Shown in pieces: positions 1-64,000 of a stretch of DNA of 64,000 nt (positions are counted from its first letter, which is position 1; each line of letters opens with the position of its first letter). The position numbers and the translations under genes were made by a program. This DNA is from Dendrobates tinctorius (Eukaryota), in the NCBI RefSeq assembly GCF_039654945.1, contig NW_027361688.1:1240001-1304000 (forward strand), read 5' to 3'. The notes under the pieces are model-generated. The model saw only the letters and a list, made by a program, of their open reading frames with translations. It ran no database searches and was not told the DNA's origin.

Positions 1-639
1 GGTCTTGACAAGAAGAAGAAAAGAACGACTCCAGAGACGACGTCGTCTATAAGGTACCTGGATGTAAATATTATTTGTGATACTGACTTATTCTCATGTT
101 TTTATTTATGTTAGGAACATTAATGGGGTTGTTCAGGTTTGTGCTGAGTCTGCAGTCATTCTATGTTGGGATTCTCTCATGCTGATAATTTACATACATG
201 CGGTCACATGCTGACTAGACGTGTGGCTTCACTCAATGAAAATGAACGGAGCGAGGCCGGGCACGTCTAGTCGGAATGTGGCCAGAAGTATACAAATCAC
301 ATACTTGTGCTGACATGACTGTACATCGGCAAGGGACAATCCTAAAAGTGTGCAGTGCATTAGTTGTGAGAATTCAGAAGCTGCAATGTCAGGACTCAGC
401 TCTGCAGGTTCCAGTAGTCATCACATAGAAACTTCACTCATGTGCGATTTTCATAGTTATGGTCCTGTGACAACAAGCTTCTCTTCCTGCTTTCAGTTTT
501 TTACTGAACATTGAGAGCATTAGAGAGAGCAGCTCGTGGGTACATGGTGAAGTGTGCAAGTCGCATATGTACTTGGGGGGGTTGAGGGGCGCCAAACCAA
601 GTTTTTGCCCCGGGTGCCAGAAAGCCTAGATGTGCCTCC

Positions 640-1080
640 GGCACCACCCGCCCTGGTGAACCCAGGTAAGCGCTGGGGCCCTGGGCAAACGGGGAGTGGA
701 ACACGCAGGACGCAGCATAGGGTCTGTGAGTCGGGGGCCCCCCGGCACCAGCGCTGGCATCGGGGCCCCCTCTAATACTCACCTCTCCTCGTTCCGGCAG
801 CTGCAGGGTCTTCAGCGCTCTGACTCTGTGGCGTCTCAGGGCCAGAGAGTGCGATGACGTTATCACTGCGCGCTCAGCCTCTCTGTCCTGAGTGCTGCAG
901 AGCTTGGAGAGGCGCTAAGTGCACTGGACCTGCGGTGGAACGGGAGAGGTGAGGATTTTCTTTTTCTTTTTTTATTTATGCAGCATTACATGGGGCCTAA
1001 AATGCTGTATGGCGTAGCAGGGGCCCATAATATACTGTATGGAGGAGCAGTATATGTAGCCTGTGATATACTGTATGAAT
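640..1080. mobile_element. Non-autonomous repeat fragment (possibly hAT-like), related in inverted orientation to 23470-24060
   Basis: CAGCATAGGGTCTG..GAGTCGGGGG..CCAGCGCTGG..TAATACTCACCTCTCCTC matches the reverse complement of ~23910-24050; no transposase ORF; superfamily not established. Confidence 0.4.
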
Positions 1081-1084
1081 GAGC

Positions 1085-1279
1085 ATGAGGCAGGCCTTAG
1101 GGAGAGAGGGGCAGCCCTGTATGGAGCAGTATCTGCTAGGGGCTGCAGCGCTAAGAGGCCGCTGAAACAATCCTCTCACGGCGGCACCCTGGATTATTTC
1201 AGCAGCCTCTTAGCGCTGCAGCCCCTTGCAGATACTGCTCCATACAGCGCTGCCTCTCTCTCCCTAAGGCCTGCTTCAT
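1085..1279. repeat. Inverted repeat, ~88-bp arms with ~18-bp loop
   Basis: ATGAGGCAGGCCTTAGGGAGAGAG...CTGAAACAATCC pairs with GGATTATTTCAG...CTCTCTCCCTAAGGCCTGCTTCAT. Confidence 0.85.
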
Positions 1280-1425
1280 CCAGTCACACTGTATCCAGCC
1301 CCTTTGATAGACTCGCGCTCCAGTCATTAAAAAATAAACAGCATTATATGATTTCATTCCTGCCTTAGGATATCTTTTACCCTACTGTATCTCTTAGTCT
1401 ACTCTAAAGAAACAAAAAGACCTTT

Positions 1426-1459
1426 CTGATGAAGGTCCGTTGTTGGACTGAAAACGTTC
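1426..1459 (+). ncRNA. Minimal type I hammerhead ribozyme motif in a Penelope-like fragment (~1380-1540)
   Basis: CTGATGA-A-GGTCC(gttgtt)GGACT-GAAA-ACGT-TC: core, stem II and palindromic loop III present; stem I poorly paired. Confidence 0.5.
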
Positions 1460-1544
1460 ATATGATATGAGTCTATTTTTGTCTGGATGCACAATAAAGA
1501 TAAAATTGCTTCTCCGTTTTTGAGTGCCAAGTATTTTTGTATAT

Positions 1545-1850
1545 GTCATATTATTGAGTCACTATATGGTCTGATCATGGTGTGGCAGTATTTGTCCCTT
1601 GCATGTAGTATAATTTGGTCACCAAGCTGTCTGGTCATGGTGTGGCAGTATTTCTTTTCTGTATGTGGTATTATTCGGTCACCATGTGGTGGAATATGTA
1701 GTCTAGTTATAGTGTGGTGGTATTTCTCCTTGTATGTGGTATTTGGTCACTATGTGGTCTGGTCATGGTGTGGTGGAATTTCTTCCCTGCATGTGGTATT
1801 ATTGGTCTTGGTATAGTGGATTGTGTTGTGTATGGTGGTCATTTGTTCTC
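1545..1850. repeat. Degenerate minisatellite (TGTGGTATTATTTGGTCACTATGTGGTCTGG-like); inverted copies at 2830-3190 and 11765-12010
   Basis: Repeated motif visible; 1800-1850 is the reverse complement of ~2828-2878. Confidence 0.7.
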
Positions 1851-1895
1851 TCTAATAATTAAATACTTGGCACACAGCGGTAGAGATGCACTTAC

Positions 1896-2256
1896 AGGGG
1901 TTTTCCTGTGAAAAAAGTAATCACCGCCACAGGATAAGTGATAACGTATTGATCGGTGGGGGTCTGACTACTTGGACCCATTCAGCAAAATGTGGAACTT
2001 TTTATCCCCATTAGACTGGAGTGGCATGTACAATTTGATCACTGATCCATTCATTCCCTCCGTGGCTGCACTTGAATGGAGCTGCGGTCAGACATCCCAA
2101 CAGCGGCTCCATTTTAAAATGGGGATAAGTGTCTTATCAACGATAAAACTTCCTCGTTCTTCCAGTCGGTGCAGTTTCTAATGATCGGACCTAAGTGATC
2201 ACTTATCCTGTGGAGCCCATGGATCGGTGATAACTTGTTTTAACCAAAGAACCCCA
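1896..2256. mobile_element. Degenerate T2/Kolobok-type MITE
   Basis: AGGGGTTTTCC ... AGAACCCCA-TTAA termini with subterminal GGATAAGTGAT/ATCACTTATCC; related inverted copy at ~7365-7650 plus 11013-11066. Confidence 0.5.
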
Positions 2257-2496
2257 TTAATGTAAACTATTGTAATTATACATCCCAGTTATGGGGGCGC
2301 ACAGTAGATATGCAGGAGCTGCCTGTGTGTTACAGTCGACGCTCCACTATAATGGGGATAACGACTGACAGATATTTGCATATAGCTGTATGGTGGGCCC
2401 CTAGAGTCCATTCCCCTGGTGGGCTCCAGACACCCCAATCTGACCCTATAAGAGTTCACATTATGCAGATCGGTGCAGTTCCCAATCTATAACTTT

Positions 2497-2678
2497 GGCC
2501 ACGTTCACACTGTCAGTATTTTACATCAGTATTTGTAAGGCAAAACCAGGAGTGGAACAATCAGAGGAAAAGTATTTAGAGATAGGTCACCACATCTGTG
2601 TTTATTACCACCCCTGGTTTTGGATCACAAATACTTAGACAAAACACTGACCAAACACTGAATGTACTGAACATGGCC
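2497..2678. mobile_element. PIF/Harbinger-type MITE (second copy 11067-11261)
   Basis: TIRs GGCCACGTTCA / TGAACATGGCC followed by TTA. Confidence 0.65.
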
Positions 2679-3722
2679 TTAGGCTAGGTGATTACTTGTT
2701 TACACCGCAGAACCATTGTAGGTGCATATTTGCTACTGTATAATAGTTACAGGACAGGGAGGGGTTAAACATTCAAGTATTTAATCTCTATTGGAAATCA
2801 AGAATCTTCCCCTTATAGATAGCAGATAGAACAAATGACCTCCATATACAACACAATCCACTATACCAACACCAATAATACCACATAGATGGAACAAATA
2901 CCACCACACCACGAACAGGTCAAATATTACCACCACATAGTGACCAAATAATATCTAATATCACATACAGGGGACAAATACCGCCACACCATGACCGGAC
3001 CACAAAGTGACCAAATAATGCCACATACAGGAAACATGTTACCACAACCAGATCACATATTATCACTTCATAGTGACTGAATAATACCACATACAGGTGG
3101 TTAATACATTCACACCATAACCAGACCACATAGTGACCAAATACTACCACATACAAGAGAAATGCCCCCAGATCATATACTACCACATAGTAAGGGTACG
3201 ACAATAGTGATCATTAAAGTGCACCAGTCAGCAGTTTTGGCCAGTCTAAAATACGGCCACTGCCTTTCAGGGCTTATCTACAATCATTGTATAGCCCCCG
3301 ATCTGACCTGAAAAATAAGTTTTTATTCTACTCACCTGGGGGCGGTCCGATCCAATGGGTGTCGCAGGTCCGGCGCCTCCCATCTCCTTGCGCTGCCACC
3401 CTCTTGCATGCTTCACAGGCTCCCCGGCATTGCGCTCCTTTGCAGGAGTACTTATCTGTTGAGGGCAGAGCAAATTCCTGCAGTGAGCTGGCGCTGGCCC
3501 TCTCTGACCTTTCCTGGCACCTGCGCACTGCAGTGCTTTGCTCTGAGTATAATAAAACTTATTTTTCTTACCTTTTCAGGAATCGTGGCATGTGTTAAAG
3601 GGGCCCACTGATACTTTCGCCTGAGGCCCACGAGAACCTGGAGCCAACCCTGACGAGAATGCACATCAAGATGAATATAGGCTGCGGCTGTCGGCTGTGA
3701 CAGGGCGCTCTACTTTGTGACA

Positions 3723-4985
3723 GGCCATTTTAACGACCACGCCGAATATGAAGCCGCAAGAGGACGCCAGGGAGCTCAAGAAGGTGAGGAGAATTCCCCC
3801 CCCCCACTCTGTAATTGGGCAAAGTAATGGCCATAGGGGCAGACATAGGGACCCAGGGATGGAACATTATTAAAGTGGAAATAGGGGCCTAGGATGGGGA
3901 CATTATTACTGGAAGGGGCCCAGGATAGGGACCTTATTAAAGTGGACATTGGGGACATTAAATAAAAGGACCCAGGATCTGGCACCTTATTAAATAGAGT
4001 GACCTAATTACTGTATGGAGGTCGGGAACATACATTATTGGTTTATGGTGGCAAGTGGGGACATATTTACTGTAGGAGGCAATCAGGGGACATTATTACT
4101 GCTGTAATTTAATTTACTTTTGAGGTTACTGTCTTCCATGGGGGAGAACAAAAGGGGTCCTGCTACTGTGCAGGGCGGCACCATGTCTTTTTTTTTTTTT
4201 TTTCCTTCATCTAATAGACAAAACAAGGGAGACACAATGTGCAATAGGGTCTTATCCGATAGTAAGTTAGCACTTTTTAAGTAGGAATCTGCTCACCTGG
4301 TATTAGGTGGTTAAAGCACATGTAGGAAAGGCTGCCGCAGATCCACAGGTCGGTCAACGACCCGACAATACCATACACTGAAGAGAAGATGTGGATTCCA
4401 GTCCCCGCTGCCCAAATAATAGACTTTCAAGACGTAGTAACAGTTAAGAAGTGGTTTAATCGACGCGCTTCAGGGTGAATACAACCCCTTCTTCTGGAAA
4501 ATACCACATATAGCTTCTATAGGAAGGGGTGGTATTAACCCTGAAACGCGTTGATTAAACCATTGCTTTACTGTTACTACTTCTTGGAAATCTATTATTT
4601 GGGCAGTGCGGACTAGAATCTACATTTTTTCCTGCATCTGACATATTGTAGAAGTTGGGGAATGTGCTCGGGAAGCGATCAGCTATAGATAACTGTTATT
4701 TTCTGCAATGAAGAGTCCTGGCTGGAAGAAGTGATGGTGGTCTGCACTGGGTGAAGATAAAAGACTTCAACTACAGACTTCACCGGTGAGTCAGTGTGTT
4801 ACTTGTACACTTACACTATATACTGTGTACAAAGCTCCAGTGTATAATGTCAATGGTGGTAATATTAGTGTTATTAGTATTGTGGTTTTTATTAAAGGGA
4901 AACGGTCACCAGATTTGGCCGATATAAGATGTGGCCTCAGCCTTTCAGGGCTTATCTACAGCATTCTATAATGCTGTAGATAAAA
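3723..4985. repeat. Dispersed repeat, inverted paralog of ~20365-21180
   Basis: Colinear reverse-complement similarity, e.g. GCCATTTTAACGACCACGCCGAATATGAAGCC and GAAGAAGTGATGG..TCTGCACTGGGTGAAGATAAAAGACTTCAACTACAGAC. Confidence 0.75.
4213..4624 (-). mobile_element. Penelope-like retroelement fragment with inverted segment and degenerate hammerhead motifs
   Basis: Fold-back ~4385-4495 / 4520-4630; AAGGGG..CCCTGAAACGCGTT motif; flanked by TTTCCT(T/G)CATCT duplication; absent from the paralog at ~20760-20775. Confidence 0.65.
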
Positions 4986-5810
4986 AATACAGGTATAGTA
5001 CAATATATGTGCACCACATAGTCCTCCATATAGTTGTAAAATATTTATTCCAGCTCACTCAGTTGCTCTATGCTCATCCACCTGGGGCTCAGACACCGGC
5101 CTCGCCCTGGCCTCACATCAAGGATAATAGAAAAAATTAGAGTCTGGTCCAACAGGACTGGATTTTCGTTTTATTATTTTTCAAAAGAAATTATATTGCA
5201 TACGAAAGAAAAAAGTACATGGTCGACACGACCCAGTCAACGTGTTTTGACTGCACCAAGCAGTCTTACTCCCCCGACTCACGGACATCATGCTGTGAAG
5301 TAGCACTATATAGAAGCATACAACACAATGTGGGATGTGTACAGTATATATTTGGATATCTCCCCCCATATACGCAACATGGGATGTGAGGATGGTGCAG
5401 TAACATAGTCAAACTGCAGTGCACTAGTGCAGCCACCAGGATCGGCATCTGCCCACATTACCCATCTAATGCACGGTGCCCATCACAGGTCACAAATATG
5501 AACGTGTGGTCACCTTACAGCAGGTTAATTACTCAGCACCTCGCACTACAGAAGGTTGGGGGGAGAGGAGAGTGTAAGACCTGATACTGGATCAGTAAGT
5601 GCCAGTAACAGCAGGTTATAAACCACCATCAGTCCCACTGTGCCAACCCAATAGTGACAGGAGTTTACTCACTGCATAAACCAACTACCGCATATCCCTT
5701 GTACACCGTGATGTTGTACAGATTATATGGCCAAGATTCTGCATATATCAGATCATCACACCAGAGATCAGCAGCGTCAGCTCTTGTGGTGACTGTGTGG
5801 GTGACTCTTA

Positions 5811-6159
5811 AGGGGGTTTTACACATGGCGATATCGCTAAAGCATCACCGATTTGGTGACGCAGCAGCGATATCGCTATGTGTGATACTTGCCTCCGACC
5901 GGCTCCCCCGCTGTCTGTCGTTGATCGCGCAGCTCCATTTCTCGTCGGGCGCTTCCTGTGGCGCCGCCGAGCGACGTGTGGACGCGGGCGGGAGGACGTC
6001 AGGATCGCCGCGTCTGAAAGGTAAGTATCGTCCGCTGTATCGCTGTGAGATCTTCCTGTGTGGAAGCTCACTAGCGATCATTTAGTGATTCACCAGCGAT
6101 CCTGACCGGGTCGTATCGTGGTCGGGATCGCTGGTGCATCGCTAAATGTAAAAGGGCCT
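5811..6159. mobile_element. PIF/Harbinger-type MITE (same family as 11265-11617)
   Basis: TTA target duplication at 5808-5810 and 6160-6162; imperfect TIRs AGGGGGTTTTACA / TGTAAAAGGGCCT. Confidence 0.75.
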
Positions 6160-6458
6160 TTACAGGATCAGCGGTGCTCACTTACTCTTCTTGCCAAAAT
6201 GAAAGATCCATTCTCTCTCCTTTTGTAGAATGGATCTATTGTCACCCTTTCTAATCTTGGACCAGGATGACCTCAACCACACAAAACTGTCTTTATTGGC
6301 ACTATGGTGATTCTCACTTCTGTGCTATTGGGGAGTGATCACAGCATCTATTACTAAACATCTGTTCAAAATGTTTTATTCAATGCAATCACATATTCCC
6401 CAGTTACAAAAGTGGAACAAAGACACGTAGCCACAGCTCTGATGTAGAGGGGGTGGGT

Positions 6459-6474
6459 GGCTCTTAGAAGAGCC
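6459..6474 (-). terminator. Histone 3' stem-loop of H2B pseudogene
   Basis: Minus strand GGCTCTTCTAAGAGCC-ACCCA followed by CAGAGCTGTG. Confidence 0.9.
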
Positions 6475-6505
6475 TTCGGGTTGTGGGTGCAGAGCACAGA
6501 GCAGA

Positions 6506-6860
<355 letters not shown>

Positions 6861-6898
6861 GCGCTGCCACCGATCCAATATCATCCACACAACCCAAA

Positions 6899-6914
6899 GG
6901 CTCTTCTAAGAGCC
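6899..6914 (+). terminator. Histone 3' stem-loop of H2A pseudogene
   Basis: AAA-GGCTCTTCTAAGAGCC-ACCCA, HDE-like ACAAGAGCTG downstream. Confidence 0.9.
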
Positions 6915-7669
6915 ACCCACACCGTCCCCCACAAGAGCTGACGCCGCTGATCTTGTGTGATCTGTGTACTGATCTGTCATGTATACCACCTTATAGTGCT
7001 GTTCACAAACATTGCTATATAGCATCATATCGTGCTGTAAATTCTCCTTATACTGCTGTATACCCACCATATATGAACATCCATTTAATGTTGTGCATGT
7101 CTATATAGTGCTGCATACTGCTATAAAGTAAATGATACCCTTCATCCATCTAGTGCTATGTAGTCCCCATATAGTGCTGTATACAGGGCTGGGGTATCTG
7201 GGCCCCACAGGGGGAATTGACTCTAGGGGCCACCCTACAGCTGTATGCAAATAACTTGGCCATTATCCCTGATATAGTGGAGCGTCGACTGTAAAACACA
7301 GGCGGCTCCTGCACATCTACTTTGCGCCACCATAACTGGGATGTATAATTACGGTAGTTTGCATTAAACGATGCTATCCATTGTTAAGGAGGTGATAACT
7401 TAATGATCGGTGGAATCCGACCACTAGAAACCGCAACAATCCGAAGAATGGGGAACTTTTATCCATGAAAGGACACTTTTAGCGCCATTTTAAAATGAAG
7501 TGGCAGATGGGATGTCTGATCGCAGCTCCATTCATCCTCTTTGCGGGTTCCAGAAAAAGTCAAGTGCAGCCCCTTAAGGAATGAACAGATCCGTGCTCAA
7601 GTCGTACATGCCGCTCCATACTAATGGGAATAAGAGTTCACATTCTGCATTCTTATTAATATTACTTGC

Positions 7670-10600
7670 ACTCCCTCATCTCCAGCTTTTAATTGTTCTT
7701 TGGAATCCACGGTCTGTTTGTAACAAGCTTCCTTTCCTGCACAACTACTTTCTGAACAACTCTCAATCTGTTGGCCCTCACTGAAACCTGGATTCAGGAT
7801 TCTGACACTGTCTCTCCTGCTGCCATTTCCTATGGTGGCTTACAATTCTCTCATTCCCCGAGACCCACAAACAGACATGGTGGTGGAGTCGGCATACTCC
7901 TGTCCCCACAATGCACTTTCCAGGTCATCCCCCAGTTCAATGACTCTCATTCCCTTCTTTTGAGGTTCACACCATCAGGCTCTTCCGTCCCCTCTCCATC
8001 AGAGTAGCGGTCATATACCGGCCACCAAGCTCACCCACTTCCTTGACCACTTTTCTGCCTGGCTGCCGCACTTCATGTCCTCAGAACTACCAACTCATCC
8101 TGGGAGACTTCAACAACCCCATTAACAGCCCTACTTCCACATCTGCATCCCAGCTTCTGTCACTAACCACCTCTCTAGGCCTCTCGTAGCTCTCTGCCTC
8201 TGAGACACACAAGGACGATAACACCCTTGATCTGGTCTTTGTCCGGCTCTGTTCAATCTCCCACCTAAATAACTCACCGCTTCCACTCTCTGACCACAAC
8301 ATACTCTCCTTCAAGCTCACAAATCCTCGCCCACCCCAGTTCACTCCTAACTACCACACAATCAGAAATCTACAAGCCATTAACCCTAAGACACTTTCAG
8401 ACTCCCTACACTCATCACTGTTCCCAATCTCCTCTCTAACTTCTCCAGCGATGCTCTAGGAGTGCTGAACGCCTATGGGGAAAAACCCGCACACCAGAAG
8501 ACTTCATCCACTTCAAATTCATGTTAAGAACCTATAACGCTGCCTTTCACCTCGCCAAACAGACCTACTTCACCACCCTGATCTCACTAGCCAACAAGCC
8601 CAAGAAACTCTTTGATACCTTTCACTCCCTACTCAGGCCAAAAGCACAAGCCCCTATCACAGACATTTGTGCTGATGACCTGGCCTCCCACTTTACAGAA
8701 AAAATAGATAATATCCGTCAGGAAATCTGCTCCCAACCACCAAGTGCTGTGACTCCCATCCCTTCCTGCATCTCCCCTGGCTCACTTTCCACATTTGATC
8801 CCATCACAGAAGAAGTCTCAAGACTCCTCTCTTCCTCTCGTCTGACCTCATGCACTACAGACCCATTCCCTCACATCTCCTCCAGTCGTCACAACTCGCC
8901 TAACTGCAATCTTTAATCTCTCCCTCCCCCCGGGCATTTTCCCATCCTTCAAACAAGCCATCGTTACTCCATTACTAAAGAAACCCACTCTCGACCCATC
9001 CTGCACAACTACAGACCAGTCTCCAATCTCCCCTTCATCTCTAACCTTTTGGAGCGCCTAGTTTACTCCTGCCTTACCCGTTACCTCCACTCACTCACAT
9101 CTAGACCCTTCACAGTCCGGCTTCCGCCCCCTACATTCGACTGAAACTGCACTCATCAAAGTAACCAATGACCTTCTGACAGCAAAACGTAACGGTGACC
9201 ACACTCTGCTCATTCTTCTTGACCTATCTGCAGCTTTTGATGCTTTTGAACACCGTCTCCTACTCTCTAGGCTCCAGTCACTAGGCATTAAAGGGAATCT
9301 GTCACCCCTTTTTTGAGATATGATATCATTCAATTGTGTCACATAAGGAGTCTCTTAGTACTTTTGCTTCCCCCTGACCCCGCACCTTTCATGCATAAAT
9401 ACCTTTTTTATATCGGTTCAGATGTATGTAAACTGCTGCTGGGCGGGGCTTATTCAACTGCCCCCCCCCCTCCCTGTCTTGCTCTACACAAGAAGAAATG
9501 CGTAGAGCAAGACAGGGAGGGGGGAGCAGGTGATTAAGCCCCGCCCAGTGGCTCGGACAGTGGCAGTTTACATACATCTGAACCGATATAAAAAAGGTAT
9601 TTATGCATGAAAGGTGCGGGGTCAGGGAGAAGCAAAATTACTAAGAGAATCCCTATGTGACACACAATTGAATGATATTATTATATGACATCTCAAAAAA
9701 GGGGTGACAGATTCCCTTTAAGGACACTGCTCTCTCCTGGTTCTTTCTATCTTTCTGACCGCTCCCTCAGTGTTTTGTTCTCTTCCTCCCGCTGTCTGGG
9801 TACCTCAGTGCTCAGTCCTTGGCCCCCTTCTTTTCTCTCTCTACACGGCCCCAATTGGACAGACCATCAGCAGATTTGGCTTTCAGTACCATCTTTATGC
9901 TGATGACACACAACTATACACGTCATCCCCCGACCTTACCTCCACGATACTACAGAACGCCAGTGACTGTCCGCAGTCTCCAACATCATGTCTGCTCTCT
10001 ATCTGAAACTCAACCTCTCCAAAACTGAACTTCTTTTGCTCCCGCCGTCTACTAACCTTCCTAAATGTGACATTTCCCTCTCCGTGAGTGGCACTATAAT
10101 AACACCCCGGCTTCAGGCGCACTGTCTGGGTGTTATGTTTGACACCAACCTCTCCTTCACATCCCATATGCAATCTCTTGCCCGCTCTTGTCGCTTACAC
10201 CTAAAGAACATCTCTAGAATCTGCTCTTTTCTCACCATGGAAACAAAAAAAAAACCTTCACTGTAGCATTGATCCACTCCCGCCTGGATTACTGCAACGC
10301 TCTATTAATTGACCTCCCCATTACTCAACTCTCCCCTCTCCAGTCCATACTTAATGCAGCAGCCAGGGTCGTCCATCTGGCTAATCGGTACTTGGACGCA
10401 TCTGCTCTTCGCCAATCGTTACACTGGCTGCCCATTCATTATAGGATCCAATTCAAAGTACTTGTTCTCACCCACAAAGCTCTCTACAGTGCAGCACCCC
10501 CCTACATCTCCTCCCTCATTTCTGTCTTATCGGCCTAACCGACTGCTGCGCTCTGCAAACGACTTTCGACTGCACTAATCCGTACCTCCCACTCCCGACT

Positions 10601-11012
10601 AAGATTTCTCCCACGCTGCGCCAATCCTCAGGAATGCTCTACCCCAAGGAATTGGGACTATCCACAATTTGCATAGTTTTAGGCGCTCCCTCAAAACACA
10701 TTTGTTCAGAGCGGCCCATCACGTTCACTGATCAAAATCATTCTATGTGTAAGTGTGTGTGTAGCCCATTCACTATCTCCATCCATCCCTCACTCCCTCA
10801 AGATGGCTGGACCATTATTGTAAATACACCATTGTAAATACACACCTGTACTTTGTATCTCCCCCACCTCATTGTAGATTGTAAGCTCTCGAGCAGGGTC
10901 GTCTTATTTTGCTATAATTATTGTATTGTTAATGTTGTTACTTATGACTTTTGTTTTGAAACTGTAAAGCGCTGCGGAATATGTTGGCGCTATATAAATA
11001 AAGATTATTATT
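7670..11012 (+). mobile_element. Degenerate L2-clade LINE ORF2 (APE endonuclease + RT), many frameshifts
   Basis: Fragments LWNPRSVCNK, LTETW, HGGGVGILL, [11 protein letters not shown], [18 protein letters not shown]; 3' tail ATAAATAAAGATTATTATTA; homologous to 57548-60780. Confidence 0.9.
9292..9717. mobile_element. T2/Kolobok-type fold-back MITE inserted in L2
   Basis: TTAA duplication 9288-9291 / 9718-9721; TIR AGGGAATCTGTCACCCCTTTTTTGAGAT; almost entirely palindromic. Confidence 0.9.
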
Positions 11013-11264
11013 AGGTTGGTCTGACTGCTGGGACTTGCGCCGATCTATAACTTATCACTTATCCTGTGGCCACGTTCACACGGTCAGTATTTGGTCAGTA
11101 TTTTACATCAGTATTTGTGAGGCAAAAGTAGGAGTGGAACAATCAGAGGAAAAGTATTATAGAGTGAGGTCACCACTTCTGTATTTATTACCCACCCCTG
11201 GTTTTGGATCACAAATACTTAGACAAAATACTGACCCAACACTAAATTTATGAACATGGCCTTA

Positions 11265-11617
11265 AGGGCCTGTTACACATAGCGATATCGCTAGCGCGTC
11301 ACCAATTTTGTGACGCAGCAGCGATATCGCTACATGTGACACTCACCTCCGACCCCCCCTGCTGGCTATAGCTGATCGTGCGAGATCGGCCTGGTCCATT
11401 TCTCGTCGTCTGCTTCCTGCCGACGAGCGAGCCATGGACGCAGGCGGAAGACGTCACCTTCGCCGCGTCTGACAGTTGAGTAACGACCGCCGAGCATCGC
11501 TAGTGAGATCTGCCTGTTTGGCAGCTCATTAGCGACCATTTAGCGATGCACCAGCGATCCTGACTGGGTCATATCGTGGTTGGGATCGCTGGTGCATCGC
11601 TAAATGTAACGGGGCCA
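11265..11617. mobile_element. PIF/Harbinger-type MITE
   Basis: TTA duplication; the paralog at 2673-2688 shows the empty site ATGGCC-TTA-GGCTAGG. Confidence 0.85.
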
Positions 11618-12152
11618 TTAGGCTAGGTGATCACTTGTTTACACCGCAGAACCACTGTACGTGCATATTTGCTACTGTATAATAATCACAGGACAGGGAG
11701 GGGTTAAACATTCAAGTATTTAATCTGTATTGGAAATCAAGAATCTTCCCCCTTATAGATAGCAGAGAGAACAAGTGACCTCCATACACAACCACAATCC
11801 ACTATACCAACACCAATAATACCACATGCAAGGAACAAATACCTCCACAACCAGACCACATATTACCAACACATAGTGACTGAATAATCCAACATACAGG
11901 TGGTTAATACATTCACATCATAACCAGACCACATGGTGACCAAATACTACTACATACAAGAGAAATACTACCAGATCACATACTACCACCATATAGTAAG
12001 AGTACTACAATACTGATCATTAAAGTGCACCAGTCAGCAGTTTTGGCCGATATAAAATACGGCCACTGCCTTTCAGGGCTTATCTGCAATCATTGTACAC
12101 TGCTCAAAAAAATAAAGGGAACACTTAACCAACAGACTATAACTCCAAGTTA

Positions 12153-12321
12153 GGCCTCTTTCACACATCAGTATTTCATCAGTATTTGTATGACAAAACC
12201 AGGAGTGTCTCCAAAACAAAGAACAGACATCAGTCTTTCAATTATATTTTTTTCTTGGTAAGTTCCATTCCTGGCTTTGGCATACAAACACTGTTGCAAA
12301 ATACTGACGTGTGAATGAGCC
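12153..12321. mobile_element. PIF/Harbinger-type MITE nested in Tc1
   Basis: TTA-GGCCTCTTTCACAC ... GTGTGAATGAGCC-TTA. Confidence 0.75.
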
Positions 12322-12358
12322 TTAAATCAAACTTCTGTGAAATCAAACTGTCCACTTA

Positions 12359-12778
12359 GGCCTCCGCCAGGTTTTGAAAAAAAACGGATCCGCCATTTTT
12401 TTTTGCGGATCCGTTTTTTTCCCCATTGAGTTGCATTCTGGCGGATCTTGACGGATGGCCATCCGTTGGATCCGTTTTTGTGAGGATCCGCCAAATTTAT
12501 TTCATCCGCCTGCATGCCTGGACGGACCTTGCAACTTTTTTTTGTTGTTTCCATTGCGCATGCTCGGAGAAAGGAAGTCGCGGAGAAAATTAACCCTGAA
12601 ATCCTTTCTGGCGGACGAAAAAAATTCTCTCTCTCCCCCCCCCCCTTCCCCCCAGCGGTTCCTTTAACATTCTTCATTCTGCGGATCCGTCAAAGTAAGG
12701 ATCCTGTGCCATCCGTTCACATCAGTTACGAACGGATCCGCTTTTCCGCGGCTTTTAACTGAAAGTGTGAAAGAGGCC
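12359..12778. mobile_element. PIF/Harbinger-type MITE nested in Tc1
   Basis: TTA-GGCCTC ... GTGTGAAAGAGGCC-TTA with internal CGGATCCG repeats. Confidence 0.7.
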
Positions 12779-14033
12779 TTAGGAAGCAACACTGATTGAC
12801 AGTCAGTTTCACATGCTGTCGGGCAAATGGAATAGACAACAGATGGAAATTATTGTCAATTATCAAGACACCCTCAATAAAGGAGTGGTTCTGCAGGTGG
12901 GGACCACATCTCAGTACCAATACTTTCTGGCTGATGTTTTGGTCACTTTTGAATGTTGGTTTTGCTTTCACACTAGTAGTAGCATGAGACGGACTCTACA
13001 ACCCACACAAGTGGTCCAAGTAGTGCAGCTCATCGAGGATGGCACATCAATGCGAGCTGTGGCAAGAAGGTTTGCTGTGTCTGTCAGCGTAGTGTCCAGA
13101 GGCTGGTGGCGCTGCCAGGAGACAGGCCAGTACACCAGGTGACGTGGAGGAGGCCGCAGGAGGGCAGCAGGACCGCTGCCTCCGCCTTTTGTGCAAGGAG
13201 GAACAGGAGGAGCCCTGCATAATGACCCCCAGTAGGACACAAATGTGAATGTGTCTGCACAAGCTGTTAGAAACCGACTCCATGAGGATGGTCTGAGGAC
13301 CTGATGGCCACAGGTGGGGATTGTCCTCACAGCCCAACACCGTGCAGGACGCTTGGCATTTGCCACTGTACACCAGGATTGGTAAATTCGCCACTGGCGC
13401 CAAGTGCGCTTCACAGATGAATGCAGATTCACACTGAGCACATGTGACAGACGTGACAGAGTCTGGGGACGCCGTGGAGAGCGATCTGCTGCCTGCAACA
13501 TCCTTCAGCTTGACCGGTTTTGCAGTGGGTCAGTAATAGTGGGGGGTGGCATTTCAATGGAGGGCTGCACAGCCCTCTTTGTGCTCGCCAGAGGTAGACT
13601 GACTGCCATTAGATACCGAGATGAGATCCTCAGACCCCTTGTGAGACCATATGCTGGTGCGGTTGGCATCTGGGTTCCTCCTAATGCAGGACAATGCCAG
13701 ACCTCATGTGGCTGGAGTGTGTCAGCAGTTCCTGCAAGATGAAGGCATTGAAGCTATGGACTGGCCCGCCCATTCCCCAGACCTGAATCCGATTGAGCAC
13801 ATCTGGAACATCGTGTCTCGCTCCATCCACCAATGTCACGTTGCACCACAGACTGTCCAGGAGTTAGCGGATGCTTTAGTCCAGGTCTGGGAGGAGATCC
13901 CTCAGAAGACCATCCGCCGCCACATTAGGAGCATGCCCAGTTGTACAGTAGGGAGGTCATACAGGCACGTGGAGGCCACACACAATACTGATCATCTTTT
14001 CCTTGTCATAAGTCTTTTCCACTGAAGTTGGGC

Positions 14034-14515
14034 TGTCGGGGTAGCTATTTAGGGAGGGCTAAATTATCCCTTCACGGTTGAGCCAGTGATGTCCAAATTA
14101 TTCCACAGAGTGTTGCTAGCAACTCAAATGACCACACAGAGACGGGGGTCTCTGTACGGGAGGATCGAGACAGATCACTAGTCCCCTTTATTTTAGTCAC
14201 TTTTATAATCTTTTGCTTAATTATGCAAAGTTCTCAACTACCAATAGCATTATTTCACTTTATAAGCCAATAATATTGCAAGAAAACCGGAAACTACATA
14301 TATGTCCGTATCCAAATAGCATAGAAAGTAATCTAATGGCATATTCTTCAGAATTCTACACCCCCGCATCCCTTATCTTGCACCTGATGGGAACAGTCTG
14401 GTTTCATGACAGCCCATCCCAATTACAAAAATTTATCTTACAGCCACAAAAATGGAGAAACGAAACCTTCAGAGAAATGAAACTTCAGCTCCGATTTTAC
14501 TTTTAACCCTTCACA
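14034..14515 (-). repeat. 3' LTR
   Basis: TG...CA termini; about 17 substitutions and 2 indels versus 18773-19265 (counted by eye); preceded on minus strand by PPT CTAGGGGGGAA (14516-14526). Confidence 0.92.
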
Positions 14516-14589
14516 TTCCCCCCTAGATAAATTTTGATAACACATATGCAACATCAGAGGTGCTATCCCAAGCTAACAGCTTGAGGGGT

Positions 14590-15060
14590 ACTGGTCTTCA
14601 CATGACTGATGCCGTATTACCAGTCATGGCTGTCGCGGAGCACCCATCCCCCGTGTATACTGCAATTCACGAATAACAATTTTTGATGACGGTGTTGGAG
14701 AACTTTTGAAGGTAGCCATATGCTTGGCTTCTACATCTTCATCAAATAGCCTTTTGAGATCGGTGCAGAGAAGAGCAGGGGCAACAACGCCTTTGGTATC
14801 ATTAGCTGTCTTAGTGCAGAATTTCCTAATACATACAGAAATACACCAAAGAACAAGTATCACATATGCAACAAGGATACAGGCAGCAACATGTAACAAG
14901 CTCTGTAAGATCCCAGCTATCCAGCCCCCAATTTCCTTAAATCAATTGGCTGGATTGAGAAAGGAGAAGGTGTCTGACCACCAACTGTCCTTATTACGAT
15001 CATTGTCTTTATCGTATTGATCTCTGAGTCTTTGAATATCTTCTAACTTTAACTTTTAAC
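14590..15060 (-). pseudogene. ERV env remnant (C-terminal transmembrane subunit)
   Basis: Trp-rich membrane-proximal stretch followed by hydrophobic LHVAACILVAYVILVLWCISVCI, located between integrase and PPT. Confidence 0.6.
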
Positions 15061-15111
15061 TTCTACCAATAATAATATGGAAAATGCGAAAAACCAAAAC
15101 ATTATGCCCCT

Positions 15112-17290
15112 TTATTTGCTATTGGCTTGTTGGGTGATGAGGAGAACTTGATAGGGACCGTCATACAAGGGTTCTAGTCCGTGGTTCCTGACATGCCTTT
15201 TCACGACTACCAAATCACCAGGCTTCAGGTTATAACAGGTGTTGGTTTCTGCTGAATCTGGAAAAGAAGAGAAAACTAGAACATGGGTGTTAGCAAGCTT
15301 TTTACTAAGCTGAATAACACATTGAACAGCACGGTCAGTTTCTTCTGATAACTGCTGAGGCTGGAAATTTGCAACTGGGGGCCTAGTACCAAACAGTATC
15401 TTATATGGGAACAAATCATATTTTGTAATAGGGGTAGTACGAATATGGTATAGTACAATGGGTAGGAGCTCTGGCCATGGAGCCGTAGTCTCCTGCATCA
15501 TTTTGGTCAATTGTCCCTTCAGTGTGCCGTTCAGCCTCTCACCTTCCCCACTGGATTGTGGGTGGTACGGAGTATGGAGGGCTACTGTGGATCCAAGCAT
15601 TGTCAGAACGTCTTGGTACACATAAGAAAAAAAGGCCGGACCTTGATCACTTTCAACAACTTCTGGAACCCCATATCTGCATATAACTTCCATCACCAGT
15701 TTCTTCGCTGTGGTCTTTGCAGTCATGTTGGTAACAGGGAATGCTTCCGGCCAACTGGAGAACCGGGGCCCAGTAGAATTTTTGCACCAGTGCGAGGGCC
15801 TGATTCTTTCCTCGATGTGTAGGCCCATGTGCCCATGTGGCAATAGCAGGGTACATCTGCTTAGGGAGACACACAAGTTGGTCCTTTTTCCAGAGACCAT
15901 TATCCATACGTGCCCTATCAGTTTTCCATTGCTTCACCTCTTTGGAGACATTCTCTGCATCATCAGTAAGCGGTCTCGCGGGGTCCGACAGAAAACTTCA
16001 GTCTGTTGTAGATCATCAGGTTCTTGTAACTGTTTACGCTGAGAGCGTGTGGTCACCATAGCTGGTATGGTTGGTTCAACGGGTAAGAGAGCGGCGGCGG
16101 CTTTTGCTTGCATATCCGCAAATGTGTTGCCAACAGTCTGTTGACTGGTCCTAGGACCGTGCGTTTTAACTTTGATAATGGCCACCTGAATAGGTAATTT
16201 GATCGAGTCCATGAGGGTTTTAACAGCTTCAGCATTTTCACTGGAGTTCCGGCAGTAGTAATAAACCCTCGATTGGCCCATAGAGCACCAAAATCGTGAG
16301 CAATACCATATGCATACTGTGAGTCCGTGTATATATTAGCCTGTCTGTTCTTGGCCAAAGTACATGCAGTAGACAGAGCCTGGAGTTCTGCTTCTTGTGC
16401 TGTCAGGGCGGGAGCGCAGCTGCGTGCACTACAGCGTCCTCTGTGGTAACAGCATATCCCGTGTGGAATCTACAAAACTCATCAGCATATCTTGAACCAT
16501 CCGTGTATAACACCAGATCAGGATTTGGGAGTGAATTCTCACTGACATTTGGTGGAGTAGCTGTTTCTTCTATCAGAAATTGGGAACAATCATATTGGAG
16601 GTAATCCTCATCACTGCCATCTTTCCTTATGGTTCATTATACCGTCTTTCAAGGCATTGTAAAGGGGTTGCATTATGCGGGATGCATCCGGTATCCACTG
16701 ACAACAATAAGTGCATAGTCCAAGAAAACGCTGGAGTTCATTTTCATCTAGTTTCATCTTTTGGAAAAGGAAGGGAGCTGGCAGCTATTTTTCTTTCTTC
16801 TGCGAGGTGTCTGGCACCCTGAAGGAGACAGTGACCCAAGAATATCACTTGACCAAGCCAGAACTGAAGTCTCGAGGCCGAAACCCGACAGTTCAGTGCT
16901 GCCAGATGCTTGAGGAGGCTAACAGTGGCAACAAATGGCAAAAGACACCTGCTCATATTATTTTTTTTTTTTGCAAACTGGTTGGGACTGTTTAGGGCCC
17001 CTTGTGGCAGAACTGTGGGAAAGGCATGCAAAATACAGATTTCCGCACTGTCTTCATCTACATAGGGATTATATAACCTAAGAATCATCTGACCATCATC
17101 TTGGAATTGTATTCTGGAGCGGAACTGTGATAACAAATCTCCCAGTAAATTTACTGGACATGTGGGAGAGATTACAAACTGAGCAGTAACCTCGGGGAAG
17201 GGTCCCACAGGGATGGGGTTTATAAAAGTATGTTAATTGGGTTTGCCATCTACCCCGATTAAAACAGCACTCTCTGAAAGTGTCCGAGTC
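15112..17290 (-). pseudogene. ERV pro-pol remnant (protease C-terminus, partial RT, RNase H, integrase)
   Basis: CPVNLLG, TVLPQG, NIYTDSQYAYG, WPEAFP, ESDQGPAF, HTPYHPQSSG, GPYQVLL motifs; frameshifted and deleted. Confidence 0.9.
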
Positions 17291-18394
17291 AGGCAGTGCC
17301 AGAATTGCAGACAAGAATTACCAGGGAGGGCTGGGGTTTGCTGTGTGTGAATGAGCTGCGGTGGGGGGCAATGTGGGAGGGGGAGCTGGAATTGGAGGGA
17401 GAACTGGAGCAGCTGCAGTTGCTAGCTTGCTTTTTTTTTTTTTTTCTTTCCCTGCTGATACAGAGCTGGTTAAAGTCTTCTGAAAACTTTTTTTTTTCTG
17501 GATCTGGAAGGGGGTGGATACTCATAACCACTAGCAATATTAGGCATAACAAGGACTGAGGCTGGCGGCGGTGGCAGATAATAGATACCGTGAGCGCTTA
17601 TCAAAGAAAAGGTGGGGGCAGTGACTCTCTGTCTCCTTGTATAATTATCTTCTAGCAGGTAGACCTCTTCTTTCAAATCATTCTTAACTATTTGCCTGAC
17701 ACATCAGTCTCGATATCTGTTTCTTCTTTAATCTCTTTCTCACACCACAGTCACGTTCTTGAACCACAATACATCCAGTCCTTGCCATAATAATAGACAA
17801 TTTTTCCTTCTTCAACATAGCAGTAACAGAAGCAATCAGAATTCACTTTCTCTGTTCTTCCTAACACCTTCGTCACACAATTCATGTGCCAAGCCACAAA
17901 ATTCTTCTTTTCCTTCCACAGACTCTCTCATTTAGAGCTAAATATCCTTACTTCAGTTGTGCACAGATCTGGAGTGGCCGTATCAGTCTGTTCCACAGGG
18001 TCAATCCCCCTCTGGGATACCCAAAATTCAACGCGGTACTCAGTGAAAGGAGGAGGGCATCTCAGACTATCCCTCTGGACACCTCTGGTTATATCTATCT
18101 ATATATACCTGAGTTACGTATCCTACCCAGTCTTCGATCACATCACCACGCCTGACTCTAACAGTGAATTCAGGATATTTTGACTATAAAGAGAGCCACA
18201 ATCACTGGTCAATCCGGGGTGTCCGTCCCTTATGAGGTACGGTTCGAGCACTGGGCCCCCAACGGGACTGCACCTCTATATGATTCCACCCATGAATCAC
18301 CCCACCATGGGGACAAACCTCACATCCTCTTTGCAGCAACAAGCACAGGAAAACCACACCAACGGTCAGTCTGAACACTATAACTGCCAACTTA

Positions 18395-18640
18395 GGCCTG
18401 TTTCACACTTCCGTTTTTTCAAATCCGTCAAAATCCGTTGGTTTCCGTAAAAAAACGGATCCGCCATTTTTTTGCAGGATCCGTTTTTTTTGTCCCATAG
18501 ACTTCCATTAGTGGTTACCGCGGATCCGTCAAAAAAACGGATCCGTTTTTTTAAAAACGGATCCGTTTGCATCAGTTTCCGTCAAAAAAACGGAAACGGA
18601 TCCGTTTGGCGGACACAAAAACGGAAGTGTGAAACAGGCC
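18395..18640. mobile_element. PIF/Harbinger-type MITE in ERV leader
   Basis: Perfect TIR GGCCTGTTTCACACTTCCGTTTT with TTA duplication. Confidence 0.9.
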
Positions 18641-18751
18641 TTACCGTGGTTGTTGTGGGGGATGATCAGTCCCAATTTTCCAGCAACTGTGTCTGCTCCG
18701 AGGGTTTTTTGTCTTGTTGTCCTCCGGGGGCAGAGGCCTCCCTGTTCGGGG

Positions 18752-18769
18752 GCCCCACATTGGGCGCCA
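18752..18769 (-). promoter_or_regulatory. Primer binding site, tRNA-Lys(CUU) type
   Basis: TGGCGCCCAATGTGGGGC three bases after the 5' LTR; one difference from the Lys1,2 PBS TGGCGCCCAACGTGGGGC. Confidence 0.88.
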
Positions 18770-18772
18770 AGC

Positions 18773-19265
18773 TGTCGGGGTAGCTATTTAGGGAGGGCTA
18801 AATTAACCCTTCACGGTTGAGCCATTGATGTCCAAATTATTCTACAGAGTGTTGCTAGCAACTCAAATGACCACACGGAGACAGGGGTCTCTGTACGGGA
18901 GGATCAAGACAGATCACTAGTCCCCTTTATTTTAGTCACTTCTTTTATAATCTTTTGCTTAATTATGCAAAGTTCTCAACTACCAATAGCATCATTTCAC
19001 TGTATAAGCCAATAATATTGCAAGAAAACCGGAAACTACATATATGTCCGTATCCAAATAGCATAGAAAGTAATATAATGGCATATTCTTCAGAATTCTA
19101 CACTCCCACCTCCCTTATCTTGCACCTGATGGGAACAGTCTGGTTTCAAGACAGCCCATCCCAATTACAAAAATTTATCTTACAGCAACAAAAATGGAGA
19201 AACGAAACCGTCAGAGAAATGGAGAAATGAAACTTCAGCTCTGATTTTAGTTTTAACCCTTCACA
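18773..19265 (-). repeat. 5' LTR
   Basis: Direct repeat of 14034-14515, adjacent to PBS. Confidence 0.92.
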
Positions 19266-19409
19266 TTATCAGCCTGTAATTTGATTTTCCACTTTGATTT
19301 TGAGTATCATTCCAAATCCAGACCTTCATGGGATATTCATTTTGATTTACATTGATAATTGTTTTATTGTTCTGAACACATTCCACTATGCAATGAATAA
19401 AAATTTACA

Positions 19410-20325
19410 CTGATGTAGGAAGGAAGGATCATCCCCGCACTGCCGCAAGACAAATTCCAAAAATTGTAGAGGTTTCAACGTGGTTTATTCTACGCGTTTC
19501 AGGGTTCAGGTGACCCCTTCATCAGGACATTCCACAAATATTATACAAAAGTTATAGGCATACGGGGTTTAAGTACACATCAGCGTTTAAAAACGACGCC
19601 CAATGGATCAAATGACACCCAGTGTCAAAGTTCAGGCTCATCAGGAAGTTCACATGACAAGATTAAAAATCAGAGAAATACAAATTAATATCTTATACAT
19701 TTAACCTTATTTTTGTTTGTAGGATAACAAAATTGAAAAAGAGAGATATCATGGAAAGAAAAAAAAATTGCGAGAATCACGGTATCACTGAGAAAAAAAG
19801 TGGAATTGAACTCACATAGGAGAAATGGAATAAATTCAGAGGTTCGATTCCACCTTTTTTCTCAGTGAGACCGTGTGTCTCTCCATTTTTTTCTTTCCAT
19901 GATATCTCTCTTTTTCAATTTCATTATCCTACAATTAAAAATAAGGTTAAATGTATAATATTAATTTGTATTTCTCTGATGATTTTTAATCTTGTCATGT
20001 GAACTTCCTGATGAGCCTGAACTTTGACACTGGGTGTCATCTGATCCATTGGGCGTCGTTTTCAAATGCCGATGTGAACTTAAACCGTGTATGACTCTTG
20101 TACAATATTTGTGGTTTGTCCTGATGAAGGGGTCAACTAAACCATGAAGTGCGTAGAATAAACCACTTTGAAACCTCTACAATTTTTGGAATTCTTCTTG
20201 CGGCAGTGCGGGGTTGATCCTTCCTACTTAAGTGTATGCTTCAACCAGGTCCTGCACTGACCTGTGGATTTGCAGCAGCCACCATTAATATGTCTTTCCT
20301 TCAATCTCACCAGGTGAGTAGTTCT
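19410..20325. mobile_element. Penelope-like fold-back fragment (arms ~19416-19813 / 19839-20228)
   Basis: ~400-bp imperfect inverted arms, each with a hammerhead motif; 20230-20320 resembles reverse complement of 4290-4385. Confidence 0.7.
19480..19535 (-). ncRNA. Minimal type I hammerhead ribozyme motif (second, degenerate copy at ~20111-20167 +)
   Basis: Minus strand GTC-CTGATGA-AGGGG(tcacctgaa)CCCT-GAAA-CGCG-TA-GAATAAACCAC. Confidence 0.65.
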
Positions 20326-22076
20326 CTTGGTGGGCAACTCTGTGTAACGTTTGAAAAGACCCTATTATTGCTGTAGATATGCCCTGAACGGCAGAGGCCG
20401 CATCTTATATCTGCCAAACCTGGTGACAGGTTCTCTTTTAATAAAAACCACAATACTAATAACACTAAGATTACCACCAGTGACATTATACACTGGAGCT
20501 CTTTACATAGTTTCAGTGTACAGGTAATACAGGGATCACCAGTGACATTATACACAGGAGCTCTGTACACAGTATACAGTATATAGTGTAAATGTACAAG
20601 TAACACTGACTCACCGGTGAAGTCTGTAGTTGAAGTCTTTTATCTTCACCCAGTGCAGACCGCCATCACTTCTTCCAGCCAGGACTCATCTCTGCAGAAA
20701 ATAACACAGTTATCTATAGCTGATCACTTTCCGAGCACATTCCGCAACTTTTACACTATGTCAGATGAAGAAAAAAAAGACATAGTGCCGCCCTGCACGG
20801 TAGCAGGACCCCCTTTTGTTATCCCCCATGGAGGACAGTAACCTCAAAATGTATATTAAATTACAGCAGTAATAATGTCCCCTGATTGGCCCCTACAGTA
20901 ATTATGTCTCCACTTGCCACTATAAACCAATAAAGTATGTTCCTTATCCTGACCTCCATACAGTAATTGTCACCCTTTTATTTAATAAGGTGCCAGATCC
21001 TGAGCCCCTTTATTTAATGTCCCCATCCTGGACCCCAATGTCCACTTTAACAAAGTCCCCTCCCTAGGCCCCTATGGCCACTACCTTGCCCAATCACAGA
21101 GTGGGTGGGATTCTCCTCACCACCTTGAGCTCCCTGGCGTTCTCTTGTGGCTTCATATTCGGCATGGTCGTTAAAATGGCTGCCGACTGCAGCTGTGACA
21201 GGGTGCTCTGCTCTGTGACAGGCCGCGCGCTGAGGTAACATGACCCAGTAGCCGCGTTTCACCTGCACTAAGCAGTCTAAACGCGTCAACTACGTCATGT
21301 CGACCATGTCCATTTTTCTTTTATATGCACTATAAATTCTTTTGAAAAATAAAAAGGAAAATCCAGTCCGGTTGAGCCGGACACTAATTTTTTTCTATTA
21401 TCCTCCATACAGTATTATGAGCACCTCGTAGTCCTCCATACAGTATTATGGGAACCACATAGTCCTCCATACAGTATTATGGGCTCCATGTAATGCTCAT
21501 TCATACAGTATATCACAGCCGCATATAATGCTCCTCCATACAGCCTATCAAGGGTCGTATACAATGCTCCTCCATGATAAATAAAAATGACAGACCACAA
21601 GGCTGAAACAGTATAACATCATATATTACATGTGGGTGCAGATAAAAAGAAAACCAACACAATCAGCCCATGGAAAATCAGTGTAGGACACACTGTAATC
21701 AATAAGAAGCAGCAAAAGGAAATCAGTGCATAGATGTCCAAGGTATGATAAAATCACAAATCTTTATTAGATAACACAGGTAGAAAAGCACAAACAATGA
21801 CAAAAAGGGTGACACAAACAGAAGCAGAGCAAAGGGGTATACAGTGTCAAAAACCTCACTCTGACCCTTATCGTGAGTAAACACCTGGTGGTAAAGATAA
21901 ATAAGTATCCAAGTATAAACACCCAATATATAACAGGCAGACCAGTGAAAAGCAGTAAGGGGTAAAATCCCCAGCTGGACAGCCATATAATCAGGGGTGA
22001 AGTTACAAAGACACAAAAGCAAGGTACATACCAGGAGGGGAGAGGGGGAGAGACACTGAATCCAAAGCTCAGCTGA

Positions 22077-22118
22077 CCCCGACGTACGTTTCAGACATGA
22101 TCTTCCTTCCTCAGGGGG
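22077..22118 (-). ncRNA. Minimal type I hammerhead ribozyme motif
   Basis: Minus strand CCCC-CTGAGGA-A-GGAAG(atca)TGTCT-GAAAC-GTAC-GTC-GGGG; perfect stem I, weakened stem II. Confidence 0.7.
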
Positions 22119-23056
22119 CGTGTCAATGGGGTGTTAATTGCGGTTTAAATAGGGGAAGTAAAAACAAGCACCAATCATGAGGGGTGACGCTGACCAATCC
22201 CCCCACATCCCCCATCACTGCCTTAGCTGGCGCTGATCAGCACGGGGCCCCATGACGTCAGACGCCAGACCACAGGCAGACAGGGGCGGGACAGGAAGTG
22301 CGTCCACCCACACATGTACAGGAACAGGAAAGACGGCCGCGGCCATCTTGGATATGGGCAAAAGGCAGGAAATCTGCCAGAACTGTGAAGGGGAATAGTG
22401 AGCGTCCCTGAAAAGACCTTACAAGATAGAAGCGGGCTGAATAGCGCTACAACTAATGAAGTACCCTAATATAACAATGTAGTAATGCATCACCAATGAT
22501 ATACAAATTAATTAATATATAGGGAAGCGCAAATAGGGAATTAACGAGAAATGTAAATGTAAACTAAGTGTATAAATTACACCTAGGCAGCAAGAATAAT
22601 CGGTAAGATGAGAGGCAGAGCACATAATATTACAGAGTTAATAACAATAACCAGTGTTCAGTGCCCATACCTATCATATATAATCGAATACATGATTTTA
22701 AATACATAAAGCCGCACAAAAGCTGTATACGTGTCAATATATACATCAGTATACACATCCATAATATTGAGCCATAAAATACACCTATATATGGATACAG
22801 CAACATCATTAGTCCAGCATTCATAATAATGAGATGGCTAAAAAAAAAAAAATGTGTACATGTGTGGGTGGACGCGCTTCCTGTCCCGCCCCCGTCTGCC
22901 TGTGGTCTGGCGTCTGACGTCATGGGGCCCCGTGCTGATCAGCGCCAGCTAAGGCAGTGATGGGGGATGTGGGGGGATTGGTCAGCGTCACCCCTCATGA
23001 TTGGTGCTTGTTTTTACTTCCCCTATTTAAACTGCAATTAACACCCCATTGACACG

Positions 23057-23098
23057 CCCCCTGAGGAAGGAAGATCATTTCCGAAACGTACGTCAGGG
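23057..23098 (+). ncRNA. Minimal type I hammerhead ribozyme motif
   Basis: CCCC-CTGAGGA-A-GGAAG(atca)TTTCC-GAAAC-GTAC-GTC-AGGG; predicted GUC cleavage after 23094. Confidence 0.75.
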
Positions 23099-23472
23099 TC
23101 AGCTGAGCTTTGGATTCAGTGTCTCTCCCCTCTCCCCTCCTGGTATGTACCTTGCTTTTGTGTCTTTGTAACTTCACCCCTGATTATATGGCTGTCCAGC
23201 TGGGGATTTTACCCCTTACTGCTTTTCACTGGTCTGCCTGTTATATATTGGGTGTTTATACTTGGATACTTATTTATCTTTACCACCAGTTGTTTACTCA
23301 CGATAAGGGTCAGAGTGAGGTTTTTGACACTGTATACCCCTTTGCTCTGCTTCTGTTTGTGTCACCCTTTGTTTGTCATTGTTTGTGCTTTTCTACCTGT
23401 GTTATCTAATAAAGATTTGTGATTTTATCATACCTTGGACATCTATGCACTGATTTCCTTTTGCTGCTTCTT

Positions 23473-23855
23473 AATGCTCCTCCATACAGTATATCATGGG
23501 CCCCATGTAATGCTCCTCCGTACAGCACATTACGGACCCCATGTAATGTTCCTCCATACAGCACATCACGGGCCCCATGTAATGCTCTTCCATACAGTAT
23601 TATGGGCTCCATGCTTCGTAATACAGTATTATGGGCCCCCATGTAATGATCCTCCGTGCAGCACATCACGGGCCCCATGTAATGCTCCTCCATACAGCAC
23701 ATCACGGGCCCCATGTAATGCTCCTCCGTACAGTATTATGGGCTTCATGCTCCTCCATACAATATTATGTGCCCTATGCTCTTCCATACCGTTATAGGCC
23801 GGGCCACATACTTCTTAATACAGTATTATGGGCCCCATGTTCCTCCATACAGTAG
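23473..23855. repeat. Minisatellite (AATGCTCCTCCATACAGYAYATCAYGGGCCCCATGT-like); left part at ~21400-21575
   Basis: Tandem ~31-36-bp units. Confidence 0.75.
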
Positions 23856-24979
23856 ACATTGTAGAGTCAGAGGGCACTGAATACACTGTAGCTGCCAGAA
23901 ACGAGGCGTCGAGGAGAGGTGAGTATTAGTGGGGTGCCCGTTCCAGCGCTGGCACTGGGCTCCCCCGACTCTCAGACCCTATGCTGTGTGTCCCACCCTC
24001 CGTTCACCCAAAGCCCCCAGCGCTTACCCGGGTTCGCCAGGTGGTGCCGCAGGCCCTGTTCATGGCGTTGGGTCGGGACTGGTTGCACTTGCCCGCGCGC
24101 TTCTGCTTCCTTGAGTTTTAAAGGGCCCGCATCCCTAAAAAATGTTTTTTCTTCTTTGTCCTTCTCTCTGGGGCCTACCGGGCATTTCACAGGTGACCCA
24201 GTGGGCCAGTCTGACTCTGGCTGTATATCTCCAGATGTATACTCACTATATATTGCTCTGTACTCCCCATATAGCATTTTATACCCACATAGTCTTATAC
24301 CTTCCATATTCTGCTGTATTTGCCCATATACTGTATACAATTAGGTCATATTTTGACCATATCTCGGGGCTATGTGGTAGAGAAGATATGAGGGTTCTGA
24401 CATCTTATTTAGCAGAGGTGAAGGCTGACGTGAATGTGGTGAACTCTGCCTGTGAGTGTGTTTTCATACAGCACTCTGCACCGCTGGACACATGCCGGAG
24501 ATTTTTGGTCAGGTTGATGTTTAAGGGTTGTCTATTAATTTGTCGCACTCTTCCGTGCACAGGATGGGAGATCGATAGCTGATGGAAGTGTGGCACTGTA
24601 GAAAACTATTTCTGTGCCTGTCATGGAGTTAAGATATGGAGGACAGCAGTAGTATAAAGTCAGAGTGTGTGAATGCTGATGTGTGTGAGGTTTCTGTGTG
24701 GGAGCCTGAAACAGGGCCGGGGTACACGTGTTTGTGTTTCCTGTGGTCCGGAACGGAGTACCGGTTGCCCCACAAACCATGTTCTGAACGGATGTCTGGA
24801 TGGAGTTTGTGGTGTGGTGGAATACATTCTTTACTCACTTTTACTTCTGGAGCCCTTGTTACCTCTCCGTCCAAGGGACTAACTTCGGCTACAAACAAGA
24901 CAGAAGACCTTGGGTCCAGGATAACAGGTCCAACTTTACTGTGCAATTCATTTACACATGGCTGCTGCATACAGATTTA

Positions 24980-25173
24980 GGCCAGGGTCAGACTTGCGAG
25001 AAACTCGGACGAGTCTCGCATGTCAATACCCGAGACTGCCGCCGGCACTCGGATCGGAGCGTTCAGCTGTATAGAAATAAATGCAGCTTAACACTTCGAT
25101 CCGAGTTCCGGCAACAGTGACGCTTATTGACGTGCGAGACTCGTCCGAGTTTCTCGCAAGTCTGACCCCGGCC
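24980..25173. mobile_element. PIF/Harbinger-type palindromic MITE
   Basis: TTA-GGCCAGGGTCAGACTTGCGAGAAACTCGGACGAGTCTCGCA ... TGCGAGACTCGTCCGAGTTTCTCGCAAGTCTGACCCCGGCC-TTA. Confidence 0.88.
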
Positions 25174-25542
25174 TTAGACAAAGTCTCTTTTTAGTGATAT
25201 TCCCTTGGTTTAGTGATCCATCAGCCCTTGTCCTTGTCCTGAGACCCACCATCTTGACCTCACTTTGCCACCCGGCTGACATCTTCCTTATCAGGGAGAC
25301 AGAGGTAAGACTCTCTGTACCTCTTCTTGACCTTATGTCCAGGACTGTCCCTGCGTCCAGACGTGACCAAAGATGTGTCCTCGTTCTTCTCGGAAACTTA
25401 CACTGAACTGTCCCATTCTCTTCTGATGCAGCTTAGCTGCACTAGAAACTGCTCGCTCTGCTATGTTTAGCCTTGCTCTCCACTGCACCCAGAACTTGAC
25501 TGAGTCCTGGACTCTGACTATACTGTGTCTGACTCACTGTAA

Positions 25543-25946
25543 GGTCGGTTTCACATGTCCAGATAATTCCGGTACCGGAGAAAACGGTCCCGGAGCTATC
25601 CGTGTCCGTGTGGATACGTGTGCTGTCCGTGTGTCAGGTCTGTGTGCTGTCCGTGTGAATGCGTATCACTCACAAAGCTTTTGACGCACACGGATCACAC
25701 ACGGATGTGATTCGTGTGCAGTACGTGTTTACACGCACCTATTGACTTGTATGGGTCCGTGGGATCCGTACTGTCGCACAAAAACGGACATGTCAATGTA
25801 TTTTGCACACGGACACACGGTCCGTGAAAACACGCTGATATGTGCATAGACCCATTCATTAGAATGGGTCTACGTGTGTCAGTGTCTCCGGTACGTGAGA
25901 AAGCTGTCACTACACGTACCGGAGCCACTGACGTGTGAAACTGCCC
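25543..25946. mobile_element. PIF/Harbinger-type MITE
   Basis: TAA-GGTCGGTTTCACA ... TGTGAAACTGCCC-TAA. Confidence 0.75.
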
Positions 25947-26229
25947 TAACCCAGAAAACATTTTCTATAAAAGCTTATCTAACCCCTCACAAACTGTGGG
26001 CTAATCCCAACTCTATTAACTATCTAATCCCTAGTGTAGTGCAAACTGTACCCCTATCTGCTGTATGATGTATGGTTCCCCTAGTGGACAGACCTCCCAG
26101 ATTCCCAGGGACAGCCTTAGGCATAGCCTATAGGAGAACACACAACACTGGCCATAAGGATAAACTATAACATTACTGTATCACACATTAATGCATAGAA
26201 TGAAACAACATCATCACAACCCCCTGTTC

Positions 26230-28430
26230 CACGACGTCTTCTTCATCCCAGCCTTCTCCCTACATGCGCTAGCTGCAGGACTTGGAGCAGGTGAAGAGGA
26301 CAAGGATGAGAAAATTAGTAGAGAGTGGTCAGCAAGGAGTAGAGATGAGGCTGTAAGGTTAGATAGGGAACAGAGGTGGGTGAAGAGGTCTACTGTATCT
26401 CCGTCTGTGTGGATTTATGTGGAGAATCATTGTGAAGGACGTGATAGGAGTTTGGAGGCTGCAGATTGGTGGGTGTCAGTTGGTGTTTTGAAATCGCCTA
26501 CGATGATGGTGGGAATGTCAGAATAGAGAAAGTGGAGAAGTGATCGATAAAAATGGAGCCCACGGGTCGGTATATAATGGTGTCAGGCTCACCTTGTGAA
26601 GTGTACCCGCTAAGCCCAATGTGGGTACACGGACCCACGGCATTGGTGTAGCTAGCAGGATAGCACGTGGGAAACAAGGACGTGGCACACACGAGTCTTG
26701 AATTGCAATCTGAAGATACAGGTCTGTGTCATAATGGGCCTTTAAAGGCCTAGGGAGATTGTCATATGTCGGGGAACCTGTAAAGCCTGATGTGAAGGGA
26801 GGAGGACCCAGATCTGGGACAGGTGTGTAACACACGTCCACTTGGAGAGTGGATACGCACAGAGTGCACTTCAAATGAATGGAGGGTAGAGATAGGATTG
26901 GGTTGAAGCTGTTAAAAAGGAGAAGGCCAACTCTCCCATCATGTTTTTTGTCACTGTGAGCAGTGTGGATGAAGTGAAGGCCACCATAACACAGCAGGTG
27001 AGGGTGTCATCCTTGTTTCTCTGGCCAAGCAAGAATAGATTGAGAGAGATAAAGTGGTCATGAATGGCATGGGGTTTGTTGCAGGTGGAACAGCGTTCCA
27101 TAGTGCTTCAGAAAGATGGAGTGAGGGTCAACTGGGTGGGTATTACGTTGGAGAGGTTTGGTAGATTTTGTTAGGGTTTGCGGGTCGCACTAAATATAAA
27201 ATATAAGGAAGTGCGATCGCAACCCAGGGTCCACTGTGCAGAGATGGAAAACTGCTGCTCAGTAATGGCAGAATACTGAGTGAACACCGGCTGGTTAACC
27301 ACTGACCCGGTGTACACAGCAACAAACTCCGTTTCTGCACAGAGCCGCTAAAACAAATGCCGGAGCCTGTTAACTTTCACAGGTCTCGGCTGAAGGGGTG
27401 CTCTTAAATGGTCACAGGACTCAGCCCCAGAGACAAGGGCTAGAGTCCCTCTAGCCCACGGGTGCCAGCTAGGAGTAATATGAAAATAGCGCACAAGTGT
27501 GCACAGAGACGCTCTGGCGCATGCCACCAATCGCCGGGCGCCGCACTGGCGGGAGCTGAGACATGGCGAGATACGAGAGTGCCATGTACGGGATGGCACA
27601 GTCGGACGCTAGTGTGAGGTGCGGTGACTTGGTATCACTGTGGCGGCGCTAGACAATGCCACTAATAGGCGCAGACTCTAAAGGGAGGGGAATCATAATG
27701 AGTCAGTCGCACACACATGCATCCATCATCTCACACACCCTAAACCATAAAAGTCTATACTAGCGCACGGCTGTGCGATCCTTTTATAGGCACAGCCTTC
27801 CGGGACCTTCCAGATGGTCCAATCTGAGCAGCAACAGGACCTGAGCATGTGACCCTCGGCCTCCAATGAGAGGACGACCCTCGGACATGCTCAGTAGCCC
27901 GAAAGAAGGACTTAGTCCCAGGAGCTGCTTGCTGCTGACCAGTGCAGGCTGCTATTGCTGACCCTGAGATGGCAGCAACTGAACCGACAGCACTGGCCTG
28001 ATCAAGACGCCGGGAACGATGTCTTTGCTGAGCAGCTTCCTCTGTGGCTGGGACTGAATGGGAGACTGCAGAAGGCAAGGCTCGGGATTCCTCCTGTGCG
28101 AACGCAGGAACGTGACCCCTACCAGATTTATAGTAGCTGGGGAATAACAGAATGGAAAAATAATAGTAGGTATTTAGCTTTTAAGGTTCAGAATTGGGAG
28201 ATATGTCACCAGCAGTGAGGAGGAGCAGAGAGAGTGAGAGGAGGTTGGAGAGGGAGCATGTAGGGCTTATGTTGTGCTTTAGAAGGAGGGATCTAAGGTT
28301 TAGAAGCAGGTCTGCAGATGAGGTCAAGCGAGGGGGAAGAGGATGCTGCTGCGGCCATAGTGGTGAGGGGAACCATGCGGAGGCAGATGTTCCAGGTTCG
28401 GTGCAATTATCACACACCAGACATCATGGA
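26230..28430 (-). mobile_element. Old fragmented L2 LINE interrupted by other repeats (~26580-26830, ~27210-28120, possibly LTR-derived)
   Basis: Minus-strand remnants [28 protein letters not shown] homologous to the 5' part of the intact L2. Confidence 0.6.
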
Positions 28431-29253
28431 AAAGAACTATGGAATGTCTGGAATATCTGTCCGCAGGTGTCAGTGACTCCGCGCCACACAGATGCACAGC
28501 GGTTATCAGAAGTAAAGGTTATATAGCTGAATATTAGTGCAGAAAGGCGACATCTGGAAACAAACTTCGGTTTATACTGTAACGTTTCCAGTTTCTGAAT
28601 GAATCTGCAGACACTGCTGGTTGTTTGAGCTGCTGATAATTCCTTTTTACTCTAAAAATGTCTATTTTGTTGATGCTTTCATTCAGAACTGAGTGTGCGG
28701 CTCCCAGCGCCTCTATATATATGGAGATAAATGCTATTATGAGGAGTCCGCTTCTTCTCAGTTGTTAATCACACTGCTATTATTATACACATAATGTACA
28801 TTTCTGGTTATCTAGAGAGGTAAACAGAAGAATTGCAGGTATTCAGGGTGGTCCTGACAAGCACAATGGATGTGGCCTGTGGGAATACAGAGGACAGAAC
28901 TTGTTCTTCAAGGTTGGGGGATGCAGGGAGAAAAGTCCATGTACATGGTTACTTCAGGGAACAAGATGGAGACAACATGGTTTCCTTCACAATCCCGTTC
29001 ATCCAGTGCTGTGTACACAGATTGTGCTGTTGATGCCTCTATGCTTTCCACCCCCATATTGTACTGTTTACCCCCATATAGCGCTGTATAATCCTGATAT
29101 GCTGTTCTGCCCCAGATAGCGTAGTATACCGCCACATAGCTCTGTATACCGACACATGATGTAGTTTACCCTCCATGTAGTGCTGTACAACCCCTAAAAA
29201 GTATAAACTATCACCCCATATATATGGTTCACTCACCACTACCAGATATTTAA

Positions 29254-29545
29254 AGGGGTATTCCCAGCTCCAAGATACTATCCAATATGGAGAAGGTAGA
29301 ATAATAGCAAATACCTCAAATTAGAAATATAGTAGTTTTTCGGATTTGCTGTCTCTTTCCTCATGTGCAATCATTGCAGGACCTTAGGTATCCATGTTAC
29401 ATAGTTGCTAGTGTTGGTAATCATGGATATCGAAGGTCCTGCAATAACTGCACACGAAGAAAGAAACCGCAAATCAGGAGAACTATACTAAATTTCTAAT
29501 TGGAGGTATTTACTAATGTAGGGTCTTGGAGATGGAACTACCCCT
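29254..29545. mobile_element. T2/Kolobok-type MITE
   Basis: TTAA-AGGGGTATTCCC ... GGAACTACCCCT-GTAA, internally palindromic. Confidence 0.75.
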
Positions 29546-29855
29546 GTAATCACAGCTCCGAGCCTGACAAGAGCAGATCCACCACCGCCATCCTGACACC
29601 ACATGTTACAGAGAACAAAGAGCAGAAGAAACCATCAGCCCATGTGCACAGCCAATCAGCACTCAGTAGGGCTATGGCTCCGCCCACAGGCAGCTCCAGA
29701 TTACTCCCCCCAGGCCCTCAGTGTTAACCCATTAGTGCCTGCAATGTATCCAGCTGCAGCAGCACAGGCTGCAGTCATCCCAGCCCAGGACTATCAGCAG
29801 CCCCTTCCCCCTCTCCCTCCCCAGGAGCTGTAGCTTCTCCTCAGAAGATGTGGGT

Positions 29856-29871
29856 GGCTCTTAAAAGAGCC
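29856..29871 (-). terminator. Histone 3' stem-loop (H4)
   Basis: Minus strand AAA-GGCTCTTTTAAGAGCC-ACCCA. Confidence 0.95.
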
Positions 29872-29903
29872 TTTGGGTTGTCAGGATAGAGAAGAGAATA
29901 CAA

Positions 29904-30415
<512 letters not shown>

Positions 30416-31247
30416 ATTGTTTTGTTCTTTTCCGCTTCTACAGGGATGACACTAAAAATAGTCAGAAACCTGATTCCTCTCCGCGGTGACATCCTGCTCG
30501 GAGTAATTACAATGTGAGAGCCGGACCTGCTATATTCTCTCCATCCATAGAGTAATGTATAACCGCCATATACTGCTGTATACCTGTAATATACCACTAT
30601 ATTTCTCCATGTAGTGCTATAAACCCCCATATTGTGCTTTATACCCTCCATATTGTGCTCTGCTCATTTATCTCAGTGACAGGTTCTGCAGCGATAAACA
30701 AGTGATCGGCTTCTCAATGACAATGTGAGATTCAGACCTAGAAATAGATCAATCTTTGGGATCTTATTGGCCAGGAGCCTCCACCAATATGCGGAGCAAA
30801 GGGTGTGTAATATCAGAGGAACGTCAGTGAGAAAGTGCAGAGAGCTCTGATCAGAATGAGGACAAACTGCTGGAAACATCGCTGACTACAAAGAGCCAAC
30901 AGCCCATCTCCACCTACTATCAGCAGAACAATGGACACCAGGCCCCAGCGCTCTGGGAGAGAACCGGATTTAATGAGAGAGGAGCAACCGATCATCTATG
31001 GCTGCCTGCACCTGCTCCTCCACTGTCAGACTATTCCTGATGTTCCCCATCATTCTAAATCTCACTACAACCCTCATCTCCCTCTCCATTTTACTATCCT
31101 TTAATCCCCAACCTCTAATGCCAGATACATTGATCTGATCTCTTCCTCCAGCTAACACACGAGGTGCCAGTAAGTGCAGACACATTCCCCAGGGAGAGGA
31201 GCGAGATACAGACACGCAGTCACAGCTCTGCTGTAGACGGGGTGGGT

Positions 31248-31263
31248 GGCTCTTAGAAGAGCC
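31248..31263 (-). terminator. Histone 3' stem-loop (H2B)
   Basis: Minus strand GGCTCTTCTAAGAGCC-ACCCA, HDE-like CAGAGCTGTG downstream. Confidence 0.95.
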
Positions 31264-31294
31264 TTTGGGTTGTGGGTGCAGAGCACAGAGCAGA

Positions 31295-31696
<402 letters not shown>

Positions 31697-31734
31697 TCAC
31701 TGGAGAGAGAATAATGATCCTGCTCCTCCCAGAG

Positions 31735-32398
<664 letters not shown>

Positions 32399-32437
32399 GC
32401 GCTGCCACCGACCCCCGTATCATCCACACAACCCAAA

Positions 32438-32453
32438 GGCTCTTCTAAGAGCC
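32438..32453 (+). terminator. Histone 3' stem-loop (H2A)
   Basis: AAA-GGCTCTTCTAAGAGCC-ACCCA, HDE-like ACAAGAGCTG downstream. Confidence 0.95.
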
Positions 32454-33065
32454 ACCCACACCGTCCCCACAAGAGCTGACGCCGCTGATCTCTGGTGTGA
32501 TCTGTTTTCAAAAAAAAATTTGTAATTTTTATAGGAAAAGAGAAAATTTAGCCTCAAGTTTTCACTCATTTATAGGTTGTCAACTAATATTTAATTTAAC
32601 TTTTGGTTAATCATTTTCATGTATATAATAATGTGTAAAAGTCACAAACAGACAAAAGGGGGGTATGATATAGAATGTTGTGATCTAGTTAAATTAATTT
32701 CAGGTCTTATATTAAACCTGACTCAAATGGAGTGCCAAGGAAACCAAGTTAGTTTAAATTTCTACAGTATTGGGTGCTTTTAATTCATTCATTGGGCTAT
32801 GAATCTGCCCAGAAGCAGCACCCACGTGATATCTCAACGACAGTGGGGCGCAGTGGATGTAACAAGTCCCTGGGCAGCTGCATCCACTGAAGAAGAGTCT
32901 CCTACAATGACCTACAAAAGCGACTGGCTACAAAGAGCTGGGTTTTAGCGCTGCCTGTTCTGCTGGTAAAAGGCTGAGCTGTTCGCTTTCAATGCCCAGA
33001 CCCATTTTTAGTACTGATGTTGCGTTAACCCTTTTCGCTTCTGAGACGGATGCGCAAGTCTGTTA

Positions 33066-33303
33066 TAGTGATGAGAGCATGCTCCTGTGCTGTTATTTCA
33101 GCGTGCTCGAAAAATAAGTTTGAGTCCTAGCAGCTACATTGTCTCACGCTTGTTACAGCTGAAACAAATGCAGGAATTGCCTAACAGGAGCCAGACATGT
33201 AGCCCTAGAGACTGGAACATATTTTTCGAGCACACTGAAGACACCGTTAGCACATGATCATGCTCCGATTAACGCCTTATCCAAGCACATTTGCTCATTA
33301 CTT
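33066..33303. mobile_element. Short MITE (possibly hAT)
   Basis: Imperfect TIRs TAGTGATGAG / CTCATTACTT; target duplication not evident. Confidence 0.45.
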
Positions 33304-33427
33304 ATAAACTAAGTTGTGATTTATTTCCAGAAGGGAAACTTAACTCAAGGAGAGAACCCATCTCCACAAGGATCAGGCGCAAGATCCGGATAGTTTAGGC
33401 ATTGGCTCCTTAGTGGGAGAATTTGGT

Positions 33428-33443
33428 GGCTCTGAGAAGAGCC
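33428..33443 (-). terminator. Histone 3' stem-loop (H3)
   Basis: Minus strand AAA-GGCTCTTCTCAGAGCC-ACCA. Confidence 0.95.
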
Positions 33444-33473
33444 TTTGTGTTGTCTTCAGTGCCCAGGGCGGAT

Positions 33474-33938
<465 letters not shown>

Positions 33939-34146
33939 TTATACTCATGGGATCATTCTCATTGGTTTATGTGAATCACGCCCCTTACACTATATTGGCT
34001 GTGTGCAACCAATCATTATGCAGAAGAAGCTCAGCACAACTCCCAGTAATCTCGTTGTTTCCCCCTCCATGAAGTGCTGCTGGGTCTCCGCAGTTCACAC
34101 TGGTCACAGGCTGCGATAATGCAGGAAAGGGTCACATCATGTCTAC

Positions 34147-34650
34147 ACTGGTCACACAGCTCTGCCGGGACAAGGTGGTGGCACTGATCACACAGCTCTG
34201 CCGGGACAAGGTGGTGGCACTGATCACACAGCTCTGCCGGGACAAGGTGGTGGCACTGATCACACAGCTCTGCCGGGACAAGGTGGTGGCACTGATCACA
34301 CAGCTCTGCCGGGACAAGGTGGTGGCACTGATCACACAGCTCTGCCGGGACAAGGTGGTGGCACTGATCACACAGCTCTGCCGGGACAAGGTAGTGGCAC
34401 TGATCACACAGCTCTGTCGGGACAGGTGGTGGCACTGATCACACAGCTCTGCCGGGACAAGGTGGTGGCACTGATCACACAGCTCTGCCGGGACAAGGTG
34501 GTGGCACTGATCACACAGCTCTGCCGGGACATGGTGGTGGCACTGGTCACACAGCTCTGCCTGGACAAGGTGGTGGCACTGATCACACAGCTCTGCCCGG
34601 ACAAGGTGGTCGCACTGATCACACAGCTCTGCTGGGACAAGGTGGTGGCA
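34147..34650. repeat. 36-bp minisatellite, ~14 copies
   Basis: Unit ACTGATCACACAGCTCTGCCGGGACAAGGTGGTGGC. Confidence 0.97.
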
Positions 34651-34690
34651 GTGAATAAAAGCCTTTGTGGGAGGATGAGGCAGCTAAATC

Positions 34691-35025
34691 TTATTTCTCG
34701 GCAGGGACTTCTTGTCTTTAGCCATTTTCTTAGTCGGACTCTTCGTCACCTTCTTCAGCTTCGGGGGGTTATTTGGCTTCTCGGTGACTTTCTTGGATTT
34801 TTTGGGGCTCTTCTTGAGATCAGAGATTCGCCCACTTTCTTGCCTGCTGGTTTCTCAGGGTTGTCCGCATCCATTGTCAGCTTGAAGGATCTGGAGGCGC
34901 TGCTGCCCGTCAGCTGGAGCCCAGTGCCCTTGGTGACCGGAGGCTTGATGGTTCAGGCGGCTGTTACGCTTCTCTACGTCCCATCCTCCAGGAGCCGGAG
35001 CCTTCTTCAGGGCGGCTAGAGCTGC
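34691..35025 (-). pseudogene. Histone H1 pseudogene, 5'-truncated and frameshifted
   Basis: LAALKKAPAPGGWDVEKRNSRL then VTKGTGLQLTGSSASRSFKL (globular domain) and a Lys/Pro-rich tail; TAA at 34691-34693; decayed stem-loop at ~34647-34666. Confidence 0.85.
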
Positions 35026-35036
35026 AGCGCTATGTA

Positions 35037-36257
35037 CACTCACTGGCCACTTTATTAGGTACACCTGTCCAACTGTGTGTTAAGACTTAATTTCTAATCA
35101 GCCAATCACATGGCGGCAACTCAGTGCATTTAGGCATGTAGACATGGTCAAGACAATCTCCTGCAGTTCAAACCGAGCATCAGTATGGGGAAGAAAGGTG
35201 ATTTGAGTGCCTTTGAACGTGGCATGATTGTTGGTGCCAGAAGGGCTGGTCTGAGAATTTCAGAAACTGCTGATCTACTGGGATTTTCACGCACAACCAT
35301 CTCTAGGGTTTACAGAGAATGGTCCGAAAAAGAAAAAAAATCCAGTGAGCGGCAGTTCTGTGGCCGGAAATGCCTTGTTGATGCCAGAGGTCAGAGGAGA
35401 ATGGGCAGACTGGTTCGAGCTGATAGAAAGGCAACAGTGACTCAAATTGCCACCCGTTACAACCAAGGTAGGCAGAAGAGCATCTCTGAACGCACAGTGC
35501 GTCGAACTTTGAGGCAGATGGGCTACAGCAGCAGAAGACCACACTGGGTACCACTCCTCTCAGCTAAGAACAGGAAACTGAGGCTACAATTTGCACAAGC
35601 TCATCGAAATTGGACAGTAGAAGATTGGAAAAACGTTGCCTGGTCTGATGAGTCTCGATTTCTGCTGCGACATTCGGATGGTAGGGTCAGAATTTGGCGT
35701 AAACAACATGAAAGCATGGATCCATCCTGCCTTGTATCAACGGTTCAGGCTGGTGGTGGTGGTGTCATGGTGTGGGGAATTTTTTCTGGGCACTCTTTGG
35801 GCCCCTTGGTACCAATTGAGCATCGTTGCAACGCCACAGCCTACCTGAGTATTGTTGCTGACCATGTCCATCCCTTTATGACCACAATGTACCCAACATC
35901 TGATGGCTACTTTCAGCAGGATAATGCGCCATGTCATAAAGCTCGAATCATCTCAGATTGGTTTCTTGAACATGACAATGAGTTCACTGTACTCAAATGG
36001 CCTCCTCAGTCACCAGATCTCAATCCAATAGAGCATCTTTGGGATGTGGTGGAACGGGAGATTCGCATCAGGGATGTGCAGCCGACAAATCTGCGCCAAC
36101 TGTGTGATGCCATCATGTCAATATGGTCCAAAATCTCTGAGGAATGCTTCCAGCACCTTGTTGAATCTCTGCCACGAAGAATTGAGGCAGTTCTGAAGGC
36201 AAAAGGGGGTCCAACCCCTTACTAGCATGGTGTACCTAATAAAGTGGCCAGTGAGTG
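35037..36257 (+). mobile_element. Intact Tc1/mariner transposon, DD36E (Incomer-type), 1221 bp
   Basis: Perfect 29-bp TIRs CACTCACTGGCCACTTTATTAGGTACACC, TA duplication. Confidence 0.97.
35185..36225 (+). CDS. DD36E transposase, 346 aa
   Basis: N-terminal HTH region, [15 protein letters not shown]..36 residues..[11 protein letters not shown]. Confidence 0.96.
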
Positions 36258-36641
36258 TATATATCCATTGTGTGCAGAGTATGGGGGGCAGTGTTCACAT
36301 CTGGGGTCATAGGAAACAACCTTTGATGATTAAGCTAAAATATCATATCACTCCAGAATCCCACTGCTATGTCATGTACCCCCATATAGTGCTGTGATCC
36401 TCAGTATTGTGCTATATACCCTCTGTATAGTTTTCTACACAACATATAGTTCTGTATACATCCAGTGCAGCGCTTCATACCCTCCAAATTGTGCCGTATA
36501 CATCCGTATAGAGCAGAAATCCTCCATGTAGATGCTGATACTAAAATACTGCGGTTTTGTCCACTTACAGAGGAACGAAAATCCAGAGAGGCAGCAGGTG
36601 TGTACGATAACATCCACATTGATTATAGAAAAATAAACTAA

Positions 36642-36977
36642 GGCTATGTGCACACGTAGGAAAAGTGGTGCAGAATTTTCTGCACAAAATCCGCAGCCGC
36701 GGTTTTGCCGCTGTTTTTGTACGGATTTTCTGCGGTTTTTGCCACTGCGGATTTCTATCATGGAGGGTTCCAGAAACGCTGCAGAACCGCACAAAAGAAG
36801 TGACATGCACTTCTTTTAAATCCGCAGCAATTCCGCACTGAATTTTCTGCACCATCTACACAGCTTTTTTTCCATTGATTTACATTGTACTGTAAATCAC
36901 TTTGTGGATCTGCAGCGTTTCTGTGCGGAAAAATCCGCTGTGGATCCGCAGCAAATCTGCATCGTGTGCACATAGCC
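36642..36977. mobile_element. PIF/Harbinger-type MITE
   Basis: TAA-GGCTATGTGCACACG ... CGTGTGCACATAGCC-TAA. Confidence 0.9.
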
Positions 36978-36980
36978 TAA

Positions 36981-37331
36981 GGCCATGTGCACACGATGCA
37001 TTTTTCCTGCGGATCGGCAGTGGATTTTACCGCGCAGAAACGCTGCGGATCCGCAAAGTGATTTACAGTACAATTTTAAAAAAACCCCGCTGTGCAGACG
37101 CTGCGTTTTTTTCCGCGCGGTTTTTGTGCGGTTCAAAAAATGCAGCATGTCACTTCTTTTGTGCGGTTTTCCACCTGCTCCATTCTCCAAATCCGCAGGG
37201 GGAAAATCGCAAGAAAACCGCACAAAAACAGAAAGTAATCCGCAGGAAAAATGCAGGTCATTTCACCTGCGGATTTCTTCAAATCTGCGTGGAAAAATCC
37301 ACAGAAGGAAAATCCACGTGTGCACTTAGCC
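36981..37331. mobile_element. PIF/Harbinger-type MITE, tandem with the previous one
   Basis: TAA-GGCCATGTGCACACG ... CGTGTGCACTTAGCC-TAA. Confidence 0.88.
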
Positions 37332-37589
37332 TAAAAGTGCCTGTCAGCTCCAGTGTGACTGAGACCGGCGCATCACACCTCTCTGGCGCCTCACTCATGT
37401 GTACATAGGTCTCAGTTACATTGGAGCGGCCATGGACTTCTAAAGGATCCTTGCTGCAACCTGGGTGAGTGGACTCTCCTTCCCCCTTTATGGTCTTATC
37501 CTCATATAGTGTTGAATACTCCTATACACCCTCGATATAGCGCTGTATAGGCCCTGAGCAGTCAGTCATATTGTGCTATATAGTCCTAT

Positions 37590-40500
37590 ATAATGCTGTA
37601 TATCGCCATATAGTGTCACCCCCCATGTGGTGCTGTATATCGCCATATAGTGTCACCCCCCATGTGGTGCTGTATATCGCCATATAGTGTCACCACCCCA
37701 TGTGGTGCTGTATATCGCCATATAGTGTCACACCCCATGTGGTGCTGTATATCGCCATATAGTGTCACCCCCATGTGGTGCTTTATATCGCCATATAGTG
37801 TCACCCCAAATGTGGTGCTGTATATCGCCATATAGTGTCAAACTCCATGTGGTGCTGTATATCGAAATATAGTGTCCCCCCCCATGTGGTGCTGTATATC
37901 GCCATATAGTGTCACCCCCCCATGTTGTGCTGTATTTCGCCATATAGTGTCACCCCCCCATGTTGTGCTGTATTTCACCATATAGTGTCACCCCCCATGT
38001 GGTGCTGTATATCGCCATATAGTGGCACCCCCCCATGGCACCCCCCCATGTGGTGCTGTATATCGCCATATAGTGTCACCCCCCATGTGGTGCTGTATAT
38101 CGCCATATAGTGTCACCCCCCATGTGGTGCTGTATATCGCCATATAGTGTCACCCCCCCATGTTGTGCTGTATTTCACCATATAGTGTCACCCCCCATGT
38201 GATGCTGTATATCGCCATATAGTGGCACCCCCCCATGGCACCCCCCCATGTGGTGCTGTATATCGCCATATAGTGTCACCCCCCATGTGGTGCTGTATAT
38301 CGCCATATAGTGTCACCCCCCATGTGGTGCTGTATATCGCCATATAGTGTCACCCCCCATGTGGTGCTGTATATCGCCATATAGTGTCACCCCCATGTGG
38401 TGCTGTATATCGCCATATAGTGTCACCCCCCATGTGGTGCTGTATATCACCATATAGTGTCACCCCCCCATGTGGTGCTGTATATCGCCATATAGTGTCA
38501 CCCCCCATGTGGTGCTGTATATCGCCATAGTGTCACCCCCATGCGGTGCTGTATATCGCCATATAGTGTCACCCCCCCATGTGGTGCTGTATATCGCCAT
38601 ATAGTGTCACCCCCATGTGGTGCTGTATATCGCCATATAGTGTCACCCCCCCATGTGGTTGCTGTACATCGCCATATAGTGTCACCCCCCATGTGGTGCT
38701 GTATATCGCCATATAGTGTCACCCCCATGTGGTGCTGTATATCGCCATATAGTGTCACCCCCATGTGGTGCTGTATATCGCCATACAGTGTCACCCCCAT
38801 GTGGTGCTGTATATCGCCATATAGTGTCACCCCCCATGTGGTGCTGTATTTCGCCATAGTGTCACCCCCCCATGTGGTGCTGTATATCGCCATATAGTGT
38901 CACCCCCCCATGTGGTGCTGTATATCGCCATATAGTGTCACCCCCATGTGGTGCTGTATATCGACATATAGTGTCACCCCCCATGTGGTGCTGTATGTCG
39001 CCATATAGTGTCACCCCCCCATGTGGTGCTGTATGTCGCCATATAGTGTCACCCTCCCATGTGGTGCTGTATTTCGCCATATAGTGTCACCCCCCATGTG
39101 GTGCTGTATATCGCCATATAGTGTCACCCCCCCATGTGGTGCTGTATTTCGCCATATAGTGTCACCCCCCATGTGGTGCAGTACATCGCCATATAGTGTC
39201 ACCCCCCATGTGGTGCTGTATATCGCCATATAGTGTCACCCCCCCATGTGGTGCTGTATATCGCCATATAGTGTCACCCCCCATGTGGTGCTGTATATCG
39301 CCATATAGTGTCACCCCCCATGTGGTGCTGTACATCGCCATATAGTGTCACCCCCCCATGTGGTGCTGTATATCGCCATATAGTGTCACCCCCCATGTGG
39401 TGCTGTATGTCGCCATATAGTGTCACCCCCCATGTGGTGCTGTATGTCGCCATATAGTGTCACCCCCCATGTGGTGCTGTATGTCGCCATATAGTGTCAC
39501 CCCCCATGTGGTGCTGTATATCGCCATATAGTGTCACCCCCCATGTGGTGCTGTATATCGCCATATAGTGTCACCTCCATGTGGTGCTGTATATCGCCAT
39601 ATAGTGTCACCTCCATGTGGTGCTGTATATCGCCATATAATGTCACCCCCCCATGTGGGGCTGTATATCGCCATATAGTGTCACCCCCCATGTGGGGCTG
39701 TATGTCGCCATATAGTGTCACCCCCATGTGGTGCTGTACGTCGCCATATAGTGTCACCCCCATGTGGTGCTGTACGTCGCCATATAGTGTCACCCCCATG
39801 TGGTGCTGTACGTCGCCATATAGTGTCACCCCCCCATGTCGTGCTGTACGTCGCCATATAGTGTCACCCCCCATGTGGTGCTGTACATCGCCATATAGTG
39901 TCACCCCCCATGTGGTGCTGTACATCGCCATATAGTGTCACCCCCCATGTGGTGCTGTATATCGCCATATAGTGTCACCCCCCATGTGGGGCTGTATATC
40001 GCCATATAGTGTCACCCCCCATGTGGTGCTGTATATCGCCATATAGTGTCACCGCCCATGTGGTGCTGTATATCGCCATATAGTGTCACCCCCCATGTGG
40101 TGCTGTATATCGCCATATAGTGTCACCCCCATGTGCTGCTGTATATCGCCATATAGTGTCACCCCCCATGTGGTGCTGTATATCGCCATATAGTGTCACC
40201 CCCATGTGGTGCTGTATATCGCCATATAGTGTCACCCCCCATGTGGTGCTGTATATCGCCATATAGTGTCACCCCCCATGTGGTGCTGTATATCGCCATA
40301 TAGTGTCACCCCCCATGTGGTGCTGTATATCGCCATATAGTGTCACCCCCCATGTGGTGCTGTATGTCGCCATATAGTGTCACCCCCCATGTGGTTGCTG
40401 TACGTCGCCATATAGTGTCACCCCCCATGTGGTGCTGTATATCGCCATTTAGTGTCACCCCCCATGTGGTGCTGTATATCGCCATATAGTGTCACCACCC

Positions 40501-42130
40501 CATGTGGTGCTGTATATCGCCATATAGTGTCACCCCCCATGTGGTGCTGTATATCGCCATATAGTGTCACCCCCCATGTGGTGCTGTATATCGCCATATA
40601 GTGTCACCCCCCATGTGGTGCTGTATATCGCCATATAGTGTCACCCTCCATGTGGTGCTGTATATCGCCATATAGTGTCACCCCCATGTGGTGCTGTATA
40701 TCGCCATATAGTGTCACCCCCCATGTGGTGCTGTATATCGCCATATAGTGTCACCCCCCCATGTGGTGCTGTATATCGCCATATAGTGTCACCCTCCATG
40801 TGGTGCTGTATATCGCCATATAGTGTCACCCTCCATGTGGTGCTGTATATCGCCATATAGTGTCACCCTCCATGTGGTGCTGTATATCGCCATATAGTGT
40901 CACCCTCCATGTGGTGCTGTATATCGCCATATAGTGTCACCCCCCTATGTGGTGCTGTATATCGCCATATAGTGTCACCCTCCATGTGGTGCTGTATATC
41001 GCCATATAGTGTCACCCCCCATGTGGTGCTGTATATCGCCATATAGTGTCACCCCCCATGTGGTGCTGTATATCGCCATATAGTGTCACCCCCCATGTGG
41101 TGCTGTATATCGCCATATAGTGTCACCCCCCATGTGGTGCTGTATATCGCCATAGTGTCACCCTCCATGTGGTGCTGTATATCGCCATATAGTGTCACCC
41201 CCATGTGGTGCTGTATATCGCCATATAGTGTCACCCCCCATGTGGTGCTGTATATCGCCATATAGTGTCACCCCCCCATGTGGTGCTGTATATCGCCATA
41301 TAGTGTCACCCTCCATGTGGTGCTGTATATCGCCATATAGTGTCACCCTCCATGTGGTGCTGTATATCGCCATATAGTGTCACCCTCCATGTGGTGCTGT
41401 ATATCGCCATATAGTGTCACCCCCCTATGTGGTGCTGTATATCGCCATATAGTGTCACCCTCCATGTGGTGCTGTATATCGCCATATAGTGTCACCCCCC
41501 ATGTGGTGCTGTATATCGCCATATAGTGTCACCCCCCATGTGGTGCTGTATATCGCCATATAGTGTCACCCCCCATGTGGTGCTGTATATCGCCATATAG
41601 TGTCACCCCCCATGTGGTGCTGTATATCGCCATAGTGTCACCCTCCATGTGGTGCTGTATATCGCCATATAGTGTCACCCCCATGTGGTGCTGTATATCG
41701 CCATATAGTGTCACCCCCCATGTGGTGCTGTATATCGCCATATAGTGTCACCCCCCCATGTGGTGCTGTATATCGCCATATAGTGTCACCCTCCATGTGG
41801 TGCTGTATATCGCCATATAGTGTCACCCTCCATGTGGTGCTGTATATCGCCATATAGTGTCACCCCCCATGTGGTGCTGTATATCGCCATATAGTGTCAC
41901 CCCCCCATGTGGTGCTGTATATCGCCATATAGTGTCACCCTCCATGTGGTGCTGTATATCGCCATATAGTGTCACCCTCCATGTGGTGCTGTATATCGCC
42001 ATATAGTGTCACCCTCCATGTGGTGCTGTATATCGCCATATAGTGTCACCCCCCATGTGGTGCTGTATATCGCCATATAGTGTCACCCTCCATGTGGTGC
42101 TGTATATCGCCATATAGTGTCACCCTCCAT
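37590..42130. repeat. 37-bp satellite, ~120 copies
   Basis: Unit GTGTCACCCCCCATGTGGTGCTGTATATCGCCATATA with variable C-run. Confidence 0.98.
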
Positions 42131-42287
42131 CCATAGTGCTGGATACAGGATATCACGCCTTATACACTGAATATCGGGCTGTATTCCTCCTTATGATGCG
42201 GTCTGTGCCCAAATACTACAATACTCCCTCCATATAGTGCTGTATACGGCCACATAGCGCATTATGTTTCCCTCCACACAGCGCTGA

Positions 42288-42700
42288 GCACCACGTGTTA
42301 CACTGAGAACAAACAGCGCGAGAAACTAACAGCCGTTGGGCGGGAATTTCATATTCAGTGCTCAGCCAATCAGCACTCAGTACGGCTATGGCTCCGCCCT
42401 CAGGGTCACTTCCCCGCAGACACTCAGAGTTAACCCTTCAGTGGTCGGTGTTTCCGGCTCCCGTAGAGCAGACTGCAGCCATCCGGGCACAGCGCGGTCA
42501 CCAGCCCCTCCCCCAGCAGCAGGAGCTGCGGCTTCTCCTCACATGTGGGCGGAGCACAGAGCTGTTGGGGGTTTTGAATTTCCCGCACTTTTTCCTGTCA
42601 TTTTCCCGCTTTTATCTCCAGGACGTTTCACTAGTCACAGAGCAATGGCGGCGTGAGACCAGAGAAATCACTGAGATTATCACTTGTCAGGGGAGCAAAG
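42288..42700. other. Paralog of the H4 flanking regions with no H4 coding sequence
   Basis: 42288-42572 aligns with ~29596-29880; 42572-42620 aligns with ~30399-30440. Confidence 0.7.
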
Positions 42701-42704
42701 GGTG

Positions 42705-45700
42705 ATATCCTGCTGTATACCCCCATATAGTGCTATATACCTCCATATGCTGCTGCGTACCCCCATATAGTGCTATATACCCTCCATATCCTGCTGTATA
42801 CCCCATATAGTGCTATATACTCTCCATATCCTGCTGCATACCCCCATATAGTGCTATATACCCTCCATATCCAGCTATATACCCCCATATAGTGCTATAT
42901 ACCCTCCATATCCTGCTGTATACCCCCATATAGTGCTATATACCCTCCATATCCTGCTGTATACCCCCATATAGTGCTATATACCCTCCATATCCAGCTA
43001 TATACCCCAATATAGTGCTATATACCCTCCATATCCTGCTGTATACCCCCATATAGTGCTATATACCCTCCATATCCTGCTGCATACCCCCATATAGTGC
43101 TATATACCCTCCATATCCAGCTATATACCCCCATATAGTGCTATATACCCTCCATATCCTGCTGTATACCCCCATATAGTGCTATATACCCTCCATATCC
43201 TGCTGTATACCCCCATATAGTGCTATATACCCTCCATATCCAGCTATATACCCCCATATAGTGCTATACACCCTCCATATCCTGCTGTATACCCCATATA
43301 GTGCTATATACCCTCCATATCTTGCTGTATACCCCCATATCCTGCTGTATACCCCATATAGTGCTATATACCATCCATATCCTGCTTAATACCCCCATAT
43401 AGTGCTATATACCATCCATATCCTGCTGTATACCCCATATAGTGCTATATACCATCCATATCCTGCTTAATACCCCCATATAGTGCTATATACCTCCATA
43501 TCCTGCTGTATACCCCCATATAGTGCTATATACCCTCCATATCCTGCTGTATACCCCCATATAGTGCTATATACTCTCCATATCCTGCTGTATACCCCAT
43601 ATAGTGCTATATACCTCCATATCCTGCTGTATACCCCATATAGTGCTATATACCCTCCATATCTTGCTGTATACCCCCATATCCTGCTGTATACCCCATA
43701 TAGTGCTATATACCATCCATATCCTGCTTAATACCCCCATATAGTGCTATATACCTCCATATCCTGCTGCATACCCCATATAGTGCTATATACCCTCCAT
43801 ATCCTGCTGTATACCCCATATAGTGCTATATACCCTCCATATCCTGCTTAATACCCCCATATAGTGCTATATCCCCTCCATATCCTGCTGCATACCCCCA
43901 TATAGTGCTATATACCCTCCATATCCTGCTGTATACCCCCATATAGTGCTATATACCCTCCATATCCTGCTGTATACCCCATATAGTGCTATATACCCTC
44001 CATATCCTGCTTAATACCCCCATATAGTGCTATATCCCCTCCATATCCTGCTGTATACCCCCATATAGTGCTATATACCCTCCATATCCTGCTGTATACC
44101 CCCTTATAGCGCTATATACCCTCCATATCCTGCTGCATACCCCCATATAGTACTATATACCCTCCATATCCTGCTGTAAACCCCATGTAGTGCTATATAC
44201 CCTCCATATCCTGCTGTATACCCCCATATACTGCTATACACCCTCCATATCCTGCTGTATACCCCCATATGTTGCTATATACCCTCCATATCCTGCTGTA
44301 TACCCCCATATAGTGCTATATACCCTCCATATCCAGCTATATACCCCCATATATTGCTATATACCCTCCATATCCTGCTGTATACCTCCATATTGTGCTA
44401 TATACACTCCATATCCTGCTGTATACCCCCATATAGTGCTATATACCCTCCATGTCCTGCTGTATACCTCCATATAGTGCTATATACCCTCCATATCCAG
44501 CTGTATACCCCCATATAGTGCTATATACTCTCCATATCCTGCTGCATACCCCCATATAGTGCTATACACCCTCCATATCCAGCTATATACCCCCATATAT
44601 TGCTATATACCCTCCATATCCTGCTGTATACCCCCATATAGTGCTATATACCCTCCATATCTTGCTGTATACCTCCATATAGTGCTATATACTCTCCATA
44701 TCCTGCTGCATACCCCCATATAGTGCTATACACCCTCCATATCAAGCTATATACCCCCATATGTTGCTATATACTCTCCATATCCTGCTGTATACCCCCA
44801 TATAGTGCTATATACCCTCCATATCCTGCTGTATACCTCCATATAGTGCTATATACCCTCCATATCCAGCTGTATACCTCCATATAGTGCTATATACTCT
44901 CCATATCCTGCTGCATACCCCCATATAGTGCTATATACCCTCCATATCCAGCTATATACCCCCATATATTGCTATATACCCTCCATATCCTGCTGCATAC
45001 CCCCATATAGTGCTATATACCCTCCATATCCTACTGTATACCCCCATATAGTACTATATACCCTCCATATCCTGCTGTAAACCCCATGTAGTGCTATATA
45101 CCCTCCATATCCTGCTGTATACCCCCATATAGTGCTATACACCCTCCATATCCTGCTGTATACCCCCATATGTTGCTATATACCCTCCATATCCTGCTGT
45201 ATACCCCCATATAGTGCTATATACCCTCCATATCCAGCTATATACCCCCATATATTGCTATATACCCTCCATATCCTGCTGTATACCTCCATATTGTGCT
45301 ATATACACTCCATATCCTGCTGTATACCCCATATAGTGCTATATACCCTCCATATCTTGCTGTATACCCCCATATCCTGCTGTATACCCCATATAGTGCT
45401 ATATACCATCCATATCCTGCTTAATACCCCCATATAGTGCTATATACCTCCATATCCTGCTGCATACCCCATATAGTGCTATATACCCTCCATATCCTGC
45501 TGTATACCCCATATAGTGCTATATACCCTCCATATCCTGCTTAATACCCCCATATAGTGCTATATCCCCTCCATATCCTGCTGCATACCCCCATATAGTG
45601 CTATATACCCTCCATATCCTGCTGTATACCCCCATATAGTGCTATATACCCTCCATATCCTGCTGTATACCCCATATAGTGCTATATACCCTCCATATCC

Positions 45701-48700
45701 TGCTTAATACCCCCATATAGTGCTATATCCCCTCCATATCCTGCTGTATACCCCCATATAGTGCTATATACCCTCCATATCCTGCTGTATACCCCCTTAT
45801 AGCGCTATATACCCTCCATATCCTGCTGCATACCCCCATATAGTACTATATACCCTCCATATCCTGCTGTAAACCCCATGTAGTGCTATATACCCTCCAT
45901 ATCCTGCTGTATACCCCCATATACTGCTATACACCCTCCATATCCTGCTGTATACCCCCATATGTTGCTATATACCCTCCATATCCTGCTGTCTACCCCC
46001 ATATAGTGCTATATACCCTCCATATCCAGCTATATACCCCCATATATTGCTATATACCCTCCATATCCTGCTGTATACCTCCATATTGTGCTATATACAC
46101 TCCATATCCTGCTGTATACCCCCATATAGTGCTATATACCCTCCATGTCCTGCTGTATACCTCCATATAGTGCTATATACCCTCCATATCCAGCTGTATA
46201 CCCCCATATAGTGCTATATACTCTCCATATCCTGCTGCATACCCCCATATAGTGCTATACACCCTCCATATCCAGCTATATACCCCCATATATTGCTATA
46301 TACCCTCCATATCCTGCTGTATACCCCCATATAGTGCTATATACCCTCCATATCTTGCTGTATACCTCCATATAGTGCTATATACTCTCCATATCCTGCT
46401 GCATACCCCCATATAGTGCTATACACCCTCCATATCAAGCTATATACCCCCATATGTTGCTATATACTCTCCATATCCTGCTGTATACCCCCATATAGTG
46501 CTATATACCCTCCATATCCTGCTGTATACCTCCATATAGTGCTATATACCCTCCATATCCAGCTGTATACCTCCATATAGTGCTATATACTCTCCATATC
46601 CTGCTGCATACCCCCATATAGTGCTATATACCCTCCATATCCAGCTATATACCCCCATATATTGCTATATACCCTCCATATCCTGCTGCATACCCCCATA
46701 TAGTGCTATATACCCTCCATATCCTGCTGTATACCCCCATATAGTACTATATACCCTCCATATCCTGCTGTAAACCCCATGTAGTGCTATATACCCTCCA
46801 TATCCTGCTGTATACCCCCATATAGTGCTATACACCCTCCATATCCTGCTGTATACCCCCATATGTTGCTATATACCCTCCATATCCTGCTGTATACCCC
46901 CATATAGTGCTATATACCCTCCATATCCAGCTATATACCCCCATATATTGCTATATACCCTCCATATCCTGCTGTATACCTCCATATTGTGCTATATACA
47001 CTCCATATCCTGCTGTATACCCCAATATAGTGCTATATACCCTCCATGTCCTGCTGTATACCTCCATATAGTGCTATATACCCTCCATATCCAGCTGTAT
47101 ACCCCCATATAGTGCTATATACTCTCCATATCCTGCTGCATACCCCCATATAGTGCTATACACCCTCCATATCCAGCTATATACCCCCATATATTGCTAT
47201 ATACCCTCCATATCCTGCTGTATACCCACATATAGTGCTATATACCCTCCATATCTTGCTGTATACCTCCATATAGTGCTATATACTCTCCATATCCTGC
47301 TGCATACCCCCATATAGTGCTATACACCCTCCATATCAAGCTATATACCCCCATATGTTGCTATATACTCTCCATATCCTGCTGTATACCCCCATATAGT
47401 GCTATATACCCTCCATATCCTGCTGTATACCTCCATATAGTGCTATATACCCTCCATATCCAGCTGTATACCTCCATATAGTGCTATATACTCTCCATAT
47501 CCTGCTGCATACCCCCATATAGTGCTATATACCCTCCATATCCAGCTATATACCCCCATATATTGCTATATACTCTCCATATCCTGCTGTATACCCCCAT
47601 ATAGTGCTATATACCCTCCATATCCTGCTGTATACCTCCATATAGTGCTATATACCCTCCATATCCAGCTGTATACCCCCATATAGTGCTATATACTCTC
47701 CATATCCTGCTGCATACCCCCATATAGTGCTATATACCCTCCATATCCAGCTATATACCCCCATATATTGCTATATACCCTCCATATCCTTCTGTATACC
47801 CCCATATAGTGCTATATACCCTCCATATCCAGCTATATACCCCCATATAGTGCTATATACCCCCATATAGTGCTATATACCCTCCATATCCAGCTGTATA
47901 CCCCCATATAGTGCTATGTACCTCCATATCCTGCTATATACCCTCCATATCCTGCTGTATACCTCCTTATAGTGCTATATACCCTTCATATCCAGCTATA
48001 TACCCCCATATAGTGCTATATACTCTCCATATCCTGCTGCATACCCCCATATAGTGCTATATACCCTCCATATCCAGCTATGTACCCCAATATATTGCTA
48101 TATACCCTCCATATCCTGCTATATACCCTCCATATCCAGCTATATACCCCCATATAGTGCTATATACCCCCATATAGTGCTATATACCCCCATATAGTGC
48201 TATATACCCCCATATAGTGCTATATACCCTCCATATCCAGCTGTATACCCCCATATAGTGCTATATACATCCATATCCTGCTGTATACCCCCATATAGTG
48301 CTATATACCTCCATATCCTGCTGTATACCCCCATATAGCGCTATATACCTCTATATCCTGCTGTATACCCCCATATAGTGCTATATACCCTCCATATGCT
48401 GCTGTATACCCCATATGATGCTATATACAATCCATATCCTGCTGTATACCCCCATATAGTGCTATATACCCTCCATATCCTGCTGTATACCCCCATATAG
48501 TGCAACATACCCTCCATCTCCTGCTGCATACCCCCATATAGTGCTATATACCCTCCATATCCAGCTATATACCCCCATATAATGCTATACACCCTCCATA
48601 TCCTGCTGTATACCCCATATAGTGCTATATACCCTCCATTTCTTGCTGTATACCCCCATATCCTGCTGTATACCCCATATAGTGCTATATACCATCCATA

Positions 48701-51700
48701 TCCTGCTTAATACCCCCATATAGTGCTATATACCCTCCATATCCTGCTGCATACCCCCATATAGTGCTATATACCCTCCATATCCTGCTGCATACCCCCA
48801 TATAGTGCTATATACCCTCCATATCCTGCTGTATACCCCATATAGTGCTATATACCCTCCATATCCTGCTTAATACCCCCATATAGTGCTATATCCCCTC
48901 CATATCCTGCTGCATACCCCCATATAGTGCTATATACCCTCCATATCCTGCTGTATACCCCCATATAGTGCTATATACCCTCCATATCCTGCTGTATACC
49001 CCATATAGTGCTATATACCCTCCATATCCTGCTTAATACACCCATATAGTGCTATATCCCCTCCATATCCTGCTGTATACCCCCATATAGTGCTATATAC
49101 CCTCCATATCCTGCTGTATACCCCCTTATAGCGCTATATACCCTCCATATCCTGCTGCATACCCCCATATAGTGCTATATACCCTCCATATCCTGCTGTA
49201 AACCCCCATATAGTGCTATATACCCTCCATATCCTGCTGTATACCCCCATATAGTGCTATACACCCTCCATATCCAGCTATATACCCCCATATGTTGCTA
49301 TATACCCTCCATATCCTGCTGTATACCCCCATATAGTGCTATATACCCTCCATATCCAGCTATATACCCCCATATATTGCTATATACCCTCCATATCCTG
49401 CTGTATACCTCCATATTGTGCTATATACACTCCATATCCTGCTGTATACCCCCATATAGTGCTATATACCCTCCATGTCCTGCTGTATACCTCCATATAG
49501 TGCTATATACCCTCCATATCCAGCTGTATACCCCCATATAGTGCTATATACTCTCCATATCCTGCTGCATACCCCCATATAGTGCTATACACCCTCCATA
49601 TCCAGCTATATACCCCCATATATTGCTATATACCCTCTATATCCTGCTGTATACCCCCATATAGTGCTATATACCCTCCATATCTTGCTGTATACCTCCA
49701 TATAGTGCTATATACTCTCCATATCCTGCTGCATACCCCCATATAGTGCTATACACCCTCCATATCCAGCTATATACCCCCATATAGTGCTATACACCCT
49801 CCATATCAAGCTATATACCCCCATATATTGCTATATACCCTCCATATCCAGCTATATACCCCCATATATTGCTATATACTCAACATATCCTGCTGTATAC
49901 CCCCATATAGTGCTATATACCCTCCATATCCAGCTATATACCCCCATATAGTGCTATATACCCCCATATAGTGCTATATACCCTCCATATCCAGCTGTAT
50001 ACCCCCATATAGTGCTATATACCTCCATATCCTGCTGTATACCCCCATATAGTGCTATATACCCTCCATATCCTGCTGTATACCTCCATATAGTGCTATA
50101 TACCCTCCATATCCGGCTATATACCCCCATATAGTGCTATATACTCTCCATATCCTGCTGCATACCCCCATATAGTGCTATATACCCTCCATATCCGGCT
50201 ATATACCCCCATATAGTGCTATATACCCTCCATATCCTGCTGTATACCCCCATATAGTGCAACATACCCTCCATCTCCTGCTGCATACCCCCATATAGTG
50301 CTATATACCCTCCATATCCAGCTATATACCCCCATATAGTGCTATACACCCTCCATATCCTGCTGTATACCCCATATAGTGCTATATACCCTCCATATCT
50401 TGCTGTATACCCCCATATCCTGCTGTATACCCCATATAGTGCTATATACCATCCATATCCTGCTTAATACCCCCATATAGTGCTATATACCCTCCATATC
50501 CTGCTGGATACCCCCATATAGTGCTATATACCCTCCATATCCTGCTGCATACCCCCATATAGTGCTATATACCCTCCATATCCTGCTGTATACCCCATAT
50601 AGTGCTATATACCCTCCATATCCTGCTTAATACCCCCATATAGTGCTATATCCCCTCCATATCCTGCTGCATACCCCCATATAGTGCTATATACCCTCCA
50701 TATCTTGCTGTATACCCCCATATCCTGCTGTATACCCCATATAGTGCTATATACCATCCATATCCTGCTTAATACCCCCATATAGTGCTATATACCCTCC
50801 ATATCCTGCTGCATACCCCCATATAGTGCTATATACCCTCCATATCCTGCTGCATACCCCCATATAGTGCTATATACCCTCCATATCCTGCTGTATACCC
50901 CATATAGTGCTATATACCCTCCATATCCTGCTTAATACCCCCATATAGTGCTATATCCCCTCCATATCCTGCTGCATACCCCCATATAGTGCTATATACC
51001 CTCCATATCCTGCTGTATACCCCCATATAGTGCTATATACCCTCCATATCCTGCTGTATACCCCATATAGTGCTATATACCCTCCATATCCTGCTTAATA
51101 CACCCATATAGTGCTATATCCCCTCCATATCCTGCTGTATACCCCCATATAGTGCTATATACCCTCCATATCCTGCTGTATACCCCCTTATAGCGCTATA
51201 TACCCTCCATATCCTGCTGCATACCCCCATATAGTGCTATATACCCTCCATATCCTGCTGTAAACCCCCATATAGTGCTATATACCCTCCATATCCTGCT
51301 GTATACCCCCATATAGTGCTATACACCCTCCATATCCAGCTATATACCCCCATATGTTGCTATATACCCTCCATATCCTGCTGTATACCCCCATATAGTG
51401 CTATATACCCTCCATATCCAGCTATATACCCCCATATATTGCTATATACCCTCCATATCCTGCTGTATACCTCCATATTGTGCTATATACACTCCATATC
51501 CTGCTGTATACCCCCATATAGTGCTATATACCCTCCATGTCCTGCTGTATACCTCCATATAGTGCTATATACCCTCCATATCCAGCTGTATACCCCCATA
51601 TAGTGCTATATACTCTCCATATCCTGCTGCATACCCCCATATAGTGCTATACACCCTCCATATCCAGCTATATACCCCCATATATTGCTATATACCCTCT

Positions 51701-54700
51701 ATATCCTGCTGTATACCCCCATATAGTGCTATATACCCTCCATATCTTGCTGTATACCTCCATATAGTGCTATATACTCTCCATATCCTGCTGCATACCC
51801 CCATATAGTGCTATACACCCTCCATATCCAGCTATATACCCCCATATAGTGCTATACACCCTCCATATCAAGCTATATACCCCCATATATTGCTATATAC
51901 CCTCCATATCCAGCTATATACCCCCATATATTGCTATATACTCTCCATATCCTGCTGTATACCCCCATATAGTGCTATATACCCTCCATATCCAGCTATA
52001 TACCCCCATATAGTGCTATATACCCCCATATAGTGCTATATACCCTCCATATCCAGCTGTATACCCCCATATAGTGCTATATACCTCCATATCCTGCTGT
52101 ATACCCCCATATAGTGCTATATACCCTCCATATCCTGCTGTATACCTCCATATAGTGCTATATACCCTCCATATCCGGCTATATACCCCCATATAGTGCT
52201 ATATACTCTCCATATCCTGCTGCATACCCCCATATAGTGCTATATACCCTCCATATCCGGCTATATACCCCCATATAGTGCTATATACCCTCCATATCCT
52301 GCTGTATACCCCCATATAGTGCAACATACCCTCCATCTCCTGCTGCATACCCCCATATAGTGCTATATACCCTCCATATCCAGCTATATACCCCCATATA
52401 GTGCTATACACCCTCCATATCCTGCTGTATACCCCATATAGTGCTATATACCCTCCATATCTTGCTGTATACCCCCATATCCTGCTGTATACCCCATATA
52501 GTGCTATATACCATCCATATCCTGCTTAATACCCCCATATAGTGCTATATACCCTCCATATCCTGCTGCATACCCCCATATAGTGCTATATACCCTCCAT
52601 ATCCTGCTGCATACCCCCATATAGTGCTATATACCCTCCATATCCTGCTGTATACCCCATATAGTGCTATATACCCTCCATATCCTGCTTAATACCCCCA
52701 TATAGTGCTATATCCCCTCCATATCCTGCTGCATACCCCCATGTAGTGCTATATACCCTCCATATCCTGCTGTATACCCCCATATAGTGCTATATACCCT
52801 CCATATCCTGCTGTATACCCCATATAGTGCTATATACCCTCCATATCCTGCTTAATACACCCATATAGTGCTATATCCCCTCCATATCCTGCTGTATACC
52901 CCCATATAGTGCTATATACCCTCCATATCCTGCTGTATACCCCCTTATAGCGCTATATACCCTCCATATCCTGCTGCATACCCCCATATAGTGCTATATA
53001 CCCTCCATATCCTGCTGTAAACCCCCATATAGTGCTATATACCCTCCATATCCTGCTGTATACCCCCATATAGTGCTATACACCCTCCATATCCAGCTAT
53101 ATACCCCCATATGTTGCTATATACCCTCCATATCCTGCTGTATACCCCCATATAGTGCTATATACTCTCCATATCCAGCTATATACCCCCATATATTGCT
53201 ATATACCCTCCATATCCTGCTGTATACCTCCATATTGTGCTATATACACTCCATATCCTGCTGTATACCCCCATATAGTGCTATATACCCTCCATGTCCT
53301 GCTGTATACCTCCATATAGTGCTATATACCCTCCATATCCAGCTGTATACCCCCATATAGTGCTATATACTCTCCATATCCTGCTGCATACCCCCATATA
53401 GTGCTATACACCCTCCATATCCAGCTATATACCCCCATATATTGCTATATACCCTCTATATCCTGCTGTATACCCCCATATAGTGCTATATACCCTCCAT
53501 ATCTTGCTGTATACCTCCATATAGTGCTATATACTCTCCATATCCTGCTGCATACCCCCATATAGTGCTATACACCCTCCATATCCAGCTATATACCCCC
53601 ATATAGTGCTATACACCCTCCATATCAAGCTATATACCCCCATATATTGCTATATACCCTCCATATCCAGCTATATACCCCCATATATTGCTATATACTC
53701 TCCATATCCTGCTGTATACCCCCATATAGTGCTATATACCCTCCATATCCAGCTATATACCCCCATATAGTGCTATATACCCCCATATAGTGCTATATAC
53801 CCTCCATATCCAGCTGTATACCCCCATATAGTGCTATATACCTCCATATCCTGCTGTATACCCCCATATAGTGCTATATACCCTCCATATCCTGCTGTAT
53901 ACCTCCATATAGTGCTATATACCCTCCATATCCGGCTATATACCCCCATATAGTGCTATATACTCTCCATATCCTGCTGCATACCCCCATATAGTGCTAT
54001 ATACCCTCCATATCCGGCTATATACCCCCATATAGTGCTATATACCCTCCATATCCTGCTGTATACCCCCATATAGTGCAACATACCCTCCATCTCCTGC
54101 TGCATACCCCCATATAGTGCTATATACCCTCCATATCCAGCTATATACCCCCATATAGTGCTATACACCCTCCATATCCTGCTGTATACCCCATATAGTG
54201 CTATATACCCTCCATATCTTGCTGTATACCCCCATATCCTGCTGTATACCCCATATAGTGCTATATACCATCCATATCCTGCTTAATACCCCCATATAGT
54301 GCTATATACCCTCCATATCCTGCTGCATACCCCCATATAGTGCTATATACCCTCCATATCCTGCTGCATACCCCCATATAGTGCTATATACCCTCCATAT
54401 CCTGCTGTATACCCCATATAGTGCTATATACCCTCCATATCCTGCTTAATACCCCCATATAGTGCTATATCCCCTCCATATCCTGCTGCATACCCCCATA
54501 TAGTGCTATATACCCTCCATATCCTGCTGTATACCCCCATATAGTGCTATATACCCTCCATATCCTGCTGTATACCCCATATAGTGCTATATACCCTCCA
54601 TATCCTGCTTAATACACCCATATAGTGCTATATCCCCTCCATATCCTGCTGTATACCCCCATATGGTGCTATATACCCTCCATATCCTGCTGTATACCCC

Positions 54701-57538
54701 CTTATAGCGCTATATACCCTCCATATCCTGCTGCATACCCCCATATAGTGCTATATACCCTCCATATCCTGCTGTAAACCCCCATATAGTGCTATATACC
54801 CTCCATATCCTGCTGTATACCCCCATATAGTGCTATACACCCTCCATATCCAGCTATATACCCCCATATGTTGCTATATACCCTCCATATCCTGCTGTAT
54901 ACCCCCATATAGTGCTATATACCCTCCATATCCAGCTATATACCCCCATATATTGCTATATACCCTCCATATCCTGCTGTATACCTCCATATTGTGCTAT
55001 ATACACTCCATATCCTGCTGTATACCCCCATATAGTGCTATATACCCTCCATGTCCTGCTGTATACCTCCATATAGTGCTATATACCCTCCATATCCAGC
55101 TGTATACCCCCATATAGTGCTATATACTCTCCATATCCTGCTGCATACCCCCATATAGTGCTATACACCCTCCATATCCAGCTATATACCCCCATATATT
55201 GCTATATACCCTCTATATCCTGCTGTATACCCCCATATAGTGCTATATACCCTCCATATCTTGCTGTATACCTCCATATAGTGCTATATACTCTCCATAT
55301 CCTGCTGCATACCCCCATATAGTGCTATACACCCTCCATATCCAGCTATATACCCCCATATAGTGCTATACACCCTCCATATCAAGCTATATACCCCCAT
55401 ATATTGCTATATACCCTCCATATCCAGCTATATACCCCCATATATTGCTATATACTCTCCATATCCTGCTGTATACCCCCATATAGTGCTATATACCCTC
55501 CATATCCAGCTATATACCCCCATATAGTGCTATATACCCCCATATAGTGCTATATACCCTCCATATCCAGCTGTATACCCCCATATAGTGCTATATACCT
55601 CCATATCCTGCTGTATACCCCCATATAGTGCTATATACCCTCCATATCCTGCTGTATACCTCCATATAGTGCTATATACCCTCCATATCCGGCTATATAC
55701 CCCCATATAGTGCTATATACTCTCCATATCCTGCTGCATACCCCCATATAGTGCTATATAACCTCCATATCCGGCTATATACCCCCATATAGTGCTATAT
55801 ACCCTCCATATCCTGCTGTATACCCCCATATAGTGCAACATACCCTCCATCTCCTGCTGCATACCCCCATATAGTGCTATATACCCTCCATATCCAGCTA
55901 TATACCCCCATATAGTGCTATACACCCTCCATATCCTGCTGTATACCCCATATAGTGCTATATACCCTCCATATCTTGCTGTATACCCCCATATCCTGCT
56001 GTATACCCCATATAGTGCTATATACCATCCATATCCTGCTTAATACCCCCATATAGTGCTATATACCCTCCATATCCTGCTGTATACCCCATATAGTGCT
56101 ATATACCCTCCATATCCTGCTTAATACCCCCATATAGTGCTATATCCCCTCCATATCCTGCTGCATACCCCCATATAGTGCTATATACCCTCCATATCTT
56201 GCTGTATACCCCCATATCCAGCTGTATACCCAATATAGTGCTATATACCATCCATATCCTGCTTAATACCCCCATATAGTGCTATATACCCTCCATATCC
56301 TGCTGCATACCCCCATATAGTGCTATATACCCTCCATATCCTGCTGCATACCCCCATATAGTGCTATATACCCTCCATATCTGCTGTATACCCCATATAG
56401 TGCTATATACCCTCCATATCCTGCTTAATACCCCCATATAGTGTTATATCCCCTCCATATCCTGCTGCATACCCCCATATAGTGCTATATACCCTCCATA
56501 TCCTGCTGTATACCCCCATATAGTGCTATATACCCTCCATATCCTGCTGTATACCCCATATAGTGCTATATACCCTCCATATCCTGCTTAATACACCCAT
56601 ATAGTGCTATATCCCCTCCATATCCTGCTGTATACCCCCATATAGTGCTATATACCCTCCATATCCTGCTGTATACCCCCTTATAGCGCTTTATACCCTC
56701 CATATCCTGCTGCATACCCCCATATAGTGCTATATACCCTCCATATCCTGCTGTAAACCCCCATATAGTGCTATATACCCTCCATATCCTGCTGTATACC
56801 CCCATATAGTGCTATACACCCTCCATATCCAGCTATATACCCCCATATGTTGCTATATACCCTCCATATCCTGCTGTATACCCCCATATAGTGCTATATA
56901 CCCTCCATATCCAGCTATATACCCCCATATATTGCTATATACCCTCCATATCCTGCTGTATACCTCCATATTGTGCTATATACACTCCATATCCTGCTGT
57001 ATACCCCCATATAGTGCTATATACCCTCCATGTCCTGCTGTATACCTCCATATAGTGCTATATACCCTCCATATCCAGCTGTATACCCCCATATAGTGCT
57101 ATATACTCTCCATATCCTGCTGCATACCCCCATATAGTGCTATACACCCTCCATATCCAGCTATATACCCCCATATATTGCTATATACCCTCTATATCCT
57201 GCTGTATACCCCCATATAGTGCTATATACCCTCCATATCTTGCTGTATACCTCCATATAGTGCTATATACTCTCCATATCCTGCTGCATACCCCCATATA
57301 GTGCTATACACCCTCCATATCCAGCTATATACCCCCATATAGTGCTATACACCCTCCATATCAAGCTATATACCCCCATATATTGCTATATACCCTCCAT
57401 ATCCAGCTATATACCCCCATATATTGCTATATACTCTCCATATCCTGCTGTATACCCCCATATAGTGCTATATACCCTCCATATCCAGCTATATACCCCC
57501 ATATAGTGCTATATACCCCCATATAGTGCTATATACCC
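42705..57538. repeat. 41-bp satellite (21+20-bp subunits) with higher-order repeats, left of L2
   Basis: Unit CCCCATATAGTGCTATATACCCTCCATATCCTGCTGTATAC. Confidence 0.98.
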
Positions 57539-60500
57539 CCTATATAGCCCCCTCATGCCCTCTCCTGCTCCCACCTGCTAACACTTTCTCTGCTCCTTCT
57601 CACTGCTGGTGATATCTCTCCAAATCCTGGTCCTCCTCACCACATTCCCACAGTCATTTCTACCTCCCATCCAGGCTCTATCACAACCTTCCGTAACCTC
57701 TCCAACCTTATACCCATTCACCCAGCCCCCGCTTCCCCAGTCCCACTAACAGGAGCTCTGTGGAACGCTCGCTCTGTCTGCAACAAGCTTTCCTACATCC
57801 AAGATCTTTTTGTTACTACCAAACTCTCCTTCCTCGCCATCACCGAAACCTGGCTCACCCCTTCTGACACAGCCTCTCCTGCTGCACTTTCGTATGGCGG
57901 CTTCCACCTTTCTCACACCCCCCGCCCCAGCAGCAAACATGGTGGAGGAGTTGGTTTTCTCCTGTCAGATACCTGCTCCTTCACCCCAATCCCACTGCCA
58001 CCCTCTGTTACCCTCCCTTCCTTTGAGGTGCACTCTGTGCGCATCTACTCCCCCTCCAACCTCCAACTGGCTGTCATCTACCGCCCCCCAGGGCCAGCCA
58101 CCACCTTCTTTGACCACTTCACCACCTGGTTACTTCATTTCCTTTCCGCGGACATCCCTACTATCATCATGGGCGACTTCAACATCCCCATTGACACTTC
58201 CCTCTCAGCTGCCACTAAACTTCTATCTCTCACTTCCTCCTTCGGCCTCACTCAATGGTCTTCTGCAGCCACTCACAAAGATGGCCACACACTAGACCTC
58301 ATCTTCACCCGCCTCTGCGCCCTATCTAGCCTCTCTAACTCACCTCTTCCTCTCTCTGACCACAACCTGCTCACATTCTCTTCCCCCTTCACTCCATGTC
58401 TACAATCCCCACCCCACAAACTTTCACACCCTCGCAGGAATCTTAAACACCTTGACCTACACTCATTCTCCGAATCCCTCCTCCCTCTTACAGATATAAG
58501 TTCCTTACACAATGCGGATGACGCTGCCGCTCTATATAACACCACAATAGCTGTAGCTTTGGAATCCGCTGCCTCACTTACACATACCAAAACTCGCAAA
58601 ATCAACAGACAGCCCTGGCACACCAGCCTGACCAAAGAGCTGAGGCGAGCTTCCAGGGCTGCTGAGCGCAGATGGAAAAGATCCCACTCCAACGAGCATT
58701 TCATCGCATTCAAACAGTCCCTCACTACTTTCAATACCACACTCGCCACAGCTAAACAAACCTACTTCTCATCTCTCATATCCTCCCTGTCTCACAACCC
58801 TAAACAGTTATTCAACACCTTCAATTCTCTCCTCCGCCCCCCAGCACCTCCTCCCTCCCCACTCATCTCAGCTGAAGACTTTGCCTCATTTTTCAAGCAG
58901 AAAATTGATAACATCAGGGACAGTTTTGGTCAACAACCCCCAGAGCCCTTCCTCCCGACTTCCCAGCCCTCCACCTTCAAAACCAACTTCTCCACCATTA
59001 CAGAAGATCGACTCTCCACTCTACTCTCAAGATCACATCTCACCACCTGTGCACTCGACCCGATCCCATCCCACTTCATCCCAAACCTCACCACAGTCTT
59101 CATCCCAACCCTAACCCATCTCTTCAACCTATCACTAACAACTGGTGTTTTCCCCTCAAGCTTTAAACATGCCTCCATCACACCTATCCTCAAAAAGCCC
59201 TCTCTTGACCCATCCTCTGTATCTAGCTATCGCCCTATATCACTTCTCCCATACGCCTCCAAGCTACTGGAACAACACGTCTACCTTGAACTGTCCTCCC
59301 ATCTCTCTTCTTGCTCCCTCTTCGACCGCTTACAATCTGGCTTCCGGTCACACCACTCCACTGAAACTGCCCTTACTAAGGTCACCAATGACCTCTTAAC
59401 TGCCAAGAGCAAGCGACACTACTCTGTCCTCCTCCTCCTGGACCTGTCGGCTGCCTTTGACACAGTGGACCATTCCCTATTATTACAGACCCTCTCATCC
59501 CTCGGCATCACAGACTTGGCCCTCTCCTGGATCTCATCATACCTAACAGACCGGACATTCAGCGTCTCCCACTCACACACCACCTCCTCACCTCGCCCCC
59601 TATCTGTCGGAGTCCCACAAGGTTCAGTCCTAGGGCCCCTGCTGTTCTCTATTTACACCTTTGGCCTGGGACAGCTCATAGAATCTCATGGCTTTCAGTA
59701 TCATCTTTATGCTGATGACACACAGATCTACATCTCTGGACCAGATATCACCTCCCTACTAACCAGAATCCCTCAATGTCTGTCCACTATTTCATCCTTC
59801 TTCTCCACTAGATATCTGAAACTCAACATGGACAAAACAGAATTCATCATCTTTCCCCCATCTCACGTGACCCCCCCTACGAACCTATCAATTACAGTAA
59901 ATGACTGCCCACTCTCCCCAGTCCCACAAGCTCGCTGCCTCGGAGTAATCCTTGATGCTGATCTCTCCTTCAAACCACATATCCAAACCCTTTCCACTTC
60001 CTGCCGACTTCAACTCAAAAATATTTCACGCATCCGTTCATTCCTCACCCAAGAATCTGCAAAAACCCTAGTCCATGCCCTCATCATCTCTCGCCTTGAC
60101 TACTGCAACCTCATGCTCTGCGGCCTCCCCTCAAACACTCTCGCACCCCTCCAATCTATTCTAAACTCTGCTGCCCGACTAATCCACCTGTCCCCCCGCT
60201 ATTCCCCAGCTTCTCCCCTCTGTCAATCCCTTCACTGGCTCCCAATTGCCCAGAGACTCCATTACAAAACCCTAACCATGACATACAAAGCCATCCACAA
60301 CTTGTCTCCTCCATACATCTGTGACCTCGTCTCCCGGTACTTTCCTGCACGCAACCTCCGATCCTCACAAGATCTCCTTCTCTACTCCCCTCTTATCTCC
60401 TCTTCCCACAATCGCATACAAGATTTCTCTCGCGCATCACCCCTACTCTGGAACTCTCTACCACAACATATCAGACTCTCACCTACCATCGAAACCTTCA

Positions 60501-60778
60501 AAAAGAGCCTGAAGACCCACCTCTTCCGACAAGAATATAACCTGCAGTAACCACCGATCGACCAAACCGCTGCACGACCAGCTCTACCCTCGCCTACTGT
60601 ATTATCACCCATCCCTTGAAGATTGTGAGCCCTCGCGGGCAGGGTCCTCTCTCCTCCTGTACCAGTTATGACTTGTATTGTTTAAGATTATTGTACTTGT
60701 TTTTATGTATACCCCCCTCACATGTAAAGCGCCATGGAATAAATGGCGCTATAACAATAAATAATAATAATAATAATA
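57539..60778 (+). mobile_element. Young 5'-truncated L2-clade LINE inserted in satellite
   Basis: Open ORF2, 3' UTR, (TAA)n tail, probable ATATACCC duplication at 57531-57538 / 60779-60786. Confidence 0.95.
57548..60550 (+). CDS. L2 ORF2: 2A-like peptide, APE endonuclease, reverse transcriptase (1000 open codons, native start lost)
   Basis: Frame is open upstream of the called GTG at 58028: [54 protein letters not shown]. Confidence 0.9.
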
Positions 60779-63700
60779 ATATACCCTCCATATCCAGCTG
60801 TATACCCCCATATAGTGCTATATACCTCCATATCCTGCTGTATACCCCCATATAGTGCTATATACCCTCCATATCCTGCTGTATACCTCCATATAGTGCT
60901 ATATACCCTCCATATCCGGCTATATACCCCCATATAGTGCTATATACTCTCCATATCCTGCTGCATACCCCCATATAGTGCTATATACCCTCCATATCCG
61001 GCTATATACCCCCATATAGTGCTATATACCCTCCATATCCTGCTGTATACCCCCATATAGTGCAACATACCCTCCATCTCCTGCTGTATACCCCCATATA
61101 GTGCTATACACCCTCCATATCCTGCTGTATACCCCATATAGTGCTATATACCCTCCATATCTTGCTGTATACCCCCATATCCTGCTGTATACCCCATATA
61201 GTGCTATATACCATCCATATCCTGCTTAATACCCCCATATAGTGCTATATACCCTCCATATCCTGCTGCATACCCCCATATAGTGCTATATACCCTCCAT
61301 ATCCTGCTGCATACCCCCATATAGTGCTATATACCCTCCATATACTGCTGTATACCCCATATAGTGCTATATACCCTCCATATCCTGCTTAATACCCCCA
61401 TATAGTGCTATATCCCCTCCATATCCTGCTGCATACCCCCATATAGTGCTATATACCCTCCATATCCTGCTGTATACCCCCATATAGTGCTATATACCCT
61501 CCATATCCTGCTGTATACCCCATATAGTGCTATATACCCTCCATATCCTGCTTAATACACCCATATAGTGCTATATCCCCTCCATATCCTGCTGTATACC
61601 CCCATATAGTGCTATATACCCTCCATATCCTGCTGTATACCCCCTTATAGCGCTATATACCCTCCATATCCTGCTGCATACCCCCATATAGTGCTATATA
61701 CCCTCCATATCCTGCTGTAAACCCCCATATAGTGCTATATACCCTCCATATCCTGCTGTATACCCCCATATAGTGCTATATACCCTCCATATCCTGCTGT
61801 ATACCCCATATAGTGCTATATACCCTCCATATCCTGCTTAATACACCCATATAGTGCTATATCCCCTCCATATCCTGCTGTATACCCCCATATAGTGCTA
61901 TATACCCTCCATATCCTGCTGTATACCCCCTTATAGCGCTATATACCCTCCATATCCTGCTGCATACCCCCATATAGTGCTATATACCCTCCATATCCTG
62001 CTGTAAACCCCCATATAGTGCTATATACCCTCCATATCCTGCTGTATACCCCCATATAGTGCTATACACCCTCCATATCCAGCTATATACCCCCATATGT
62101 TGCTATATACCCTCCATATCCTGCTGTATACCCCCATATAGTGCTATATACCCTCCATATCCAGCTATATACCCCCATATATTGCTATATACCCTCCATA
62201 TCCTGCTGTATACCTCCATATTGTGCTATATACACTCCATATCCTGCTGTATACCCCCATATAGTGCTATATACCCTCCATGTCCTGCTGTATACCTCCA
62301 TATAGTGCTATATACCCTCCATATCCAGCTGTATACCCCCATATAGTGCTATATACTCTCCATATCCTGCTGCATACCCCCATATAGTGCTATACACCCT
62401 CCATATCCAGCTATATACCCCCTTTATTGCTATATACCCTCTATATCCTGCTGTATACCCCCATATAGTGCTATATACCCTCCATATTCTGCTGTATACC
62501 CCATATAGTGCTATATACCCTCCATATCCTGCTTAATACACCCATATAGTGCTATATCCCCTCCATATCCTGCTGTATACCCCCATATAGTGCTATATAC
62601 CCTCCATATCCTGCTGTATACCCCCTTATAGCGCTATATACCCTCCATATCCTGCTGCATACCCCCATATAGTGCTATATACCCTCCATATCCTGCTGTA
62701 AACCCCCATATAGTGCTATATACCCTCCATATCCTGCTGTATACCCCCATATAGTGCTATACACCCTCCATATCCAGCTATATACCCCCATATGTTGCTA
62801 TATACCCTCCATATCCTGCTGTATACCCCAATATAGTGCTATATACCCCCATATATTGCTATATACCCTCCATATCCTGCTGTATACCTCCATATTGTGC
62901 TATATACACTCCATATCCTGCTGTATACCCCCATATAGTGCTATATACCCTCCATGTCCTGCTGTATACCTCCATATAGTGCTATATACCCTCCATATCC
63001 AGCTGTATACCCCCATATAGTGCTATATACTCTCCATATCCTGCTGCATACCCCCATATAGTGCTATACACCCTCCATATCCAGCTATATACCCCCTTTA
63101 TTGCTATATACCCTCTATATCCTGCTGTATACCCCCATATAGTGCTATATACCCTCCATATCCAGCTATATACCCCCATATAGTGCTATACACCCTCCAT
63201 ATCAAGCTATATACCCCCATATATTGCTATATACCCTCCATATCCAGCTATATACCCCCATATATTGCTATATACTCTCCATATCCTGCTGTATACCCCC
63301 ATATAGTGCTATATACCCTCCATATCCAGCTATATACCCCCATATAGTGCTATATACCCCCATATAGTGCTATATACCCTCCATATCCAGCTGTATACCC
63401 CCATATAGTGCTATATACCTCCATATCCTGCTGTATACCCCCATATAGTGCTATATACCCTCCATATCCTGCTGTATACCTCCATATAGTGCTATATACC
63501 CTCCATATCCGGCTATATACCCCCATATAGTGCTATATACTCCATATCCTGCTGCATACCCCCATATAGTGCTATATACCCTCCATATCCAGCTATGTAC
63601 CCCCATATATTGCTATATACCCTCCATATCCTGCTGTATACCCCCATATAGTGCTATATACCCTCCATATCAGCTATATACCCCCATATAGTGCTATATA

Positions 63701-64000
63701 CCCCCATATAGTGCTATATACCCTCCATATCCAGCTGTATACCCCCATATAGTGCTATATACATCCATATCCTGCTGTATACCCCCATATAGTGCTATAT
63801 ACCTCCATATCCTGCTGTATACCCCCATATAGCGCTATATACCTCTATATCCTGCTGTATACCCCCATATAGTGCTATATACCCTCCATATGCTGCTGTA
63901 TACCCCATATGATGCTATATACCCTCCATATCCTGCTGTATACCCCCATATAGTGCTATATACCCTCCATATCCTGCTGTATACCCCCATATAGTGCAAC
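60779..64000. repeat. 41-bp satellite, right of L2, runs off the window
   Basis: Same unit and same variant order as left block. Confidence 0.98.

What the first reader, a model, noticed from the sequence alone, without database searches (positions are those of the whole stretch)
42130..42720. Gene-less copy of the H4 locus wedged between two satellites
Seen: 42288-42572 is colinear with the H4 3' flank (CACCAC.TGTTAC, GAGAACAAA, CAGCCAATCAGCACTCAGTA.GGCTATGGCTCCGCCC, GTTAACCC, CAGGAGCTG..GCTTCTCCTCA, ATGTGGG.GG) and runs directly into TTTTGAATTTCCCGC, which lies upstream of H4 at ~30399. About 520 bp holding the H4 CDS and core promoter are missing and the stem-loop position is degenerate. 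The island keeps CpGs, CCAAT, a GC box and E2F-like TTTCCCGC/GGCGGGAA sites. Inference: a duplicated H4 cassette that lost its gene, or the pre-insertion state; the retained motifs could be a regulatory or boundary element inside satellite DNA.
Basis: partly seen in the sequence, partly recalled or inferred. Interest (0 to 1): 0.7.

Follow-up and report, generated by a model that had tools for sequence, protein, structure and literature searches.

The report
Histone H4 slot with gene deleted
This is a real leftover of a histone H4 gene unit in the dyeing poison frog: one old deletion of about 520 bases removed the gene, and the empty unit was then copied at least seven times within the histone cluster. 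It looks like an ordinary genomic relic, not a new kind of element.

Summary
Window 42289-42611 is colinear with the flanks of the H4 gene at 29904-30215(-). The 3' flank matches at 75-81% (blastn E 3e-16) and runs straight into the distal H4 promoter block TTTTGAATTTCCCGC. About 524 bp are absent. The island lies between a 37-bp satellite (4.5 kb) and a 41-bp satellite (over 18 kb).

One correction: the stem-loop is gone, not degenerate. The 19 bases at that spot come from the H4 promoter spacer between the CCAAT box and the E2F-like site.

The genome is Dendrobates tinctorius. In 20-kb loci fetched from the same contig I found six more ghosts. Four of the seven, including the window's, carry the identical junction. 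All seven form one clade (support 99), separate from the filled H4 flanks, and a third lineage with a decayed H4 serves as outgroup. So H4 was lost once and the ghost unit then multiplied. It always sits in the H4 slot of H2B/H2A units. The block satellite-ghost-satellite itself recurs three times. Contigs from two other species labels span the same junction.

The pre-insertion and transposon readings are rejected. A regulatory role for the kept NF-Y, Sp1 and E2F-like motifs is untested and only weakly hinted. Earlier first-reader notes of this scan flagged apparently the same thing on other DNA of this genome.

The parts
37594..42130 (.). 37-bp satellite (about 122 units) on the left of the ghost. 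The same array precedes ghosts G4 and G5 elsewhere in the cluster.
   Evidence: TRF. L004:12026-14733 and L005:14496-15913 align without a break to window 39833/41121-42526 at 94.4%.
42131..42288 (.). Degenerate satellite-like spacer. It is shared with G4 and G5 but not with the ghosts that lie next to H2A/H2B pairs.
   Evidence: Alignment of seven ghosts; weak satellite matches.
42289..42552 (-). Homologue of the H4 3' flank; the H4 sense strand is the minus strand. It holds an E2F-like site (42338-42352), CCAAT (42363-42373), a GC box (42390-42399), the likely U7-binding downstream element (42520-42541) and the remnant of the post-stem-loop ACCCAC (42543-42552).
   Evidence: blastn; alignment A1; comparison with the 3' ends of H2A, H2B, H3 and H4; motif coordinates.
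42548..42556 (.). Deletion junction, placed to within about 5 bases. The 3' side ends in GTGGGCGG. The promoter side begins at AGCACAG, just past where the promoter's CCAAT box would be.
   Evidence: Identical junction in G0, G1, G2 and G3. Ungapped matches to H4 promoters of L018. Contigs of filled copies begin to fit at 42548, with loose ends reading ...CTGATT.
42553..42611 (-). Distal H4 promoter piece: the CCAAT-to-E2F spacer (42553-42571), TTTTGAATTTCCCGC (42572-42586) and a second TTTTCCCGC (42601-42609).
   Evidence: In contigs of three species labels this piece is multi-copy and lies next to H4 promoters.
42612..42710 (.). Spacer between the promoter piece and the 41-bp array. It holds ATGGCGGCGTGAG (42645-42657). 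Related species do not conserve it.
   Evidence: an 83-bp skip in organism B, and 33 letters replaced by 67 in organism C; only a weak alignment to 30438-30540.
42711..57545 (.). 41-bp satellite. It is the expanded form of the short 41-bp repeat that lies upstream of filled H4 genes (30541-30659 in this window). It resumes at 60779-63992 after a LINE insertion.
   Evidence: TRF. 30530-30670 matches the 41-bp consensus at 78% over 110 bp, E 7e-17. The same array follows ghosts in L003, L004, L005 and L008.
29593..30437 (-). Filled reference unit. It comprises the 3' flank (29593-29856), stem-loop (29856-29871), H4 CDS (29904-30215), core promoter with TATA, octamer, GC box and CCAAT (30216-30381), and distal E2F-like block (30399-30437). 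The ghost lacks about 29858-30381.

Best explanation
The island is the H4 position of a histone repeat unit from which the H4 gene was cut out.

**The deletion (shown).** One deletion of about 524 bp ran from the first bases of the 3' stem-loop to the CCAAT box of the promoter. It fused the H4 downstream region to the distal H4 promoter. The downstream region still carries the ACCCAC remnant and the likely U7-binding element.

**Timing and spread (shown).** This happened once, in an old lineage of the unit that is 75-80% identical to today's intact H4 units. The empty unit was then copied along with its neighbours. Some copies lie beside H2B/H2A pairs, in tandem units of about 2.7 kb. Others lie inside a larger block of 37-bp array, ghost and 41-bp array.

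**The window's copy (shown).** Here the unit's own two flanking repeat arrays have grown to 4.5 kb and over 18 kb.

**Present role (inferred).** The ghost most likely does nothing now and drifts as a relic. Its NF-Y, Sp1 and E2F-type motifs are inherited parts of the H4 unit's flanks, not a new element.
For: - **Colinear similarity.** The match to both H4 flanks is significant, with about 520 bp missing.
- **More ghosts.** Six further ghosts lie in loci fetched from the same contig of GCA_039654945.1. They are 82-95% identical to the window's copy.
- **Shared junction.** G0 to G3 carry the identical junction string.
- **Tree.** Ghosts form one clade (99) and filled flanks another (97). A third lineage that still carries a decayed H4 is the outgroup.
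- **Position.** Every ghost sits where H4 sits in filled units, followed by the 41-bp array and H2B(-)/H2A(+).
- **3' signals.** The ghost keeps the H4-specific sequence downstream of the stem-loop at the same spacing as in H2A, H2B and H3. It has no stem-loop.
- **Junction zone.** It matches H4 promoter spacers 35/39 and 31/39 without gaps.
- **Other samples and species.** Contigs from an independent sample, and from two other species labels, span the junction. They also show the second-order G4/G5 deletion.
- **Rate of divergence.** The satellite plus ghost aligns at 94.4% as one block. The ghost is therefore no better conserved than the neighbouring repeat.
Against: - **Motif conservation.** Motif positions differ less among the ghosts than the rest of the element (9/460 against 69/1400 cells, Fisher p 0.005).
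- **CpG content.** Ghost copies keep CpG observed/expected of 0.48-0.68. The same flank in intact H4 units is at 0.05-0.10 and has lost a 20-bp E2F-like piece.
- **Deep conservation.** The CCAAT block is conserved across all three old lineages.

These points could mean that the module is used. No RNA, chromatin or methylation data were available to settle it.
Confidence: 0.75

Rival explanations
1. The ghost is a working orphan regulatory module. Its NF-Y (CCAAT), Sp1 (GC box) and E2F-type sites would act as an S-phase promoter or enhancer. It could drive the neighbouring H2B/H2A pairs or start non-coding transcripts that run into the satellites.
For: - **Motifs.** They are intact in G0, G1 and G2.
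- **Motif cells.** Fewer differ among the ghosts.
- **CpG.** Observed/expected is 0.58-0.68 in the best copies, like the histone coding regions (0.55-0.70) and above most spacers.
- **CCAAT block.** It is conserved in three old lineages.
Against: - **Control motif.** The U7-binding element, which has no use here, is as well conserved as the 'promoter' motifs.
- **Decayed or cut copies.** G3 has lost most motif CpGs (observed/expected 0.28). G4 and G5 have lost the whole junction and E2F block.
- **Rate.** The ghost diverges like the adjoining satellite.
- **Putative first exon.** The region around it is deleted or replaced in related species.
- **RNA.** No listed holder of the sequence is on record as RNA, and the RNA-guessed runs of the species hold next to none of its words. 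This is weak evidence.
- **CpG background.** It is already about 0.4-0.5 here.
Confidence: 0.18
2. It is the pre-insertion state. The fused flanks would be ancestral, and a compact H4 gene was later inserted to make the filled units.
For: The missing piece is a nearly complete minimal gene, from CCAAT box to stem-loop.
Against: - **3' signals kept.** The ghost keeps the post-stem-loop ACCCAC remnant and the downstream element. Both belong to the histone gene's own 3' processing signal.
- **Outgroup.** The outgroup lineage P already has H4 next to this flank.
- **Other assembly.** H4 promoters there have the same CCAAT-spacer-E2F order in one piece.
- **No insertion marks.** The filled units show no target duplication and no transposon ends.
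Confidence: 0.03
3. The similarity comes from a common dispersed repeat or transposon that is unrelated to histone genes, or it is an assembly artefact.
For: The region is full of transposons and repeats. Examples are the palindromic element at 29305-29515, the Tc1 element at 35031-36263 and the LINE at about 57.8-60.7 kb.
Against: - **No stray copies in the window.** The flank has no other copy in its 64 kb.
- **All copies in histone units.** All twelve copies found lie in histone units.
- **No copies outside arrays.** None lie in the fetched loci that hold no histone array (L002, L009, L010, L011, L012).
- **Independent contigs.** Contigs from other samples and species span the junction.
Confidence: 0.03

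Closest known systems
Histone pseudogenes and variant repeat units in tandem histone gene families (general knowledge, not a citation)
   Same: A member of a multi-copy histone unit has lost a gene and persists, and is even amplified, inside the cluster. Other decayed members lie nearby. They are a frameshifted H4 at L003:620-921, a decayed H4 at L003:11301-11435 and a truncated H2B/H2A pair at window 6421-6965.
   Different: Here the coding sequence did not decay by point mutation. A clean internal deletion took the whole gene from CCAAT box to stem-loop, so only fused flanks remain. That exact fusion is then propagated in several copies.
Histone orphons (solitary histone genes away from the main cluster, described in sea urchin; from my own knowledge)
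   Same: Both are by-products of duplication and rearrangement of histone repeat units.
   Different: An orphon is a gene without its cluster. This is a cluster slot without its gene.
Newt histone clusters embedded in satellite DNA, with read-through transcription into satellites on lampbrush chromosomes
   Same: Both are amphibian histone genes interleaved with long satellite arrays. PMC2114352 attributes the transcription of newt satellite 2 to read-through from upstream structural gene promoters. That histone clusters specifically are separated by satellite 1 is from my own knowledge.
   Different: Here the satellites are expansions of the unit's own flanking repeat arrays. No transcription data were available, and the ghost has neither a core promoter nor a processing stem-loop.
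TATA-less cell-cycle promoters with CCAAT, Sp1 and E2F or CHR sites
   Same: The motif content matches: CAGCCAATCAG, GGCTCCGCCC, TTTGAA next to TTTCCCGC, and an inverted GGCGGGAA.
   Different: The motifs come from two separate parts of the H4 unit that a deletion brought together. No transcription start and no conserved exon were shown.

Membership tests
Replication-dependent histone H4 gene unit | H4 open reading frame | tested here: not met
   tblastn with the window's H4 finds only 29907-30215 in the window. The island's ORFs are interrupted relative to the paralog by gaps of 8, 2, 6 and 3 bases.
Replication-dependent histone H4 gene unit | 3' stem-loop (Rfam RF00032) | tested here: not met
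   The real H4 scores 38.6 bits. The island gives no hit even at E 10. The bases at that position are promoter-derived.
Replication-dependent histone H4 gene unit | Downstream purine-rich element at the usual distance after the stem-loop | tested here: met
   On the H4 sense strand, the island's GAGGAGAAGCCGCAGCTCC aligns with H4's GAGGAGAAGCTACAGCTCC, preceded by (G/A)CCCACAT. That it binds U7 is inferred from position, not tested.
Replication-dependent histone H4 gene unit | Core promoter (TATA, H4-specific GGTCC element, GC box, CCAAT) | tested here: not met
   All of these lie in the missing 29858-30381. Only the distal E2F-like block is kept.
Transposable element or dispersed repeat | Copies at many unrelated sites, with terminal repeats and target duplications | tested here: not met
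   The window holds no other copy. All copies in 18 fetched loci lie in the H4 slot of histone units. A whole-genome census was not possible.
Processed (retro-copied) pseudogene | Copy of the transcript only, with no promoter or flank | tested here: not met
   The reverse holds: the flanks are kept and the transcribed part is missing.
CpG island (length 200 or more, G+C 0.5 or more, observed/expected 0.6 or more) | Numeric criteria | tested here: met
   42131-42710 has G+C 0.533 and o/e 0.66; the core has 0.576 and 0.68. The background outside satellites is about 0.5, and other ghosts range from 0.28 to 0.61, so this means little here.
CpG island | Unmethylated in germline or tissues | not testable with these tools
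   No methylation data.
Cell-cycle-regulated TATA-less promoter | CCAAT, GC-box and E2F or CHR motifs | tested here: met
   Motif coordinates; the motif search beats shuffles.
Cell-cycle-regulated TATA-less promoter | A transcription start and a transcript | tested here: inconclusive
   No run on record as RNA holds the stretch. Only contigs could be laid, and these cannot show starts. The candidate exon at 42645-42657 is not conserved in related species.

The most novel reading that the evidence does not exclude
In the ghost lineage, the deletion brought together the H4 downstream NF-Y/Sp1/E2F module and the distal H4 E2F/CHR block. Together they would form a compact, CpG-rich, TATA-less S-phase promoter. 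It would be kept in many copies beside H2A/H2B pairs and satellites. It would act as an orphan promoter or enhancer, for example by helping to assemble the histone locus body or by launching satellite transcripts. The same flank in intact H4 units would have gone silent and lost its CpGs.
Probability: 0.12. Interest if true: 0.6.

Novelty: new member of a known kind. Interest (0 to 1): 0.3.

Why it matters
It shows how a vertebrate histone super-cluster is remodelled. One small deletion produced an H4-less unit, and that unit was then amplified into H2A/H2B-only arrays and satellite-bracketed blocks. This changes the local gene ratio of the cluster.

It also gives a dated marker, the shared junction, for tracing unit turnover among poison frogs.

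It further explains several separate first-reader notes of this scan as one family with a single origin: 'ghost H4', 'array that repeatedly loses H4' and 'orphan bidirectional promoter'.

Apart from the untested chance that the retained motifs are used, nothing here calls for a new mechanism.

Tried and rejected
- **Stem-loop remnant.** Against the window's own H4 alone, the junction zone fits the stem-loop and the promoter equally well (11/17 each). Promoters from another assembly settled it for the promoter.
- **Left satellite as a specific landmark.** The stretch 29042-29195 left of the filled unit matches both satellite consensus sequences only weakly. The left flanks of G1-G3 and G6 give no significant match. 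Only the right-hand 41-bp array is a specific landmark of the H4 unit.
- **Known RNA in the island.** Rfam gave only chance-level hits.
- **Coding first exons.** The ATGGCGGCG starts are not conserved as coding between lineages, because an 11-base length difference shifts the frame. The left one is absent from the window's copy. The right one is deleted or replaced in related species.
- **CpG richness as proof of function.** The background and the histone coding regions have similar values. The unusual feature is the depletion in the filled units' flank.
- **Depth as copy number.** The tool states that summed contig depth is not a copy number, so I used it only to see which parts fit many contigs.
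- **Species of the second assembly.** No paper holds GCA_051348905. The table in PMC12822217 that lists GCA_039654945.1 is garbled in the held text, so I did not use it.
- I did not look up the H4 protein or lay reads on the H4 coding sequence. That sequence is shared with human and other animals and would have returned unrelated or human contigs.
Full report
**1. What is in the window**

The window holds a histone cluster:

| Gene | Coordinates | Strand |
|---|---|---|
| H4 | 29904-30215 | - |
| H2B | 31295-31675 | - |
| H2A | 32006-32398 | + |
| H3 | 33474-33884 | - |

- The exact H2A and H2B proteins map to NCBI assembly GCA_039654945.1, contig JAYMGB010000008.1. This places the window at about 1,240,001-1,304,000.
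- A preprint names that assembly as the Dendrobates tinctorius reference (10.1101/2025.06.11.659201).
- The island 42131-42710 lies between a 37-bp satellite (37594-42130) and a 41-bp satellite. The latter spans 42711-57545 and resumes at 60779-63992 after a LINE insertion.

**2. Check of the observation**

blastn of the island against the H4 locus gives four colinear matches:

| Island | H4 locus | Identity | E-value |
|---|---|---|---|
| 42284-42334 | 29593-29640 | 80% | 4e-5 |
| 42358-42514 | 29644-29811 | 75.6% | 3e-16 |
| 42520-42541 | 29822-29843 | 91% | 0.002 |
| 42572-42611 | 30399-30437 | 80% | 0.006 |

- The last match includes an identical 15-mer.
- Nothing else in the 64 kb resembles the flank.
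- About 520 bp, holding the H4 coding sequence and core promoter, have no counterpart in the island.
- The observation therefore stands at the stated coordinates.

**3. The junction**

- On the H4 sense strand, all four histone genes of the window end in the same way. The stem-loop is followed by ACCCAC and, about 13 bases later, by a purine-rich element.
- The island keeps this tail (GCCCACAT..GAGGAGAAGCCGCAGCTCC) but has no stem-loop. Rfam scores the true H4 stem-loop at 38.6 bits and finds nothing in the island at E up to 10.
- Against the window's own H4 alone, the 19 bases 42553-42571 fit the stem-loop and the promoter equally well.
- H4 promoters in a locus from another assembly (L018, GCA_051348905.1, species not identified) resolve this. 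The island's GGCGGAGCACAGAGCTGTTGGGGGTTTTGAATTTCCCGC matches them 35/39 and 31/39 without gaps. The stem-loop alignment needs gaps and scores only 10-11.
- Contigs of filled copies in three species labels begin to fit the island at 42548, and their loose ends read ...CTGATT, the inverted CCAAT box.
- The deletion therefore ran from the start of the stem-loop to the CCAAT box. In the filled unit's coordinates this is about 29858-30381, or 524 bp.
- The two sides share a short similar string (GGGCGG against TTGGCTG). This could have served as microhomology; that point is an inference.

**4. It is a family with one origin**

Looking up the exact H2A and H2B proteins returned 20-kb loci from the same genome. 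The island core finds six more ghosts there:

| Copy | Location | Note |
|---|---|---|
| G1 | L003:4270-4608 | 91% (blastn) to the island core |
| G2 | L005:8263-8621 | 95% (blastn) to the island core |
| G3 | L008:10964-11487 | an insertion lies inside it |
| G4 | L004:14485-14733 | further deletion of about 140 bp |
| G5 | L005:15657-15913 | same further deletion as G4 |
| G6 | L008:13476-13670 | truncated |

- G0 (the window's copy) to G3 carry the identical junction string.
- The further deletion in G4 and G5 also appears as a joint in contigs of the source species and of organism B.
- Four filled flanks are 96-98% alike: the window's own, L004, L006 and L003. The L003 copy has a 7-base frameshift in H4. 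These flanks are 71-81% identical to the ghosts.
- A third lineage, P (L003:11040-11300), is 58-66% identical to both. It is followed by a decayed H4 remnant at 11301-11435(-).
- A maximum-likelihood tree rooted on P puts all ghosts in one clade (support 99) and all filled flanks in another (97).
- Taken together, H4 was ancestral in this slot. It was lost once on the ghost stem, and the ghost unit was then copied.

**5. Where the ghosts sit**

- In filled units the order is: 3' flank, H4(-), distal E2F block, short 41-bp array, H2B(-), H2A(+).
- The ghosts sit in exactly that slot, followed by the 41-bp array and an H2B/H2A pair. In L008 they form tandem units of about 2.7 kb.
- G0, G4 and G5 also share a left spacer and the 37-bp array. 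L004:12026-14733 and L005:14496-15913 align without a break to window 39833/41121-42526 at 94.4%.
- The arrangement 'satellite, ghost, satellite' is therefore itself a repeated block.
- Within the cluster, the ghost is the H4 slot of the unit that follows H4-H2B-H2A-H3 and the 36-bp array.
- The 41-bp satellite is the expanded form of the short repeat upstream of filled H4 genes. The stretch 30541-30659 matches it at 78%, E 7e-17. The correspondence on the left side is only generic.

**6. Age and reality**

- All runs could be laid only as contigs. Contigs spanning the junction occur in three places:
  - a second sample of the same species (X5, 2 differences);
  - organism B (X6, 42483-42627, 2 differences in 145);
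  - organism C (X8, several contigs).
- Both satellite boundaries are also seen in one or other of the related species.
- The ghost is therefore older than the split of these species labels. The labels are coded, so I cannot name the species.

**7. Does it do anything?**

For a role:
- The CCAAT block is 44/47 identical between ghost and filled flank and is conserved in P as well.
- Motif cells vary less among the ghosts than the rest of the element, 9/460 against 69/1400 (p 0.005). The cells are not independent and the motifs were chosen after the fact.
- Ghost CpG observed/expected is 0.48-0.68, against 0.05-0.10 in the filled units' flank. That flank also lacks a 20-bp E2F-like piece that the ghosts and P keep.

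Against a role:
- The U7-binding element, useless without a gene, is as well conserved as the promoter-type motifs.
- G3 has lost most motif CpGs, and G4 and G5 have lost the junction and E2F block altogether.
- The ghost diverges in step with the adjacent satellite.
- The stretch right of 42627, which holds the ATGGCGGCG that resembles a first exon, is deleted in organism B and replaced in organism C.
- CpG values of 0.55-0.70 are also typical of the histone coding regions, and the non-satellite background is about 0.5.
- No listed holder of the sequence is on record as RNA.

I read the ghost as a drifting relic (0.75) and keep a working regulatory module as the main rival (0.18).

**8. Comparison with what is known**

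- It belongs with the pseudogenes and variant units of tandem histone families. It differs in that a clean internal deletion removed the gene, and the fused flanks were then amplified.
- It is the inverse of a histone orphon.
- Interleaving with satellites recalls the newt histone clusters. PMC2114352 attributes newt satellite transcription to read-through from upstream gene promoters. No transcription data exist here.

**9. Earlier notes of this scan**

- First readers had flagged three related things on the same contig:
  - a 'ghost H4 locus' 217 kb beyond this window;
  - an array that 'repeatedly loses H4' 312 kb beyond it;
  - an 'orphan bidirectional cell-cycle promoter repeated four times' just before it.
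- The second region overlaps my loci L003 and L004. There the ghosts share one junction, so 'repeated loss' is better read as one loss followed by copying.
- I could not fetch the other two places.

**10. Limits**

- I could not run a whole-genome census.
- No raw reads, RNA, chromatin or methylation data were available.
- The DNA beyond the right-hand satellite was not seen.

Noticed in passing
window 6421-6965: Truncated H2B/H2A pair. The H2B 3' end and middle are fused to the H2A 3' half, and both stem-loops are kept. Two internal deletions (about 148 bp and 580 bp relative to 31210-32505) removed the shared promoter and both 5' halves. This is a second case of a roughly 0.5-kb internal deletion in the cluster.
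   Followed up: partly
window 29593-29856 and the same flank in L004, L006, L003: The 3' flank of the intact H4 units is almost free of CpG (1-2 sites, observed/expected 0.05-0.10), although the adjoining gene and promoter stand at 0.8-0.9. It also lacks a 20-bp E2F-like piece that the ghost and outgroup lineages keep. Sixteen CpGs are private to the ghost and none to the filled flank.
   Followed up: partly
window 29305-29515: Palindromic element with arms 79.6% alike, inserted just beyond the H4 3' flank. It is absent from the ghost copies.
   Followed up: no
window 35031-36263: Tc1/mariner-type element with an intact 346-residue transposase ORF (35185-36225) and 35-bp terminal inverted repeats 97% alike. 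It lies between the 36-bp array and the 37-bp satellite.
   Followed up: no
window about 57800-60770: LINE with an 840-residue reverse-transcriptase ORF (58028-60550), inserted into the 41-bp satellite, which continues on the far side.
   Followed up: no
L003:620-921 and L003:11301-11435: Two decayed H4 copies in the H2A/H2B array. One has a 7-base deletion in an otherwise near-identical coding sequence. The other is an old remnant, 45% identical over residues 50-103, next to a third lineage of the 3' flank.
   Followed up: partly
L018:11500-11640 (assembly GCA_051348905.1, species not identified): An H4-type promoter stands without any H4 coding sequence beside it. It has a TATA-like box, a GGACC element, a GC box, an inverted CCAAT box and TTTGAATTTCCCGC. 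It lies between two H2B genes. This is a different kind of H4 relic in another genome.
   Followed up: no
window 42548-42586, in contigs of run X1: One contig shows this 39-base promoter piece repeated head to tail (a joint that goes back 39 bases). Some H4 promoters in the genome therefore seem to carry it twice.
   Followed up: no
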